A stretch of 64,000 bases of DNA from Holosporaceae bacterium. Lineage in GTDB: Bacteria; Pseudomonadota; Alphaproteobacteria; UBA3830. The stretch lies in NCBI GenBank assembly GCA_031257475.1, contig JAIROP010000026.1, positions 39,482-103,481 of the forward strand, read 5' to 3'. The notes beneath the pieces are model-generated. The model made no database searches. It had not been told where the DNA came from and saw only the letters and a list, made by a program, of their open reading frames with translations. Positions within the stretch are counted from its first letter, which is position 1. The number at the start of each line of letters is the position of its first letter. The translations under genes and the position numbers were made by a program. Below, piece after piece: positions 1 to 64,000 of this stretch.

Positions 1-1611
1 GACGATATAAAAGATCTCGAAGACAAAGCTAAAAAAATAAAGCTTACCCTCGAAGCACGGGAAAAATTCATATCTGAGTTGAAAAAACTGAGAAACATGT
101 CGCCCCTGTCTCCGGAGGCCAATGTGATCCGCAACTATCTCGATTGGCTCATCGGTATTCCATGGAAAAATCGGTCCAAAATAAAAAGTGACCTAAAATG
201 GGCAAAAAGCATTTTGGATCAGGATCACTATGGCCTTGAGAAGGTTAAGGAAAGAATTCTGGAATTTTTGGCTGTTCAAAATCGAATAGGTAAGATAAAG
301 GGATCCATTTTATGCTTTATGGGGCCTCCCGGGGTTGGAAAAACCTCACTGGCCAAGTCCATAGCCAGGGCTACTGGGCGCAGCTATGTCAAGTTTTCCC
401 TCGGAGGAGTTCGTGATGAATCTGAGATCCGCGGGCACCGCCGAACCTACATTGGATCCATGCCCGGAAAAATCATCTCCTGCATGAAAAAGGCAAAATC
501 TTCAAATCCCCTGTTTCTTTTGGATGAAATAGATAAAATTGGAGCTGATTGGAAGGGAGATCCCGCCAGCGCGCTGCTGGAAGTGCTTGATCCAGAGCAA
601 AACTCCTCTTTCAACGATCACTATTTAGAAGTGGACTATGATTTATCCGATGTAATGTTCATCACGACGGCCAATTCTTTCAAAATGCCAAGTCCTTTGC
701 TAGATCGCTTAGAAATCATCAAACTTTCTGGCTACACAGAGGAGGAAAAAAAAGAAATTGCTAAAAGGCACTTGATTCCCAAAGAGATGAGAGAAAATGG
801 GCTAAAAAATGAGGAATTTAGCATAGATGATGAAGCACTTATGCAACTAATCAGGGATTATACCCGCGAAGCAGGCGTGCGGACTCTGGAACGCGAAATT
901 GCCAGACTAGCTCGTAAGGTAGTCAAAGAATTGACAGAAAATCCTGACATATCCTGCGTGGGGATTACTACGACCAACCTGGAGAAGTACGCTGGTATAG
1001 AGAAATTTCATCGACTGGGAACGGAGGAAAAAAATATTGTTGGCGTCGTCACAGGGTTAGCCTGGACCGAGGTGGGCGGAGAGCTACTCTCAATAGAGAC
1101 AGTCAATGTCCCTGGGAAAGGGAAGACAACTTTAACTGGAAAACTGGGTGATGTCATGCAGGAATCCATACAGGCAGCCATGAGTTTTGTTAGATCCCGT
1201 GCCGTATCCTTTGGCATCGACCCCAAAATTTTCGAAACTACTGATTTTCATATTCATGTTCCAGAGGGCGCTACACCAAAGGACGGCCCCTCGGCCGGCG
1301 TGGCCATGGTCACCGGGATAGTGTCCTCATTGACTTCCGTTCCAGTAAAGAAAGAGGTTGCCATGACCGGAGAAATCACGCTGCGTGGACGGGTACTGCC
1401 AATAGGTGGATTAAAGGAAAAACTTCTGGCAGCGCACCGGGAAGGCATTACTACAGTCCTAATACCAAAGGAAAACGAACCAGATCTGCAGGAGATCCCC
1501 TCCTGCATTTTGCATAGCATGCGCGTTGTAAAGGTGGAGACGGCGGACGATGTTCTAACTGCTGCGCTGTCTCAGGATGTGTACAGTAGAGCTGTTCCTC
1601 CAGAGGCCTGA
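1..1611 (+). CDS. lon: ATP-dependent Lon protease, C-terminal 536 aa (5' end lies outside the window)
   Basis: Frame 1 is open from base 1. AAA+ Walker A GPPGVGKTS, Lon proteolytic signature PKDGPSAG, and YTREAGVR motif are present. Confidence 0.95.
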   Translation, partial: DDIKDLEDKAKKIKLTLEAREKFISELKKLRNMSPLSPEANVIRNYLDWLIGIPWKNRSKIKSDLKWAKSILDQDHYGLEKVKERILEFLAVQNRIGKIKGSILCFMGPPGVGKTSLAKSIARATGRSYVKFSLGGVRDESEIRGHRRTYIGSMPGKIISCMKKAKSSNPLFLLDEIDKIGADWKGDPASALLEVLDPEQNSSFNDHYLEVDYDLSDVMFITTANSFKMPSPLLDRLEIIKLSGYTEEEKKEIAKRHLIPKEMRENGLKNEEFSIDDEALMQLIRDYTREAGVRTLEREIARLARKVVKELTENPDISCVGITTTNLEKYAGIEKFHRLGTEEKNIVGVVTGLAWTEVGGELLSIETVNVPGKGKTTLTGKLGDVMQESIQAAMSFVRSRAVSFGIDPKIFETTDFHIHVPEGATPKDGPSAGVAMVTGIVSSLTSVPVKKEVAMTGEITLRGRVLPIGGLKEKLLAAHREGITTVLIPKENEPDLQEIPSCILHSMRVVKVETADDVLTAALSQDVYSRAVPPEA

Positions 1612-1633
1612 AATTCCGATGTTTAGTTTCATG

Positions 1634-2140
1634 CTATCGAGATCTTAGCCCGATGGGCCTATTCAAAAAATCAACAGCTCCTTGAAGTATGTAAACTGCT
1701 GCGCCTCTATCAATGGATTTGTGGCGTTTTCTGCGTGATAAATTTGCCTCTATCATTATGTTGTCCACAACTTTTGTTGAAAACCTTTCATCCCACTCCA
1801 CAAAATTTACATTGGGATTCATGTGCGATGCCAGTTGTTCAATAAATTTCAGCACCTTTTCACATTGTTTGCCAGGAATTCCGTTCATCTGAAGTGGCCA
1901 TCCGAAGATCACTAGTCCAATTTTGTGATGTCGAACGCTGTGCAGTAGTGCAGAACAGCAGACATCCATACTTCCGCCTCTCACGATCGTCGTCAGGCCG
2001 CTGGCGATTTTTATCCCCTCATCGGAGATGGCCACGCCAATGGTTTTGTCCCCAACATCTAGCCCCATAACAACCAATTTAGAAGATATCAATCTGTCTA
2101 TTTCAATCTCCGCTATCTGCTTCATAAAAAAATTCTCCAT
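1634..2140 (-). CDS. ruvX: Holliday junction resolvase-like RuvX/YqgF
   Basis: N-terminal MGLDVGDKTIGVAISD motif typical of the YqgF family; length about 165 aa. The start could instead be the internal Met at 2125. Confidence 0.85.
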   Translation of the reverse strand: MENFFMKQIAEIEIDRLISSKLVVMGLDVGDKTIGVAISDEGIKIASGLTTIVRGGSMDVCCSALLHSVRHHKIGLVIFGWPLQMNGIPGKQCEKVLKFIEQLASHMNPNVNFVEWDERFSTKVVDNIMIEANLSRRKRHKSIDRGAAVYILQGAVDFLNRPIGLRSR

Positions 2141-2203
2141 TTTAATAATCTTTAAAACAAATTAGTGTAGTATCAGTTTGTTTCCTTTGAAATGGAGTAA
2201 AAT

Positions 2204-2401
2204 ATGCTGTCGAAACAATCATTGGACATCTTGCTTGATCTTGTCGAAATAAAATTAAGCTCCATAATGATACTGGACAAAGACGATATCCGAGAAATTC
2301 AACGTCTAAAGAATTGTAAAAATGAACTGCTTTGCTCAAAAAGATCTCTGCAGATAAAAACAGTACCCAGTAACGGAGACATCTCTGCTGCCATCTGCTG
2401 A
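2204..2401 (+). CDS. Hypothetical small protein (65 aa)
   Basis: ORF in an otherwise empty 386-bp gap with GGAG about 8 nt upstream of the ATG. No recognisable family. Confidence 0.25.
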   Translation: MLSKQSLDILLDLVEIKLSSIMILDKDDIREIQRLKNCKNELLCSKRSLQIKTVPSNGDISAAIC

Positions 2402-2526
2402 AAAAACCACTGCTATTGACTAGGCGGAGAACTATACATTTTCTCAATCTCAATCCCCGCCGCTCCTTCTATTTGTTCCTCATCTCTGGTCAGCTTCCAT
2501 TATTATTTTTGTGATTGTTTATCTGT

Positions 2527-3780
2527 TCACCATATGCGTCCTGGAACCCACTCTTTTAGTGCTCGCTCCTTTGTTCTCTCAAAATACTGCAGAAAACGAC
2601 ATTCGTTCCTTTCTCTGATGGCACCACTGTCTGCATTCAGACGATCTATAATTTCTAGTTCATCCTGATTAGTAGTCCGCTGCCGCAAGGCGTCAGACAA
2701 TCGCATTACATCATCGGGATTACAGTCTGCCAACCAATTCACTTGCTGACCTATCCAGCTGACATCTCTGAGATTCTTAAGAAAATCCTGCAGCTCCTCT
2801 GTCATCTCTCCAATATTTAATGGTATCTTGTGTAAAATAGAACTCTGGTGTTGTCTATAATAATATAGAGGAATATGATAACGGCCTTGTTGGGGAAGCA
2901 AAACCACCTCTTGTTGTCCCCATGGAGCAAATGACATATCTTTCAAGTCATTGTCTCTCATTTTACTCAATGTTTCTATATCTACCCTGACTAAAATAGG
3001 AACATACCCTGCAGTTCGCCCTAATTGCTCAACTTTCCTGCGACCATCTTGGTCCCATTCTGCCGCCACTTCAGCTACTTTAGAAAAAGGTGTTGCAATG
3101 CTTACATTTTCTTGTATAATATAAGGTTCGTTTAGGAGTCTCAGTCGGTCTAAATCACCTCTGCCAAACATGGTTGTTAAATACTCTCCGCGCACGACCC
3201 CTACTTTCATCTGGAGTGCCGCAAAAACCAAAGTAGGACACAACATTTGATGAACAATATCATCTGAGTCAAGAAATAAACAAAAACACAGCATGTTTTT
3301 ACAAGCACGTCGGCATTCTTTATTGCACATAAAATGCCAAGGAATCCCTTCTCTCAGGTATCTTTGCCTGCTTTCTGAAACTCCCATTGGCACCGCGTTA
3401 ACTAGTACTGTACTGTACTGTATCATATTACATCTATACAAAGCATCACCAAGAACTTTACATTCGCCAGCAACATCAGCATCCGTTTGGACAGGACTCC
3501 GATCGATAACAAAAATATGATGGTAACTGCAACCTAAAGAATCTAGAGACCCAGCAATAGATCTTACATAATCCTCTGTGAAAGGAATATTGTTGAAGAC
3601 AGTAGTACAAACTATCAAATAACATCTTCTCAGTTGATCTGGCACAGTCTCCGCGAAATTAACTACCTTATACGTAGGATCCACTGCAGCTCCTGGTAAC
3701 GCGCTTGCTTGGCGCCTGTCCATTCCAAAACCATTCAGTACAAACAGGCTGATCATGATCCCATAAATCAACTTTTTCAT
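2527..3780 (-). CDS. Signal-peptide-bearing GT-A (family 2-like) glycosyltransferase
   Basis: Start chosen at MKKLIYGIMISLFVLNGFG (hydrophobic signal or anchor, AGGAGA RBS upstream). GT-A landmarks: LIVCTTVFNN, FVIDRSP, and the DxD motif LFLDSDDIV. Confidence 0.6.
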   Translation of the reverse strand: MKKLIYGIMISLFVLNGFGMDRRQASALPGAAVDPTYKVVNFAETVPDQLRRCYLIVCTTVFNNIPFTEDYVRSIAGSLDSLGCSYHHIFVIDRSPVQTDADVAGECKVLGDALYRCNMIQYSTVLVNAVPMGVSESRQRYLREGIPWHFMCNKECRRACKNMLCFCLFLDSDDIVHQMLCPTLVFAALQMKVGVVRGEYLTTMFGRGDLDRLRLLNEPYIIQENVSIATPFSKVAEVAAEWDQDGRRKVEQLGRTAGYVPILVRVDIETLSKMRDNDLKDMSFAPWGQQEVVLLPQQGRYHIPLYYYRQHQSSILHKIPLNIGEMTEELQDFLKNLRDVSWIGQQVNWLADCNPDDVMRLSDALRQRTTNQDELEIIDRLNADSGAIRERNECRFLQYFERTKERALKEWVPGRIW

Positions 3781-3968
3781 TATTCCTCTCCTTTTAGTAA
3801 CGAAAGCCTCCATGCAAAATTCACAAAAACACCACAGCACACCAAATTGTCGCTCTAATACTAACAACTGGAGCATTTGCAACGCAAACTACTTATGAAT
3901 TTGTGTAACCCAACGATATAAAAGAATTAAGCGACCACATTACAACACAATATGCTATAAAAACGTGG

Positions 3969-4253
3969 TTAGGATGCTATTTTAGCTTTCAACAGGTTTT
4001 TCAGACTACGAAATCTAGATGACAATGAATCGCTAGGCGTATTTATAAGGTACGCATCGATTCCACCTTTCTTTTCCACAGAACGAATGGCGCTGGCAGA
4101 AAGACGAATTCTAATCTTAATCCCAAGCGTATCGCTAAGGAAAGATACATTCTGAAGATTAGGCATAAAACGCCGTTTAGTCTTATTATTTGCATGGCTC
4201 ACCATATTGCCACGCAATACACCTTTACCAGACAGTGGACAAACTCTAGCCAT
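3969..4253 (-). CDS. rpmB: 50S ribosomal protein L28
   Basis: MARVCPLSGKGVLRGNMVSHANNKTKRRFMPNLQ is the canonical L28 N-terminus. The longer ORF start at 4289 was rejected. Confidence 0.9.
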   Translation of the reverse strand: MARVCPLSGKGVLRGNMVSHANNKTKRRFMPNLQNVSFLSDTLGIKIRIRLSASAIRSVEKKGGIDAYLINTPSDSLSSRFRSLKNLLKAKIAS

Positions 4254-4363
4254 AGTTGACCCTCTTTTATGCGCCTTTATATAGTACAATGAACGGTAAA
4301 GTCAATCTTTATGAAGTAAAATTAATCGTGGAAATCTATTGGAGTAGATCTGTTACTAATGTG

Positions 4364-4379
4364 TTAATAAATTGTTAAC
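4364..4379. promoter_or_regulatory. CtrA-type box TTAA-N7-TTAAC (TTAATAAATTGTTAAC)
   Basis: Perfect match to the alphaproteobacterial CtrA consensus, read directly in the rpmB / tRNA-Pro intergenic region. Confidence 0.4.
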
Positions 4380-4518
4380 TATTTATACTCGTCTGTGACG
4401 AACCAGTTTTTTTACACATTTTATTAACAGAATATCAAACACACAGAAAATAATTTTCTAAAAAAGCCATATTTTTTTTCCATTGGTTTACGAATAGTTA
4501 ACACTGCAGATCAAATGG

Positions 4519-4534
4519 TTAATTTTTTATTAAC
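4519..4534. promoter_or_regulatory. CtrA-type box TTAA-N7-TTAAC (TTAATTTTTTATTAAC)
   Basis: Second perfect full-site match, 155 bp from the first. Extra TTAAC half sites lie at 4434-4438 and 4498-4502. Confidence 0.4.
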
Positions 4535-4625
4535 AAACTATCATTCTCAATATCATCCACAACAATAAAAATACTTTTCTATATTGAAATGCTGTTATTG
4601 TTAGAGTAAACAGTATCCAGTCGAA

Positions 4626-4702
<77 letters not shown>

Positions 4703-4733
4703 AAATACGTCAGGAGCAAAGAATAGCGGAAGA

Positions 4734-5642
4734 ATGTTATCCACCTGTAAATCCGAGGGATGGTTATGCTTTAATAAACCGGAAGGTATGTCATCAAATC
4801 TCGCAATGATGGTGGTGAGGAGAATCCTTGCGGAAAATACGGGGTATATCGGAACACTTGACCCATTTGCCACCGGAGTTCTTCCAATCGCCGTTGGAAA
4901 AGCCAGAAGATTTATAAGGTTTATTGAAAAGTCCACTAAAGAGTATGTTTTTACTATGGTTTTTGGTAAATCCACAAACACTATCGATAAAAGTGGTAAA
5001 ATCATTGGAGAGACTGCCAACATACCTACTAAAATGACGATTTTAGAGGTAATGAAGAGTTTTATTGGAACGATAGAACAGCTCCCACCATCATTTTCAG
5101 CAATCAAGATTGGAGGGATAAGAGCCTGTGACAGAGTAAGACGAGGGGAAGATGTCAAATTACCAATCCGAAATGTGTGCATCCATAGTCTTGAAGTTTT
5201 GGGTAATAATCTGGAGGAAAGACATGCGATTACGATGAAAGTTACCTGCTCAGCTGGCACGTATGTACGCAGTATTGCACGCGACATCGCTGAAAAATCT
5301 GGATCAATGGCATACGTTGAATCACTATGTAGACTCAAGTCTGGCTTTTTTTCATTTAACAATGCTATTTCTATGGAAAAGTTGCTAAAAATAAGAGATA
5401 CTGGAAAGCTTGTTGATGTTTTAATTCCCATGGAAAGTCCGCTGGACGACATCCCGGCCTTGTATATAAGGGGAGATGACATTACCAAGCTGCAAAACGG
5501 GGTACAAGTACCTGCCGAGCGAAGTGAGCTGGCGTTGTCGAATGTGAGAATTATGGATGATAGCGTTGGGAAGTTTCACGGAATTGGACTCATATCCAAC
5601 GATGGTTTTGTAAAGCCCGTGAGTATGTTGGTCGATAATTAA
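4734..5642 (+). CDS. truB: tRNA pseudouridine-55 synthase
   Basis: GWLCFNKPEGMSSN ... GTLDPFATGVLPIAVGKA motifs (catalytic Asp context). The start was moved downstream of tRNA-Pro. Confidence 0.9.
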   Translation: MLSTCKSEGWLCFNKPEGMSSNLAMMVVRRILAENTGYIGTLDPFATGVLPIAVGKARRFIRFIEKSTKEYVFTMVFGKSTNTIDKSGKIIGETANIPTKMTILEVMKSFIGTIEQLPPSFSAIKIGGIRACDRVRRGEDVKLPIRNVCIHSLEVLGNNLEERHAITMKVTCSAGTYVRSIARDIAEKSGSMAYVESLCRLKSGFFSFNNAISMEKLLKIRDTGKLVDVLIPMESPLDDIPALYIRGDDITKLQNGVQVPAERSELALSNVRIMDDSVGKFHGIGLISNDGFVKPVSMLVDN

Positions 5643-5654
5643 ACTACGGAGAAG

Positions 5655-5918
5655 ATGTCGATGGAAAATAAACAGAGTGTTATCAATAGGTTTGCAACTC
5701 ACAGCGGAGATACTGGATCTCCGGAGGTGCAGGTGGCTATCCTAACGACGAGGATTAATTCGCTGGGAGAACATATGAACGTCCACGTCAAGGATTTTCA
5801 CTCGCGACGTGGACTTCTCGGAATGGTGAGTAGGAGAAGAAAGCTTCTTGATTATCTCAAGAGTATAGATCCTGCCAGGTATACAAAGCTTATTAAAGAG
5901 CTTGGTCTGAGAAGATAA
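5655..5918 (+). CDS. rpsO: 30S ribosomal protein S15
   Basis: [11 protein letters not shown] ... DFHSRRGLL signature; conserved truB-rpsO-pnp order. Confidence 0.95.
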
Positions 5919-5949
5919 TAGCTAATGGTATAAATTAGGAATAAAGTAA

Positions 5950-8016
5950 ATGTTTAAACGAAAAATCATGTGGGGCGACAGACCACTGCTAATCGAAACT
6001 GGGCACTTTGCTAACCAGGCCACAGGGGCTGTAACCGTAAGATACGGTGATACAATAGTGCTGTGCACAGTGGTGGCGGACAGAAAATGCAGCACCGATG
6101 AGGATTTTTTCCCACTTACCGTGAATTATGTGGAAAAGGCCTATGCAGCTGGTAAAATTCCAGGTGGATTTGTAAAAAGAGAAGGACGTCCATCCGAAAG
6201 GGAAACGTTAATATCGCGACTAATAGATCGTCCTCTGCGTCCTTTATTTCATGAAAACTTTAGAAATGAAACACAGATCATCTGTACGGTTCTAAGTTTT
6301 GATGGGGAAAATGATGCAGATATAATTTCCATCATAGGAGCCTCGGCTGCATTGGTTCTCTCAGGTATTCCGTTTATGGGACCAGTGGCTGCAGCGAAAA
6401 TAGGGTATGAAAATGACAAGTTCATTCTAAATCCAAAGATTGGCTATGAATCAAATCTGGATCTGATCATTGCTGGCTCAAGGGATGGTATTTTGATGGT
6501 TGAATCGGGATCAAATGAGCTATCAGAGGCCAACATGATGGCCGCACTGAGATTTGGTCACAGGTCTTTTCAGCCGGTGATTGATATCATCATAGAATTG
6601 GCAGAGGAATGCGCAAAAGAACCATGGGATGTTCCAGAGAAGTCGAGTGAGTTTAAGCAGATAACTGCAGAAGTCTCGAAAAAATTCCTCAGGGATATTA
6701 AAAAAGCATATGGCGGAAAATGCAAGCATGATCGCAATGAAGCTCTGTCACAGGTGAAGGACAGTATAATTGAGTATTTGGCCGGAAGAGAAGAAGTCAC
6801 AGACGGTATGTTAAATGAGATCTTTACTAACATATGTGCAGACTTTGTACGCGGTAGAATATTATCTGCCGGTAAACGGGTGGACGGCAGAAGTCCAGAG
6901 GACATTAGGCAGATCAGCGTAGAAGCATCTGCTCTACCGAATGTGCATGGATCAGCTGTGTTTCAAAGAGGAGAAACGCAGGCAATTGCTGTTGCAACTC
7001 TTGGGACGGCCCAGGACGAGCAGGTAGTTGATTCCATCATTGGAGAATACAAAGAAAGATTTATGCTGCATTATAATTTTCCACCGTTCTCTGTAGGAGA
7101 AGTAGGACGCCTGGGATCTCCAGGTCGACGTGAAATAGGACACGGAAAACTGGCCTGGCGAGCGATAAACCCGGTACTGCCATCCCGTGAGAAGTTTCCG
7201 TATTCGATCAGAGTTGTCTCGGAGGTGTTATCCTGCAATGGTTCCTCATCCATGGCCACCGTCTGTGGAGCGTCTCTGGCTCTAATGGACGCAGGAGTTC
7301 CAATAAAAAGTGCTGTTGCCGGCATCGCCATGGGGCTGGTCATTGATAGCAACAAGCATGAAATCCTTAGCGATATTATGGGTGAAGAAGATCATCTGGG
7401 AGATATGGATTTTAAAGTTGCTGGGACTGAACACGGCATTACTGCGCTGCAGATGGATGTCAAGGTAACAAGCGTCACATTTGAAATCGTTGAAAAGGCT
7501 ATATTACAGGCTAGAGTTGGACGTCTACATATTTTAAACGAGATGGCTAAAGGATTGAAGACTCACAGAACGGAATTGAACGAAAACGCTCCCAAAATGA
7601 CAACCATTACTATCCCCAAAGATAAAATTCGAGAAGTTATAGGATCTGGCGGTAAGGTAATTCGTGAGATTATAGATCGTACTGGAGCAAAAATAGACAT
7701 AGATGATGATGGAAATGTAGCTGTTGCCGCTCAGAGTGCGTCATCACTGGAGGAAGCCGTTAATATGATCAAGGGAATAGCCGTTGATCCGGTTTGCGGC
7801 ACTGTGTATAGTGGAAAAGTGGTAAAAATCATGGAGTTTGGAGCATTCATTAATTTCTATGGAAACCGCGAAGGACTTGTGCATATCAGCGAAATGTCCA
7901 GCAAGAGAGTTGAAAAAGTAACTGATGTAGTGCGCGAAGGCGATGAGGTGAACGTAAAGTTTCTTGGATGCGATAGCAAAGGACGTGCCAAATTAACGAT
8001 GAAGTTTACTCAGTAA
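5950..8016 (+). CDS. pnp: Polyribonucleotide nucleotidyltransferase (PNPase)
   Basis: Two RNase PH-like cores followed by KH (IGSGGKVIREI) and S1 (GKVVKIMEFGAFINF) domains; 688 aa. Confidence 0.97.
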   Translation: MFKRKIMWGDRPLLIETGHFANQATGAVTVRYGDTIVLCTVVADRKCSTDEDFFPLTVNYVEKAYAAGKIPGGFVKREGRPSERETLISRLIDRPLRPLFHENFRNETQIICTVLSFDGENDADIISIIGASAALVLSGIPFMGPVAAAKIGYENDKFILNPKIGYESNLDLIIAGSRDGILMVESGSNELSEANMMAALRFGHRSFQPVIDIIIELAEECAKEPWDVPEKSSEFKQITAEVSKKFLRDIKKAYGGKCKHDRNEALSQVKDSIIEYLAGREEVTDGMLNEIFTNICADFVRGRILSAGKRVDGRSPEDIRQISVEASALPNVHGSAVFQRGETQAIAVATLGTAQDEQVVDSIIGEYKERFMLHYNFPPFSVGEVGRLGSPGRREIGHGKLAWRAINPVLPSREKFPYSIRVVSEVLSCNGSSSMATVCGASLALMDAGVPIKSAVAGIAMGLVIDSNKHEILSDIMGEEDHLGDMDFKVAGTEHGITALQMDVKVTSVTFEIVEKAILQARVGRLHILNEMAKGLKTHRTELNENAPKMTTITIPKDKIREVIGSGGKVIREIIDRTGAKIDIDDDGNVAVAAQSASSLEEAVNMIKGIAVDPVCGTVYSGKVVKIMEFGAFINFYGNREGLVHISEMSSKRVEKVTDVVREGDEVNVKFLGCDSKGRAKLTMKFTQ

Positions 8017-8034
8017 TCAAAGGAGGTTGGCGAA

Positions 8035-9306
8035 GTGCTATTTTCAAGATTTTTTGCACACACCTCCAGAGAAGTGCCATCTGATGCCAAGATTGCATCC
8101 CATAGATTGATGCTGCGATCTGGCATGATTTCTCAGACGGCATCTGGTATATACTGCTGGTTACCATTGGCTGTACGTATCCTAGATAAAATATCACAAA
8201 TAATTTGCGAAGAACAGGATAGGATAGGGGCGAATCGCGTGTACTTCACAACCGTGCAGCCAGCGGATCTGTGGATAGAAAGCGGACGGTATGCAGCCTA
8301 CGGAAAAGAAATGCTACGCATCAAAGATCGTAAGGATGGTGATTTTCTTTACAGTCCCACCAACGAGGAGCAGGCAACCGATGTTTTCAGAAAGTACGTG
8401 AAAAGTTATAGAGGGTTACCAGTGCTTTTATACCAGATACACTGGAAGTTTCGGGATGAGATTCGTCCACGCTTCGGTGTAATGCGTGGACGGGAATTTC
8501 TGATGAAGGATGGATACTCATTTGATATAAGTTTTGAAGATGCCACCAGGACCTATGAAAAGGTTTTTAAATCCTATCTGACAATCTTTCGCAGAGTGGG
8601 AATGCTCCCCATACCCGTGCAAGCTGATTCGGGAGCCATTGGTGGCAACATGAGTCATGAATTTCAAATTCTGGCGAATACCGGAGAAAGTACCATCTAC
8701 TATGATAAGAAACTACTGGAGGCTTCAGACGATGAACTGATGACCACATTCGCAGTTACGGACGAAAAGTACGATCCACAAAGTGTAGCTACACAGGAAA
8801 AGGATCTAATGATTTCGAAAGGCGTTGAGGTTGGGCATGTCTTCCACTTCGGGACGAAATATTCTAAGGCTATGAACACATTCGTGTTAAATGAAAAAGG
8901 TGACAAAATATTTCCGGAAATGGGATCCTATGGCATAGGCGTATCAAGACTTGTGGCAGCAATCATCGAGGCTTCCCATGACGAACGCGGGATTATCTGG
9001 CCAGAAGCGGTGGCTCCGTTTGACGTTACCATCCTCAATTTGCACGTAAATAATGCAATTTGCTGTGAAATTGCTGAAGACGTTTACCGTGCCATATCTG
9101 CATCCGTCAGGTATGAAGTGCTCTACGACGATCGCAACATAACTGTTGGAGAAAAGCTAATGGACGCCGATTTGATAGGAGTGCCCTGGCAGGTTATTGT
9201 TGGATCACAGAAGGCACAGCGTGGCGTCGTAGAGCTGAAAAATAGGAAAAGTGGGGAAGTTAAAGAAATGTCACCAACCGAAGTCATTGGGAGATTCATG
9301 GGCTAA
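8035..9306 (+). CDS. proS: Proline--tRNA ligase (short alphaproteobacterial type)
   Basis: SHRLMLRSGMISQ, FRDEIRPRFGVMRGREFLMKD class II motifs; GTG start. Confidence 0.93.
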   Translation: MLFSRFFAHTSREVPSDAKIASHRLMLRSGMISQTASGIYCWLPLAVRILDKISQIICEEQDRIGANRVYFTTVQPADLWIESGRYAAYGKEMLRIKDRKDGDFLYSPTNEEQATDVFRKYVKSYRGLPVLLYQIHWKFRDEIRPRFGVMRGREFLMKDGYSFDISFEDATRTYEKVFKSYLTIFRRVGMLPIPVQADSGAIGGNMSHEFQILANTGESTIYYDKKLLEASDDELMTTFAVTDEKYDPQSVATQEKDLMISKGVEVGHVFHFGTKYSKAMNTFVLNEKGDKIFPEMGSYGIGVSRLVAAIIEASHDERGIIWPEAVAPFDVTILNLHVNNAICCEIAEDVYRAISASVRYEVLYDDRNITVGEKLMDADLIGVPWQVIVGSQKAQRGVVELKNRKSGEVKEMSPTEVIGRFMG

Positions 9307-10544
9307 TGTCGTCGACAGAGTTTCTGCTGGCCTGGAGATATCTGAGGTCCAAAAGAAAAGAAAAAGCAATTTCGGCGATAGCTGGATTTTCGATTGTTGG
9401 CATTATTCTGGGGGTTGCAACACTAATCATTGTGACGTCTGTTATGAATGGTTTTCTCAAAGAATTTACCGAAAGAGTTGTCGGATTTAACGGGCATATG
9501 ACGTTGCATCCAATTGTTTCGTCGGTGAAGTATATGGATACGGTCGACAAAATTCTGTCCATCAAAGAAGTGGTGCAGGCAATTCCGATTATCGAGAGAC
9601 AGGCCTTGGCATCAGGTCGCAAAACCGTCGGAGGAACTCTAATTTGCGGAATTTCTCCGGCTGATCTGATGAAAAAAGATCTGATTGCTAGAAATATAGT
9701 CGCTGGTAGTTTGGAAAATTTCAATCAAGAAAATGTGGTGGTACTTGGAGAATCTTTGGCCCAAAAATTAGGTCTTAGTATCAACGATAGGATAACAATG
9801 GTCTCTCCGGAAATGGACGAAACGGGGCTAGGATTCCTACCGCGCAAAAAAACCTTCAGATTAGTGGCACTTTTTAACTCCGGCATGTACGAATATGATA
9901 ACACAGTATCATACATACACCTGGACATGGCTCAGAAGTTGTTCAAGTTGCCAAATTCTGTGACCGGAATCTCAGTTTTTACTGGTAATCCAATCAAATT
10001 ATGCGATGTAAAGAGAGAAATAATAGCAAAATTTTCAGGTTTCTACAAAATCAGCGACTGGCAATCCAACAATAGTTCATTTATGAAAGCTGTGGAGGTC
10101 GAGCGCAATGTCATGTTCCTAATTCTCACGCTAATCACACTTGTGGCCAGTTTCAATATTATATCCTGCATGATCATGTTGGTAAAAGATAAGGAAAAGG
10201 ATATCGCCATACTAAGAACTATTGGTTTAACGAGATCTGCCATCACCCGCATATTTTTCATGGTGGGGACGTCCCTGGGAGTCTTTGGTACCCTGGTCGG
10301 AGCTCTGGTGGGAATAGCTTTTTCGCTTAACATTCAAAAAATACAGGATATTCTAGATAGATTGCTAGATACGCAGCTATTTTCGCCGGAGGTTTATTTC
10401 CTCACGCACTTGCCTTCGCTGCTGGATCCACTGGATGTGGCTCTGACGCTCTTTATTTCCCTATCTCTGTCCTGCCTAGCCACCATTTATCCGGCTCGCA
10501 AAGCTAGTAGATTGAATCCAACGGAAATATTGAGATATGCCTGA
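9306..10544 (+). CDS. lolC: Lipoprotein-releasing ABC transporter permease, LolC/LolE family
   Basis: MacB/FtsX-type permease topology and N-terminus FLLAWRYLRSKRKE. Its ATG overlaps the proS stop, and lolD follows. Confidence 0.88.
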   Translation: MSSTEFLLAWRYLRSKRKEKAISAIAGFSIVGIILGVATLIIVTSVMNGFLKEFTERVVGFNGHMTLHPIVSSVKYMDTVDKILSIKEVVQAIPIIERQALASGRKTVGGTLICGISPADLMKKDLIARNIVAGSLENFNQENVVVLGESLAQKLGLSINDRITMVSPEMDETGLGFLPRKKTFRLVALFNSGMYEYDNTVSYIHLDMAQKLFKLPNSVTGISVFTGNPIKLCDVKREIIAKFSGFYKISDWQSNNSSFMKAVEVERNVMFLILTLITLVASFNIISCMIMLVKDKEKDIAILRTIGLTRSAITRIFFMVGTSLGVFGTLVGALVGIAFSLNIQKIQDILDRLLDTQLFSPEVYFLTHLPSLLDPLDVALTLFISLSLSCLATIYPARKASRLNPTEILRYA

Positions 10545-11220
10545 TTCATCTCCAGACATAATATTTTTGGATAACATCAGTAAACAATACAATCGGGAAA
10601 GCATTTCCGTGCTAAGGAATGTTTCCCTATCTGTGAAAGCGGCGGAGTTTATCGCATTGATGGGACCGTCCGGCTCGGGCAAGTCGACACTGCTACACAT
10701 CGCCGGATTGCTGGATACTCAGACAGGCGGATCCATATATATAGGAGGAAAAAACGTCTCTACCATGTCAGATGATAATAAGGCTACGCTGAGGCTTTCC
10801 AAAATTGGATTTGTCTATCAGTACCATCATCTGCTACAGGAATTTTCGTCGATGGAAAATGTAATGCTACCACTGCTAATTGCCGGAACATCTGAAGAGA
10901 CCGCGAGGAAGAAGGCATTTGGTTTACTTGAAGAATTAAACCTTGGACACAGATTGCATTCATTCCCATCAGAATTGTCTGGTGGACAGAAACAGCGTGT
11001 CGCAATTGCACGTGCTCTGGCCAATGATCCGGAGTTGCTCCTGGCCGACGAACCGACTGGAAATCTTGATCCAGAAATGGCATCTCTGGTATTCGATGAC
11101 CTGATGCGCGTGATGCAGAGAAACAACATGTCAGCCTTGATAGCCACTCACAATCACGAATTAGCCAGACGAATGCATCGAAGATTATTGATCGCTGATA
11201 GCGGATTGCTCGAAAAATGA
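10537..11220 (+). CDS. lolD: Lipoprotein-releasing ABC transporter ATP-binding protein
   Basis: Walker [10 protein letters not shown], signature [15 protein letters not shown], Walker B LLLADEP. It overlaps the upstream permease gene. Confidence 0.9.
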
Positions 11221-14200
11221 ATAATAAATTCGTTCATCTCAGATTACATTCTGCATACTCTCTCGCAGAGGGGGCCATCAAGATCGGGAAATTGGTTGAG
11301 CTATGTGGAAATAATAGGATGCCAGCGGTAGCAGTCACCGACACCAATAATCTCTTCGGGGCTTTAGAATTTTCCACAAAATGCGCCGAACACGGTATTC
11401 AACCGATAATCGCCTGTCAGCTAAATGTGCAGCACACCAAGAAGATTGATCAACCTACCAGCGTATTATTGTATGTTAAAAATGAAAACGGATATCAGAA
11501 TCTAATTCAGCTGGTTTCCAATGCGCATCTATCATCCTCTTCTTCCATACATCCAGAAGTTTCTATGGAACTGCTTGCCCAGCATTCCAAAGACATAATA
11601 CTGGCCACTGGCGGTGTGCATGGATCGCTTGGAGCCCTCCTGCTGGAAGGTAATATGATAGGTGCAAGGGAATATCTTGAATTTCTGAACAAACATTTTG
11701 ATGGTAGAGTGTACGTGGAACTATCTCGTCATCATAATGCTCAGGAAAATCGCATAGAGAACGACACCATATCTTTGGCCTATGATCTGAATCTTCCCCT
11801 GGTGGCTACTAATAACATTTGTTACTCCTATCCAGCAGATTTTGAGGCACACGACGTTCTGATATGCATTAATCAAGGGCGCACCATATATGATACTGAA
11901 AGAGAAACGTCTTCTCCTGAGTTTTATTTTAAGACTTCGGAGGAGATGATTTCCCTATTCGAAGATATCCCAGAGGCGGTACAAAATACCACATATATCG
12001 CCCGTCGTTGCTGTTTTATGCTGGAAGTACAAAAGCCGTTACTTCCGGTGTTCAAACTCAGCAATGATAAAACACAGGATGAAGAACTGCGGGACCTGGC
12101 CAGAGAAGGATTGACGGCAAGGTTGAAAGAATTCAAAAATCAGGAAAATTATAGGGAAATTAAAACTGAATATTTTGAAAGATTGGAATACGAACTCGAT
12201 ATGATCAAAAAAATGGGATTTAGTGGATATTTTTTGATAGTTGCCGACTACGTGGGCTGGGCAAAGTCTCAAAATATCCCAGTTGGTCCAGGCAGAGGGT
12301 CTGGAGCCGGTTCCATAGTTGCCTGGTCCGTGCAAATTACGGATGTTGATCCAATAAGATTTAAATTATTTTTCGAAAGATTCCTGAATCCGGATAGAGT
12401 TTCCATGCCAGACTTCGACATAGATTTTTGCCAGGAAAGACGTGACGAAGTCATTACCTATGTACAGCAAAAGTACGGGAACAAATCAGTAGCCCAGATC
12501 ATAACATTCGGTAAACTACAGGCTAGAGCAGTCATACGGGACGTTGGACGAATACTGGCAATGTCCTACGGTTTTGTGGATAAGATTTCCAAGATGATTC
12601 CCTTTAATCCGGCGAATCCCATCACTTTACAAGGGGCCATCGATGCGGAGCAGGCACTGCGTGATCTGATAGACTCGGATCCGCAGGTGAAAAAGCTTGT
12701 GGGAATTGCACTCAAATTGGAAGGACTCTATCGTCATCCTGGAGTACATGCGGCTGGCGTTGTGATCTCCGATAGAAATTTACAGAATATGGTGCCGTTG
12801 TACAAAGACAGCAGATCCACAATGCCAGTGACTCAATTTTCCATGAAATATATTGAGGAAATGGGTCTGATAAAATTTGATTTTCTAGGACTGAAGACAC
12901 TGACAGTCATACAAAAAGCGCTGGATCTCGCCAAAAGACAAGGATCTAATCTAACAGCGCAGACAATTCCGTTGGACAATAAAAAAACCTTCGATCTGCT
13001 GAAAAAAGGAGACTGCGTTGGAGTGTTCCAGATAGAAAGCAGTGGGATGAGAGACGTATTAAAAAAACTTCAGCCCAATAGGGTAGAAGATCTGATTGCT
13101 CTCGTTGCTCTCTATCGTCCTGGGCCCATGGATGACATCCCCAAATATATTGCATGTAAACATGGTGTGGAACCAATTACCTATCTACACGAAAAGCTTA
13201 AACCCATACTAGCGGAAACCTATGGCGTGATGGTCTATCAAGAACAGGTTATGCAGATAGCACAGGTTCTGGGCGGATATACCATGGGACAAGCGGATAT
13301 TTTACGACGTGCCATGGGGAAGAAAAATAAGGAGGAAATGCTCTCACAGAAGAGGCGTTTCATAGACGGAGCCACGGAACGGGGCGTCTCTCTGGACATT
13401 GCTGAGCGTCTGTTCGAGCAAATGAGTAAGTTTGCTGGCTATGGATTTAACAAATCACATTCAACGCCCTACGGATTACTCACCTATCAGACGGCTTTTC
13501 TCAAAGCTAACCACAGGATGGAATTTTTTGCCGCTATCATGACTCTTGATATGAGCAATATAGATAAGTTGGCAGTTTATTATGAAGATACTCAAAAGCA
13601 CAGCATCCGAATTGCCCTTCCGGATATCAACATATCGGAGAGCGATTTTCTGATAGACTATGAGAGTGAATCACTCATCTACAGTCTTGCAGCCATTCGC
13701 GGAAGCGGTGATTATGTTGTTCGGGAAATAGTAAAAGAACGTCGGAAAAATGGTTCGTATAAATCCGTATTCGATTTCATTGAGCGTATAGAGCCTACGC
13801 GGCTTCTAAACAGAAGATTTGTGGAGAATTTTATAAAATCCGGCGCATTTGACAGTTTACACCCAAACAGGAGGCAACTGTGGGAATCTCTGGACTCCAT
13901 TATGTCAGTCAAGCCTTCTCTGGAGCAGGGTGTTTTGTTTGAAAAAACATATCCTCGTATGGCCGTTGTCGATGAATGGAATGAGACTGAAAAGCTGCAG
14001 AATGAGTTTTCAGCCATAGGGTTCTACATTTCATCACATCCGGTTCAGCAATACAAGGATGTGTTGAAAAGATGTCATTTTCCTTCTTTGGCCGAAGCCA
14101 AGGAGCAACCAAAATCCAAGGTTGTGGTGATCATTAACGGATTTTCCTTTAAAACCGCCAAAACTCAGAACAAATTCTGTGTATTACAAATTTCAGATGC

Positions 14201-14630
14201 CTCTGGAGCGTCAGATGCGATCGTATTCTCCGAAACTCTGGCCACCAGTCGAGATATTATTCAGACTGGAAATATAGTGGTGCTAGATATCACTTGTCAC
14301 AGAAGTGATGAACAGATTCGTATAACCGTGGATAGAATGCAAAAATTTGATCCAAAGCAAATTGTTTCTACACCGAAGGATATGCTGCAGCCACAGAAAG
14401 TCAAGTCAGTCGCCCAATCTTTTAAAACCTTGCAAATAAAAATAGGGAACAAAGATGAGCTGATGGTCATTAAGAATTTAATTGATAATTTTGAAAAAAA
14501 TGGAAATTGCCACATAGAATTGTTACTACCAGAAAAAGTTTTGCTACCCAATACATATTTTCTTACATCCTATGATATACTCAGGCTGCGCCATGCCATC
14601 GGTATCAAGAATGTAATCGAGAAGCTTTAG
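11217..14630 (+). CDS. dnaE: DNA polymerase III alpha subunit
   Basis: PHP domain start FVHLRLHSAYSLAEGA, polymerase core GPGRGSGAGSIVAW and PDFDIDF; 1137 aa. Confidence 0.97.
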   Translation: MNNKFVHLRLHSAYSLAEGAIKIGKLVELCGNNRMPAVAVTDTNNLFGALEFSTKCAEHGIQPIIACQLNVQHTKKIDQPTSVLLYVKNENGYQNLIQLVSNAHLSSSSSIHPEVSMELLAQHSKDIILATGGVHGSLGALLLEGNMIGAREYLEFLNKHFDGRVYVELSRHHNAQENRIENDTISLAYDLNLPLVATNNICYSYPADFEAHDVLICINQGRTIYDTERETSSPEFYFKTSEEMISLFEDIPEAVQNTTYIARRCCFMLEVQKPLLPVFKLSNDKTQDEELRDLAREGLTARLKEFKNQENYREIKTEYFERLEYELDMIKKMGFSGYFLIVADYVGWAKSQNIPVGPGRGSGAGSIVAWSVQITDVDPIRFKLFFERFLNPDRVSMPDFDIDFCQERRDEVITYVQQKYGNKSVAQIITFGKLQARAVIRDVGRILAMSYGFVDKISKMIPFNPANPITLQGAIDAEQALRDLIDSDPQVKKLVGIALKLEGLYRHPGVHAAGVVISDRNLQNMVPLYKDSRSTMPVTQFSMKYIEEMGLIKFDFLGLKTLTVIQKALDLAKRQGSNLTAQTIPLDNKKTFDLLKKGDCVGVFQIESSGMRDVLKKLQPNRVEDLIALVALYRPGPMDDIPKYIACKHGVEPITYLHEKLKPILAETYGVMVYQEQVMQIAQVLGGYTMGQADILRRAMGKKNKEEMLSQKRRFIDGATERGVSLDIAERLFEQMSKFAGYGFNKSHSTPYGLLTYQTAFLKANHRMEFFAAIMTLDMSNIDKLAVYYEDTQKHSIRIALPDINISESDFLIDYESESLIYSLAAIRGSGDYVVREIVKERRKNGSYKSVFDFIERIEPTRLLNRRFVENFIKSGAFDSLHPNRRQLWESLDSIMSVKPSLEQGVLFEKTYPRMAVVDEWNETEKLQNEFSAIGFYISSHPVQQYKDVLKRCHFPSLAEAKEQPKSKVVVIINGFSFKTAKTQNKFCVLQISDASGASDAIVFSETLATSRDIIQTGNIVVLDITCHRSDEQIRITVDRMQKFDPKQIVSTPKDMLQPQKVKSVAQSFKTLQIKIGNKDELMVIKNLIDNFEKNGNCHIELLLPEKVLLPNTYFLTSYDILRLRHAIGIKNVIEKL

Positions 14631-14631
14631 G

Positions 14632-15213
14632 ATGATAGAAAAACTTTATGATTGGATGCTTAGACAGGCCGAAAGCAAAAATGCTCTGTGGGTACTGGCG
14701 CTAGTATCGTTTGTGGAAAGCTCGTTTTTCCCGATTCCTCCAGATCTTGTTTTGGCCATTGTGGTGGCAAAAAATAGAGACAAAGCCTGGTTTTATGCTA
14801 TCATCTGCGCCTGTGCTTCTGTGCTAGGAGGATTTCTTGGCTATTACATAGGGTTCGCCTTTTTTGAAATAATAGGATCTAGAATACTTACTTTCTATGG
14901 GCAACTTGATAAGTTCAGCGATATCGTGGCCACTCTAAACAAATGGGCATTTTGGATCATCTGTATCAAGGGGATAACACCTATCCCGTACAAAATAGTC
15001 ACAATTGCCAGTGGATTTGCAAAAATTGATCTATGGACATTTACCATTGCTTCGATCATCGTCAGGAGTGCACGGTTTTTGTTACTATCCCTAGTATGCA
15101 GGAAATTCGGCAAGCAATTTCTATTATTTATGGAAAAACATAAAAAAGTTACTCTGCTTATAGTTATAGCTAGTGTTGTCATTGGATTTCTTTTGGTAAA
15201 ACTGTTTATCTAG
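14632..15213 (+). CDS. YqaA/DedA-superfamily membrane protein
   Basis: VSFVESSFFPIPPD motif and about 5 hydrophobic segments. Confidence 0.78.
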   Translation: MIEKLYDWMLRQAESKNALWVLALVSFVESSFFPIPPDLVLAIVVAKNRDKAWFYAIICACASVLGGFLGYYIGFAFFEIIGSRILTFYGQLDKFSDIVATLNKWAFWIICIKGITPIPYKIVTIASGFAKIDLWTFTIASIIVRSARFLLLSLVCRKFGKQFLLFMEKHKKVTLLIVIASVVIGFLLVKLFI

Positions 15214-16456
15214 GTTGTTTGCTTCTTCTGTCAAGACGGGTCCGGATAATCCTTCTTGCCATTATCAGCACTAAAACCGTGGCAACGGTTATAAACACAC
15301 AGGCCATAATGGTCGTGATGCTACTGCGGAACCTGGCGCCGGCTGCAATGCAAATCGACATAATAACGTTCCGGAATATAACCACGGTGGATGCTCCCAC
15401 GCTGGTGAATCTGTGCTCCGTGTACTGCAGCGCCTTAAGTACTGATATAGGCACCAGGAATGCGCTCCCCGTGCATTGCAGACACATTAACGTTAGCAAG
15501 GTCTGGGGCGTCCAGGGCAGATTGTGCATAAACAGGTGCGCCAAATATAGTCCGAAGACTCCATATATGCATGTACCAATTTTTCGGGAGACTTTTATCC
15601 CGGATCTATATACAATTTTCCGATAGATGAAGGTGGCTATCACATAGAAAAACAGCGGTATTGCTGAAAACACCGCTATAGCAGAGTTATTGCCAAAGAA
15701 CGTAGAACATATAAAAGGCGTACCGGCTGCAAATATCATATATCCACCGGCGAATAATCCAGGAATTAGTGCATATATCACAAATGAAGGATGTTTTAGC
15801 ACATAAGCATAGTCTTGGAAGAGTTGGGAAAATCTTCGTGGCAACTGTTTGCTTCCATCGGTCGGATACACCCAAAAAAATGCTATCCCAACTAGCTGGG
15901 CAGCCATTAGAAGCAGAAAGGATCCTCTCCAGTGGCTCAGTTCCGCTAAAACAGATCCAACAAATGGCGAGAGAATCCAGGCGATCGGTTGGTACAATTC
16001 CAGAATGCCCATCACACGGCTTCTCTCTTTTTCGTTGAAGATCTCGTCTATGATATTCTGCGAGATAATGTAGACAACACTGGAGCCGATTGCCTGGGTA
16101 AACCTCATAACCATGAACAGTGCGGTAGATCCAGAGATCATGCATCCGAAGTGCCCAGCCATGGATATTAGGAGAGCCGGCAGTATGGTTGCGCGATTTC
16201 CGTAGGTTTCTATGACAGGTCCGCAGAGCATACGCCCAATGAATTCTCCAATTAAATGTGCCACAATGGTCATTTGAATGACGGCATTGCTAGCATGTAG
16301 GTCAGCTGCCATCTGTTTGAGGCAGGGTATATAGATACTAACGGCAGCCGACGTAATAACATTTAGAAATAGCAGAAAAAAAGTTATTTTCCTATTAGAC
16401 ATATATCCATTTCTTCCAATGATGAGATTTCCCACTGTTTTCTTAAAACTACTCAT
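15206..16456 (-). CDS. MFS transporter, Bcr/CflA-like drug resistance family
   Basis: Twelve-TM pattern with an MFS loop motif. The start may be the internal Met at 16402. Confidence 0.78.
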   Translation of the reverse strand: MSSFKKTVGNLIIGRNGYMSNRKITFFLLFLNVITSAAVSIYIPCLKQMAADLHASNAVIQMTIVAHLIGEFIGRMLCGPVIETYGNRATILPALLISMAGHFGCMISGSTALFMVMRFTQAIGSSVVYIISQNIIDEIFNEKERSRVMGILELYQPIAWILSPFVGSVLAELSHWRGSFLLLMAAQLVGIAFFWVYPTDGSKQLPRRFSQLFQDYAYVLKHPSFVIYALIPGLFAGGYMIFAAGTPFICSTFFGNNSAIAVFSAIPLFFYVIATFIYRKIVYRSGIKVSRKIGTCIYGVFGLYLAHLFMHNLPWTPQTLLTLMCLQCTGSAFLVPISVLKALQYTEHRFTSVGASTVVIFRNVIMSICIAAGARFRSSITTIMACVFITVATVLVLIMARRIIRTRLDRRSKQPR

Positions 16457-16464
16457 AGAAACCT

Positions 16465-17554
16465 TCAGTGTAATACGCTGATGGACGATCGGAGAAATTC
16501 GTCGATATCTCCGTCAAGCACAGCCGAGACATTGCCTTTTTCAAATCCACTGCGCAGATCTTTGACCATCTGATATGGCTGCATCACGTAGGATCGGATC
16601 TGCCGTCCCCAACCTATCTCATTCTTATCTATGAGGTTGGCCTGCTCTTCTTTTTTTCGCAATTCCAATTCATAGAGACGGGATCTTAGCATTTCAAAGG
16701 CCATAGCCTTGTTTCGATGCTGAGAACGATCTGTTTGACACTGGACTACGACTCCGGTAGGCAGATGAGTGATACGAATTGCGCTCTCGGTTTTGTTGAC
16801 GTGTTGGCCGCCAGCTCCCGACGCTCTGTAGGTATCAATTCTCAGATCCGCATCGTTTATTTCTATATTGATGGAGCTGTCCACCACCGGATACACTCCA
16901 ACAGATGCAAAACTCGTGTGTCTACGGGCATTTGAATCGAAGGGAGATATGCGAACCAGTCTATGCACTCCAGACTCTCCCTTTAGCCATCCGTAGGCTT
17001 TTGCACCATCAACTTTTACGGTGGAGGATTTAATGCCAGCCTCCTCCCCGATGCTTTCCTCAATCAGCTCCAAAGCGTATCTGTGATCTTCTGCCCAGCG
17101 AGAGTACATGCGCAGCAACATTTGCGCCCAGTCCTGCGCTTCTGTTCCACCGGCTCCTGCGTGGATTTCGATATAACAGCTATTTTTATCTGCTTCTCCG
17201 GAGAAAAAACTTTCCAGCTGATACACCTGCACGTTGTCACACAATTTTTTTAGATCGTCTTCGATTTCTGCAACCAAGACCGCATCTCCTTCCTCTTCCG
17301 CTAACTCCAACATGACCTTCAGATCAAGGAAATCCCTCTCTGCCATTGAAAATTTGTTGATCTCTTCTTCCAGTTGAGATTTTTTTTGCAAAACCTCTTT
17401 GGCCTTTTGTTGATCCTGCCAAAGATCCTGGGACTCGCTTTGTCTAGACAGTTCCGCTGCTTGTTGTTTTAGAGAATCCAGGTCAAAGAAACCTCCGCAC
17501 CATATTCAGGGTGTTTCCTATCTCAATCATCTGTTTTCTGGTTTCCTCACGCAT
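16465..17554 (-). CDS. prfB: Peptide chain release factor 2 (two frames joined by a programmed +1 frameshift)
   Basis: Frame-0 leader is MREETRKQMIEIGNTLNMVRRFL followed by TGA. The +1 frame continues DLDSLKQQAAEL... into the 308-aa ORF, which carries the SPF-type region and GGQHVNKTESAIRITH. Confidence 0.9.
17482..17488 (-). other. prfB programmed +1 frameshift site CTT TGA C with upstream SD-like GGAGG
   Basis: The minus strand reads CGG AGG TTT CTT TGA CCT. This matches the canonical RF2 autoregulatory slippery site. Confidence 0.85.
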
Positions 17555-18794
17555 TATTTATCCCTTTTTTTCTTCTAATAAACATAACACCAACTGCTGC
17601 GACAAATGTGATTACTGAGTTTACCAGAAATGTCGTTTCCGCTCCATAGCGTTTCCATAACTCCCCAGTGATGGCGTTGGATATGCACATTCCCAAGCAA
17701 CACACGATGTTAAATATGCCTATGGAGGTCCCCTTTATGTGTGATGGGGAATAGTCGGATACCATTGCATAGAACGTCCCCTGGGTTGCTGCATAATGTA
17801 TCCCGTATATGGCTACGCCTATCATCACATGCCAAACCTCCGAGGCAAAGGCCAGAATAATGCAAGACGCCAGCATCATGCAAAAACCGAAGGCCAAAAA
17901 TAGTTTTCGTTCATGTTTGTCAGACCAATTCCCCACAATTCTTGATGTCGGAGAATTGAAAAAATACATAAGCGCCAGAACTAGTGGGGCGTACTGTACT
18001 TGCAATCCCAGATGCTGTGCCCGATATACCAGAAACGACTCGCTGTAGCGAGAACACATGAATATAAAACATATCAGAATGTAGTACCAAAAATCCTTTC
18101 CTAGTTGCTTCACATCGGCCTTTTTTATGGGAAATCCCTTTCGATCCCTCAATCTCACGATGTTTTTTGGTTCGTTAATTCCAAAATATATCAACAGCGA
18201 TGCCGCTAGGATGGGAATGGTCGCCAGCAGGTACACCATGCGTATGACCCTCTCTGATCCTCCTAGGCATTGCAGCACCAGGAATCCCAACACCGCTCCT
18301 ACCATGGATCCCAAAAATGCACAGCTCTGCCTGACACCATAGCTGGCTCCCTTGAGTTCCCTGGGAGAACAATCTGCAATTAGCGCATCTCTGGGAGTAT
18401 CCCGTAGTCCATTGGTGATCCTTTCCAACACCTGAGCGGATATATAGAGGCTAAGATCATGGCAAAATGCAAACATTGGTTTGGCAAAGACCGCACAAAG
18501 ATATCCAGTCAGCATCAAGATTTTTCTTTTGCCTAACCAATCGCTGAAGACACCGGAGACCATCTTTATGAGATATGACAGAGCCTCTGATAATCCTCTT
18601 ATGTATCCTAGGGTTGCTGGAGAAGCACCCAATATGTTTATAATAAATTCCGCAGAAAACGCCGTAATGATTACAGATGACGAGTTCGAGAAAAAACTTA
18701 CGACACCGACAATCCAGATTACCCTAGGTAGTCCAAAGACAAAATCCCTTTCATCCTCTAGAATCAAGAGCTGCTCGCGACTTCGATTACTCAT
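17547..18794 (-). CDS. MFS transporter (about 415 aa)
   Basis: Multi-TM MFS pattern. Start set at MSNRSREQ because the longer ORF would overlap rpoZ. Its stop overlaps the prfB ATG by 8 nt. Confidence 0.72.
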   Translation of the reverse strand: MSNRSREQLLILEDERDFVFGLPRVIWIVGVVSFFSNSSSVIITAFSAEFIINILGASPATLGYIRGLSEALSYLIKMVSGVFSDWLGKRKILMLTGYLCAVFAKPMFAFCHDLSLYISAQVLERITNGLRDTPRDALIADCSPRELKGASYGVRQSCAFLGSMVGAVLGFLVLQCLGGSERVIRMVYLLATIPILAASLLIYFGINEPKNIVRLRDRKGFPIKKADVKQLGKDFWYYILICFIFMCSRYSESFLVYRAQHLGLQVQYAPLVLALMYFFNSPTSRIVGNWSDKHERKLFLAFGFCMMLASCIILAFASEVWHVMIGVAIYGIHYAATQGTFYAMVSDYSPSHIKGTSIGIFNIVCCLGMCISNAITGELWKRYGAETTFLVNSVITFVAAVGVMFIRRKKGINNA

Positions 18795-18947
18795 TGGAGA
18801 TCCGTCAGTATTTGCGATATTTTTAGCATAGAAATCCCTTTTTGTGTAGGAATTTTTTCCGACTATGTAAGTTTGGAGATGTAGAGGGTCTCTTGTATCT
18901 GGTGGGAGGATGTGGTTTACTTTCTCCGAAGGGTGTGAGGAATATCT

Positions 18948-19343
18948 ATGGCACGCGTGACAGTGGAAGATTGCGAAGAGATTGTTGCCAACAGGTTCGA
19001 TTTGGTTGTTCTGGCGGCTCAGAGAACTCGACAAATTATCGGAGGAGATCCCGCCACTTTGGAAAGCAGAGATGAGAAGAAGCCAGTGATAGCTCTTCGG
19101 GAAATTGCTGCCCAGTCAATTTCCTTAGATAATCTCAGGGAAAGTACAATAAAAGGCTTTCGTACATTTTCTTCGCAGGAGGATTTGGAAGAGGACATTG
19201 AGGATTTGCCAGAGGAGGATACCTATAATCCCTACGAAGGCGTTAGCGTGGCTTTGCCCTCTCCGGAGAGTTTTGAATCATCCGATGCTGTGGAGAACAA
19301 CGAAGAAAAGGTGGAAGATCCTTCTTCGTTTCAGGTTAAATAA
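18948..19343 (+). CDS. rpoZ: DNA-directed RNA polymerase omega subunit
   Basis: MARVTVEDCEEIVANRFDLVVLAAQRTRQI is the canonical RpoZ N-terminus. An acidic C-terminal tail follows. Confidence 0.9.
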   Translation: MARVTVEDCEEIVANRFDLVVLAAQRTRQIIGGDPATLESRDEKKPVIALREIAAQSISLDNLRESTIKGFRTFSSQEDLEEDIEDLPEEDTYNPYEGVSVALPSPESFESSDAVENNEEKVEDPSSFQVK

Positions 19344-19434
19344 CCCAATTCTTCTGCGACTTTTTACTGTACAATTTTTGTCGTTCTTTCTATAATTTTT
19401 TAATTATTTTTTATAATAATTCCAGGATTGTGTT

Positions 19435-21069
19435 GTGTTTTATGAAAAGTGGCGGTTTACATTGATAGCGTTAGTGTCTGTGACAAGTTGTATTTCTGTT
19501 GACGATGCAAGGACTCCCCAGCAAAAGAATTTAAATACTAAAATTTTTGAAACCATATCCTCCCCGGTGGATGATTTTCTTCCAGATACAGATTACGAGG
19601 AGTCCCAGGAAGAAAAGGAAAAAAAGCCAGTTATTGGGGCAAGTTTTTACAAACCAATATCTCTTTCCATTGCGGATGGCATGAAAATAAGAGAGATCCT
19701 AACCCAAATGGCATCTTTGGCAGGGGTGGATATATTTGTAGTTCAGGATGTGGAGGGGACTATTTCCTTTTCTGCCAATGGACGGCCATTTTTAGATGTA
19801 TTGAAGGATGTTTGCAGCAGCCTTGGTCTAAAATACTCTATCAACGGCAATTCCGTAAGGGTTGAAGTGGACTCTCCAATCTCCCAGATTTACAACGTAC
19901 AGTTTCTGAACATTCAGCGAGATACCCAGAGCAATGTCTCAGTATCGACGGATATTTTTGCCAATCAATCCATTGGGATAAAGGGAAATGTATCTCTTTC
20001 GGCTGGATCTGCCAACAATGGATCCAATAGCTCGGTTTCTGAAGTGGTTAAAAGCGATTTCTGGGCGGAGCTGGAAGCTGCCCTGAAAACAATTGTGGGA
20101 GAGAAGGACGGATTCTACGTTTCTATTCACCGGCAGGGAGGGTTGGTGACAGTTTATGCTCCAAGTACCAAGCAGGATGAAGTACAGAAATATCTGCATC
20201 TATTGAAGCAAACCACAGAGTCTCAGGTACTTATCGAGGCAAAAATTTTGGAGGTGAATTTAAAAAATGAATACAAAAATGGAATAAACTGGAACATTGT
20301 GCGCAGCAGTGGAGTAAAACTGGAGAAAACTTTTTCTGATCCAAATGGATTGTTTTCCTTTGGAATAGCGAGGAATAATCTGAACATTGTAGCTGGTATA
20401 ATAGAAAAGTTTGGAGCGGTTAAAACTCTGTCAAGTCCCAGAATTACGGTTCTTAACAACCAATCGGCTGTGCTGAAGGTCGCTCAGAACGAGGTAGTGT
20501 ATTTCCCAGAATTACAGAGACAATATGCCACTGTGTCCGATAATCGCAGCACAGATGTCCTTTCCACAACGATCCACACCATTCCTGTTGGACTGATAAT
20601 GTCCGTGGTACCATCCGTTGATTGCAAGGATAACACTATTTTGCTGAGTCTGCGACCAACTATTTCCCGCATCGTCAACTACAAAGATGTGCCTTTTTTC
20701 TATCAGACCACATCCACCATCAATTTACCGGCGGGGAGCGATCCTACAAAATATGGCATTCAATACCATAAAATTCCCATTGTTGATGTGAGAGAAATGG
20801 ATTCGGTTCTGAAGCTTATCTCTGGTCAAGTGGTTGTGATGGGGGGATTGATGCAAGAATCATCAAGCAATAATCGGGATGGATTACCGGGCTTTAGGAA
20901 GGCTGATTTTATTCTGGGGAGTCATGAAAAATCCACAAATATTACGGAGTTGGTGATTTTTCTGAAAGCCACAATTTTGCGGAGAAAGAGTAAAACACAT
21001 CACAAAGCAGATCAGAAGATGTATGACACATTTGCCAGTGATCCAAGACCGTTGGAGTTTAAAAAATGA
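19435..21069 (+). CDS. Outer-membrane secretin lipoprotein (MshL/PilQ/GspD family)
   Basis: Lipobox VTSC after a hydrophobic leader. C-terminal secretin domain: KTLSSPRITVLNNQSAVLKV ... IPIVDVREMDSVLKLISGQVVVMGGL ... TELVIFLKATIL. Confidence 0.85.
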   Translation: MFYEKWRFTLIALVSVTSCISVDDARTPQQKNLNTKIFETISSPVDDFLPDTDYEESQEEKEKKPVIGASFYKPISLSIADGMKIREILTQMASLAGVDIFVVQDVEGTISFSANGRPFLDVLKDVCSSLGLKYSINGNSVRVEVDSPISQIYNVQFLNIQRDTQSNVSVSTDIFANQSIGIKGNVSLSAGSANNGSNSSVSEVVKSDFWAELEAALKTIVGEKDGFYVSIHRQGGLVTVYAPSTKQDEVQKYLHLLKQTTESQVLIEAKILEVNLKNEYKNGINWNIVRSSGVKLEKTFSDPNGLFSFGIARNNLNIVAGIIEKFGAVKTLSSPRITVLNNQSAVLKVAQNEVVYFPELQRQYATVSDNRSTDVLSTTIHTIPVGLIMSVVPSVDCKDNTILLSLRPTISRIVNYKDVPFFYQTTSTINLPAGSDPTKYGIQYHKIPIVDVREMDSVLKLISGQVVVMGGLMQESSSNNRDGLPGFRKADFILGSHEKSTNITELVIFLKATILRRKSKTHHKADQKMYDTFASDPRPLEFKK

Positions 21070-21704
21070 TAAAGTTCTCCAAGGTGGACAGAGGATTTTC
21101 CCTCATAGAAGTGGCCATCGCCGTAATGGTGATAGGTATCATTATAAGTTTCACCATGAAAGGTAAGGGATTAATGGAGTCCGCCAGGTTGATGTCCGTA
21201 GTAAAGCAGGTAAATATATTCAAAGATGCAACATACATCTTTTTTGATAAATACGGAACTATGCCGGGAGATTTTCCTCGGGCAAAGGAGATGATCAGCG
21301 AATCACTGGAGAACGGATCTGGAAATGGAAAAATAGAATCAATAAACGATGTCAAGCGCTTTTGGCAACAGTTGAGTGTTTCCAATATATTGAACGTGGA
21401 ATTGGTTGATGGGTTGCCAATTAGCAAAGTTGGCGGATGTTACTGCGTCTCCTCCAATGTTTCCAGTTTGTCAGGTGTTTGGATTATTCTATGCGGAGAT
21501 AGCGATGACAATGCTAGCTTTTCTGGAATCCTATCACCGGGGGATGCATGGACCATCGATAAGGCCCATGACACAGGAGATCCTTTAACTGGAGATATTC
21601 GGGTAATAAAATCTTCCAACGCAACTGGAGATATAATCAGTGGTGGGAAATATAATGTCAAAAACCAAAACAAGGATTGCGTGTTACTGTTCCGCCTGTT
21701 TTAG
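21066..21704 (+). CDS. Type IV pilin / pseudopilin-like protein
   Basis: Prepilin leader MIKFSKVDRG followed by FSLIEVAIAVMVIG (G-1, E+5). Its ATG overlaps the secretin stop. Confidence 0.8.
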   Translation: MIKFSKVDRGFSLIEVAIAVMVIGIIISFTMKGKGLMESARLMSVVKQVNIFKDATYIFFDKYGTMPGDFPRAKEMISESLENGSGNGKIESINDVKRFWQQLSVSNILNVELVDGLPISKVGGCYCVSSNVSSLSGVWIILCGDSDDNASFSGILSPGDAWTIDKAHDTGDPLTGDIRVIKSSNATGDIISGGKYNVKNQNKDCVLLFRLF

Positions 21705-22377
21705 CAGAGGATCAATTCTGCTGGAAGTGGCCATAGCCCTGTCTATCATTGGACTGCTTTCCGGCTTTTTTGTAACAAAGACAATCACTGTTCGAAAGAT
21801 AATGCGAATGCAGGTCACCAAAAACAACATAGAGGCGGTTTCTCTTGCGCTGGTGTCTTTTCTGGTGAACAACAACAGGCTTCCCTATCCATCCCTTGAT
21901 TTTGATGGAAGGGAAGGAAAGATCTCGGAATATAATCTATCCAGTTATGTGGGAGGAGTTCCATTCCATGTGCTGGGAATACCGGCCAAAATTGCCTTGG
22001 ATGGGGAAGGGAAGAGACTGATATATGTCGTGGATCCTTTCTTTACCTTGTTTTTTCAAAAAACATATGACGATGGAAAGTTTGATCGGAATCTATGTGA
22101 TGGCTTTTCAGATCCTAAAATCATAATTGATGGGATAGCGTTAACGACACAAAACCCAGTGGTCTTCGTTATAGTAATAGACAATAAGGACAACCTACGT
22201 GTATCCGAAAAAATCCACATTGTTGTCGAAGAAAATACCTACTGGGTTTCTAGAGATATGCTGTTGATGCAATACCTTAAAAGTGCTCCATGCAGAAGAG
22301 AAATTACACCACAGGCTCTCACTCCGGCTACACCTGCAGCACCAACTGGGTCTGTGAATCCATTCGATGCTTTTTAG
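21655..22377 (+). CDS. Second prepilin-type N-terminal domain protein (minor pilin-like)
   Basis: ...CFSRG then SILLEVAIALSIIGLL (G-1, E+5). The start is uncertain and the gene overlaps the upstream pilin 3' end. Confidence 0.6.
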   Translation: MSKTKTRIACYCSACFSRGSILLEVAIALSIIGLLSGFFVTKTITVRKIMRMQVTKNNIEAVSLALVSFLVNNNRLPYPSLDFDGREGKISEYNLSSYVGGVPFHVLGIPAKIALDGEGKRLIYVVDPFFTLFFQKTYDDGKFDRNLCDGFSDPKIIIDGIALTTQNPVVFVIVIDNKDNLRVSEKIHIVVEENTYWVSRDMLLMQYLKSAPCRREITPQALTPATPAAPTGSVNPFDAF

Positions 22378-22435
22378 TTGCTGCGCTCTCCTATGCAGGC
22401 CTCCTGAAAATAATATTTTCGACCGATAGATAGAA

Positions 22436-22927
22436 TCAGGGTTTTGATGGATATGGCTTGCGGTGATAGTCCAGTGCAGCCAATTGACTTTCTTTCGGCA
22501 GGCATGTTACCCGGACCTTTACACAGCCTTTTCTGCGTGAGCCAAGCTTTTCCGCAGCTCTCTGGGAAATGTCGATGATTCTTCTGTGGGTTTTTGCGAA
22601 CGGACCACGATCGTTCACCAAAAGCTTAACCTTTTTTCCATTTTCCAGATTTTCCACCAGGACCACTGAGGGAAGGGGCAGTGTTCTATGAGCTGCTGTC
22701 AATTTATTTTTGTCGAACTTTCTGCCTGTGGCCGTCGGTTGCCCTTGGCAATCATATCCATACCAGGATGCTACGCCCACCGCGGAGTATTGATAATGGA
22801 CCTGCGGATAGTACCTCACCCCATTAATTACGTATGGACGCTCTGTACCCGCATGACAACTCTTCCCAGGACGCTCTTTTGGATTCGAGCACGTCACCAG
22901 CAGCAGTAAAAAAAATATCGCCCTCAT
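22436..22927 (-). CDS. rlpA: Septal ring lytic transglycosylase RlpA-family lipoprotein
   Basis: Lipobox LLVTCS. DPBB core GVASWYGYDCQGQPTATGRKFD ... TAAHRTLPLPS ... VNDRGPF. Confidence 0.85.
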   Translation of the reverse strand: MRAIFFLLLLVTCSNPKERPGKSCHAGTERPYVINGVRYYPQVHYQYSAVGVASWYGYDCQGQPTATGRKFDKNKLTAAHRTLPLPSVVLVENLENGKKVKLLVNDRGPFAKTHRRIIDISQRAAEKLGSRRKGCVKVRVTCLPKESQLAALDYHRKPYPSKP

Positions 22928-22975
22928 TAACCTATTATTGCTATCATCCTACATATCTTCTCTGGAGTTTTTGCA

Positions 22976-23428
22976 TTGCCTAAGAAAACCATGCGCGACC
23001 TCATGCCACACATAAAACCCCTAACCGCAAGGAATACTATCATATGGACACAAAAACCGGAACAAAAATTTCTGCAGCAGAAAATTATGCATGAGTCTTT
23101 TTATCCAAAGGAAAGTCAGTTACACGGAATAAGCAGGAAACTTAAACGCAGATTTATCTATGAAAAAGTTGTGGATTTACATGGATTAACTGTCAAAGAA
23201 GCCTTTAATAAATTGTTAGTTTTTTTCGCAAACTGCCAGCTGGAAAATATCAAAAATGTCATAGTAATAACCGGAGGCAATGATCTTAAAACCTCTGTTA
23301 TTCGCTCGTCTTTTCAAAAATGGATCAGAGAATCATTTGGACAGTACGTACACTCATACTCCCAGGCAAATATTCAACATGGAGGCCAGGGCTCATTTTA
23401 TGTGGTACTTAAAAAAATTAAACTCTAA
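22976..23428 (+). CDS. Smr domain protein
   Basis: VDLHGLTVKEAFNKL ... VIVITGGN matches the Smr domain. The start is uncertain (TTG at 22976 or ATG at 22991). Confidence 0.72.
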   Translation: MPKKTMRDLMPHIKPLTARNTIIWTQKPEQKFLQQKIMHESFYPKESQLHGISRKLKRRFIYEKVVDLHGLTVKEAFNKLLVFFANCQLENIKNVIVITGGNDLKTSVIRSSFQKWIRESFGQYVHSYSQANIQHGGQGSFYVVLKKIKL

Positions 23429-23605
23429 CCTAGGCACTGTTTACAAACTGCTTTTTTGGGTATTTTTGTCGCCGGATCCGCTGCTCTTAGCCCTCATGTA
23501 CTACATATACTCTGCGGTCTTGCGCTACGTTCCTCCTAAAAAATCCTCAAAAAAACCTGGCTTGTAAACAGTTCCTAACACTACTATATTCCTTTCTAAA
23601 CCGAG

Positions 23606-24892
23606 TCATACAGAAATAATCAGTAGATGTTTTTTCTTCCCACAAGAAAGTTTCAGCGCCGTATTAGCTGGTAGATCCAACGGGACACTATAGCTCTCTG
23701 AGACTATTTCGTTGTTTATCTGTACGCTGTTGCTGCGCAGAAGGCGTTTTGCATCGCTGCGGCTCGCGCATAGATTGCTATCGACCATTATATCGACGAT
23801 GGATTTTGCTTCGGACTTTTTCATATCATATCTGGGAATCGATTCCAGAGAAATCAAGTCATCGCATTCGTCCCCATTCCCAAACATGCCAGACGCTGCT
23901 CTATGAATTTCCACGATGGAATTTTTGCCATGGGCAATGCTGGTCACTTCGTCCGCCAATATTATTTTCAAAGCGTTCAATTCCTGACCTGTGACGGCTT
24001 CCATTTTTTTGATTTCCTTCACATCAATATCCGTGAACAGATACATTAGTTTTATGACGTCAGCGTCGTCAATATTTCTCCAATACTGCCAAAAATCATA
24101 GGGAGAGAGCATATCGGCGGATAGCCACACAGTACCGCTGGAGGTTTTTCCCATCTTCACACCACTGGCTGTGGTGAGAAGCGGATTAGTGAATCCAAAA
24201 ACTTCCTTTCCAAGTTTTTTCTTTACCAATTCTACGCCGCAGATGATATTTCCCCATTGATCTTGGCCTCCAAATTGTATGCAACAATTTTGTTCAGAAT
24301 ACAATTTATAGAAATCGTAGGCCTGGAGTAACATGTAGTTGAATTCCAGGAAACTCAACGAATCGTTGGCGGTCAGCTTGGCCTTAACTGACTCAAACCC
24401 TATCATGCGATTGATGGAAAAATATCCGCCAATATCGCGCAAAAATGGAATATACTCAAGCTGATCCAGCCAGTCTGCATTATTTACCATAATGACGGAG
24501 GATTCATCGCCTCCAAATTTCAAGAATGGCGCGAGGCAGACCTTTATGCCGGCTAGATTGATGGAAATCTCCTCGTTTGTTAGAATTGGTCGGGATGTAT
24601 TTTTGAAGGACGGATCACCTATCTTTGTCGTACCACCACCTGCTAGCACGATTGGCCTATGTCCATGTTTCTGGAATAATCTCAGCAAAAAAATCGGGAT
24701 TAGATGACCGACATGCAGGCTTCTGGCTGTCACATCAATTCCCAGATAGCCACGTCTTCCCCTGGTTGTCAGGAATTCATCCATCGCCTCAAGATTTGTC
24801 GATTGATAGAAAAAACCACGAGCTTCCGCCTCATTTAAAAAAGATGACCTATATTTCAATTCTTCCTCCAGAACAATATGGGCCGCGCCCAA
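23606..24892 (-). CDS. tyrS: Tyrosine--tRNA ligase
   Basis: HIGH-type motif SLHVGHL, KMSKS-type motif KMGKTSSG, C-terminal S4-like domain. Confidence 0.95.
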   Translation of the reverse strand: MGAAHIVLEEELKYRSSFLNEAEARGFFYQSTNLEAMDEFLTTRGRRGYLGIDVTARSLHVGHLIPIFLLRLFQKHGHRPIVLAGGGTTKIGDPSFKNTSRPILTNEEISINLAGIKVCLAPFLKFGGDESSVIMVNNADWLDQLEYIPFLRDIGGYFSINRMIGFESVKAKLTANDSLSFLEFNYMLLQAYDFYKLYSEQNCCIQFGGQDQWGNIICGVELVKKKLGKEVFGFTNPLLTTASGVKMGKTSSGTVWLSADMLSPYDFWQYWRNIDDADVIKLMYLFTDIDVKEIKKMEAVTGQELNALKIILADEVTSIAHGKNSIVEIHRAASGMFGNGDECDDLISLESIPRYDMKKSEAKSIVDIMVDSNLCASRSDAKRLLRSNSVQINNEIVSESYSVPLDLPANTALKLSCGKKKHLLIISV

Positions 24893-24893
24893 C

Positions 24894-25550
24894 CTACATG
24901 TTCACTGCCGCCCCAACGTATTTTGCATTCAAATATTCTGTAATGCAATCTTTTATAGTTAGTAAATCATTTTTAAACGAATGGTCACAATTTGAGAGAA
25001 CTCTGTAATCGATTTTTATTCCTTTTTGGTTATTCAGTTTTTCGACCAATTTGTTCACGTTTTCAATTGGGCATACGACATCCTTTTCACCGTTTATTAT
25101 CATTCCAGAAACTGGACATGGAGCTAGAAACGCAAAATCATAGAGATTGGCCGGAGGACATACGGCCACGAATCCTGCTATTTCTGGCCGCCGCATGAGC
25201 AATTGCATTCCAATGAGCGATCCAAAGGAAAAACCGGCAATCCACAATGGACGCTCGCCCTGGTTTATAGATTGGATCCAATCCAAAACAGCGGCAGTGT
25301 CCGTTAATTCACCTTCGCCCTTATCGTAGATTCCCTCAGATTTTCCAACACCTCGAAAATTAAACCTTATGGCCGAAAAACCATTTTCCACAAATGCATT
25401 ATACAGCGCTACTGTGACCCGATTGTTCATGGTGCCACCTTGCAGCGGATTTGGGTGCAGAACTATCACCAGAGGAGCATTGGGCGTTTTGTTATGATGG
25501 TACCTTGCTTCGATCCTTCCTGCATTTCCCATCAAAACTATTGCTGGCAT
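24894..25550 (-). CDS. Alpha/beta hydrolase
   Basis: Nucleophile elbow GFSFGS. Conserved FNFRGVGKSEG region. Start chosen at MPAIVLMG with an AGGAGA RBS. Confidence 0.8.
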   Translation of the reverse strand: MPAIVLMGNAGRIEARYHHNKTPNAPLVIVLHPNPLQGGTMNNRVTVALYNAFVENGFSAIRFNFRGVGKSEGIYDKGEGELTDTAAVLDWIQSINQGERPLWIAGFSFGSLIGMQLLMRRPEIAGFVAVCPPANLYDFAFLAPCPVSGMIINGEKDVVCPIENVNKLVEKLNNQKGIKIDYRVLSNCDHSFKNDLLTIKDCITEYLNAKYVGAAVNM

Positions 25551-25738
25551 TTGGCTTCTCCTGCTTATTCTATATGACACTGTTACAAATAGTATCTTTT
25601 CCGCTGCTTCACAAGTATTTTTCAGGAAAAAAGAGATCGTTGCCTATCGGAGCTTCAAAAAAATTATGACTGAACCCTGTAAATAATTCATTAACCATTA
25701 TTAGTATACTCTAAACAAATGATTATGTGGTTATTGAA

Positions 25739-27031
25739 ATGAAGTATTCCATCCAGTGGTACGAGGGGATGTTGTTATCGCCTCATCATTTTCAGCAGTT
25801 AACCAACAATTTACAGAATTTATTTAGCGTCTTCAGCGGATCCGCCAATGCCTTTGGTTTTGGGGTATTTGATCTTCAAATAGATACATCGGCATTGGTC
25901 TCAGGTGTGGTACGAGTAATGAAAGTACGCGGTATTTTTCAGGACGGTTTACACTTTGACTTCGATGCTATGCATGATCAGCCACTGGAGAAAAATCTCA
26001 TTGATTATTTTATCGCTAACAATGCTGCGGTAAAAGTTTATCTGGCAATTCCAGCCAGAAGGAACGGGGAGAACGAACTTAGCGGAGAAATGGCTAGATA
26101 TTATTCCGCAGAAATCACCAACGTAAGTGATGAAAATACCGGGGAAAACGCCATAAATATGCCAATCCTAAAACCACATCTCAAACTGCTGCTGGAAAAG
26201 GAGGTGGACGCACGCTACGTGAGTTTCCCACTATTTGAAGCTGAAAAAGCCATCGACGGCGGAGTTTCTGGAACCAGTTTTCTTCCCCCATTTTTGATCC
26301 TCGATGAGCATTCCAAAATTTGCGAAATGGTTCGAGATGTGGTCCAAATCATCCGCAATAAAGTTTCCTATTTTTCGGATCGAAAGGATAATTTCTCAAG
26401 AACGGTGACGGATGAAACTATGGCCAGCTTACGGCTGCTAATTCAGTCTGTACTGCCTGTGGAAGCCATGATTCACATCAACGGAATTCAGCCATTTGAA
26501 ATATATAGATGTCTGCTGGAATCTGTGTCCAAGATAATATCCATTAATCCAACTCAGTTGACACCAAGATTATCCATTTACAGCCACAACGACCTGTTTA
26601 AGACATTTGATTCACTGGTACAGCATATCAAGGACGTTTTGGGTAGTCTTAAACAGCAATACGATATAATTCATTTCAGCAAAGAAGGTGCTGTCTTTAA
26701 GCTGCAGATGAAAAAAGAGTGGCTGCAGAAAGAGGAAATTGCCATCGGTGTACAGAAACCGTTCTCCGCATCTGATGACGAGACTCTGGAATGGATCAAG
26801 GGGGTTCAAATAGCTAGCGAATCTATGCTACCGCTGATAAGAGATAAACGCGTTCTAGGGGCTGAACGAAAAATTCTGGAGAGGGGATCCTATATAACGC
26901 AGCCAAATAACATGATCATTCTCTCCGTGAAAACCAAAACGACCTACATAAAACCTGCTGAGAAATTATGCCTACTTAACGCGTCGCAGAACATACTTCC
27001 GGAGGAGGTGGTGCTATATGCCGAGTGCTAA
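25739..27031 (+). CDS. tssK: Type VI secretion system baseplate protein TssK
   Basis: N-terminus MKYSIQWYEGMLLSPHHFQQ is the TssK/VasE hallmark; about 430 aa. It is first in a four-gene coupled operon. Confidence 0.88.
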   Translation: MKYSIQWYEGMLLSPHHFQQLTNNLQNLFSVFSGSANAFGFGVFDLQIDTSALVSGVVRVMKVRGIFQDGLHFDFDAMHDQPLEKNLIDYFIANNAAVKVYLAIPARRNGENELSGEMARYYSAEITNVSDENTGENAINMPILKPHLKLLLEKEVDARYVSFPLFEAEKAIDGGVSGTSFLPPFLILDEHSKICEMVRDVVQIIRNKVSYFSDRKDNFSRTVTDETMASLRLLIQSVLPVEAMIHINGIQPFEIYRCLLESVSKIISINPTQLTPRLSIYSHNDLFKTFDSLVQHIKDVLGSLKQQYDIIHFSKEGAVFKLQMKKEWLQKEEIAIGVQKPFSASDDETLEWIKGVQIASESMLPLIRDKRVLGAERKILERGSYITQPNNMIILSVKTKTTYIKPAEKLCLLNASQNILPEEVVLYAEC

Positions 27032-27752
27032 TGGTCAGAAAATGCCTTCTCCATTGAAGGAAAAATTCGGAGATTTTTGCCTGGAAGTTTTCAACAGCAA
27101 AGACAATATAAAAAACGGCGCAGACGTGGTGGATTGCAGAGCACTACACAAGTTCCTGGGAACAATTCTCAAGTCGTCCATTGACTCTGAACAAAGCTTG
27201 CCATCCGATACAACCGCCAAAGAAGTCGTCTACCTTATGGCTGCTATAGCCGATGAAGTATTTCTGAACATGGAGTGGCCTGGTAAACAATACTGGGAAG
27301 AAAATATGCTGGAACAGCGTTATTTTGGATCTCAAATTGCAGGAGAGAAAGTTTTCGACAGGATAGACATTCTGCTTGGAGAAAATGATCCCACATCTGT
27401 CGGAAAAGCTAAAATTTACCTTAAAATTCTACTACTTGGATTCAAAGGAAAATATCGCAGATTAGAGGATGAACAGACCGGAATTGCGCTGTACAAAAAT
27501 AATCTTCTCGTGTTCATTGAAAAAAACGATAAATCAATATTCATGATAGGACACCGCATTTTCCAGAAAGAATACACCTATACCATACCAACCATACATC
27601 GAAAACTTCTGCCAGACGCCTCCATCGTAAGCTATATGTGTGCATTTTTTGTTTTTATGTTTCTGGTTATCAGTTCAGTGGTCTGGATATTTGAAACCAG
27701 AGACCTAAAAAGGCTACTCTGTGATATATCAGAGATCGCTTTGCGGGAGTGA
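27018..27752 (+). CDS. tssL: Type VI secretion system membrane protein TssL (DotU family, short form)
   Basis: DotU core AAIADEVFLN ... YLKILLLGFKGKYR, then a single C-terminal TM (SYMCAFFVFMFLVISSVVWIF). No periplasmic OmpA/PG-binding extension. Confidence 0.85.
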   Translation: MPSANGQKMPSPLKEKFGDFCLEVFNSKDNIKNGADVVDCRALHKFLGTILKSSIDSEQSLPSDTTAKEVVYLMAAIADEVFLNMEWPGKQYWEENMLEQRYFGSQIAGEKVFDRIDILLGENDPTSVGKAKIYLKILLLGFKGKYRRLEDEQTGIALYKNNLLVFIEKNDKSIFMIGHRIFQKEYTYTIPTIHRKLLPDASIVSYMCAFFVFMFLVISSVVWIFETRDLKRLLCDISEIALRE

Positions 27753-30700
27753 GGATGGATATAAAAGGCCTACTATCCAGCAAGATATCTTTGGTTCCAA
27801 AGGAATTGGTTCCAGCGATCTCCATTGGTGTAATTATTGTCGCATTTCTACTAATTCTGGTTTTTTTCGTCCTGTGCATAGCTTACATAAACATGAAACC
27901 CAAGCCAGTGGTAAAAAGGGACGATAAAAAAGCTCATAAAAAAGACGAAAAGCTTTCGGTGAAGATGCGTCATGAGGACCTTCCGATAATTTCCGGGCGC
28001 ATGGGGGAAATTTTGACCATGATGGGATTTCTCCATGCAGGTCCAATAACCAGGGTTTTCTTTAAGGTTTTGGAGGTCATAAAGAACAGCACCTATGACA
28101 TTCGCTGGAGATACAAACTTCCATGCTTTATGATGGCGGGGCTATCGGGAAGCGGCAAATCCACACTGCTGGATGGTCTGAATTTTGAGCATCTCACCGA
28201 CGATGGATCTGCGCTGGATTCCATGTGGAAATTATTCAAAGATGGAATTATTTTTGAAATGCCTCAGATGGATTCATCGGAGAATATTGATAAATTTTGG
28301 TCGTTTATTAGCGAGTTATTTATTTTTATTCGTCCGCGGCGTCCACTAGACGGAATCTTAGTCACTCTGCCAGCGGACATGTTGCTATTGGAAACATTTG
28401 ACGCCGAAAAACATGCACAGGAAATGTTTGAAAGGGTTTTCAAATTTCAGCACGAAGTGAATTTCCATCTGCCCATGTATTTGATTATCACCAAAATGGA
28501 CTATGTACCTGGATTTTTGGAGTTGGTAAATATTTTGAACGATACCACAAGGCAGCAAATTTTCGGATGGTCATGCCCATATTCCCTCAGAGTTACATTT
28601 TCATCCGACTGGATTCGCGAAATCTTTGAAACTGTGGAAAAAGGTATAGAAAGAGCAACGTTTTATTTTCTGCGGGATAGAAACGAAGATTTCGAACGAG
28701 CGGTTTTATTGGAGTACAATCTCAGGAAAATAAAAACTCCTTTGCGTAAGTACTTGCAGGCAATGTTTCAGACATATACTCCTGAGGATGGATTACTGCT
28801 TCGCGGGGTGTATTTCGTTGGCCAGCAGAACCACCAAATGGCAAATATTTCGGAAGATATTTTGAGTCCCTCGGCGCTGACTCCAGGTGTAAATCTGGCA
28901 TTCAGAGGTTCCTACAATAATGAGATGTGCTTCACGCAGGATTTATTCAGCGAGAAAATCTTCAGAGAACATAACATTGCCTATCCCATCCACCTGAACT
29001 CCATCGATATGAATAAAATAGAACAGCGAAATAAGATCATCATGGCTCTAGGGTCTAGTTTTGTAGCTTTTGGATGGTTCTGGGGCAACGCTAACATAAA
29101 ACAAAAGATTCATGAGTATTATTCAGTAATGGCCTCGGTGAAGACCACAATGGTAAAAATAAAATATTTGGAAACCCATTTAAAAGGAGAGGAAGATCAG
29201 GCTTTCATCAATAAGCAAACCACCGCTGTACTGAAAAATATGCCGCTGGTAAAGAGATTTGATTTTATATCTGTATTCGTACCCCAATCCTGGTTTGCAA
29301 ATTTGCACAAAGAAATGCTCGAAACCATAGGATTAGTTTTTGATTCTGTAATAATTCGCGCCATGTACATAGATATAAACCTGAATGCTAAGCATATTTT
29401 GCAAAATACCCTGGATGATTCTCGATCAATGGAAAAGAAAAATAATATTTTCGACGTTAATTCATTTCCAAGTTTCAAAAAATTGCATGAATTCGTGAAA
29501 CAAATTAATAGGATAGAAAAAATCAGTGCCGAATACGATTCTATACGGCATCTGGAGGATAGGAAAAGTGTGGCTGATCTAACCATGGTGCTTTTTAAGG
29601 AAAATTTCGATATAGCCGAAGATGTAAAAGATCGCGTTCCTAGCAAAAGATTGATTCCACCCAGGTTTGATATCACCCTATTCAAAACAAGGATAGAATC
29701 AAATCTAAAATTGATACTTACAGCGTTTTTAAATGATGTTTTAGATGTTACAGTGGAAAGAATATTGCAAAATTTATCCAGAGACATAGATGGACTTATA
29801 GAAATATCCCAAAATTCCATGCTACCCTATTCCAGTGAAAATCTTGCAAAAGTGTACAATAAAACTTTGCTGATCTCGGATATTTGGAAAAGTAAAAATT
29901 TTTTCTGGATAGCTTTGGATCACTTCGCTCCCTGTCAGGAATATATCGAGATAATGAAAAAGCTCGGAGCTTCCAGCATTGTAAGTAAAGATTACCTGAA
30001 AGAACTGATAAAGCTAAGTGAACTTGAGTTCCATAAATTTAGAGCAAAACTATTCAATTATTCCACAGATTTGACCGGAAAACTGCTTACGCCAGACTTC
30101 AAAAATGTGTCCACTGGATTCATCAATTTTCAAAAGGAAATCCAAACACTATTGGATCAACCTTTTATAAGTATAGTCCCCAAGGATCGATTAAACACCG
30201 TCATACTTGAAGATAAAATGCTGATTTGGGAACTCCAGAAACTCAAAGAACTATCCAATCTGATTGACAAATACTATGCATTCATAGAAAACATGCCGCC
30301 AGACATACGCCCCAGGTACTTCGAAATGTACAAAATTATTGCTCGCAAATGCTTTTATCCAATGATTGAAGCTACCCTTGGCAGTGCACAGGTCTTCGAG
30401 GATATTCCGTTGGGACATTCCAACGATTTGTTGGCGGAAGCTTACAAGCGTCAGGCAAATAACATCAGAGGTGCTTCCGTAGCTCTAACGAAAGTAGCCA
30501 AAGTGCTTGAAGAAATGCAGGAAGAGGATAATACCAAAACCTCTGATTTTGTACCAATGATCGTGGATCACTATTCCACTCTGCTAGAGAGAATAGACGC
30601 CTTATTTAGTCAATCCACCCCCTATGCAGCTGGCCATGCTGTGTTTGATAGCTGGGACGGCAACCAAACTCCGAGGTATCTTGATATAAGTGGTCCAGAC

Positions 30701-31936
30701 GATCTTAGGGAATATTTTGTATCGCAATTTGGTCAAATCCGTTTTCTTGCAAAAGATCTTGCCGCACCCATCGTTGATCTTCTATCTATGCCATACTTTG
30801 CGGAAAAGATCAGAGACCACAGGCTTCTTGCCAAATGGAGGGAAATAATCAGCAGCGTAGATGATTATGAAAAGAAAAAACCAGGGAATTCCATAGCAGC
30901 CCTTGAAGGCTTTTTGTCCAACAATTTGTCCAAGATTTCGCTGGGATCATTCGACGAAAAGGGAGAGATAAAAAACCTTTCCGAAACAGGTGGAGACTAT
31001 TTCCTCTCAAGACGTTCCGAAGTGGCGAAGTCACTATTGTCGAGAGCAGAAGTGGTGCGCTACGAAAAAGCAGCGACTGCCTACGAACGTCTCAGGCAAT
31101 TCTTTAACGATAATCTCGCACATAAATTTCCATTTGGGAAGTCGGACCAGGATGCTTCCCTGAAAAATATGGAAAATTTCATGAATTTGTATGAAAAAAA
31201 TGCCAAAGACATGAAAGAGGTTCTGAGTCGCAATCAAGATATAAAAAATATAGGTAAGCAGGCATTGGAATTTTTGGATAGCATGAATGATAAGGTGATT
31301 CCATTTTTGAAAATTTGGATTAATCACTCAAAAGCGCCCGACGCCAAGAGCGCATTGATCGCTTTCAACGTCAAAATGCGACCTTCACCAGAACTGGAAG
31401 CAATGACCTCATCGGTCGTGGACAGGGAAATGTTTATGGACAATGCTCCGGTGGAGGACAATGAAAATTGTATATTTTTTAACGGTAATAAAGTGAATGT
31501 AATCTTCAGCTATGTTCCCTCATCGGATGAAAGACCGAATGCTAGAGAAGCTAACGGCAATCTAAAAATTGAAGAATCAAAGGCCACGTTCTCCTACGAA
31601 GGTCGCTGGGCCATATTTAGAATGATCGAAGAACACAAAACGAACAGAGAAACCGAGTTGCCCAACGGTGTATTATTACAATTCAACGTTCCAATCTACG
31701 ACACTTCCAGAAGAAATGTTGCCATGACATCCAAAATGGTTTTGAAAATTACTCCAATGGCCAAAGATGAGGATAAGGTTACGCCAATAGCATGGCCAAT
31801 ATTCCCTGAACTATGGCCAAGTCTCCATGGAACCGAAAAGGAAAAGTCGGCGGCGCATGAGGCGCCACATAAATTGGATGTGAACGTATCCTTCGATGAG
31901 CTACCAGCAAAAGCTGAGGGAATCACACCACAATGA
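27749..31936 (+). CDS. tssM: Type VI secretion system membrane protein TssM (IcmF family), 1395 aa
   Basis: N-terminal TM, Walker A GLSGSGKST (28139-28162), and a second TM near residue 440. A large periplasmic part ends with the IcmF_C-like region (GRWAIFRMIEEH). GTGA overlap with tssL. Confidence 0.88.
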   Translation: MRMDIKGLLSSKISLVPKELVPAISIGVIIVAFLLILVFFVLCIAYINMKPKPVVKRDDKKAHKKDEKLSVKMRHEDLPIISGRMGEILTMMGFLHAGPITRVFFKVLEVIKNSTYDIRWRYKLPCFMMAGLSGSGKSTLLDGLNFEHLTDDGSALDSMWKLFKDGIIFEMPQMDSSENIDKFWSFISELFIFIRPRRPLDGILVTLPADMLLLETFDAEKHAQEMFERVFKFQHEVNFHLPMYLIITKMDYVPGFLELVNILNDTTRQQIFGWSCPYSLRVTFSSDWIREIFETVEKGIERATFYFLRDRNEDFERAVLLEYNLRKIKTPLRKYLQAMFQTYTPEDGLLLRGVYFVGQQNHQMANISEDILSPSALTPGVNLAFRGSYNNEMCFTQDLFSEKIFREHNIAYPIHLNSIDMNKIEQRNKIIMALGSSFVAFGWFWGNANIKQKIHEYYSVMASVKTTMVKIKYLETHLKGEEDQAFINKQTTAVLKNMPLVKRFDFISVFVPQSWFANLHKEMLETIGLVFDSVIIRAMYIDINLNAKHILQNTLDDSRSMEKKNNIFDVNSFPSFKKLHEFVKQINRIEKISAEYDSIRHLEDRKSVADLTMVLFKENFDIAEDVKDRVPSKRLIPPRFDITLFKTRIESNLKLILTAFLNDVLDVTVERILQNLSRDIDGLIEISQNSMLPYSSENLAKVYNKTLLISDIWKSKNFFWIALDHFAPCQEYIEIMKKLGASSIVSKDYLKELIKLSELEFHKFRAKLFNYSTDLTGKLLTPDFKNVSTGFINFQKEIQTLLDQPFISIVPKDRLNTVILEDKMLIWELQKLKELSNLIDKYYAFIENMPPDIRPRYFEMYKIIARKCFYPMIEATLGSAQVFEDIPLGHSNDLLAEAYKRQANNIRGASVALTKVAKVLEEMQEEDNTKTSDFVPMIVDHYSTLLERIDALFSQSTPYAAGHAVFDSWDGNQTPRYLDISGPDDLREYFVSQFGQIRFLAKDLAAPIVDLLSMPYFAEKIRDHRLLAKWREIISSVDDYEKKKPGNSIAALEGFLSNNLSKISLGSFDEKGEIKNLSETGGDYFLSRRSEVAKSLLSRAEVVRYEKAATAYERLRQFFNDNLAHKFPFGKSDQDASLKNMENFMNLYEKNAKDMKEVLSRNQDIKNIGKQALEFLDSMNDKVIPFLKIWINHSKAPDAKSALIAFNVKMRPSPELEAMTSSVVDREMFMDNAPVEDNENCIFFNGNKVNVIFSYVPSSDERPNAREANGNLKIEESKATFSYEGRWAIFRMIEEHKTNRETELPNGVLLQFNVPIYDTSRRNVAMTSKMVLKITPMAKDEDKVTPIAWPIFPELWPSLHGTEKEKSAAHEAPHKLDVNVSFDELPAKAEGITPQ

Positions 31937-33009
31937 CTCACGAGAAAGAAGCTCCAAGAGATATCAATGAGCTATTGGCCCCCATCTCTGAGGATAGGAG
32001 ATGCGGTGAGTATCTAAAATATGATAATGTCTACGATAGGATAAAAGAACTGCGCCGAGAGGATGATCTCGAACTATCCAAGGGAATTTGGCAGATAGAA
32101 CTCAAAAAAGCCGAGTGGCCTGAAGTGGATCGCGTCTGCTCAGATCTAATAAAAACGAGAACCAAAGATCTGCAGATTGCAATGTGGCTCACGGAATCGT
32201 GGGCTGTTATGGAAAGATTTTTCGGATTTAACCGCGGCATTAATCTTTTACTATCTCTATGTGAGAAATTCTGGTATGACATTTATCCGTTGATTGATGA
32301 GAAAAACAAGAGCTTTACCGCACGGCTTTCTCCTTTTTATTTTCTAGCGGAAAAAATGCATGATAGGCTTGTGCTGATTCCCATAGTGGAACTGGCGGAT
32401 AGCACCGTGGAGAGCCGTAGTCTGTCCGATTGGATGACTGCACGCTACAATCTGCGTACTAAAAATATGGGCGGATTATCCCTGGAACAGTTGAAAAAAA
32501 GCGTTATGGAAGTTCCGCTGGAGTTCTTCCAATCTCTTAAAACAGATATTGAACAAACAATGGAAAGTTTGAAAAACTTGGACAGTTTTCTCACTGCGAA
32601 ATGTTCAACTGATTCTCCAAGTTTCGGAAAGCTTTTTGAATGTTTGGAGGATATAATCAATATAACAAACAATAATATGAAGGAAACTAAAGTTGTAAAA
32701 GCTCTTCCTTCTCCTTCTGTTCAAATAACACAGGGCGATGATTCGGAATCTACGGTTGAGATTTTGGAATTAGAGCCCATGCAGTCTTTCAAGCAAAACA
32801 GACCAAACATCGAGCAGGCATACGCCACAATGGCGGAAATAGCTATTTTTCTAGAGAAAGAACAACCTCAGAGTCCGGCAGCTACTCTTATAAAAATAGC
32901 AGGTGCCATTGGTAAGAAGAATTTTCAGGAATTAATGGAAATTAATATGAAAAGCGGAACGTCCGTCATTGGTACAATTTCTGAACTATATCGTGTGCTC
33001 TGTACATAG
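31933..33009 (+). CDS. tssA: Type VI secretion system protein TssA (ImpA_N domain)
   Basis: ImpA N-terminal signature PISEDRRCGEYLKYDNVYDRI ... EWPEVDRVCSDLI ... KDLQIAMWLTESW. ATGA overlap with tssM. Confidence 0.82.
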   Translation: MTHEKEAPRDINELLAPISEDRRCGEYLKYDNVYDRIKELRREDDLELSKGIWQIELKKAEWPEVDRVCSDLIKTRTKDLQIAMWLTESWAVMERFFGFNRGINLLLSLCEKFWYDIYPLIDEKNKSFTARLSPFYFLAEKMHDRLVLIPIVELADSTVESRSLSDWMTARYNLRTKNMGGLSLEQLKKSVMEVPLEFFQSLKTDIEQTMESLKNLDSFLTAKCSTDSPSFGKLFECLEDIINITNNNMKETKVVKALPSPSVQITQGDDSESTVEILELEPMQSFKQNRPNIEQAYATMAEIAIFLEKEQPQSPAATLIKIAGAIGKKNFQELMEINMKSGTSVIGTISELYRVLCT

Positions 33010-33115
33010 CCACTGTGAGACCATTCCATTGCCTGATGGATCTTTTCTCTTCGCGACTTTTGTGCACTGCCTATTGACTTTTGTAGATTTTTTATTTTAC
33101 AAAACATACATGATG

Positions 33116-33188
33116 GTCCCCATCGTCTAGAGGCCTAGGACATCGCCCTTTCACGGCGACAACACGAGTTCGAATCTCGTTGGGGACA
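33116..33188 (+). tRNA. tRNA-Glu (anticodon UUC)
   Basis: Acceptor GTCCCCA/TGGGGAC, anticodon loop CTTTCAC, T-loop TTCGAAT. Close resemblance to canonical bacterial tRNA-Glu. CCA is not encoded. Confidence 0.92.
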
Positions 33189-33246
33189 CCGTTTGAAATT
33201 TCAGGTAAAAACGACAGGAAACTCTGCTCCTCTAAAAACGAAAATC

Positions 33247-34335
33247 TCAAAAATCGAACATTTTTCCGCTAGTGATTTGCTGAAATTTGCTCTGGGAATA
33301 GGTTGCGAAGAAGTGCTTAACCTGCTCCAGCATTCGTTTTTCTTCCTGGTTTCCATAACCGCCTTTGTGAGCGATCCAGTGGCCGAATTCGTCTATTGCG
33401 GCTGTTAGAGCCGCTCCCACAGGCCATCCGCTGATGCCATATCGTGTGGCAAGTTCGCCTGCGAATCCGAGAGTAAAGAAGAACTTAAACACGCGGTCGT
33501 CCTGTCCGTAGGCTTCGCTTGGCAGGTGTTTTTCTTTCGTTTCTCGTAGAGCATCTTTGAAATATTTAGGCAGTAAATCGAGTTCTTTTATGGCGTTTTC
33601 GACGAATGCGGTTCTCGGTGTGCCGTAATATTCCCGGGTAGCTTCGTCCAAATGCTGTGCAAAAGCCGCATAGCTTGGGAATCCGTTAAGTTTTTCGAGC
33701 AGTCCAGTGCTTTCTGGGATCGCCTTGGCGAATACTAGACTTCTTTCGAAACCGTCGTCCTTCCGGTAATTTTTGCGTCGCTCTGGTGCTTGGATCCTCA
33801 CGTACGCAAAGTACTCCGCGGTCCTGCGCTCCGTGGGCTCCTAAAAATAACCATGTTCGATAATAATTTTTCGTACCTTGGAGCATCTCAAACTTGAGAA
33901 TCAAAAATTGGCAAAAACTAATAAACGAACACGGTTAATTCCTCGGAACTACTCGGTTTCGAAAGAAGTCTAATGAAGGCCGAAGTTCTCTCTTCTGCAT
34001 GGTTTCAGCAGAATGCTTGCGAATCCGGCGCTTACGGCCAATATCAGCCTGGAATTTCCGATACATATCCTGCCTACGTTCTCAATCCAGTCTTGAAGGT
34101 TGCCTTTCGTATCGACTGCAGACGGCTCTAAAATCCGGCTGAAAAATCAGCAATTCTTTGGGCTGTTCGCCTATGACGCCGTTTTCAGTTATGTAACAAT
34201 TTTCGTGCCATCCACTGACCTTGATAATTTCCACATGTTGCCTTCGGATTTGAGGCGTTGATGTATTCGCTGAGCTTGTTTTTTGCTCTTTTCCTAGTGG
34301 AAATGAAGAGCCCTTTGCCTGGTTGAAATTTGAAA
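33247..34335 (-). pseudogene. Degraded DUF927-type phage/ICE primase-helicase gene
   Basis: Three colinear pieces in different frames. First: VSGWHENCYITENGVIGEQPKELLIFQ. Second: KGNLQDWIENVGRICIGNSRLILAVSAGFASILL (the region that normally precedes the P-loop). Third, the C-terminal piece: RVFKFFFTLGFAGELATRYGISGWPVGAA ... HKGGYGNQEEKRMLEQVKHFF. The P-loop segment is missing, the 88-bp repeat sits in the break, and the 5' end is cut off at tRNA-Arg. The stretch looks more GC-rich than its surroundings by eye. Confidence 0.7.
33849..33936 (+). mobile_element. 88-bp MITE-like repeat, copy A
   Basis: AACCATGTTCGATAATAA...TAATAAACGAACACGGTT with about 11-13 bp imperfect terminal inverted repeats. 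About 95 percent identical by eye to the copies at 63356-63443 and 63608-63695. Confidence 0.8.
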
Positions 34336-34412
34336 TGGTGTGCCCGGAAGGATTCGAACCCTCAGCCTTCAGATCCGTAGTCTGACGCTCTATCCAATTG
34401 GGCTACGGGCAC
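34336..34412 (-). tRNA. tRNA-Arg (anticodon ACG)
   Basis: Reverse complement folds as acceptor GTGCCCG/CGGGCAC, anticodon loop CTACGGA, T-loop TTCGAAT, encoded CCA. Confidence 0.9.
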
Positions 34413-34417
34413 ATTGA

Positions 34418-34489
34418 TAGGTGATGACAGGTTTGAACTGCCGACCCCCTCGGTGTAAACGAGATGCTCTACCGCTGAGCTAATCACCC
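34418..34489 (-). tRNA. tRNA-Val (anticodon UAC)
   Basis: Reverse complement GGGTGATTAGCTCAGCGGTAGAGC..., anticodon loop TTTACAC, T-loop TTCAAAC. CCA is not encoded. Confidence 0.88.
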
Positions 34490-34496
34490 CACGCTG

Positions 34497-34525
34497 AGGA
34501 TACACAAATTTCCTAAAGGATGCAA
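34497..34525 (-). promoter_or_regulatory. Sigma70-like promoter of tRNA-Val(UAC): TTGCAT-N17-TATCCT
   Basis: On the minus strand, TTGCAT (34520-34525), a 17-nt spacer and TATCCT (34497-34502) lie 7 nt upstream of the tRNA 5' end. The same arrangement is duplicated before the second tRNA-Val. Confidence 0.55.
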
Positions 34526-34650
34526 CTACCGCCGCCCAAATGGTCACGGCCCCCTCAGGAAAATTTCTATAAACAAAATACTGAAATACCAATAGCAATT
34601 TTTTATTCCAAATATTTATTCAGCCCATGCTGGGTTGCTAAACATAACAG

Positions 34651-34789
34651 AAATTGCGGGACTGCCCTATAAGTATAGCAAAATGCGGAAAATCCACTGA
34701 TTTTACAATGAGTTATGTCTCTACGGTTTTGTTGAATATTCAAGGGTTTTATCTAATGATTTCTATTTTTATAGGGCAATCCCGAAATT
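34651..34789. repeat. Imperfect 20-bp inverted repeat pair flanking about 98 bp
   Basis: AAATTGCGGGACTGCCCTATA (34651-34671) versus the reverse complement of TATAGGGCAATCCCGAAATT (34770-34789). 18 of 20 positions match by eye. Confidence 0.5.
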
Positions 34790-34841
34790 GCTTACATTCT
34801 CGGGCATATAACCGTTTGTTTAACAACAACACGAAAAATGG

Positions 34842-34913
34842 TAGGTGATGACAGGTTTGAACTGTCGCCCCCCTCGATGTGACCGAGATGCTCTACCACT
34901 GAGCTAATCACCC
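34842..34913 (-). tRNA. tRNA-Val (anticodon CAC)
   Basis: Reverse complement GGGTGATTAGCTCAGTGGTAGAGC..., anticodon loop GTCACAT, perfect T-stem GACAG/CTGTC. It is a paralog of the tRNA at 34418-34489. Confidence 0.85.
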
Positions 34914-34920
34914 TGTACTG

Positions 34921-34949
34921 AAGATACACAAATTTCTCAAAGGATGCAA
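34921..34949 (-). promoter_or_regulatory. Sigma70-like promoter of tRNA-Val(CAC): TTGCAT-N17-TATCTT
   Basis: Duplicated copy of the promoter block (GTTGCATCCTTTGAGAAATTTGTGTATCTT) at the same distance from the tRNA 5' end. Confidence 0.55.
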
Positions 34950-35338
34950 CGGTATCAGTACGCTGTGAGAAAGTTCATGTAGTTTACCTGGGAGGGTGAG
35001 ACATCCTCGCCTCTAGGCGAAGACTTCAGTGTGATATAAAGCATGGAATACAGAAATAAAGTAGTCACAGTTTATATGATCTGAAATATCTCCTGGTGTT
35101 TTGTACAAAATGTAGATATCGCGTTCTAACAGGAATAGTGGCAACAAGAACAAGATATATGTACGGCAAACGACGTCACGATTGTGAGTGGCGGATTGAG
35201 CCAGGAGCATGTACATCTATTATTGTCGATACTGCCTAGTATATCAGTATCAAAAAATACACCACTCCGAGGACAATTTTAGAGAGTGTTCAATTATAGA
35301 TAGTTATGTTACGATGCACTCATTTTGAGGAGAATAGA

Positions 35339-35533
35339 ATGCATTGTACAAAATGTTTGAGCGAATTGATTATAAGAAATGGTAGTGTAAGAGGGAAGCA
35401 AAGGTATAAATGCAAGACATGTTGCTATGATTTTGTTGAGTTTGACGGAAGAAAAAGACCGAAGGATGCCACCAAAAGAGCTCTTGCAGTTATATTATAT
35501 ACAAGTCGAAAGCGACATTTAATCTCTATTTAG
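35339..35533 (+). pseudogene. N-terminal stub of an IS1-like (InsA / zinc-ribbon) transposase
   Basis: MHCTKCLSELIIRNGSVRGKQRYKCKTCCYDF is the CxxC...QRYxCKxC zinc ribbon typical of IS1-family transposases. The ORF stops after 64 aa, with no catalytic domain and no recognisable IS ends. Confidence 0.45.
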
Positions 35534-35542
35534 GGATATATT

Positions 35543-35559
35543 CCCCGCGGCTTGCCGCG
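35543..35559. repeat. GC-rich hairpin repeat CCCCGCGGCTTGCCGCG, copy 1
   Basis: CGCGG-CTTG-CCGCG stem-loop in AT-rich DNA. Near-identical copy at 35719-35737. Confidence 0.5.
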
Positions 35560-35718
35560 TAAAATGCTCGTATGAGCATTTATATACGTAAACATCACAA
35601 CGTAAGTATAATGAGAAAATTATAGGGAATTATGTGAAAAATCAAGGAAAAGAATACCAAAAATTACATGAAGATTATCAAATAAAACTATTCTGATGCA
35701 ACGCGATCCTATTCAATA

Positions 35719-35737
35719 CCCCGCGGCTTGCCTCGGG
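35719..35737. repeat. GC-rich hairpin repeat CCCCGCGGCTTGCCTCGGG, copy 2
   Basis: Shares the 14-nt core CCCCGCGGCTTGCC with copy 1. Lies about 25 bp upstream of the Fic gene. Confidence 0.5.
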
Positions 35738-35763
35738 TGATCATTTGTTGATATGATAATAAG

Positions 35764-36807
35764 ATGAGCAAAAGACTAAAGGCAATTTTAGATTTCATTA
35801 GTGTTCAGAAGATAGCTACAACTTCTGATGTTCACCGCTATATCGTCGAAAAATTTCAGGAAAAAATTGCGCGAATAACGATAATCAGAGATATCGATTT
35901 TCTGATACACAGCGGGTTTATCAAAAAACAAGGTCAAGCACGCAATGTAAAATATTGTCCAATTATCACTAATCCTTTGTTGGAATATTTTAATGTCGAT
36001 GATTATTTTAGAAATGACTGTGACGATCGTGTCATAAAAAACAAGAATTTTCGTTTCGATGTTTTTGATCATCTTGCTGGCTTATTTACGGATGGCGAAC
36101 TAGACGAAATATGTGTCATTAACGAAAAATTCAGAAACAATCTGAAAAAATTCTCGCCAACGATTGTAAAAAAAGAATTTGAGCGGCTGATCATTGAATT
36201 CAGCTGGAAATCCTCTCACATCGAAGGGAATACCTACTCCTTGTTAGACACGGAACGATTAATAAAAGAAAACATCAAAGCCGGTAATCATAGCAGAGAA
36301 GAATCAATTATGATTTTAAATCACAAATGTGCGTTGGATTATATTTTTCAGAATGCTTCCAATTATAAGCGTATTACTCTTGCCAAAATAGAGGAGTTGC
36401 ATGAAATTGTAATTGATAATCTCGGAATTCACGCCGGATTAAGATCTTCGGCGGTTGGCGTTGTGGGAACAAATTATAAACCGCTCGACAATATACATCA
36501 AATTAGAGACGCCATGCACGAATTGATAAAAACCATAAATAGGACAACGAATCCGTTGGAAAAAGCTTTCACCGTCGTTTTGATGATTTCATATATTCAA
36601 CCCTTTGAAGATGGTAACAAAAGAACGTCCAGAATATTAGCCAATGCCATTTTATTGGCCAATGATTATTGCCCATTATCATACAGAAGCATAGATGAGG
36701 TGGAGTATAAAAAGGCTATCATTCTATTTTACGAGCAAAACAGCGTATCATACTTAAAAAAATTATTCATTGAACAATTTAAACAGGCTGTAGACAAATA
36801 TTTTTGA
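35764..36807 (+). CDS. Fic-fold protein with N-terminal winged-helix domain and non-canonical active-site motif
   Basis: Fic core reads QPFEDGNKRTSR (36598-36633) where the canon is HxFx(D/E)GNGRxxR. An inhibitory-helix-like SSHIEG lies at 36211-36228. The N-terminus ILDFISVQKIATTSDVHRYI resembles a wHTH. Confidence 0.8.
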   Translation: MSKRLKAILDFISVQKIATTSDVHRYIVEKFQEKIARITIIRDIDFLIHSGFIKKQGQARNVKYCPIITNPLLEYFNVDDYFRNDCDDRVIKNKNFRFDVFDHLAGLFTDGELDEICVINEKFRNNLKKFSPTIVKKEFERLIIEFSWKSSHIEGNTYSLLDTERLIKENIKAGNHSREESIMILNHKCALDYIFQNASNYKRITLAKIEELHEIVIDNLGIHAGLRSSAVGVVGTNYKPLDNIHQIRDAMHELIKTINRTTNPLEKAFTVVLMISYIQPFEDGNKRTSRILANAILLANDYCPLSYRSIDEVEYKKAIILFYEQNSVSYLKKLFIEQFKQAVDKYF

Positions 36808-36850
36808 TTTTTCGCTCTGCATGACTACAACAGAGCAGTAAGGAAAGAGG

Positions 36851-39208
36851 CTATTCTCCTATCACCATAATCGGCACATCCTGCAAAAATGGCTTGAACA
36901 ATATTTTCACGTTGGCAGCACGAACCAAATCCTGCAAATTTCCATCGGCTTGGGCATCAGATAGGACAAGACAGCGACTTCTTGGGAGACGACTTTGGAG
37001 AATCAGCATCAATCTGTCCATTGTACCATCTCCGGGCTCCTGTTCACTCAGAAGAAAAATTTTTTCCTTTTCGAGGAAAGATTCCACAAAATCACTGGCA
37101 TCGCTGCTTTTGGAAAAAAACTTTAGGGTAGGTCGAGGGGTAAAACTGCCCAGTCGTTTCTCCAAAATCCTAAAAACCTCCGGATTATTGTCCAAAACCA
37201 CTATCACGTCGTCAGACGTAAATATCAGCTCTTTCGCAACTTCTTCGGAACAATCCACCAACGGAAATTTCAGCAAAAATGTAGTTCCGTCATTCCCGGA
37301 AGACTCCACATCCAGGGTTCCTCCATAGGAGTCGACTGTTGCAAGGATTTGGCCAAGACCAAGCCCTGCTCCTTCATGTTTCGTGCTGCCAAAAACATTG
37401 GAACGAGCCAAAATTTTTTCGAAAATTTTATTAGGGAGGCCGCTTCCACTGTCTTTTACAGTAACTTTTGCCCAGTTATCACCAACATCTAGGAACACAT
37501 CCACTGTGCCCTGACTTCCTCCACAGGCTTCCACCGCATTGTTTATTAGATTCGAGAACATGCGCTCGAAATTGGAGCGATCCCCCTTGATAAAGGCATA
37601 TCTGGCGGCCGGACTGAATGAATAGTTAAATTTAATTAATGTCTTTTGATACTCATACTTCTTATTCTCCAGCGCATCACGGAGAAGCAGAGATATAAGG
37701 ATAAGCTCTGGTTGAGACTCGATTGCTTTTCTTCTGTCCTCCATGCATTTTTTTCGCAGTGCTTCGAAAATGCTTCTTATACAACTTGTCACGTTTTTAA
37801 GAAGTGTACTGTGATTATCCAAAGAATCCGTCGATTTTACCAGACATTCGAGAGTCAACAGGGGTGAAGTTATATCATGCAAGACCTGGGCGGAAAATTC
37901 CCGAAATTCCTTCTGCTCCTCTATTCTCACTTTTTGCATTTTATTGCGAAGACGTAGACTCTCCGCGTTCTTCCGATCGCTTATGTCCACAGATACCCCA
38001 AGCAATCCAACCACTTTTCCAAAGCTATCTACCAGTGGACTTTTCTGTGATAGATAGGTTCTAAAACCATTGTACATAGACGCTCTCTCCTCACCGAAGT
38101 AGGACTTTCCTCTCTCAAGCACCTGCTTATTAATACTTGTGTGTTTTTTTGCTTCCTCAGCAGATAGCAAATCGGAAACCGCCTTTCCCACTATCTCATC
38201 CCTGGAACTTAATCCCAGATGCCTCGCCTGAAGATCATTACATCCTAAATAGACGTTCTTTTTGCTGAGCCAATATACATGCCCAGGCAGTTTCCCGATT
38301 ATATTGTACAGAAGCTCTTTCTCTGCTCTCTCATTCATCAGTAACTTCGACCAATCATCTTTGGTGAGACTTTGCTTCGCCTGAATTAACTGACCAACCG
38401 CTTCCTCGTTGTCAATATAATAGCCGACGTTGGTTTTATTTTTGTATTCTATCAAAAAATCGGCAGTACTAGCAAAAGTCCTGTGCTCAAAATATGGGAA
38501 GAGAAGTCTCGTAGAATCACGGAGATATTCAAACGTCGAAAACAATATGTTGGTGGAATCTGTGACATTTCCCACGTGTATGATGTATACCGGTTTGTTC
38601 GGATGCAGCAGTGGTATGGTTAAAATCCAAGCATTTTCCTCAATTAGGTATAAAAGCCCGTTCTCTCTGTTGGTTTTGCGTTTTACGGAGTAATTGTCAG
38701 CACTCTCCTCGTAGGCCTTCGCAAACAGCGCATCATTCTGAATACGCTCCTCCAAAAGTTTTCGGCAGGAGGAAAAATGCGGATTTCCTACGCACTGTTG
38801 CCAATTTTTCTTCGTAAAATCAGGCAAATCCGGTTTGCAACGCTCTATCCACTCTGTCTGCTCATCTTCTCCTTTAATAATGGCTTTCTCCAGATCCTCT
38901 AGGGAAGATTTATGGTAAATCCTAGACAAGTAATTGTAGCGACTCAAATACCCCGTGCGCACTTCGTACTTTTCGCAGGTAGCCAAATCAAATCTCTTGG
39001 GAATTAAATCAACTGTAGATTGTATTTTACTCCTGTCGTCCGGGTTTTTGGTATGGCTTTCCCAAAAGTATACCACAGCATTTTTTATTGGATTCTGCAA
39101 CGGAAGATTTTTAAAAGAAGCTACAGTTGCTTCAATATCCATTATCATCTCTTCCTCACTGCTTTTCTCCTTTGGAAACCCAGCTAGTTTACACAGCAAT
39201 ACTCCCAT
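36851..39208 (-). CDS. Cytoplasmic hybrid-type sensor histidine kinase (unknown N-domain, PAS, HisKA, HATPase, degenerate receiver)
   Basis: PAS-like LPGHVYWLSKKNVYLGCNDLQARHLGL. H-box VLHDITSPLLTL. N/G boxes NLINNAVEA, DSGSGLP, GAGLGLG. The C-terminal REC-like fold has LLSEQEPGDG where the phospho-Asp context is expected. No TM segments. GGAGG RBS. Confidence 0.8.
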   Translation of the reverse strand: MGVLLCKLAGFPKEKSSEEEMIMDIEATVASFKNLPLQNPIKNAVVYFWESHTKNPDDRSKIQSTVDLIPKRFDLATCEKYEVRTGYLSRYNYLSRIYHKSSLEDLEKAIIKGEDEQTEWIERCKPDLPDFTKKNWQQCVGNPHFSSCRKLLEERIQNDALFAKAYEESADNYSVKRKTNRENGLLYLIEENAWILTIPLLHPNKPVYIIHVGNVTDSTNILFSTFEYLRDSTRLLFPYFEHRTFASTADFLIEYKNKTNVGYYIDNEEAVGQLIQAKQSLTKDDWSKLLMNERAEKELLYNIIGKLPGHVYWLSKKNVYLGCNDLQARHLGLSSRDEIVGKAVSDLLSAEEAKKHTSINKQVLERGKSYFGEERASMYNGFRTYLSQKSPLVDSFGKVVGLLGVSVDISDRKNAESLRLRNKMQKVRIEEQKEFREFSAQVLHDITSPLLTLECLVKSTDSLDNHSTLLKNVTSCIRSIFEALRKKCMEDRRKAIESQPELILISLLLRDALENKKYEYQKTLIKFNYSFSPAARYAFIKGDRSNFERMFSNLINNAVEACGGSQGTVDVFLDVGDNWAKVTVKDSGSGLPNKIFEKILARSNVFGSTKHEGAGLGLGQILATVDSYGGTLDVESSGNDGTTFLLKFPLVDCSEEVAKELIFTSDDVIVVLDNNPEVFRILEKRLGSFTPRPTLKFFSKSSDASDFVESFLEKEKIFLLSEQEPGDGTMDRLMLILQSRLPRSRCLVLSDAQADGNLQDLVRAANVKILFKPFLQDVPIMVIGE

Positions 39209-39387
39209 TATAAATCCTCCAGATTGTAATTTTCAATGAACCATTTTTAAATTTTTGCACCACAGACTAGGTGGTACTGAGAACAGACCAATCAATGATT
39301 CCAGGAAGTAATACTTCTACAACTGGTCTATTGTCAAGATTTCAGGCATCATGTTATAAGTTTTCATTAAAACTATGTTGGATTTAC

Positions 39388-40527
39388 ATGGCCCAATCTA
39401 AATATTTGAGCAATCTGGAGCCCTGGCAGGATTCCAAGGCACAGCCCTACGTCTCCATAAAGAATTTCACCAAGACGTTTGGAGGTCTAGTTGCAGTAAA
39501 CAATGTATCGCTTTCCATATACAGAGGGGAGCTGTTTTCACTACTGGGCAGATCAGGCTGCGGCAAGACAACCTTGCTGAGAATGCTGGCAGGATTTGAT
39601 ACACCAACGTCTGGAAAAGTTTTTATCGATGGTATAGACATGACTGACACCCCTGCCTATAAACGACCTGTCAGCATGGTGTTTCAGTCGTACGCCCTGT
39701 TTCCCCACATGACGGTGGAGCAGAACGTGGCCTTTGGGCTTATTCAGGACAGAGTGCCCAAAAACGAAATCAGAGACAGAGTGGATGCTTACCTCGAGCT
39801 GGTTCAGATGAGTGGATACGAACGTCGGAAGCCAGATCAGCTCTCTGGAGGAGAAAGGCAGAGAGTCGCACTTGCCAGAAGTCTTGTAAAACAACCAAAG
39901 TTGGTGCTGCTGGATGAGCCGCTGGCCGCCCTTGATAAAAAACTACGGGAACGCACGCAACTGGAGTTGGTGAATATCCAAGAAAAGGTCGGAGTCACTT
40001 TTATAATGGTTTCCCATGATCAGGAAGAGGCCATGACTATGTCGTCTCGCATCGGATTGATGAATGAAGGGCGTATTTTGCAGGTTGGGCCGCCAACGGA
40101 GATATACGAGTATCCCAATTCCAAATATGTGGCCAATTTCCTTGGATCAGTGAATCTTTTTGATGGGATAATCGTGGAGGAGGAGTCAGATCACGTTGTT
40201 GTAAAATCCACGGCAATGGAAAAGAATTTGTATGTCAGCCATTCGTCATCTGTACCTGTGGGAGCACAGATTAGTGTCGCCATACGTCCAGAAAAAGTTA
40301 TGCTGACGGATTCTCGCCCCACGGGTGAGCACAACTGGACCAGTGGAGTTGTGAAGGACATAGTGTACCTCGGTGATGTGTCTATTTACCATGTAAAACT
40401 GAGATCCGGTACCACAATATTCGCGACTGTGGCAAATTTGGTGCGAGCTGCAGAACGTCCTATCCAATGGGAGGATGAGGTTTTTCTGTACTGGCGGCCT
40501 GAAAATGGAATTATCCTGGCAATCTAA
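39388..40527 (+). CDS. potA: Polyamine-type ABC transporter ATP-binding protein (PotA-like), no adjacent permease genes
   Basis: Walker A GRSGCGKTT, LSGGERQRVALARSL, Walker B LVLLDEP, and a C-terminal TOBE-like domain. Start set at MAQSKYL. Confidence 0.82.
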   Translation: MAQSKYLSNLEPWQDSKAQPYVSIKNFTKTFGGLVAVNNVSLSIYRGELFSLLGRSGCGKTTLLRMLAGFDTPTSGKVFIDGIDMTDTPAYKRPVSMVFQSYALFPHMTVEQNVAFGLIQDRVPKNEIRDRVDAYLELVQMSGYERRKPDQLSGGERQRVALARSLVKQPKLVLLDEPLAALDKKLRERTQLELVNIQEKVGVTFIMVSHDQEEAMTMSSRIGLMNEGRILQVGPPTEIYEYPNSKYVANFLGSVNLFDGIIVEEESDHVVVKSTAMEKNLYVSHSSSVPVGAQISVAIRPEKVMLTDSRPTGEHNWTSGVVKDIVYLGDVSIYHVKLRSGTTIFATVANLVRAAERPIQWEDEVFLYWRPENGIILAI

Positions 40528-40547
40528 AGGCTGTTTGTAAACAGTCC

Positions 40548-40691
40548 CTAGTTTGTTGGACTGGCATATCCAAACTCTATTTGCCGCACCACTTCCCTGG
40601 GAGTCGCTGGAATACCGATGAATAATGCAGTAACAGCGGCTATCAGCATCACAGATCCACATATCCCTAGAAATATAAAAAAACTCCTCAT
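40548..40691 (-). CDS. Candidate 47-aa small membrane protein
   Basis: Below the ORF-track cutoff and read by hand: MRSFFIFLGICGSVMLIAAVTALFIGIPATPREVVRQIEFGYASPTN. GAGG lies about 9 nt upstream of the ATG. It sits in a 326-bp gap. Confidence 0.35.
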   Translation of the reverse strand: MRSFFIFLGICGSVMLIAAVTALFIGIPATPREVVRQIEFGYASPTN

Positions 40692-40853
40692 AATCATTTA
40701 CCTCATCCATAAACTATACTAGACTCTAGACTGTCATTATAGTTTGGTGGATTCAAAATACCACATGTGCAGTTGCGGATCGCGGTTTGTTTCAATCACA
40801 GATGCTGTTAAGAGTGGGGAGCGGGTATCTGGCGGGTTCTGGGTACGCGGTTA

Positions 40854-42140
40854 ATGGTGTATTTTCTTTTTTTCATGGGAATGTTCTGCCTGATCGCCAT
40901 GGCTGGATTTATTTCTGGATCGGAAACTGCGGTAACCAAGGCGTCGCAGGCCTATCTGTTCCATCTGGCTAAAAAAGGAGATAAAAGAGCCAGGAGGGTT
41001 ATCGCGCTCCAGGAAAACCTGTCTACTTCGATAAGTACGATGCTGATTTTAAATCAAATAGTTCTGTACCTGATCCCAATAAGTAGTACCATTTTCTCCA
41101 TAAAGTATCTTTCCGCCGCCGAAGCTGCTGTTCTGCAAACAGCTTTGGCTTTGCTAACCATCATATACGCAGAAATTTTTCCCAAAATGTTAGTGATACG
41201 CTTCACTATTCCGTTTTCTCTTTTTGTTGGACCTATTTTAGCCCGTGCCGTCATGACCCTAAAGCCGCTGACGACGATACTTGAATGGTGTGCGAAATTC
41301 ACTCTAAAAATACTGAGAATACCAGTTCCGTATAATGATCCGGCAGAACAGGCCGATGAGGAACTCCGTGGAACAATAGAGATGCGCACATCAGAGGGAG
41401 ATAAGGAAGAAGAGCAAAAAAAAAGCATGCTGAAAAGTATTTTGGATCTTGATAAAATTCCGGTGAGTCATACGATGATTCATAGAAGACATCTCAAAAC
41501 CATCGACATATCCCTGCCGATTGGTAAGATTGCAGATGATTTGAGCTCCTGTAATTTTTCTCGAGTTCCCATGTGGAAGGATAATCCGGAAAATATTATA
41601 GGAGTATTGAAAACAAAGACTTTTTTCCGGGCTCTGCAGGTTCAGCAGGGGAATATGGAAAATATAAAAATTAATCAGCTGATGTCCTCCCCCTGGTTTA
41701 TCCCAGACACGAAGCATTTATTGGATCAGCTACAGGATTTTCGCAAAAAGAGAGAGCATTTTGCTTTGGTCGTTGATGAGTACGGAGATCTGCAGGGCTG
41801 CATAACCCTTGAGGATATTCTTGAGGAAATAGTGGGGGAAATCGTAGATGAATACGACACGATTCCCCTGGGCGTGGCTCTGCAAGAGGACGGAACGGTT
41901 ATTGCAGAGGGAAGCACTCCCATAAGGGATCTAAACCGGGAATTTGACTGGAACCTGCCCGAGGATGACGTGGCCACCATTGCTGGATTGATCATACAGG
42001 AAGTGCGGAAAATACCCGACGAAGGTCAGATTTATGTGCTGGAGGGGTTCAAGATCGAAATATTGAAAAGGCAGAGAAATCAAATAGGGCTGGTTAGAAT
42101 ATCTCCGTCCATGCAGGTGCCAATGTTCGAGAGCCTATAG
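40854..42140 (+). CDS. HlyC/CorC (CNNM) family transporter: DUF21, CBS pair, CorC_HlyC
   Basis: N-terminal 4-TM DUF21 with GSETAV. CBS pair region. C-terminal IAGLIIQEVRKIPDEGQ ... FKIEILKRQRNQI. Confidence 0.85.
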   Translation: MVYFLFFMGMFCLIAMAGFISGSETAVTKASQAYLFHLAKKGDKRARRVIALQENLSTSISTMLILNQIVLYLIPISSTIFSIKYLSAAEAAVLQTALALLTIIYAEIFPKMLVIRFTIPFSLFVGPILARAVMTLKPLTTILEWCAKFTLKILRIPVPYNDPAEQADEELRGTIEMRTSEGDKEEEQKKSMLKSILDLDKIPVSHTMIHRRHLKTIDISLPIGKIADDLSSCNFSRVPMWKDNPENIIGVLKTKTFFRALQVQQGNMENIKINQLMSSPWFIPDTKHLLDQLQDFRKKREHFALVVDEYGDLQGCITLEDILEEIVGEIVDEYDTIPLGVALQEDGTVIAEGSTPIRDLNREFDWNLPEDDVATIAGLIIQEVRKIPDEGQIYVLEGFKIEILKRQRNQIGLVRISPSMQVPMFESL

Positions 42141-42509
42141 CGATCCTGAGACATTATCTCGTGCTTTCAGTAATGAATTAATTCGAAGAGCGCAGTCGAA
42201 GGAATCGTCCAGGAAAAAGGATAAATCTGGCACAAACTTCAGCCGAAGCGAGGATCCAATATGATAACGTAGCTGCGATGAATGAGACCTTAGGAATATC
42301 AGGCAGTCCTCACCACCAATATCAGGAGACAGCGGCGCCACATAGACCTTTGCGTGCTGCAAACAGGGACTGATGGTAACTGCCGTAATGGACAAAAGCG
42401 CCGGATCCACACTGCTCCTCATAAAAGGATCGCTCAGCAGGTATTCAGACAGCACCCTTCTTACCTCTTCGGCAACCCTCTGGGATCTGTTGCAATTTTT
42501 CCTTCTCAT
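42135..42509 (-). CDS. rbfA: Ribosome-binding factor A
   Basis: RSQRVAEEVRRVLSEYL N-terminus. It is the last gene of the rimP-nusA-infB-rbfA order. Confidence 0.85.
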   Translation of the reverse strand: MRRKNCNRSQRVAEEVRRVLSEYLLSDPFMRSSVDPALLSITAVTISPCLQHAKVYVAPLSPDIGGEDCLIFLRSHSSQLRYHIGSSLRLKFVPDLSFFLDDSFDCALRINSLLKARDNVSGSL

Positions 42510-42524
42510 TCAATCTGTTCCTAC

Positions 42525-44972
42525 TTACAGCTGGCGGGCCACTGCTTCCTGCTCAAAACACTCTATTGTATCTCCTGGATGTATGTCGTTGTAATTCTCC
42601 AGACTGATGCCGCACTCAAATCCGTACTTAACCTCTTTAACGTCATCTTTGCTTCGCCGCAGAGATTTTATTTCTCCTGTGTGTACCACCACCCCATCTC
42701 TGATCAATCTCGCTTTAGCGCCTCTTCTAACTAGACCATCCAAAACCATACAACCGGCAATTCTGCCAAACTTGGGTATGTCAAAAATTTTTCGCACCTC
42801 TGCAGAACCAAAGATATTTTCCTTGATATCCGGCGTTAACAACCCAGAAAGCACCGACTTCACGTCATCCAGCAGATCGTAGATTATCGAATAATATTTG
42901 ACCTGAATACGATCTCGGGTAATTTGATCCCGAGCCTGCATATTGGCACGCACATTAAATCCAAGAATCATTGCCTGAGACGCTCGAGCCAGAGATACAT
43001 CGTTTTCTGTAATTTCTCCGATACCAGAGTGTATGATCTTGACCGTTACTTCACTGGTGGAAAGTCTCTGTAGACTTGTGCATATAGCCTCGGAGGATCC
43101 CTGTACACCCGCTTTCACAATCACAGCCAGACATCTCTGTCTTTGCTCTTCCTGAATCTGAGAAAACATCTGCTCGGCAGACGACGGATGGGAAGAAATA
43201 ACCCAGGCCTGCTCCCTTTTTTTGCGATCACGATAGCCAGCAACTTCCCGGGCTCTTGTTTCATTTTCGACAACCACAAAATCATCTCCAGGAATGGTGG
43301 AGCCATTAAAACCAACAATTTCTCCCGGCGTTCCGGGAGTTAATTCATCGATAATTTCTCCCCGATGATTGCTGATCACACGAACTTTACCAAAGACCGT
43401 TCCAGAAACAAAAATGTCTCCCACATGCAATGTTCCCTTATTGATGAGAATCGTAGCCACAGGACCGAGACCTTTTTCCACCTTTGATTCTATAACAATT
43501 CCCTCGGCTTCTCTGTCAGGATTGGCTCTGAGATCCAACATTTCAGCCTGAAGCAGAATCATCTCTTCCAATTTTTGCAAGTTCTTGCCTGTTTTGGCGG
43601 AAATTTCCACATCCATTATGTCTCCCCCATACGATTCCACAACAACCTCGTGGTTTAGGAGAGATTTTCTCACATTATTCGGATTGGCTCCGTGCTTATC
43701 AATTTTGTTTATGGCCAATATCATCGGTGCAGAGGCGGCTTTAGCATGATTTATTGCCTCCACGGTCTGATCTTTCACACCATCGTCGGCGGCAACAACA
43801 AGCACAACAATATCTGTCACGTTTGCACCACGAGACCTCATTTCAGTAAAAGCAGCATGACCCGGAGTATCTATGAATGTAATTTTTCGACCGTCGTTCG
43901 TCGAAACCTGATATGCTCCGATACCCTGAGTAATTCCCCCGGCCTCACTTTGAGCGACGTCAGTATTTCTCAGCGCATCAATCAGAGACGTTTTCCCGTG
44001 ATCCACGTGTCCCATGATCGTCACTACCGGAGGTCGTCGTAGCAATGCTCCTTCGTCGTCTTCACGCCGCAAACCAATCTCGATATCACTGTCGCTTACC
44101 CGTCTTGCTTTGTGTCCAAATTCCATCACAATAAGTTCGGCCGTATCTGCATCAATTATCTGATTTGCTGTGGCCATGACGCCCAGTCTCATCAGCGTCT
44201 TCACAACGTCTCCGGTCCGTACTGCCATGCGACTAGACAGATCCTGTACACTGATCACTTCCGGTAGAATCACCTCTTTGACGACCCTATTTTCCTCCTG
44301 ACTACCGGGGACAGATTTACTCTTCTGCTTCGCCCTTTTTAGGGACGCCAGGGATCGACTCCGAGTTTCGTCTTCACCATTCAACGCGTTATAAATAGAG
44401 ATCTTTCCAGAACCTTGGCTATAATGCTTCCGGAGTTCCTTAATTCCTTTTTTGACGACCGGAATTTTTTTGGATGACGCCGTTGACTGATAATCCTCCT
44501 TTTCGGCATCCACAGTTTTGGAGTGAAAAAACTGCTGCTTGCCATGGGGCGCATGTACCTGTCTCGAGGGCACATCAACCGTGGGTTCCTCTGGGACTAA
44601 CTCTTCCTGAATCGTCTCTGTTGCCTCTTTCTGCTCCTGTAGGCGAGCCAACACACGCCTTTCCTGTTCCTTCGCCTGCCTAACTTCCTCCCAACCTTTG
44701 CTTTCTTTTATCGCATCTTTCACTACCTTCAGCCGCGTTTCCATTTCTATATCGGTTAGTCCACCTTTTCCCTCTATCCGTGCCGCAGAGGCTGATGATT
44801 TGACACCGAACGATCGACTACCGGATAGACGCTTTTTTTTTATTTCTACGACAGCCACGACTTTCGTTTTTCCATGGGAAAAACTCTGTCTCACTTTCCC
44901 ATCAAATGGACCTGATTTTCTTAAGCCAGGCGGGCAAGACAAGCTAAGCGTCCCCTTTTTTTGCTCTGCCAT
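42525..44972 (-). CDS. infB: Translation initiation factor IF-2
   Basis: G domain VVTIMGHVDHGKTSLIDAL, DTPGH, NKID. 815 aa. Confidence 0.97.
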   Translation of the reverse strand: MAEQKKGTLSLSCPPGLRKSGPFDGKVRQSFSHGKTKVVAVVEIKKKRLSGSRSFGVKSSASAARIEGKGGLTDIEMETRLKVVKDAIKESKGWEEVRQAKEQERRVLARLQEQKEATETIQEELVPEEPTVDVPSRQVHAPHGKQQFFHSKTVDAEKEDYQSTASSKKIPVVKKGIKELRKHYSQGSGKISIYNALNGEDETRSRSLASLKRAKQKSKSVPGSQEENRVVKEVILPEVISVQDLSSRMAVRTGDVVKTLMRLGVMATANQIIDADTAELIVMEFGHKARRVSDSDIEIGLRREDDEGALLRRPPVVTIMGHVDHGKTSLIDALRNTDVAQSEAGGITQGIGAYQVSTNDGRKITFIDTPGHAAFTEMRSRGANVTDIVVLVVAADDGVKDQTVEAINHAKAASAPMILAINKIDKHGANPNNVRKSLLNHEVVVESYGGDIMDVEISAKTGKNLQKLEEMILLQAEMLDLRANPDREAEGIVIESKVEKGLGPVATILINKGTLHVGDIFVSGTVFGKVRVISNHRGEIIDELTPGTPGEIVGFNGSTIPGDDFVVVENETRAREVAGYRDRKKREQAWVISSHPSSAEQMFSQIQEEQRQRCLAVIVKAGVQGSSEAICTSLQRLSTSEVTVKIIHSGIGEITENDVSLARASQAMILGFNVRANMQARDQITRDRIQVKYYSIIYDLLDDVKSVLSGLLTPDIKENIFGSAEVRKIFDIPKFGRIAGCMVLDGLVRRGAKARLIRDGVVVHTGEIKSLRRSKDDVKEVKYGFECGISLENYNDIHPGDTIECFEQEAVARQL

Positions 44973-44990
44973 AAAAGCCTTCTCCTGCCA

Positions 44991-46499
44991 CTAGGTAAAC
45001 CAATGTTCACGACACTTCATGATAACTGTGTCTGCGTATTCTCTCTGGAGATTCGGTAGTAGAGACAGGAGTTCATCTGTGCTCTGATCCGCCAAATCGT
45101 CCAACGTCTTTATTCCATGCTCGGCCAATACCAATAAATCAGCACTGGAGAGTATCCCAAAACCTATTATCCTGTCATCCACTTTCATTTTCTTTAACTG
45201 CAGCAAATTTTCTGCATTTTTTTTCGTCAGATAGTCCTTGGTGCGGGATATTAGCTCCTCGGCAAGGCTTTCATCAAATCCCTCTATGGATGCCAGCTCT
45301 TCGGTTGTCTCATTTCCCAGCTCCTCTACGCTGGTAAACCCCTCTGCCACCAGAAGATGCGCAATGACATCGTCACAGTCAAGAGCATCCATGAAGGCCC
45401 GAGACCTCGCATGATACTCCTGATTATTTTTTTCCAAAGCTTCTGATTCAGAGACCACCGTGACTCCCCAACCGATAAGCTGAGAAGCCAAACGAACATT
45501 CTGCCCCCGCCTTCCTATGGCCAAACTTAGTTGACTATCCTGAGCCATCACCTCGAATTTCCTGTTTTCCTCGTCAACAACGACTCGGGAAACCTCTGCC
45601 GGGGCAAGGGCATTTACGGCAAACGTCGCTGGATCATCTGACCATAGAACAATGTCGATCTTCTCTCCCTGCAGTTCTCGAATTATGGATTGTACACGAC
45701 TTCCCCGTACGCCAACGCAGGCTCCGATGGGATCAATGTTGCTATCCGATGTATATACCGCAATTTTGGCTCGACTCCCCGGATCCCGGGCCACTGCCTT
45801 TATTTCAATCACTCCATCGTATATCTCAGGCACTTCCTGCAAAAACAACTTCGCCAAAAACTGTGGATGGGTACGAGATAGAAACACCTGCGGTCCCTTG
45901 GTCTCTGCAGAAACGTCTGCAATGTAGGCCCTTACTCGATCTCCTACACGAAAATTCTCCCTGGGAATGAGCTGATCTCTCCGAATCATAGCCTCACTGT
46001 GTCCAACATCCAACGTAACAGAGTTATATTCTGCTCGTTTCACAACTCCACTGATTATTTCTCCAACACGATCCTTGAATTCTTTGTATTGCTTTTCCCG
46101 CTCCGCATCCCGAATTTTTTGCAAAATTATCTGGCGACCTACCTGGGCCGAGACCCTACCGAAGCTTACTGGAGGTAATTTTGTGATAAACACATGGCCT
46201 GGTTCCACTTTCTCGTCTATCTTTCTTGCTTCCTCCAACGGCATTTCAGTAATCTCGTTTTCCACAACCTCTCTCACTGTGATGCATTTGAATATGGTTA
46301 CCTCTCCGCTTTTTCTCGCAATGCTTACTCGAATATCGTGCTCATTTCCGTATCTTACTCTGGCTGCCTTCTGAATGGCACTTTCCATCGCCTCCAGAAC
46401 TCTTTCTCTTTCTAGACCTTTCTCCCTAGCTACGGCATCGGAGATCTGTAATAACTCCGGACCGTAGAAACGAGAATCTGTCCATAGCTCAGTTGACAT
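44991..46499 (-). CDS. nusA: Transcription termination/antitermination factor NusA
   Basis: S1 and two KH domains (GACVGVRGSRVQSI, AIGRRGQNVRLASQL) plus a C-terminal acidic repeat. Confidence 0.96.
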   Translation of the reverse strand: MSTELWTDSRFYGPELLQISDAVAREKGLERERVLEAMESAIQKAARVRYGNEHDIRVSIARKSGEVTIFKCITVREVVENEITEMPLEEARKIDEKVEPGHVFITKLPPVSFGRVSAQVGRQIILQKIRDAEREKQYKEFKDRVGEIISGVVKRAEYNSVTLDVGHSEAMIRRDQLIPRENFRVGDRVRAYIADVSAETKGPQVFLSRTHPQFLAKLFLQEVPEIYDGVIEIKAVARDPGSRAKIAVYTSDSNIDPIGACVGVRGSRVQSIIRELQGEKIDIVLWSDDPATFAVNALAPAEVSRVVVDEENRKFEVMAQDSQLSLAIGRRGQNVRLASQLIGWGVTVVSESEALEKNNQEYHARSRAFMDALDCDDVIAHLLVAEGFTSVEELGNETTEELASIEGFDESLAEELISRTKDYLTKKNAENLLQLKKMKVDDRIIGFGILSSADLLVLAEHGIKTLDDLADQSTDELLSLLPNLQREYADTVIMKCREHWFT

Positions 46500-46528
46500 T
46501 CTTCAAATCCCTTTTCAGCTCCCCACAG

Positions 46529-47005
46529 CTAAAATCTCTTTACGCTTGCCTTCTTTATATTGCTGTACAATACTCCGATTTCGACGAGACCAGTATCGCA
46601 TTCTTCTCTCAAATAGACAACTATGTTCTGTAAATTTTGTTCCACCCTGAGCAGTTTCCCATGGAATTTACGTCTGCCGCTGATTAGACCAATCGTCTCC
46701 ACTTTTGCGTATCTGCCGCAAAAACGCTCGAAATCACTGATTTTTTTCAGGGGCCGATTTTCGCCAGGCGAGCTTACCTCTAGCGTATAGGATCCCTCAA
46801 TAAAATCTTCAACATCTAATATTACGGAAATCAAATGATTTGCATTGGTGCAATCCTCCAGAGTGACAGGACCACTGTCCAGTCGGTCAATATCCACTGT
46901 TACCTGCGGATTTTTCCCTCCAACGATTCTCGTCCGCACAACCTCATAACCCCGATATTCCAGAGATGGACCAATTTTCGCCTCAATTTTCTCCGTCAAT
47001 TTCAA
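46529..47005 (-). CDS. rimP: Ribosome maturation factor RimP
   Basis: Position upstream of nusA. LEVSSPGENRPL motif. Confidence 0.88.
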   Translation of the reverse strand: MKLTEKIEAKIGPSLEYRGYEVVRTRIVGGKNPQVTVDIDRLDSGPVTLEDCTNANHLISVILDVEDFIEGSYTLEVSSPGENRPLKKISDFERFCGRYAKVETIGLISGRRKFHGKLLRVEQNLQNIVVYLREECDTGLVEIGVLYSNIKKASVKRF

Positions 47006-47390
47006 TACATTTCCCCTTTTTTGTCTTGACTGGGGTGGACTGTTGACTAATCCTCTCCGTTCTCTTTACAATACATTGTTTACACAAAGGACATTCAATC
47101 GTCGGATCTCTCACATTTCTGATTGGTGCAATAAATGAGTCATGCATTTTGTGGAAGAACAATGTGTCTCCCAGTCTCCGCGCGGACTACCAAAAAATAA
47201 ATAATAACAACATGGAGACAACTGGGACGAGTGTCGAGGGCAGGAACTGCCCAACGACTCCCTGTTCACTCCTTATCAACTCCGGTACTCCCCATTAATT
47301 CCATTAATTGCATAGACCGACCACCGGATTCCTGTAAGCCATACTCTGGTCCGCTACGGTCTGTATGCTCAGAGGTCGGGAAGTCATTGC

Positions 47391-47465
47391 TTAGATAATC
47401 CCCATCCAACATAACACCAAACCTGCGACCACAGACCTTGCAATATTACCAATCCCACATAACAT
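47391..47465 (-). CDS. Candidate 24-codon hydrophobic sORF in the rimP upstream region
   Basis: Read by hand: AAAGGAGA, then 7 nt, then ATG. Peptide MLCGIGNIARSVVAGLVLCWMGII, stop TAA. No homology argument is available. Confidence 0.2.
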   Translation of the reverse strand: MLCGIGNIARSVVAGLVLCWMGII

Positions 47466-47691
47466 AACGAATCTCCTTTCTAATGAGGCGATTATACATA
47501 AAATGAAAAGTCTGGCAAGCGGTCTCCATCTTTTGCTGGTTGATGCGGAAAATTTCTGATTGCACTTGAAAGAATACTAGTCCATTCTATAATGACAGCT
47601 GGGGGAAGTGTCTTCCCAGACTCCGGCAATGAATTAGAGGGGTGGTTGCGGAACTGGAGGCTCTGTCCTGGGGCGGTGATGGAGGATTGAA

Positions 47692-48795
47692 ATGAGGGCA
47701 AGGGTTGCTAAAAAAGATCTTCTGCCGGCGGTTATGCGCAGCGTCGGTGTGGTGGAAAAGAGAGCTGTGGTTCCCATATTGTCCCACGTATTGCTGGAGT
47801 TTCACGACGCAGGCCTGCGACTGAAAGCAACGGATTTGGACCATTCTCTCATTGAGGAAATCCCTGCAGAAATGGACACACTGGGTACGGCAGCGGTGCC
47901 TGCACTGATTTTATACGACATCGTCAGAAAATCTCCAGATTCGGCTATACTGGAATTTTCTCTGGCCGATAAGGGAAGCAAACTGGTGGTTATAGCCGGG
48001 AAGTCTAAATTTGAGCTGTCGGCGCTGAATCCGGCGGAGTTCCCAGCAATTGTGCCTCTAAAAGAGTCCTGCTGTTTTAATCTAAAATCCCCCGAGTTCA
48101 ACAAGCTGATTAGTCGTACGAAGTTCTCCATCTCTCCCGAGGAGAATCGGCATAATCTGAACGGTATATATTTACACCGGGAGGATGACAAGTTGAAGGC
48201 CGCGTCCACCGATGGGCATAGATTGTCCGTTTCCGAAATAGTCCTAGACGCAAAGGAAAGCATCCAGGGGATAATAATATCGAAAAAAACTGTGCTTGAG
48301 GTGAAAAAACTGTTGGATATATTTTCGAAGGATATTTCGCTAACGTTTACCGCCAATCAAATTCAATTTTCCATAGGCAACATCGTATTTATTTCGAAGC
48401 TTGTGGATGGTACTTTCCCTGATTATAAGAGAGTGATCCCGGAAATGAGTGGCGACTACTTCCTGGTAAAGAGGCAAGATTTTGTGGAAATTGTCGACAG
48501 GGTTTCAGTAATATCAGATGAAAAAATTAGGTCGGTGAAGTTGGAGCTGAGCAAAAATAATTTGTCCTGCTACGTAGCTAACAGCAAAATTGGCAACGGT
48601 AGAGACGAGGTGGACGTTACCTATTCCGGTCCCGGATGGAATGCAGGGTTTAACGCCTGTTATCTGCTGGATGTGGCCCAGGCGGTACAGGGAGAATCTT
48701 TGAAGGTATATGTAAAGGAGTCTCTGGCACCAATACTAATTGTGGACGAGTCCGAACCTGAGTCGTTGTTCGTTGTCATGCCGATGAGAATCTAG
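47692..48795 (+). CDS. dnaN: DNA polymerase III beta sliding clamp
   Basis: The N-terminus aligns residue for residue with alphaproteobacterial DnaN (…VVEKRAVVPILSHVLLEF…GLRLKATDLD). 367 aa. Confidence 0.95.
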   Translation: MRARVAKKDLLPAVMRSVGVVEKRAVVPILSHVLLEFHDAGLRLKATDLDHSLIEEIPAEMDTLGTAAVPALILYDIVRKSPDSAILEFSLADKGSKLVVIAGKSKFELSALNPAEFPAIVPLKESCCFNLKSPEFNKLISRTKFSISPEENRHNLNGIYLHREDDKLKAASTDGHRLSVSEIVLDAKESIQGIIISKKTVLEVKKLLDIFSKDISLTFTANQIQFSIGNIVFISKLVDGTFPDYKRVIPEMSGDYFLVKRQDFVEIVDRVSVISDEKIRSVKLELSKNNLSCYVANSKIGNGRDEVDVTYSGPGWNAGFNACYLLDVAQAVQGESLKVYVKESLAPILIVDESEPESLFVVMPMRI

Positions 48796-48802
48796 AGGAA
48801 CC

Positions 48803-49921
48803 TTGCCGGCTGGTATTGTTCAAATAAGTTGTAAAAATTTCAGATCCTACGGGTCATTGTCCCTGGGGTTTTGTTCCAGATTTGTTATTTTCTGTGGATC
48901 CAACGGAGCAGGAAAGACAAATATATTGGAGGCGATGTCGCTATTTTCCGCCGGCAGAGGTTTACGCAGAGCCCCCATCGCAGATCTAAACACGTCTGGC
49001 GCAGTTCCATTTTCCTGGAATTTGGAGCTTGTTTTGGAAAAAGACGGTTACAAAACATTTCTGACAACCAATGCAAAAGATGGCAGCAGATCAGCCAAAA
49101 TAGACAACACCCGCACTGATTCTTTATCGAAATTCGAAGAGATAATGTGGATTCTATGGAGCATCCCAAGCATGAACAATATTTTTATTGGTCCCATCGC
49201 AGAGCGACGTGGTTTCTTCGATCACCTGGTGGGAGGGTACAGCAGTGGACACAGATCTAATCTAAAAACACTCGCAAAATTACAGAGAGAACGTCTGCAC
49301 GTGCTTTCCCATGGGAAAGACGAAACTTGGTTGGATACTCTGGAACGGAAGATCGCAGAGGAGAATATAAAAATAATCAGATCGCGTTGTGAATTTGTGG
49401 AAGCGCTCCAGGACACGTTTAACAATTATCCATCCGAATTCCTTCGACCATGCGTCAGTGTCGCTGGAACCGTCGAAGACATCTATGAAACCCATGATGA
49501 AGAGAGCGCCATCCTGGAAATATCTCACATTCTGAAAAAAGAGCGATTTAGAGATGCAGAAAAACAAGTCACAACTGTAGGATGTCATAAAACTTTCTGG
49601 AGGGTGAAACATTCAACAACGGCTTTGGAGTCGGAAAAATGCTCCACCGGGGAGCAAAAAGCATTTCTGATTTCTCTGATTCTGGCCAGTGTAAGAATTT
49701 ACCGAAACATCCGTGCAGGAGTTCCAGTTCTTCTACTCGACGATCTAATGTTGCACTTGGATAAAAATCGCAGAAAAAGTCTTATAAATGAACTTAGAAC
49801 CTTGGATGTTCAAACCTTTCTGACGGGAACCGAATACGATCAGTTTGAAGATCTACAGGGAATCGCCCAACTGTATCGTGTGGAAAAATCCATTTGTACA
49901 TCATCGGAAACCGTTGCGTAG
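48803..49921 (+). CDS. recF: DNA replication and repair protein RecF
   Basis: FRSY…, Walker A GSNGAGKTNILEA, signature STGEQKAFLISL, LLLDD. Non-ATG start. Confidence 0.92.
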   Translation: MPAGIVQISCKNFRSYGSLSLGFCSRFVIFCGSNGAGKTNILEAMSLFSAGRGLRRAPIADLNTSGAVPFSWNLELVLEKDGYKTFLTTNAKDGSRSAKIDNTRTDSLSKFEEIMWILWSIPSMNNIFIGPIAERRGFFDHLVGGYSSGHRSNLKTLAKLQRERLHVLSHGKDETWLDTLERKIAEENIKIIRSRCEFVEALQDTFNNYPSEFLRPCVSVAGTVEDIYETHDEESAILEISHILKKERFRDAEKQVTTVGCHKTFWRVKHSTTALESEKCSTGEQKAFLISLILASVRIYRNIRAGVPVLLLDDLMLHLDKNRRKSLINELRTLDVQTFLTGTEYDQFEDLQGIAQLYRVEKSICTSSETVA

Positions 49922-49991
49922 TGTTTCTTTTCAAAATTTACTCTGCGGTAACATTTTCCTGTTCTAATCAATCGAAAGAGGAAGCGGAGTT

Positions 49992-50921
49992 ATGGAGTAC
50001 GATGTAAATCAGCAACAGCCGGAAGGCGGCTTTTTTCATAGAAATAAACTGGTTTCCTTCGCCATAATAATCGCCTGCCTACTATTTATAATAATTTTTT
50101 TTCTGGAAAAAACAAAAGTTCTTGTAAAAATGATCCCTAAAATGCGCGGAGAGGTATCGCTTGGCAGTAGTTTTTCCATTACTACCACCAAAGATGGATA
50201 CCCCATTGTGATAAAGCAAAATGATCCAACCGTGGGTAGTAAAGTCCGATTCTCAGGTGATATTCATTCCACGTTTTCGGAGACAGCCGTATCCATGGCC
50301 AGAGCAGACGACATCGTGGTGGAAATCGGTGCTCACTTTGGATACAACACCATAACAATCGCTAAAAAACTTGTGTCTGGCAAATATTACGCCTTTGAAC
50401 CCAACGCAACGATACTTTCCTATCTTAGAAAAAGTCTTATTCTAAACGATCTATTCGAAAAAGTTACTCTGGAAAATTTTGCGATTTCAGACAGAGTAGA
50501 ATTGATTTCCATTGCCGATTGCCTCTCTAAAACAGAGAATTCTGAGGGCAATTATACAAAAGATCGGAAAATAATTGTGAACAGTATCACTCTGGACAAA
50601 AAATTGGAAGGATCACAGGAGTCCATTTCTCTGTTGCTGATAGATATACCAGAATTTGTATTCCCCATCCTGAACGGAGCGGAAAAAATCATTGCTTCTT
50701 CACCAAGTCTGAGGATAGTACTTTATTTCGACAATTATAGGGCGTCTCGCCATAGCAATGTGGAAAATGAACTAAAAAAGCTAAAAAATAATGGATTCAT
50801 ATTTTATATAGTGAAGGAACCGAACAGCTATGTGGAATCGAATATCCCGGATATTCTATCCAAAAATGAAATAGTTTTGGTTATGACAAAAGACAAGTCT
50901 TATTTTATGAACCCACGATAG
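49992..50921 (+). CDS. FkbM-family methyltransferase with N-terminal TM anchor
   Basis: VVEIGAHFGYNTITIAKKL … YAFEPN matches the SAM-binding core of the FkbM family. A hydrophobic stretch spans residues 20-38. Confidence 0.65.
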   Translation: MEYDVNQQQPEGGFFHRNKLVSFAIIIACLLFIIIFFLEKTKVLVKMIPKMRGEVSLGSSFSITTTKDGYPIVIKQNDPTVGSKVRFSGDIHSTFSETAVSMARADDIVVEIGAHFGYNTITIAKKLVSGKYYAFEPNATILSYLRKSLILNDLFEKVTLENFAISDRVELISIADCLSKTENSEGNYTKDRKIIVNSITLDKKLEGSQESISLLLIDIPEFVFPILNGAEKIIASSPSLRIVLYFDNYRASRHSNVENELKKLKNNGFIFYIVKEPNSYVESNIPDILSKNEIVLVMTKDKSYFMNPR

Positions 50922-50934
50922 AAGCAAGCCAGTC

Positions 50935-51792
50935 ATGTTTATGCTAATTTTGATTGTTGTGTTTCAATGCCTTGGAGTGATAGATCTCTGGGCCAGCAGA
51001 GGAGGAGGGTCATCGGCGTCTGGTGGTGGTGAGCTCAACTGTGTTTTCACGAGTCTTAAAGTATGGGTAAAGCAGAATGGAAGAGAAATGCAACGGGATG
51101 AAACTCTTCAGTCTCTATACTGCGCTCATATCACTCATGTTTTAGAAATAGCTTTGAGTTTCATTAATACACTCTACATGAACGCAGTTAGAAGAAGAAT
51201 TAACGAAATTATTCCAAAGCTTGGAAATCCCGAAGATGAAATAAATACACAGATGGAGGAAATAGGAAGACAACTCTATCAACTAGTTAGGCTAAAAAGA
51301 CTCATTATCGAAGCACTGAGTTTAAATGTAACAGATATTACCAATTCTATGACAGATCCGGAGGATCCGCTGCTAAATGTGGTTTTATTTTGGATTGATT
51401 TTATTCCTCGGGACATGATGAGAGATATCGGCGAAAGTTTTATAGAGTATGCTGATCACATTCCCCGGGAAGGTAACGATGATATAATAGAAAATATGCT
51501 GATATTGGGGAAAAATATTGTGAGTTTGGCTCAAACTGTGAAATCTATAATGATACGAATTCGGCAACTACAGGACATTTACTTTGGTCTTGATGAGGAC
51601 ATGGCCAGAAGATCTGATTTAAAAAATTTGGAAAAAGCGATGGCGAAATTGAGGGAGGCAACGCCACCGATAAAACCAGCCCAGAAAGGTGTACCTCCAG
51701 AAAACCGATCAAAGACCACTGAACATGGATCGAATAAGAATAATCCGAATACTAAGCACCCCCAATCCTATCATTCCACTGGGAAAAAATAA
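50935..51792 (+). CDS. Hypothetical secreted protein (285 aa), no recognisable family
   Basis: Hydrophobic leader MFMLILIVVFQCLGVIDLWA, Gly/Ser stretch, helical middle, basic low-complexity tail. Confidence 0.5.
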   Translation: MFMLILIVVFQCLGVIDLWASRGGGSSASGGGELNCVFTSLKVWVKQNGREMQRDETLQSLYCAHITHVLEIALSFINTLYMNAVRRRINEIIPKLGNPEDEINTQMEEIGRQLYQLVRLKRLIIEALSLNVTDITNSMTDPEDPLLNVVLFWIDFIPRDMMRDIGESFIEYADHIPREGNDDIIENMLILGKNIVSLAQTVKSIMIRIRQLQDIYFGLDEDMARRSDLKNLEKAMAKLREATPPIKPAQKGVPPENRSKTTEHGSNKNNPNTKHPQSYHSTGKK

Positions 51793-51942
51793 AAAATCTT
51801 AAAGTCTCTGGATAAGAAAATTCAACTTTCCAAACTATGCAGGAATTGTACATCAGCACATATTTTTCTACCAAATGCGCCTGGATTTGAAATCTCCCAT
51901 CTAGTACATTGCATGCAGGCGTAATTATAGGGAGGTGTTATC

Positions 51943-53448
51943 ATGGTATTGGAAAAGGTTTCGTTTGTAGATAAATTGCCGAAAAAAGGAAGCGTTATCG
52001 TGGGGATTCATTCCGACGGATCTCTATCTCCAAATGCTAAAAAGATCGATGAAGATTTGAATGGAATAATCGCCAAAAATTTAAACAAGCTAAAGTTCAC
52101 AGGAAAAACGCTGTTCAAAACATGTTCTTTTCCACTCTGCAACGAATATTATAATCACCTGATAATTGTGGGATTGGGAGATCCAAACAGAGAATTCAGT
52201 AGGGTTGATTTTAAGAAACTGGGAGCGGCAATATATGCGGGCGCTTCCAAGTTGGATGAAGATGCGACCGTGGCCATTGAGGCGTCAGATCTGCACATTC
52301 CCTGTAACTGTATCTCTTCCTACGTCGGCTTTGGAGCGCTGCTAAAATCCTGGAGTTTCGACAAGTATAAATCCCAAAAAGACGAAAAAATAAGGCTACA
52401 AAACCTGGCCGTATTAACCTCAGATGTGAAGGTATCCCAGGAATGTTTTGATGAGCTGCAAAACCTGGCTGCTGGAATCTTTTTAACCCGGCTACTGGTG
52501 TCAGAGCCGGCCAATGTGATCTATCCTGAAAGCCTGGCAAAGATTGCAACGGAGGAGCTGTCTCATCTTGGCGTTGATGTGGAGATTCTGGAGCAACCCG
52601 CAATGGAAAAGCTGTGTATGAATGCTCTTCTGGCAGTGGCTCAGGGCAGTGCAAATAGGCCGCGCCTAGTCGTTTTACATTGGAATGGCGGAAAGGAATC
52701 TGAACTGCCGGTCGCCTTCGTTGGTAAGGGAGTAACATTTGACAGCGGAGGTATCAGCATTAAGCCAGACGAGGGAATGCACGAAATGATCCATGATATG
52801 GCAGGGGCCGGAACGGTTCTCGGTCTGTTTAAAGCCGTGGCATTGAACAAGTTGCCGATTAATGTCGTGGGATTGATGGCTCTGGTGGAGAATATGCCGT
52901 CTGGAACTGCTCAGCGGCCCGGAGACATAGTTCGATCCATGTCCGGCCAGACCATCGAAGTGCTGAGCACCGACGCCGAGGGACGCATGATTCTGGCAGA
53001 TGCTCTGTGGTACGCCCAGGATCGCTTCAACCCCAGCGTAATTGTGGATCTAGCGACACTGACCGGAGCAATTGTTGTAGCTCTGGGACACGAGTTTGCA
53101 GGTCTGTTCAGCAACTGTGATAACCTGGCGGAGCAACTGAGTAAGTCCTCCTGCCAGACCGGGGAAAACGTCTGGAGAATGCCAATGTCAGAGCATTTCG
53201 ATGAGGGAATAAATTCGGATGTTGCAGATATGCGGAACATCGGCAAGCCAAACATTCGTGGTGGAAGCATCACTGCCGCACAATTTCTGAAGAGATTTGT
53301 GAATGATAAAAGATGGGCCCACATCGACATAGCAGGGGTGGAGCATGTATCCGACGGAGATTTATTTGTATGCTCCAAAGGGAGCACTGGCTTTGGCGTA
53401 CATCTTTTGTATGATTTTCTGAAGGAAAACTACGTTGGGCACAAATAA
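51943..53448 (+). CDS. pepA: Leucyl aminopeptidase (M17)
   Basis: VGKGVTFDSGGISIKP, DMAGAG, STDAEGRMILAD metal-site motifs. Confidence 0.95.
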   Translation: MVLEKVSFVDKLPKKGSVIVGIHSDGSLSPNAKKIDEDLNGIIAKNLNKLKFTGKTLFKTCSFPLCNEYYNHLIIVGLGDPNREFSRVDFKKLGAAIYAGASKLDEDATVAIEASDLHIPCNCISSYVGFGALLKSWSFDKYKSQKDEKIRLQNLAVLTSDVKVSQECFDELQNLAAGIFLTRLLVSEPANVIYPESLAKIATEELSHLGVDVEILEQPAMEKLCMNALLAVAQGSANRPRLVVLHWNGGKESELPVAFVGKGVTFDSGGISIKPDEGMHEMIHDMAGAGTVLGLFKAVALNKLPINVVGLMALVENMPSGTAQRPGDIVRSMSGQTIEVLSTDAEGRMILADALWYAQDRFNPSVIVDLATLTGAIVVALGHEFAGLFSNCDNLAEQLSKSSCQTGENVWRMPMSEHFDEGINSDVADMRNIGKPNIRGGSITAAQFLKRFVNDKRWAHIDIAGVEHVSDGDLFVCSKGSTGFGVHLLYDFLKENYVGHK

Positions 53449-53888
53449 TGACGGTGAATTTTTATCATGTGGCCGAAGGGAATCTGGTTTCAGCGATTAT
53501 TCGGCTGCTTGAAAAGGTCTATTTCTCCGGCCAGCGGTGCATTTTTTTTAGCCCGCTAGATGATCGGGTGAAAACCGTAGATAAGACCCTCTGGACCTAT
53601 TCCACCAATGCGTTTGTTCCCCATGGTGACAAAAACTTGGGTTTTTCTTCAAAGCAGCCCATATATTTTACCAGCGGAATGGAGAATCCTAATGGCGCAA
53701 CAACACTGATGTTGGTAGATGCCTTTGAGCACGAGAATTTCTGTCTTTTTGATAAAGTCATTTCAGTTTTCGAAGAGCAGCAGCAGGCGGAACAGGCGCT
53801 ATTGATCTGGAAAGATTTTGAAAAAAAGGGAGCGAATGCAAATTATTGGCTGCAGACGTCCAAGGGCTGGGAGCAGATGACTTCCTAG
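53448..53888 (+). CDS. holC: DNA polymerase III chi subunit
   Basis: Conserved pepA-holC synteny. Size 146 aa. N-terminus FYHV…RLLEKVY…GQRC. Confidence 0.8.
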   Translation: MTVNFYHVAEGNLVSAIIRLLEKVYFSGQRCIFFSPLDDRVKTVDKTLWTYSTNAFVPHGDKNLGFSSKQPIYFTSGMENPNGATTLMLVDAFEHENFCLFDKVISVFEEQQQAEQALLIWKDFEKKGANANYWLQTSKGWEQMTS

Positions 53889-54862
53889 ATTCTTGATAGC
53901 GTGGCCGAAAACTTTCCCATCTTTACAATTTCATCCAGAGAGCTGATGGAGTTGATGTTAGTCACAATCATCTGCGGACAGATGCGCTTAGCCAATCCAG
54001 AAAGCACTTTTCCGGAACCAATCTCCACGCATTCGGAGACTGAATTAGCAGCGGCAAACAAAACCGTTTCTCGCCATCTAACACGTTCGGTGAGTTGTTG
54101 AAGAAGTAACTTATCAAAACCATCTATTTCTGCCCTGGCATTCACATTGGATATGATCGGCCGCACAGGAGTATGGAAGGTTATTTTTGCAAGGACGTCC
54201 TCCACAGCAGCAGCGGCATCTTCCATCAATTGACAATGGAAAGGCCCGCTGACCTCTAGCATTGTCGTTTTTCTGGCCCCACAATGCTGGGCCTTTTTCA
54301 TTGCTCTGGCTACAGCGCTTTCGTGGCCGCTGATCACGACCTGGCCAGAACAATTGTCATTGGCAATTTGAAGGACAATTTTCGAAGATTTGAGTTCATT
54401 GTTTTCGAAGTGGACTTCATCCACCAAACGTTCCACAGTTTCTATGTCAAGTCCCAGGATAGCCGCCATGGATCCTTCGGTTGGACAGGCTTTGGCCATG
54501 GCTTCTCCGCGTACCCGAAGGATTTTTGCAGCATCTGCCAGAGAAATTACTCCACCTGCGCACAATGCAGTGTATTCTCCCAGGGAATGACCCGCCAAAA
54601 ACCTGGCTTTGGACACGATATCGGTAGCAAATTCCTTCTCCAGAACTCTGACAAACGCCATACTGACTGCCATCAGTGCTGGCTGAGCATTTTCCGTTGC
54701 CTTCAGCTCATTCTCTGTTCCATTAAAAATCAAATTGGCAAGTGGGAAGGATAGGGTGTCGTCGACCTCATGAAAAACATTGCGGGCTGATTGGAATCTG
54801 TCGTACAGATCTTTACCCATTCCAATTTTTTGAGACCCCTGTCCAGGGAATACTATAAGCAT
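53885..54862 (-). CDS. fabD: Malonyl CoA-ACP transacylase
   Basis: FPGQGSQKIGMG and the active-site GHSLGEY. Confidence 0.93.
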   Translation of the reverse strand: MLIVFPGQGSQKIGMGKDLYDRFQSARNVFHEVDDTLSFPLANLIFNGTENELKATENAQPALMAVSMAFVRVLEKEFATDIVSKARFLAGHSLGEYTALCAGGVISLADAAKILRVRGEAMAKACPTEGSMAAILGLDIETVERLVDEVHFENNELKSSKIVLQIANDNCSGQVVISGHESAVARAMKKAQHCGARKTTMLEVSGPFHCQLMEDAAAAVEDVLAKITFHTPVRPIISNVNARAEIDGFDKLLLQQLTERVRWRETVLFAAANSVSECVEIGSGKVLSGLAKRICPQMIVTNINSISSLDEIVKMGKFSATLSRI

Positions 54863-55235
54863 TTTATGTATATGATTAAAACTATTACAAACTCCCTAAG
54901 ATAGCATTACGCAATCCGAAAAAAGAGCATCAATGTTTCCGGAAAAAGAATATTACAAGCCCTGGAAAAATGCAAATGTATTTAACACAGTGGGGATTGC
55001 CTTATAAAGATAGAAATTTGCCGAACAAGATGCTGAATTTCCAGTCTTTTAAGAGGATATTGGCAATAGAGATAGATTCTTCAGAAATTGTTGGAAATTC
55101 AGATTATTCCTGCGACAGTTTCTATCTTTATAGTGCAGTTCCTGGATGCCATGATTTATTACATTCCGCCCATTGTTGTTGATTTTTTTTCTGTATTCGC
55201 ATTATATTAATAATCGCGCGTTAGTTTCTTGGCAA

Positions 55236-56375
55236 ATGAGGAAGGTTGTGGAGCACTCTGGTATGTCTAGTTTGCGCAGGGGATTGTGTAGCGGAGTTTT
55301 AATACTGATCGGCTACTTGCCTGTGCTGATTGATCATGTTCTAGAAAAAAAAGTTGAGACTAGGAATAGGGCGGATTATCCCGCGTTTTTTCGAGCCGAA
55401 CATGACATCCAAAGCTGGGTAAACCAACTGCCTGACCCTTTTGTATACAATGGTCTGGTTCTGGAACTTGCAACGAATCGGCTGCAGGGCGAAAACTTTT
55501 TTGTGAAAAGTGTTTCAGTAGCTGCCGATGGGAAATTGTCGGCAGGTTCTAATGTTGTGCATGTTAGCCCGATAAAGATTGTTTCCAATAGCGAATTGGC
55601 TGGCTCTAAATTTGTTCGAGGCAAGATTCAGAGCAATTTTTACAGTGATGCTCGTCAGCTGGGGGTTCCGGCTGGAGTGGTGGATGCTGTTGTCTCTAAA
55701 TTATCTTCCCGAATAGATTTTCGACGTTCTCTGAAGGCAGGGGATGGCTTTGTGATAATCTACAGTCCGCAAAATGTAATGTTATATGCAAGGATTATCA
55801 CCAAACAACGCCAGGAGTCAGTTTACAGAGTTCCCAACAGGAATAATAAGGATTCGGAATATTACTTCGAAGATGGTGTAAAGGCTGCTGCCTTGTCCGA
55901 TTCGAATAGCTTTGCGCCTCCGCTGAAGGGCCGGTTTTACGTAACATCCCCGTTCGGATGGAGGAAAAGTCCGTTTAGCCGTGGGCGTTGCTATCATTCC
56001 GGTGTGGATCTTGGAGCAGTCAAGGGCACGCCGGTTTATGCAATCATTGACGGCATTGTGAGAAGGGCCTCCTATTATTATGGCTACGGAAATTGCGTGG
56101 ATCTGTCGCATAGGGATGGATATAGCAGCAGGTATGCCCATCTAAGTAAGGCAGTAGTCCGCTGCGGAGAGAGAGTTAAAAAAGGCCAGCTGATAGGGTA
56201 TACAGGATCTACGGGAAGATCGACTGGCGACCACCTGCATCTTGAATTGGCCAGAAATAACAAAGTACTAAATCCTCTGAGTGTGAAGATGCTTCCCAGA
56301 ACGGTAACTAAAATCACCGATATGGTCCAGTTTAATTCCATGAAAAAGCAAATAGAAAAAATAGTTGCGATCTAG
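55236..56375 (+). CDS. M23-family metallopeptidase (murein endopeptidase-like)
   Basis: HSGVDLGAVKGTPVYA … GSTGRSTGDHLHLEL (HxxxD and HxH motifs). N-terminal TM. The start could be further upstream (55173). Confidence 0.85.
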   Translation: MRKVVEHSGMSSLRRGLCSGVLILIGYLPVLIDHVLEKKVETRNRADYPAFFRAEHDIQSWVNQLPDPFVYNGLVLELATNRLQGENFFVKSVSVAADGKLSAGSNVVHVSPIKIVSNSELAGSKFVRGKIQSNFYSDARQLGVPAGVVDAVVSKLSSRIDFRRSLKAGDGFVIIYSPQNVMLYARIITKQRQESVYRVPNRNNKDSEYYFEDGVKAAALSDSNSFAPPLKGRFYVTSPFGWRKSPFSRGRCYHSGVDLGAVKGTPVYAIIDGIVRRASYYYGYGNCVDLSHRDGYSSRYAHLSKAVVRCGERVKKGQLIGYTGSTGRSTGDHLHLELARNNKVLNPLSVKMLPRTVTKITDMVQFNSMKKQIEKIVAI

Positions 56376-56398
56376 TAACGATTAAGCATGGTGCCGAA

Positions 56399-57472
56399 AT
56401 GTTTTTAATTTCCGCGGAAAATTTTCTGGATGAGTGTCTGAAAAATGTTGAAGGTGAAATTGCAACCGCACCTGAGGATGAGCGTTTTCTGGCCATCGAC
56501 ACAGAATTTATACGGGAAAATCAGGAAAAACCGCTGCTATGTCTCATACAAATCGCAGCACCGGCAACGGTTCATTTGATTGATCCGATGGAGATGGATA
56601 TCTCCCAGTTGAATCAATTTTTTGCTAATCCAAAAATTAGAAAAGTATTCCACTCCGCTAGCCAGGATTTGGAAATATTGTCTCTCTACGGCGTTGAAAC
56701 GAAAAATTACTATGACACACAACTCTACGAATCCGTTCTAAGTGTCGATGCAAGCATCAGCTATCAATCCATAGTTACTAGATATTTGGACATAAATCTA
56801 CGAAAAGATCACTCTCTAAGCGATTGGAAAAGGCGTCCACTTAGCAAAAATCAGCTGCAATATTCGACGGATGACGTTCTCTATTTGAGGGAAGTATACA
56901 AAAAGCAATTTTGTAAACTTAGGAATTGCAATCGCACAGATTGGCTGGATGATGAGCTGAAAAATCTTGCAAATATCGGTGTCAATTCCGGGGAAGGCAA
57001 TGGAGGAATATATCAGCAGCTGGATGCGTGGCGCTGTCAGAGAGCTGCCATAGAGAATGTTTCACCCAGATCTATTGTGGGAAATGGCATGCTAAAGGAT
57101 GTATCCCGTAAAGGGGTGGACTTTGTTCGTCGTTTGAAATATTCCAGAAACATTAGGAACGAGAATTTTAGGAAATTTCTATCTTTTGCGGAAAAAATCA
57201 CTGAAGGATTGGAAATCAGCGAAAAACACAGTGAGAGAAGCGCCGTATTTGTTCTATTGAAAACTTTGCTGGAAATTAGCTCCCTGGAACATGGCGTCGC
57301 GGCATCTGTCATTGCGCAATCAGGTGATTTGGAAGAATTAATCCGCGGAAACGATTCCGTCAAATGTGCAACGGGTTGGCGTATGGAACTTTTTGGACGA
57401 TGGGCAATTAAATTGCTTAACGGCGAAGTATCATTGGGCGTTGGGGATAGAACCAGGGTTCTAATCGAATGA
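56399..57472 (+). CDS. rnd: Ribonuclease D
   Basis: DEDD exonuclease motifs LAIDTEF, HSASQDLE, YSTDDVLYL, plus an HRDC-like region. Confidence 0.85.
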   Translation: MFLISAENFLDECLKNVEGEIATAPEDERFLAIDTEFIRENQEKPLLCLIQIAAPATVHLIDPMEMDISQLNQFFANPKIRKVFHSASQDLEILSLYGVETKNYYDTQLYESVLSVDASISYQSIVTRYLDINLRKDHSLSDWKRRPLSKNQLQYSTDDVLYLREVYKKQFCKLRNCNRTDWLDDELKNLANIGVNSGEGNGGIYQQLDAWRCQRAAIENVSPRSIVGNGMLKDVSRKGVDFVRRLKYSRNIRNENFRKFLSFAEKITEGLEISEKHSERSAVFVLLKTLLEISSLEHGVAASVIAQSGDLEELIRGNDSVKCATGWRMELFGRWAIKLLNGEVSLGVGDRTRVLIE

Positions 57473-58086
57473 AGAATGTGCTGGCGGTTTCGGCCTGTCT
57501 TAAGCGCTGCTCCGTAGCCATTTCCTACGGGGGAAATCTATATGAAGTCAATGAACACATTGACGCAGCTGCGAATTTGGTTTGGCTGGCGGATACACTT
57601 GTGAAGTCTAACAAAATAGATCTTGGCAGAATCGACGGAATTATTGCTGCGTCCGGTCCAGGATCATTCACAGGGATTCGCGTGGCTCTGAGTTTTGCCA
57701 AGGGACTTGCCCTGGCTCTGCGGCTACCTGCCACTTCCGTAAGTTACTTCGATATAATTCGCAGTCTCTGCAGTGGAGTGGATTATCAAAATGTTTTAGT
57801 GGCAGTAAAAGGCGAAGGGAATACAGTCTACCTTCAACGTTGTCACCAAGACGGTTCGCCGCTCGTTGCTTTCCAGAAATCCATTGATTCCGTTGAAGTT
57901 CCGTATGGGATTACCCTGGCTGGAGATGCCGCAGAGGAAATCGCCTCCCATCAGGTAAACAAAAATGCTAGGACAATTTGCATTGATGACTTTCGAGATG
58001 CGAAGTATATGCTTAATCTTACTCAGCTAATTACCAGAGAATCACAGATCCACCCCTATTATCTGGCAAAAATATTGGCCTTCTGA
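57469..58086 (+). CDS. tsaB: tRNA threonylcarbamoyladenosine biosynthesis protein TsaB
   Basis: ASGPGSFTGIRVALSFAKGLA motif. ATGA overlap with rnd. Confidence 0.85.
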   Translation: MKNVLAVSACLKRCSVAISYGGNLYEVNEHIDAAANLVWLADTLVKSNKIDLGRIDGIIAASGPGSFTGIRVALSFAKGLALALRLPATSVSYFDIIRSLCSGVDYQNVLVAVKGEGNTVYLQRCHQDGSPLVAFQKSIDSVEVPYGITLAGDAAEEIASHQVNKNARTICIDDFRDAKYMLNLTQLITRESQIHPYYLAKILAF

Positions 58087-58118
58087 TACCCCTTTCTGCC
58101 TGGCAGGAAATTATCTCA

Positions 58119-61100
58119 TTATGCAATACTCTCTTTTCTGCAGAAAATAGCATATCCCACGGGTATAACTATCAAAGTTAAGAGAATTCCGCTTATTCCG
58201 CCAAATACCTGAACAATTCCCATATTTTGGCGACTGACTGCTCCGGCGCCCGTCGCCATCATCAACGGAACAGCGCCAATGACAGTCGATATGCCCGTCA
58301 TGATGATGGGACGTAGACGAAGCTTTGCCGCTGAAATGAGGGCTGCGTCGAATGCCATGCCTTCGTTCCGTAATTGGTTAGCAAATTCCACTATTAATAT
58401 GCCATGCTTAGCAGAAAGTCCTATGAGCATGATCAGCCCTATCTGCGTATATAGATTCATTGTATATCCACATAGCCACAGGGAAAAGATAGCCCCGAAG
58501 GCCCCCAATGGAACTGTAAGCATTACAACGAATGGACTGATAAAACTTTCGAATTGTGCGGCAAGGACAAAATATGACACCAAAACAGCCAGAAAAAATA
58601 CAAAAAGCACGCCTCCTTCTGATTCTTTGTAGTCTTTGGATTGGCCTCGGTAATATATCTGAGCATGTGCTGGCAATTTTTTTCGAACCACGTTTTCCAG
58701 GAATGTTAGAACGTCGCTCAGGGAGTATCCACTGCTGATATTTCCAGATATGGTAATGGCCCTTGATCGATTTTGTCGGCTGAGTTTGCCAGCCTCCCCG
58801 AGTTCTTTGATAGTTATTATATTGTCAAGTGGGACAAGAGTCGACGAACTTAGCGATTTCACATATATGGTGGAAATGTCATCTACGTTGTCACGACTTT
58901 CACGATCTGCTTGCAGAATGACGTCGTACTCCTGTCCACGATCAACGAACGTTGTAATATTTTTGGACCCCAGCATCGCCTCCAGTGTTGCCCCAATTAC
59001 CTGTGCAGAAACACCAAGGTCTCCTGCTCGGTCCTTATCTATATCCACGCGGAATTTAGGGGTTGTTTCCTTGTAATCGCAGCTGATATCTGTAATGCCT
59101 GGGTATTTTTTCGCTTCTTCGAATATTATATCACGCCATTTAGTTAGTTCTACATAGTCATAGCCTCCGATGGCAAGCTGTAGAGCCTGAGATCCTTTGG
59201 AGCCTATTCCCATTGGAACAATTGGAACGGCCGTCACCCCCGGAATTTCTGCTAATTCCTTTCTGAGCTGAGCGATCATTTCAAAGACATCCTGACGCCG
59301 CTTTGCTCTATCTTTCAGCTCTACCATGACAACACCAGAGTTCACTGATCCTTCGGCGTCCTTAAATCCTGGGATTATTGCCAAAATGTTTTTGGCTAAT
59401 TTTTGTTCACGCAATGGATAAATTTTTCTAAGCACTTCCTCCAGATAGCTATTCATGGCATGGAATCCAGTTCCCTCCTGAGCAGTAGCTTTAACCATAA
59501 ATGAGTTCCTATCCTCCAGAGGTTCATATTCACTTGGAATGTATTTAACAAGCAACACTGTGACACCAGTGATTAGCAGAAAACTCACCATGACCAAAAA
59601 TTTATGTTGCAGAAATTTCTTCAGACATTCCTCGTAGACAGTGCGAGCCTTCAGTACCATTGTGTTTATGAATTCATCAAATTTGTTGAATTTTTGGGTA
59701 ATTAGGAACTTGCCGCATAGCATGGGGGTAAGTGTCAGAGCAATGACTCCGGAAAAACTCACCGCTGTGGCAATGGTCACCGAAAACTCATTAAACAGCT
59801 TTCCTGTTTTTCCAGGCAACATACCAATGGGAAGAAACACGGCGAGCAGCACAACCGTTGTGGATATGACGGCGAACAACACCTGGTTGGATCCGTCGAT
59901 GGCAGCATCCATGGGAGATTTTCCTTCATCCAGATGTCGTTGCACGTTTTCCAATACAAGAATGGCATCGTCGACGACTATGCCGATGGCCAGCACCATT
60001 GCCAGTAGAGTCAGCATGTTTATGCTGTAATCCAGTACTTTTAGTACTATGCAAGTTCCAATGATAGAAATAGGAACTGTTATGGTTGGAATCATCGCTG
60101 CTCTAAAGGAACCCATAAACGAAACAACTATCAGAAATACCAGAACCGCGGCGATCAGCATTGTTTCAAAAACTTCCATGATGGATTGCTCAATGAATTC
60201 TGCCTCATCCCTCAATATTTTCAGTTTCATGCCATTGGGCAAGTTTTTCTGTATGTTTTTGATCAGGTTGCGCGTGCTTTTAGATATTGCTATGGCATTG
60301 GCTGTCGACTGTTTGGATATTCCGATGGCAATCATCGGTTCCCGGTTAGCTTCAAAAAAATTCCTATGATTTTTCGGCTCTATGCTAACTCGGGCAACAT
60401 CAGAAATTCTTATGGGATTGTCATTTTCATTCCTGGAAACAATAATTTTTCCGAAATCCTCCGGAGTGTTGTTCTGGCGATTTAACGTGATTGGAAATTC
60501 CTTTTCCATGGACTCTATCCTGCCGGCCGGATATTCAACATTTTCTATGCTGAGGGCTTTCTCCACATCCATGACAGTAACTCCCCGTGACGCCATCTCC
60601 CTTCGATCGAGCCAGATGCGCATGGACTGCTCGCACATCCCCATGATGTCCACGGAAGCTACGCCATCCAGCACCGAGAATCGATCAATAAGGTAGCGAC
60701 TCACATAATCAGATAGTTCCATGGGAGTCTTGTTTGGGTTTGTGATGGAAATCATCATGACTGGCATTCCGCTGGCGTCGAATTTTTTCACAATAGGAAC
60801 ATCGGCACCGTCCGGAAGGATATTTAAAATCCGATTTATGCAATCCCGCACATCATTGGCTGCTGCGTCAAGATTCCGATTTATGGAGAATTCAAGTTGG
60901 ACGCTGGATCGTCCCTCTTTGCTGGTCGACTGTATGTTATCCAGCCCTTCTATTCCTGCCACTGCATTTTCCACTGGTTGTGTAATTTTGTTTTCGATGA
61001 TACTGGAAGATGCGCCAACATAGGTGGTGGAAATTGAAATGGTGGGCACCTCAATATTTGGATACTCCCGAACCGGCAGTTTTACCATGTTTATGTATCC

Positions 61101-61166
61101 AAAGAGAACGATCAGAATCATCAGTACCGTTGTTGCTACCGGTCTGGTAACGAATAACTTACTCAT
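58119..61166 (-). CDS. RND efflux pump inner-membrane permease (AcrB/HAE1 family)
   Basis: 1015 aa, N-terminus FVTRPVATTVLMILIVLFG, 12-TM/two-loop RND architecture. Confidence 0.93.
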   Translation of the reverse strand: MSKLFVTRPVATTVLMILIVLFGYINMVKLPVREYPNIEVPTISISTTYVGASSSIIENKITQPVENAVAGIEGLDNIQSTSKEGRSSVQLEFSINRNLDAAANDVRDCINRILNILPDGADVPIVKKFDASGMPVMMISITNPNKTPMELSDYVSRYLIDRFSVLDGVASVDIMGMCEQSMRIWLDRREMASRGVTVMDVEKALSIENVEYPAGRIESMEKEFPITLNRQNNTPEDFGKIIVSRNENDNPIRISDVARVSIEPKNHRNFFEANREPMIAIGISKQSTANAIAISKSTRNLIKNIQKNLPNGMKLKILRDEAEFIEQSIMEVFETMLIAAVLVFLIVVSFMGSFRAAMIPTITVPISIIGTCIVLKVLDYSINMLTLLAMVLAIGIVVDDAILVLENVQRHLDEGKSPMDAAIDGSNQVLFAVISTTVVLLAVFLPIGMLPGKTGKLFNEFSVTIATAVSFSGVIALTLTPMLCGKFLITQKFNKFDEFINTMVLKARTVYEECLKKFLQHKFLVMVSFLLITGVTVLLVKYIPSEYEPLEDRNSFMVKATAQEGTGFHAMNSYLEEVLRKIYPLREQKLAKNILAIIPGFKDAEGSVNSGVVMVELKDRAKRRQDVFEMIAQLRKELAEIPGVTAVPIVPMGIGSKGSQALQLAIGGYDYVELTKWRDIIFEEAKKYPGITDISCDYKETTPKFRVDIDKDRAGDLGVSAQVIGATLEAMLGSKNITTFVDRGQEYDVILQADRESRDNVDDISTIYVKSLSSSTLVPLDNIITIKELGEAGKLSRQNRSRAITISGNISSGYSLSDVLTFLENVVRKKLPAHAQIYYRGQSKDYKESEGGVLFVFFLAVLVSYFVLAAQFESFISPFVVMLTVPLGAFGAIFSLWLCGYTMNLYTQIGLIMLIGLSAKHGILIVEFANQLRNEGMAFDAALISAAKLRLRPIIMTGISTVIGAVPLMMATGAGAVSRQNMGIVQVFGGISGILLTLIVIPVGYAIFCRKESIA

Positions 61167-62299
61167 TCTTCCTCATTTTTCACCAAAGATCTTTTCATGC
61201 TTTTGATTAATCCATCGGTTTCGTCCTTTACCACAGTGACCACATCTCCGTCAGACAATTTACTGATACCGTCTGAGACTATTTTTTCGCCGACGTTTAG
61301 GCCACTTTCTATCTCCACAAATCCATGGGACCGTTCTCCAATGTCCACATATTTCCGTTTCACGTACTTATTTCTGTTTAGTACGAACACATAATGCCTT
61401 TCACCGATGCTAGCCAGAGCACGTTCTGGAATGCGCAGGATCTCTCTATCCTTTAATTTAAGAGATATTTTTAACATCATCCCGGGCTTCAGCAGATGGT
61501 CTGGGTTATCGACTCGACCTCTCACTGTTATGCTGCGGGAGACGGCTGACACCCGCGGAACCACCGCAAGAATAACTCCTTCGAACTTTTTGTCCTTCAG
61601 AGCAGCGCTTCTGACTGTGATCCGGAGACCATGTTTGAGCAGTAGGCTGTATTTTTCCGGCAGCGCAAAATCCACCTTTATCTTATCTATGTCATCGATG
61701 GTGGTTATGATGCTTCCAGGAGTCAGCAGGGCTCCAACGCTAACTTTACGAATGCCAAGGACTCCGTTGAAAGGCGCCAGGATGCTACTTTCCTTCAAAT
61801 CTGCTTTGATGACGTCGAGTTTGGCCTGGGCGTCGTGCAGTCTGGTTTTTTGCGTGTCATAGTCCTTTGCGGAAACCACATTTTTCTGCTTTAGGATCTC
61901 CAGCCTTTGAAATTCTCTCTCCTGTTCTCTAAGACTAATCTCGGCCTGTTTTTTTTCGGCAGTCTTTTTCTCAATATTCATCTGCACCAAAAGTTGTCCC
62001 TTTTTCACATACTCACAGTCTGAAAAATGGATGGAGTTAACCGCCTGTGTAACATGCGACATGATATCAACTGACTCATTGGATATGGCAGTGCCAATGG
62101 ATTTCAGAACCACAGCTCCCGTTGTTGGGTAAACGGTCATGGTGGAAACCGTTGGAAGCTCCTTTTCCCTGAAATGACGCTTCGATTTCATACTGCTGCG
62201 TGCTAGTAGCATAAACACCACGCCCAGTGCCACCAGAATACCGATCACCAGGTATTTATTCTGCTTTATGATGTTTCTATCGATCATATTTAAACTCAT
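61163..62299 (-). CDS. RND efflux periplasmic adaptor (membrane fusion protein)
   Basis: N-terminal anchor, coiled-coil hairpin, lipoyl and beta-barrel motifs (APFNGVLGIRKVSVG). It overlaps the permease gene by 4 nt. Confidence 0.88.
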   Translation of the reverse strand: MSLNMIDRNIIKQNKYLVIGILVALGVVFMLLARSSMKSKRHFREKELPTVSTMTVYPTTGAVVLKSIGTAISNESVDIMSHVTQAVNSIHFSDCEYVKKGQLLVQMNIEKKTAEKKQAEISLREQEREFQRLEILKQKNVVSAKDYDTQKTRLHDAQAKLDVIKADLKESSILAPFNGVLGIRKVSVGALLTPGSIITTIDDIDKIKVDFALPEKYSLLLKHGLRITVRSAALKDKKFEGVILAVVPRVSAVSRSITVRGRVDNPDHLLKPGMMLKISLKLKDREILRIPERALASIGERHYVFVLNRNKYVKRKYVDIGERSHGFVEIESGLNVGEKIVSDGISKLSDGDVVTVVKDETDGLIKSMKRSLVKNEEE

Positions 62300-62475
62300 C
62301 GTTCTGTGATTTTACTAGAAGCATTCTACCATTTGGTTAACATGATACTAGGGATTGTTTGCAAACCGCCTTTTTCGGTATTTGGGAATCATTTTCCTTT
62401 TCTCAAAATTAATATTATTTTAACTATTTTTTGTCACAATACATCTTCAAGTAGACATACAAGGGGTAAAATATA

Positions 62476-63210
62476 ATGAAATGCTCATTTTTATCAGCGG
62501 TGGTCATAGCCTGTGGCTTGGTGGGATTCGGTTTCTTTTCATTCAAAAGCTTCAGAGACTATGGCGAATTGGTGGAAGTGAAGGGACTGTCAGAGAAAGT
62601 TGTGCGAGCTGACGTGGGAGATGTTTGCATCGTCATATCTGACCGCAACAGTAGCCTGGAAGAGCTGTATAAAAAGCGCACTTTGGATAAGGACAAAGTT
62701 ATTGCTTTTCTGAAAGGCGTCGGAGTCACTGGAGAAGAAATAGTCAATTGCTCCATGAATACAACCGAAGAATGTTGGAATGATGAAATGAAAAAAGCGG
62801 GTTACTCTGAAACTGCAGCCAAAAAGCAGAGATATTTCAAGTCAGAGGATAAAATCAACGTTCGTACCAAAGATCTGGACAAGGTGAACAAAATAAAGGA
62901 GGAATTGGTCAAGCTTTCCTCCGAAGGCACCTTCATAACCTACAGCTATTCCTACCAGCTAACTAACTTTTCGGACATAAAAATTGAAATGATGCGTGAT
63001 GCGTCAGAAAATGCGAAAAAGAATGCCGAGGCTTTCATAGTGCCACATAATCAAAAGATTGGAAAGGTGGTCTATCTGCGTCAAGGAGAAATCACCATTC
63101 GGGCGGAAAGCGAGGACGAAGATACCAACAGATGGGAAAGCTGTGAAAAAACGAGCATAAACAAAAAGCTTAGACTTATAGTGAGAGCTGGCTTCCTCAA
63201 AACCATTTAG
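62476..63210 (+). CDS. SIMPL (DUF541)-like periplasmic protein
   Basis: Signal anchor, about 240 aa. General resemblance to the SIMPL family (…NAKKNAEAFI…GKVVYLRQGEI…). Confidence 0.55.
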   Translation: MKCSFLSAVVIACGLVGFGFFSFKSFRDYGELVEVKGLSEKVVRADVGDVCIVISDRNSSLEELYKKRTLDKDKVIAFLKGVGVTGEEIVNCSMNTTEECWNDEMKKAGYSETAAKKQRYFKSEDKINVRTKDLDKVNKIKEELVKLSSEGTFITYSYSYQLTNFSDIKIEMMRDASENAKKNAEAFIVPHNQKIGKVVYLRQGEITIRAESEDEDTNRWESCEKTSINKKLRLIVRAGFLKTI

Positions 63211-63355
63211 ACACGCGAAACGAGGTCGTTGCCTGATGCGTACTAATCAAGGTTTAATCTGACACAACGACGTATTTTTAGCCTCTCGAATTGTCATATA
63301 AGTACGGACTGTCGGAAGCGTTTTTCTGGTATGCCAATTGATTGAACTTATCAAT

Positions 63356-63443
63356 AACCGTGTTCGTTTATTAGTTTTTGCCAATTTTTGAGTCTCAAGT
63401 TTGAGATGCTCCAAGGCACGAAAAATTATTATCGAACACGATT
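63356..63443 (-). mobile_element. 88-bp MITE-like repeat, copy B (inverted orientation)
   Basis: Its reverse complement matches copies A and C with about 4 mismatches by eye. Confidence 0.8.
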
Positions 63444-63925
63444 ATGCACTTGTTATCCAGTGATTCAAAATTGTCTACACTAAGTGATTGTGCTTCCGAG
63501 CGACTGTCACGGTCACACATTGCTGCTGCTCAACTGCTACCTTGTGATGATGCTGGCGGTGATGAAAGTGGAGCTAAAGGTAGTGGCGGAGCTGCGGCTG
63601 CAACCATAACCATGTTTGATAATAATTTTTCGTGCCTTGGAGCATCTCAAACTTGAGACTCAAAAATTGGCAAAAACTAATAAACGAACATGGTTCATGG
63701 CGGCTGGAGCAGCAAGACTACTATCAAGCACGGCGATCTCAAACCTGAAAATTTCCTTGACACTATCACAGAAACCCTTATCATTCACGACTGTAGTATG
63801 CTCATCGGCCATTGTCGACACCTCACTGATAGTTTTGGTCTTCTTCAATCGCTGATAGAAATTCCTTAATTTATCATCAGCGGGGCCCTCCTCGTCATCG
63901 GGAAGTATCTTGCTTGTGAAAACAT
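63444..63925 (-). pseudogene. Unidentified minus-strand ORF split by MITE copy C
   Basis: The frame …KEIFRFEIAVLDSSLAAPAA runs into copy C and terminates inside it. An Ala/Pro-rich continuation (AAAAPPLPLAPLSSPPASS, stop) lies on the other side, between copies B and C. Confidence 0.3.
63608..63695 (+). mobile_element. 88-bp MITE-like repeat, copy C
   Basis: AACCATGTTTGATAATAA…AAACGAACATGGTT. It interrupts a minus-strand reading frame. Confidence 0.8.
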
Positions 63926-64000
63926 GGATTCTATACTAATAAACCAGAAGGAGGGTGCTACAGGTCAGCGGCTCTGATAGCATGCAGCAAACTTTCAAAC

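What the first reader, a model, noticed from the sequence alone, without database searches (positions are those of the whole stretch)
25739..33009. Stand-alone tssK-tssL-tssM-tssA type VI secretion module in a streamlined alphaproteobacterial backbone
Four consecutive plus-strand ORFs carry family hallmarks. TssK has MKYSIQWYEGMLLSPHHFQQ. DotU/TssL has …LLGFKGKYR plus one C-terminal TM. IcmF/TssM has Walker A GLSGSGKST, TM segments and an IcmF-type C-terminus. ImpA_N/TssA has PISEDRRCGEYLKYDNVYD … KDLQIAMWL. Start/stop overlaps (tssK/tssL by 14 nt, GTGA at 27749-27752, ATGA at 31933-31936) indicate one operon. No tssJ precedes tssK. TssL ends right after its TM, so it has no peptidoglycan-binding extension. 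None of tssB/C, hcp, vgrG, tssE/F/G, clpV or PAAR occurs anywhere in the 64 kb. The flanks are housekeeping genes on one side (tyrS, hydrolase) and a tRNA/mobile-element decay zone on the other. A membrane-complex and adaptor module physically detached from the contractile parts, in what looks like a reduced host-associated genome, could be a split-locus T6SS, a relic, or a repurposed envelope complex.
Basis: partly seen in the sequence, partly recalled or inferred. Interest (0 to 1): 0.72.

Follow-up and report, generated by a model that had tools for sequence, protein, structure and literature searches.

The report
Known split type VI secretion locus
The four genes are real, intact type VI secretion genes (tssK-tssL-tssM-tssA) in a Holosporales symbiont genome, but this stand-alone block is a published, conserved piece of a secretion system whose other parts sit elsewhere in the genome, so the finding is correct but ordinary.

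Summary
Four overlapping plus-strand ORFs at 25739-33009 encode TssK, TssL/DotU, TssM/IcmF and TssA. No other T6SS gene occurs in the 64 kb window. The contig is a MAG labelled Holosporaceae bacterium (TssK = MDR0555934.1).

- Midha et al. [quoted passage not shown]
- More than 100 relatives carry the module. Their flanking genes differ.
- Synonymous sites are saturated while pN is 0.13-0.29, so the genes are under purifying selection and are not a relic.
- A sheath gene (MDR0556220.1) lies 283 accession numbers from the window's tssA, so it is almost certainly in the same MAG.
- Relatives carry the sheath gene and tssE-F-G close to the module.
- Free-living outgroups hold one contiguous cluster, J?-K-L-M-A-B-C-hcp-E-F-G. 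The window therefore holds the front half of a broken-up ancestral cluster.

Two side observations lie outside the window. The clade's sheath is a single fused TssB-TssC protein. Its reportedly missing Hcp is probably a very divergent Hcp. Interest is low and the arrangement is already known.

The parts
25581..25738 (+). 158-nt intergenic region upstream of tssK, the presumed promoter region of the operon
   Evidence: This is the gap between the divergent hydrolase gene (24894-25580, minus strand) and the tssK ATG. The simple sigma-70 consensus scan found no match here, so the promoter is inferred, not shown.
25739..27031 (+). tssK, the baseplate subunit that links the membrane complex to the baseplate (430 aa)
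   Evidence: TIGR03353 scores 206.9 bits against a cutoff of 100, and PF05936 gives 1.4e-42. It matches the solved TssK structure 5y0e at 9.7e-19. It is 100% identical to NCBI MDR0555934.1, named 'TssK [Holosporaceae bacterium]'.
27018..27752 (+). tssL (DotU family), the inner-membrane anchor, short form without a peptidoglycan-binding domain (244 aa)
   Evidence: PF09850 scores 74.3 bits against a gathering threshold of 27. It matches the solved TssL structures 4v3i and 3u66 at about 4e-8. A single C-terminal hydrophobic segment lies at aa 197-228. The gene overlaps tssK by 14 nt.
27606..27701 (+). C-terminal transmembrane segment of TssL (aa 197-228)
   Evidence: Kyte-Doolittle 19-residue mean up to 2.59.
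27749..31936 (+). tssM (IcmF family), the envelope-spanning membrane-complex subunit (1395 aa); long and divergent
   Evidence: PF14331 IcmF-related_N scores 120.7 bits. TIGR03348 scores 146 bits, below its cutoff of 388. IcmF_C is weak at E=0.002. The protein aligns with outgroup TssM over aa 104-1316 at E=2e-57. No solved structure is reached by sequence or by profile. The start codon overlaps the tssL stop (GTGA).
27812..27889 (+). N-terminal transmembrane segment of TssM (aa 22-47)
   Evidence: Kyte-Doolittle mean 3.52. A second, weak hydrophobic stretch at aa 430-448 (mean 1.29) lies where the canonical post-NTPase TM would be.
28139..28165 (+). Walker A / P-loop of TssM (GLSGSGKST, aa 131-139)
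   Evidence: The motif was found at aa 131. S135, G136, K137 and S138 are invariant in the three-sequence family alignment.
31933..33009 (+). tssA, the ImpA_N-family tail-assembly and priming protein (358 aa)
   Evidence: TIGR03363 scores 215.3 bits against a cutoff of 160.85, and PF06812 scores 105.8 bits. It matches the solved TssA structure 6hs5 at 1e-27. It is NCBI MDR0555937.1. The start codon overlaps the tssM stop (ATGA).

Best explanation
[quoted passage not shown] The clade appears to live in gut protists.

Inferred working of the locus. The four genes form one translationally coupled operon. TssL and TssM build the membrane complex, anchored in the inner membrane. TssK docks on the cytoplasmic faces of TssL and TssM and recruits the TssE-F-G/VgrG baseplate. 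TssA primes and coordinates polymerisation of the tube and sheath. The contractile parts are encoded elsewhere: a fused TssB-TssC sheath protein, a divergent Hcp-like protein, TssE-F-G and VgrG.

Origin. The arrangement arose when an ancestral contiguous cluster (J?-K-L-M-A-B-C-hcp-E-F-G) broke up during genome rearrangement in the symbiont lineage.

What is shown: gene identities, operon structure, conservation and purifying selection, co-occurrence with sheath and baseplate genes, and the ancestral contiguous order.

What is inferred: assembly, firing, operation without a TssJ lipoprotein, and the target (host compartments or rival bacteria).
For: 1. All four families are identified by curated models and three of them by solved structures.
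2. The start and stop codons overlap by 14, 4 and 4 nt.
3. The window's TssK and TssA are NCBI Holosporaceae MAG proteins. More than 100 relatives have TssK at 54-78% identity, with further tiers at 40-45% and 34-37%.
4. Published knowledge. T6SS core genes in Holosporales families lie at four or more loci, including [tssK-tssL-tssM-tssA], and are transcribed in Ca. Bodocaedibacter (PMC8163844). The T6SS is conserved in almost all Holosporales genomes (PMC11909080; bioRxiv 10.1101/719211).
5. Of 18 related loci with enough flank to judge, 14 hold the intact four-gene block. Their housekeeping flanks differ, for example L002, L007 and L025.
6. Against four relatives, pS is 0.72-0.87 (saturated) while pN is 0.13-0.29 for every gene, and all ORFs are intact.
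7. The fused sheath protein P0253 is MDR0556220.1, 283 accession numbers after the window's TssA (MDR0555937.1), so it is very probably from the same MAG.
8. In L025 (TssK 73% identical) the sheath gene lies 2.5 kb from tssK. In L011, tssE-F-G lie near tssM-tssA.
9. TssK and the sheath protein list the same longest contig in two other genomes: 177,915 nt and 169,022 nt.
10. Outgroup contigs carry the contiguous order J?-K-L-M-A-B-C-hcp-E-F-G.
Against: - Apart from the sheath gene, no other T6SS gene could be shown in this same MAG. That link itself rests on accession adjacency, because the contig could not be fetched.
- VgrG, ClpV and PAAR were never searched for outside the window.
- No TssJ homologue was found in the window or in its close relatives.
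- TssM misses its NCBIfam equivalog cutoff, and its C-terminal domain is only weakly recognisable.
- There is no expression or functional evidence for this organism.
Confidence: 0.88

Rival explanations
1. Relic: a decaying leftover of a T6SS cluster whose contractile parts were lost during genome reduction. It would be non-functional and on its way to deletion.
For: No other T6SS gene lies within 64 kb. The literature reports Hcp and TssJ as missing in this group. TssM is divergent.
Against: All four ORFs are intact here and in dozens of relatives that have diverged to synonymous saturation, with pN of only 0.13-0.29. The sheath gene is very probably in the same MAG. Sheath and baseplate genes are present in close relatives. 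The literature reports the system as retained even in the smallest genomes of the order.
Confidence: 0.03
2. Repurposed envelope complex: TssL and TssM, with TssK and TssA, act independently of any contractile tail. One model is a stabiliser of another secretion system, as IcmF and DotU are for the Legionella Dot/Icm type IVB system.
For: The module is physically detached. IcmF/DotU homologues serve a T4BSS in Legionella (established knowledge, not tested here). A secretin with pseudopilin-like genes lies 4 kb upstream.
Against: TssK and TssA are baseplate and tail-assembly proteins with no known role outside a contractile T6SS. The module co-occurs with sheath and baseplate genes in the same genomes. 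It descends from a contiguous canonical cluster. No Dot/Icm or VirB genes are in the window.
Confidence: 0.05
3. Recently acquired partial island: an incomplete T6SS fragment inserted by horizontal transfer next to a tRNA cluster.
For: Four tRNA genes, an orphan ORF, a Fic-domain ORF and one weak InsA-like small ORF lie downstream or nearby.
Against: The GC content of the module (0.38-0.43) matches its flanks (0.40-0.43). The module is present throughout the clade down to about 35% TssK identity, in varied genomic contexts, which indicates vertical inheritance.
Confidence: 0.03

Closest known systems
Split T6SS of Holosporales symbionts (Ca. Bodocaedibacter vickermanii, Paracaedibacteraceae, Caedimonadaceae; Midha et al. 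2021, PMC8163844)
   Same: It has the same stand-alone [tssK-tssL-tssM-tssA] locus in the same gene order, within a system dispersed over at least four loci in a reduced protist-symbiont genome. The other loci appear in relatives of the window: a sheath gene plus an ORF in the hcp position, and tssE-F-G.
   Different: In the window's clade, tssB and tssC are fused into one gene. The paper lists them as separate genes. A tssJ-like gene was reported for Bodocaedibacter, but none was found here. The [ywqK-vgrG] locus was not examined.
'Modified' T6SS of Holosporaceae diplonemid endosymbionts (Cytomitobacter, Nesciobacter; George et al., bioRxiv 10.1101/719211)
   Same: Most core T6SS genes are retained in a highly reduced genome, with no recognisable TssJ and no recognisable Hcp. 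Standard models likewise fail to find either here.
   Different: My custom Hcp profile and the gene position suggest that Hcp is divergent rather than absent.
Canonical contiguous T6SS-i clusters, for example the outgroup contigs L005, L006, L045-L053 and L075
   Same: The four genes are homologous and in the same order K-L-M-A, and TssM is similarly long at 1319-1434 aa.
   Different: In these clusters the genes are preceded by a small lipoprotein gene in the tssJ position and followed directly by tssB-tssC-hcp-tssE-F-G. In the window both neighbours are replaced by housekeeping genes and tRNAs.
Legionella/Coxiella IcmF-DotU, accessory proteins of the Dot/Icm type IVB system
   Same: They belong to the same protein families as TssM and TssL (PF14331, PF09850).
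   Different: Those systems have no TssK or TssA partners and depend on Dot/Icm genes. Here TssK and TssA are present in the operon, and no Dot/Icm genes occur in the window.

Membership tests
TssK (T6SS baseplate subunit) | Scores above the curated equivalog model TIGR03353 and above Pfam PF05936 | tested here: met
   206.9 bits against a cutoff of 100; PF05936 scores 146.5 bits against 23.4. It matches the solved TssK 5y0e at 9.7e-19.
TssL / DotU | Cytoplasmic DotU domain followed by a single C-terminal TM anchor | tested here: met
   PF09850 scores 74.3 bits against a gathering threshold of 27. The hydrophobic segment is at aa 197-228 of 244. The NCBIfam models all fall below their cutoffs (TIGR03349: 78.3 against 89.95), so it is a divergent member.
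TssM / IcmF | IcmF-related N-terminal (NTPase-associated) domain with a Walker A motif | tested here: met
   PF14331 scores 120.7 bits against 25. GLSGSGKST lies at aa 131, and its core residues are invariant in relatives.
TssM / IcmF | Full-length equivalog score (TIGR03348) and the C-terminal IcmF_C domain that binds TssJ in canonical systems | tested here: inconclusive
   TIGR03348 scores 146 bits against a cutoff of 388. IcmF_C scores 18.6 bits, below the gathering threshold of 26.7. Seven of 17 family members hit IcmF_C, with a best E of 1.8e-5. The EAEC TssM structures 4y7l and 4y7o are reached only at E of about 0.3. The AlphaFold single-sequence model was unusable at pLDDT 36.7.
TssM / IcmF | Three transmembrane helices: an N-terminal hairpin plus one after the cytoplasmic domain | tested here: inconclusive
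   There is one strong hydrophobic segment at aa 22-47 and one weak one at aa 430-448. Only a hydropathy scan was run, with no dedicated topology predictor.
TssA (ImpA_N family) | Scores above TIGR03363 and contains the ImpA_N domain | tested here: met
   215.3 bits against a cutoff of 160.85; PF06812 scores 105.8 bits. It matches the solved TssA 6hs5 at 1e-27.
Holosporales split-locus T6SS (Midha et al. 2021) | Stand-alone [tssK-tssL-tssM-tssA] locus flanked by non-T6SS genes, in a Holosporales genome | tested here: met
   The window flanks are tyrS and a hydrolase on one side and tRNA-Glu on the other. NCBI labels the source Holosporaceae bacterium. The same block, with other flanks, appears in 14 of 18 informative related loci.
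Holosporales split-locus T6SS (Midha et al. 2021) | Sheath genes elsewhere in the same genome | tested here: met
   The fused TssBC protein MDR0556220.1 lies 283 accession numbers after the window's TssA, MDR0555937.1. This is an inference from accession adjacency. It was shown directly on one contig in the relative L025.
Holosporales split-locus T6SS (Midha et al. 2021) | tssE/F/G and ywqK-vgrG loci elsewhere in the same genome | not testable with these tools
   tssE-F-G were found in the relative L011. The window's full MAG could not be retrieved. vgrG was never searched for.
Complete canonical T6SS-i (13 core components) | Outer-membrane lipoprotein TssJ | tested here: not met
   No ORF precedes tssK, since the gap is only 158 nt. 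The outgroup's lipoprotein from the tssJ position gives no tblastn hit in the window or in L001-L026. A homologue exists in the more distant lineage L028. Absence from the rest of the genome was not tested.
Complete canonical T6SS-i (13 core components) | Hcp tube protein | tested here: inconclusive
   There is none in the window. In relatives, a 170-200-aa ORF family occupies the hcp slot. A custom Hcp HMM links it to Hcp: E=2e-10 to the bridging member L032 and 1e-4 to 1e-3 to Holosporaceae members. Pfam gives only E=0.03, while NCBIfam, a PDB profile search and hhalign were all negative.
Dot/Icm type IVB accessory pair (IcmF-DotU) | Association with Dot/Icm genes and no TssK or TssA partners | tested here: not met
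   TssK and TssA are in the same operon, and no Dot/Icm family was found among the window ORFs.

The most novel reading that the evidence does not exclude
The window's operon may encode the membrane and adaptor half of a structurally remodelled T6SS variant specific to this symbiont clade. Its features would be a membrane complex that works without any TssJ lipoprotein or peptidoglycan anchor, a single-chain TssB-TssC sheath, and a tube protein so divergent that standard models miss it, all kept under purifying selection while scattered over the chromosome. It is not established that they define a mechanistically distinct and undescribed T6SS subtype.
Probability: 0.3. Interest if true: 0.5.

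Novelty: already known. Interest (0 to 1): 0.15.

Why it matters
For the window itself it matters little. It adds one more unstudied MAG to a published pattern: Holosporales symbionts keep a dispersed T6SS, which is the leading candidate for how they manipulate their protist hosts.

The comparative by-products are of more use. The contiguous-to-dispersed series shows how an ancestral cluster was taken apart. The clade-wide TssB-TssC fusion is a natural single-chain sheath. The probable divergent Hcp would correct the literature statement that these systems lack a tube. All three lie outside the window and need structural or experimental confirmation.

Tried and rejected
- ORFs of 158, 502 and 815 aa at 42.5-47 kb had sizes that fit TssB, TssC and ClpV. 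They are RimP, NusA and IF-2.
- Exact-product look-ups for the NCBI TssK (P0001), the JGI 434-aa TssK and the same-MAG sheath protein P0253 all returned 'not on record'. I could therefore neither walk along the 127-kb contig nor fetch the 12.6-kb sheath contig.
- The one metagenome scan, run with P0253, did not contain the window's sample; its best hit was 74%. The same-genome claim therefore rests on accession adjacency.
- Tests of the hcp-slot family as Hcp mostly failed. Pfam and NCBIfam were negative apart from one hit at E=0.03. A PDB profile search found nothing. hhalign against a two-sequence Hcp alignment was negative. Only a custom 52-sequence Hcp HMM and a BLASTP chain made the link.
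- The ORFs in the tssJ position are not recognised as TssJ by Pfam or NCBIfam.
- TssM gave nothing significant against solved structures, whether as a single sequence, a three-sequence profile or a 17-sequence C-terminal profile.
- The AlphaFold single-sequence model of the TssM C-terminus had pLDDT 36.7, so no fold search was run.
- The promoter and terminator consensus scan was uninformative, with fewer hits than in shuffled sequence.
- No T6SS subtype (i1-i5) was assigned, because no reference set was available.
Full report

Yes. Four consecutive plus-strand ORFs occupy 25739-33009.
- TssK scores 206.9 bits on TIGR03353, against a cutoff of 100.
- TssL/DotU scores 74.3 bits on PF09850, against a gathering threshold of 27.
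- TssM/IcmF scores 120.7 bits on PF14331 IcmF-related_N.
- TssA scores 215.3 bits on TIGR03363, against a cutoff of 160.85.

TssK, TssL and TssA also match solved T6SS structures: 5y0e, 4v3i/3u66 and 6hs5. The junctions are a 14-nt overlap, GTGA and ATGA.

TssL has one C-terminal hydrophobic segment (aa 197-228 of 244) and no peptidoglycan-binding extension. TssM carries the Walker A motif at aa 131, one strong N-terminal TM segment and one weak hydrophobic stretch at aa 430-448.

IcmF_C falls below its threshold here (18.6 bits against 26.7). Seven of 17 relatives hit it. Solved TssM structures are not reached significantly.

**2. Is the module really alone in the window?**

Yes. Pfam or NCBIfam scans of essentially every ORF of 120 aa or more returned only housekeeping genes. 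These include lon, ruvX, pnp, lolCD-like genes, dnaE, prfB, a secretin, tyrS, rimP-nusA-infB-rbfA, dnaN, recF, pepA, fabD and an RND pump, among others. A batch scan of 31 small intergenic ORFs and two overlapping ORFs at 4601-5642 found truB, rpsO, rpmB and one weak InsA-like hit, but no PAAR, Hcp or TssE. tblastn with TssB, TssC, Hcp, TssE, TssF and TssG from an outgroup cluster gave nothing below E=0.1.

**3. What organism is it?**

The TssK and TssA sequences are 100% identical to NCBI MAG proteins MDR0555934.1 and MDR0555937.1, labelled 'Holosporaceae bacterium', on a 127,479-nt contig.

Related genomes found with a TssM profile are MAGs whose names point to termite and ruminant guts. A 2025 review notes an uncharacterised Holosporales clade from animal guts, in particular termites (PMC11909080).

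**4. What is already known?**

- Midha et al. [quoted passage not shown] RNA-seq in that study showed transcription.
- George et al. (bioRxiv 10.1101/719211) report that Holosporaceae endosymbionts retain most T6SS genes but lack recognisable Hcp and TssJ.
- The 2025 review calls the T6SS conserved in almost all genomes of the order, and the likeliest tool for host interaction.

**5. Independent evidence gathered here**

(a) Conservation. More than 100 TssK clusters have 54-78% identity. Further tiers lie at 40-45% and 34-37%.

(b) Synteny. The four-gene block is intact in 14 of 18 related loci with enough flanking sequence to judge, and its housekeeping neighbours differ between them. There are exceptions. 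L010 and L011 have tssM-tssA without tssK-tssL. L026 and L004/L023 have tssK-L-M without tssA. Fragmentation has therefore continued in some lineages.

(c) Selection. Against four relatives, pS is 0.72-0.87 (saturated) while pN is 0.13-0.29 for all four genes. That is incompatible with a relic.

(d) The rest of the machine.
- In L025 (TssK 73% identical to the window's), a sheath gene lies 2.5 kb from tssK.
- In L011, tssE-F-G lie near tssM-tssA.
- A search with the L025 sheath protein returned more than 100 relatives. One of them is P0253 = MDR0556220.1, only 283 accession numbers after the window's TssA. It is therefore very probably encoded by the same MAG.
- TssK and sheath proteins also share identical longest-contig lengths in two other genomes.
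- L028 (sheath) and L002 (tssKLMA) come from one assembly.

(e) Origin.
- The nearest outgroups (TssA about 30-32% identical) and many environmental contigs carry one contiguous cluster: a small lipoprotein gene, then tssK-L-M-A-B-C-hcp-E-F-G.
- Intermediate contigs keep a fused tssBC followed by hcp-E-F-G, but without K-L-M-A.
- The Holosporaceae type has the pieces fully dispersed.
- The window thus holds the 5' half of a dismantled ancestral cluster, cut just after tssA and just before tssK.

**6. Mechanism**

The following is inferred from established T6SS biology.
- TssL and TssM form the envelope complex.
- TssK bridges that complex to the TssEFG-VgrG baseplate.
- TssA primes tube and sheath polymerisation.
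- The overlapping stops and starts suggest translational coupling of the four products.
- The contractile parts are supplied in trans from other loci.

Two points remain unresolved. The first is how the complex reaches the outer membrane without a detectable TssJ. The second is whether TssM's divergent C-terminus compensates for that absence.

**7. Rival readings**

- Relic: rejected by points (c) and (d) above.
- Repurposed envelope complex: unlikely. TssK and TssA only make sense with a tail. The module co-occurs with tail genes. No Dot/Icm genes are present.
- Recent island: unlikely. The GC content matches the flanks, and the module is spread throughout the clade.

**8. Side observations outside the window**

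- The clade's sheath is a single fused TssB-TssC protein carrying VipA, VipB and VipB_2. It is 640-760 aa long and appears in more than 100 clusters. I found no report of this fusion in the searchable literature. That search was limited.
- The ORF that follows the sheath gene belongs to a 170-200-aa family. In L032 a member of that family lies exactly between tssBC and tssE, the hcp slot. A 52-sequence Hcp HMM hits the L032 member at E=2e-10 and the Holosporaceae members at 1e-4 to 1e-3. Curated models miss the family. So the 'missing' Hcp is probably a divergent Hcp.
- The outgroup's lipoprotein from the tssJ position has a homologue beside the sheath gene in L028 (hhalign 91%, E=9e-7). No homologue was detected near the window's clade.

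**9. Verdict**

The arrangement is already published, and the genes are already annotated in GenBank. Interest is low.

Noticed in passing
L025:3419-5485 (- strand); also L027:10001-12145, L028:10001-12067, and proteins P0241-P0345 and P0347-P0356: tssB and tssC are fused in frame into one 640-760-aa protein carrying VipA, VipB and VipB_2. This holds throughout the clade (more than 100 clusters at 57-100% identity), and one copy (P0253 = MDR0556220.1) is probably from the window's own MAG. Among 80 environmental sheath loci, the fusion appears only in a low- to mid-GC subset, and tssB and tssC are separate genes elsewhere. I found no report of it in the papers searched.
   Followed up: partly
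L025:2743-3348 (-), L027:12244-12840 and 12994-13575, L029:4259-4807, L030:1891-2460, L011:3591-4109 (-), L032:11961-12512: A family of 170-200-aa ORFs sits directly after the sheath gene, and in L032 between tssBC and tssE, which is the hcp slot. A custom HMM of 52 true Hcp sequences hits the L032 member at E=2e-10 and the Holosporaceae members at 1e-4 to 1e-3. Pfam gives only E=0.03, and NCBIfam, PDB and hhalign tests were negative. This is probably a very divergent Hcp, which would contradict reports that these systems lack a tube protein.
   Followed up: partly
L028:14291-14983; L005:3001-3498; L006:3427-3894: In outgroups, a small ORF precedes tssK. The L005 copy has a lipobox (LLAAC). 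It has a homologue placed beside the fused sheath gene in L028 (hhalign 91%, E=9e-7; tblastn 5e-5). Neither Pfam nor NCBIfam calls any of these TssJ. No homologue was found in the window or in L001-L026.
   Followed up: partly
L010, L011, L026, L004/L023: The module has fragmented further in some lineages. L010 and L011 have tssM-tssA with no tssK-tssL upstream; in L011 the upstream genes are ruvAB, tol genes and tssE-F-G on the opposite strand. L026 and L004/L023 have tssK-L-M with no tssA downstream.
   Followed up: partly
window 35764-36807 (+): A 347-aa Fic-domain ORF (PF02661, E=6e-14) lies 2.7 kb downstream of tssA, beyond the tRNA cluster. Its motif reads QPFEDGNKRTSR, with Gln in place of the catalytic His, so it may not be an active AMPylase.
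   Followed up: partly
window 33116-34913 and 33247-33801 (-): A cluster of four tRNA genes (Glu-TTC, Arg-ACG, Val-TAC, Val-CAC) lies directly downstream of tssA, together with an orphan 184-aa ORF that has no family hit. One small ORF somewhere in the window gives a weak InsA (IS1) zinc-ribbon hit (E=2e-4), and I did not determine which one.
   Followed up: no
window 19435-22377 (+): A secretin gene (Secretin plus Secretin_N_2 domains) is followed by two small ORFs. One has a prepilin N-methylation motif and the other a weak ComGE-like hit. This fits the reduced T2SS/type IV pilus remnant reported for Holosporaceae endosymbionts.
   Followed up: no
window ~47005-47692: Cumulative GC skew reaches its minimum around 46-48 kb. 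Gene orientation diverges there, with rimP-nusA-infB on the minus strand and dnaN-recF on the plus strand. This could be the replication origin region.
   Followed up: no
L002:1-5406 and L028:12131-14242: Large ORFs lie next to T6SS loci in a distant relative and could be effectors. One is a protein of at least 1875 aa with no Pfam hit, 4.6 kb upstream of tssK. The other is a 703-aa protein with TPR repeats and an adenylate/guanylate-cyclase domain, directly after the fused sheath gene.
   Followed up: no
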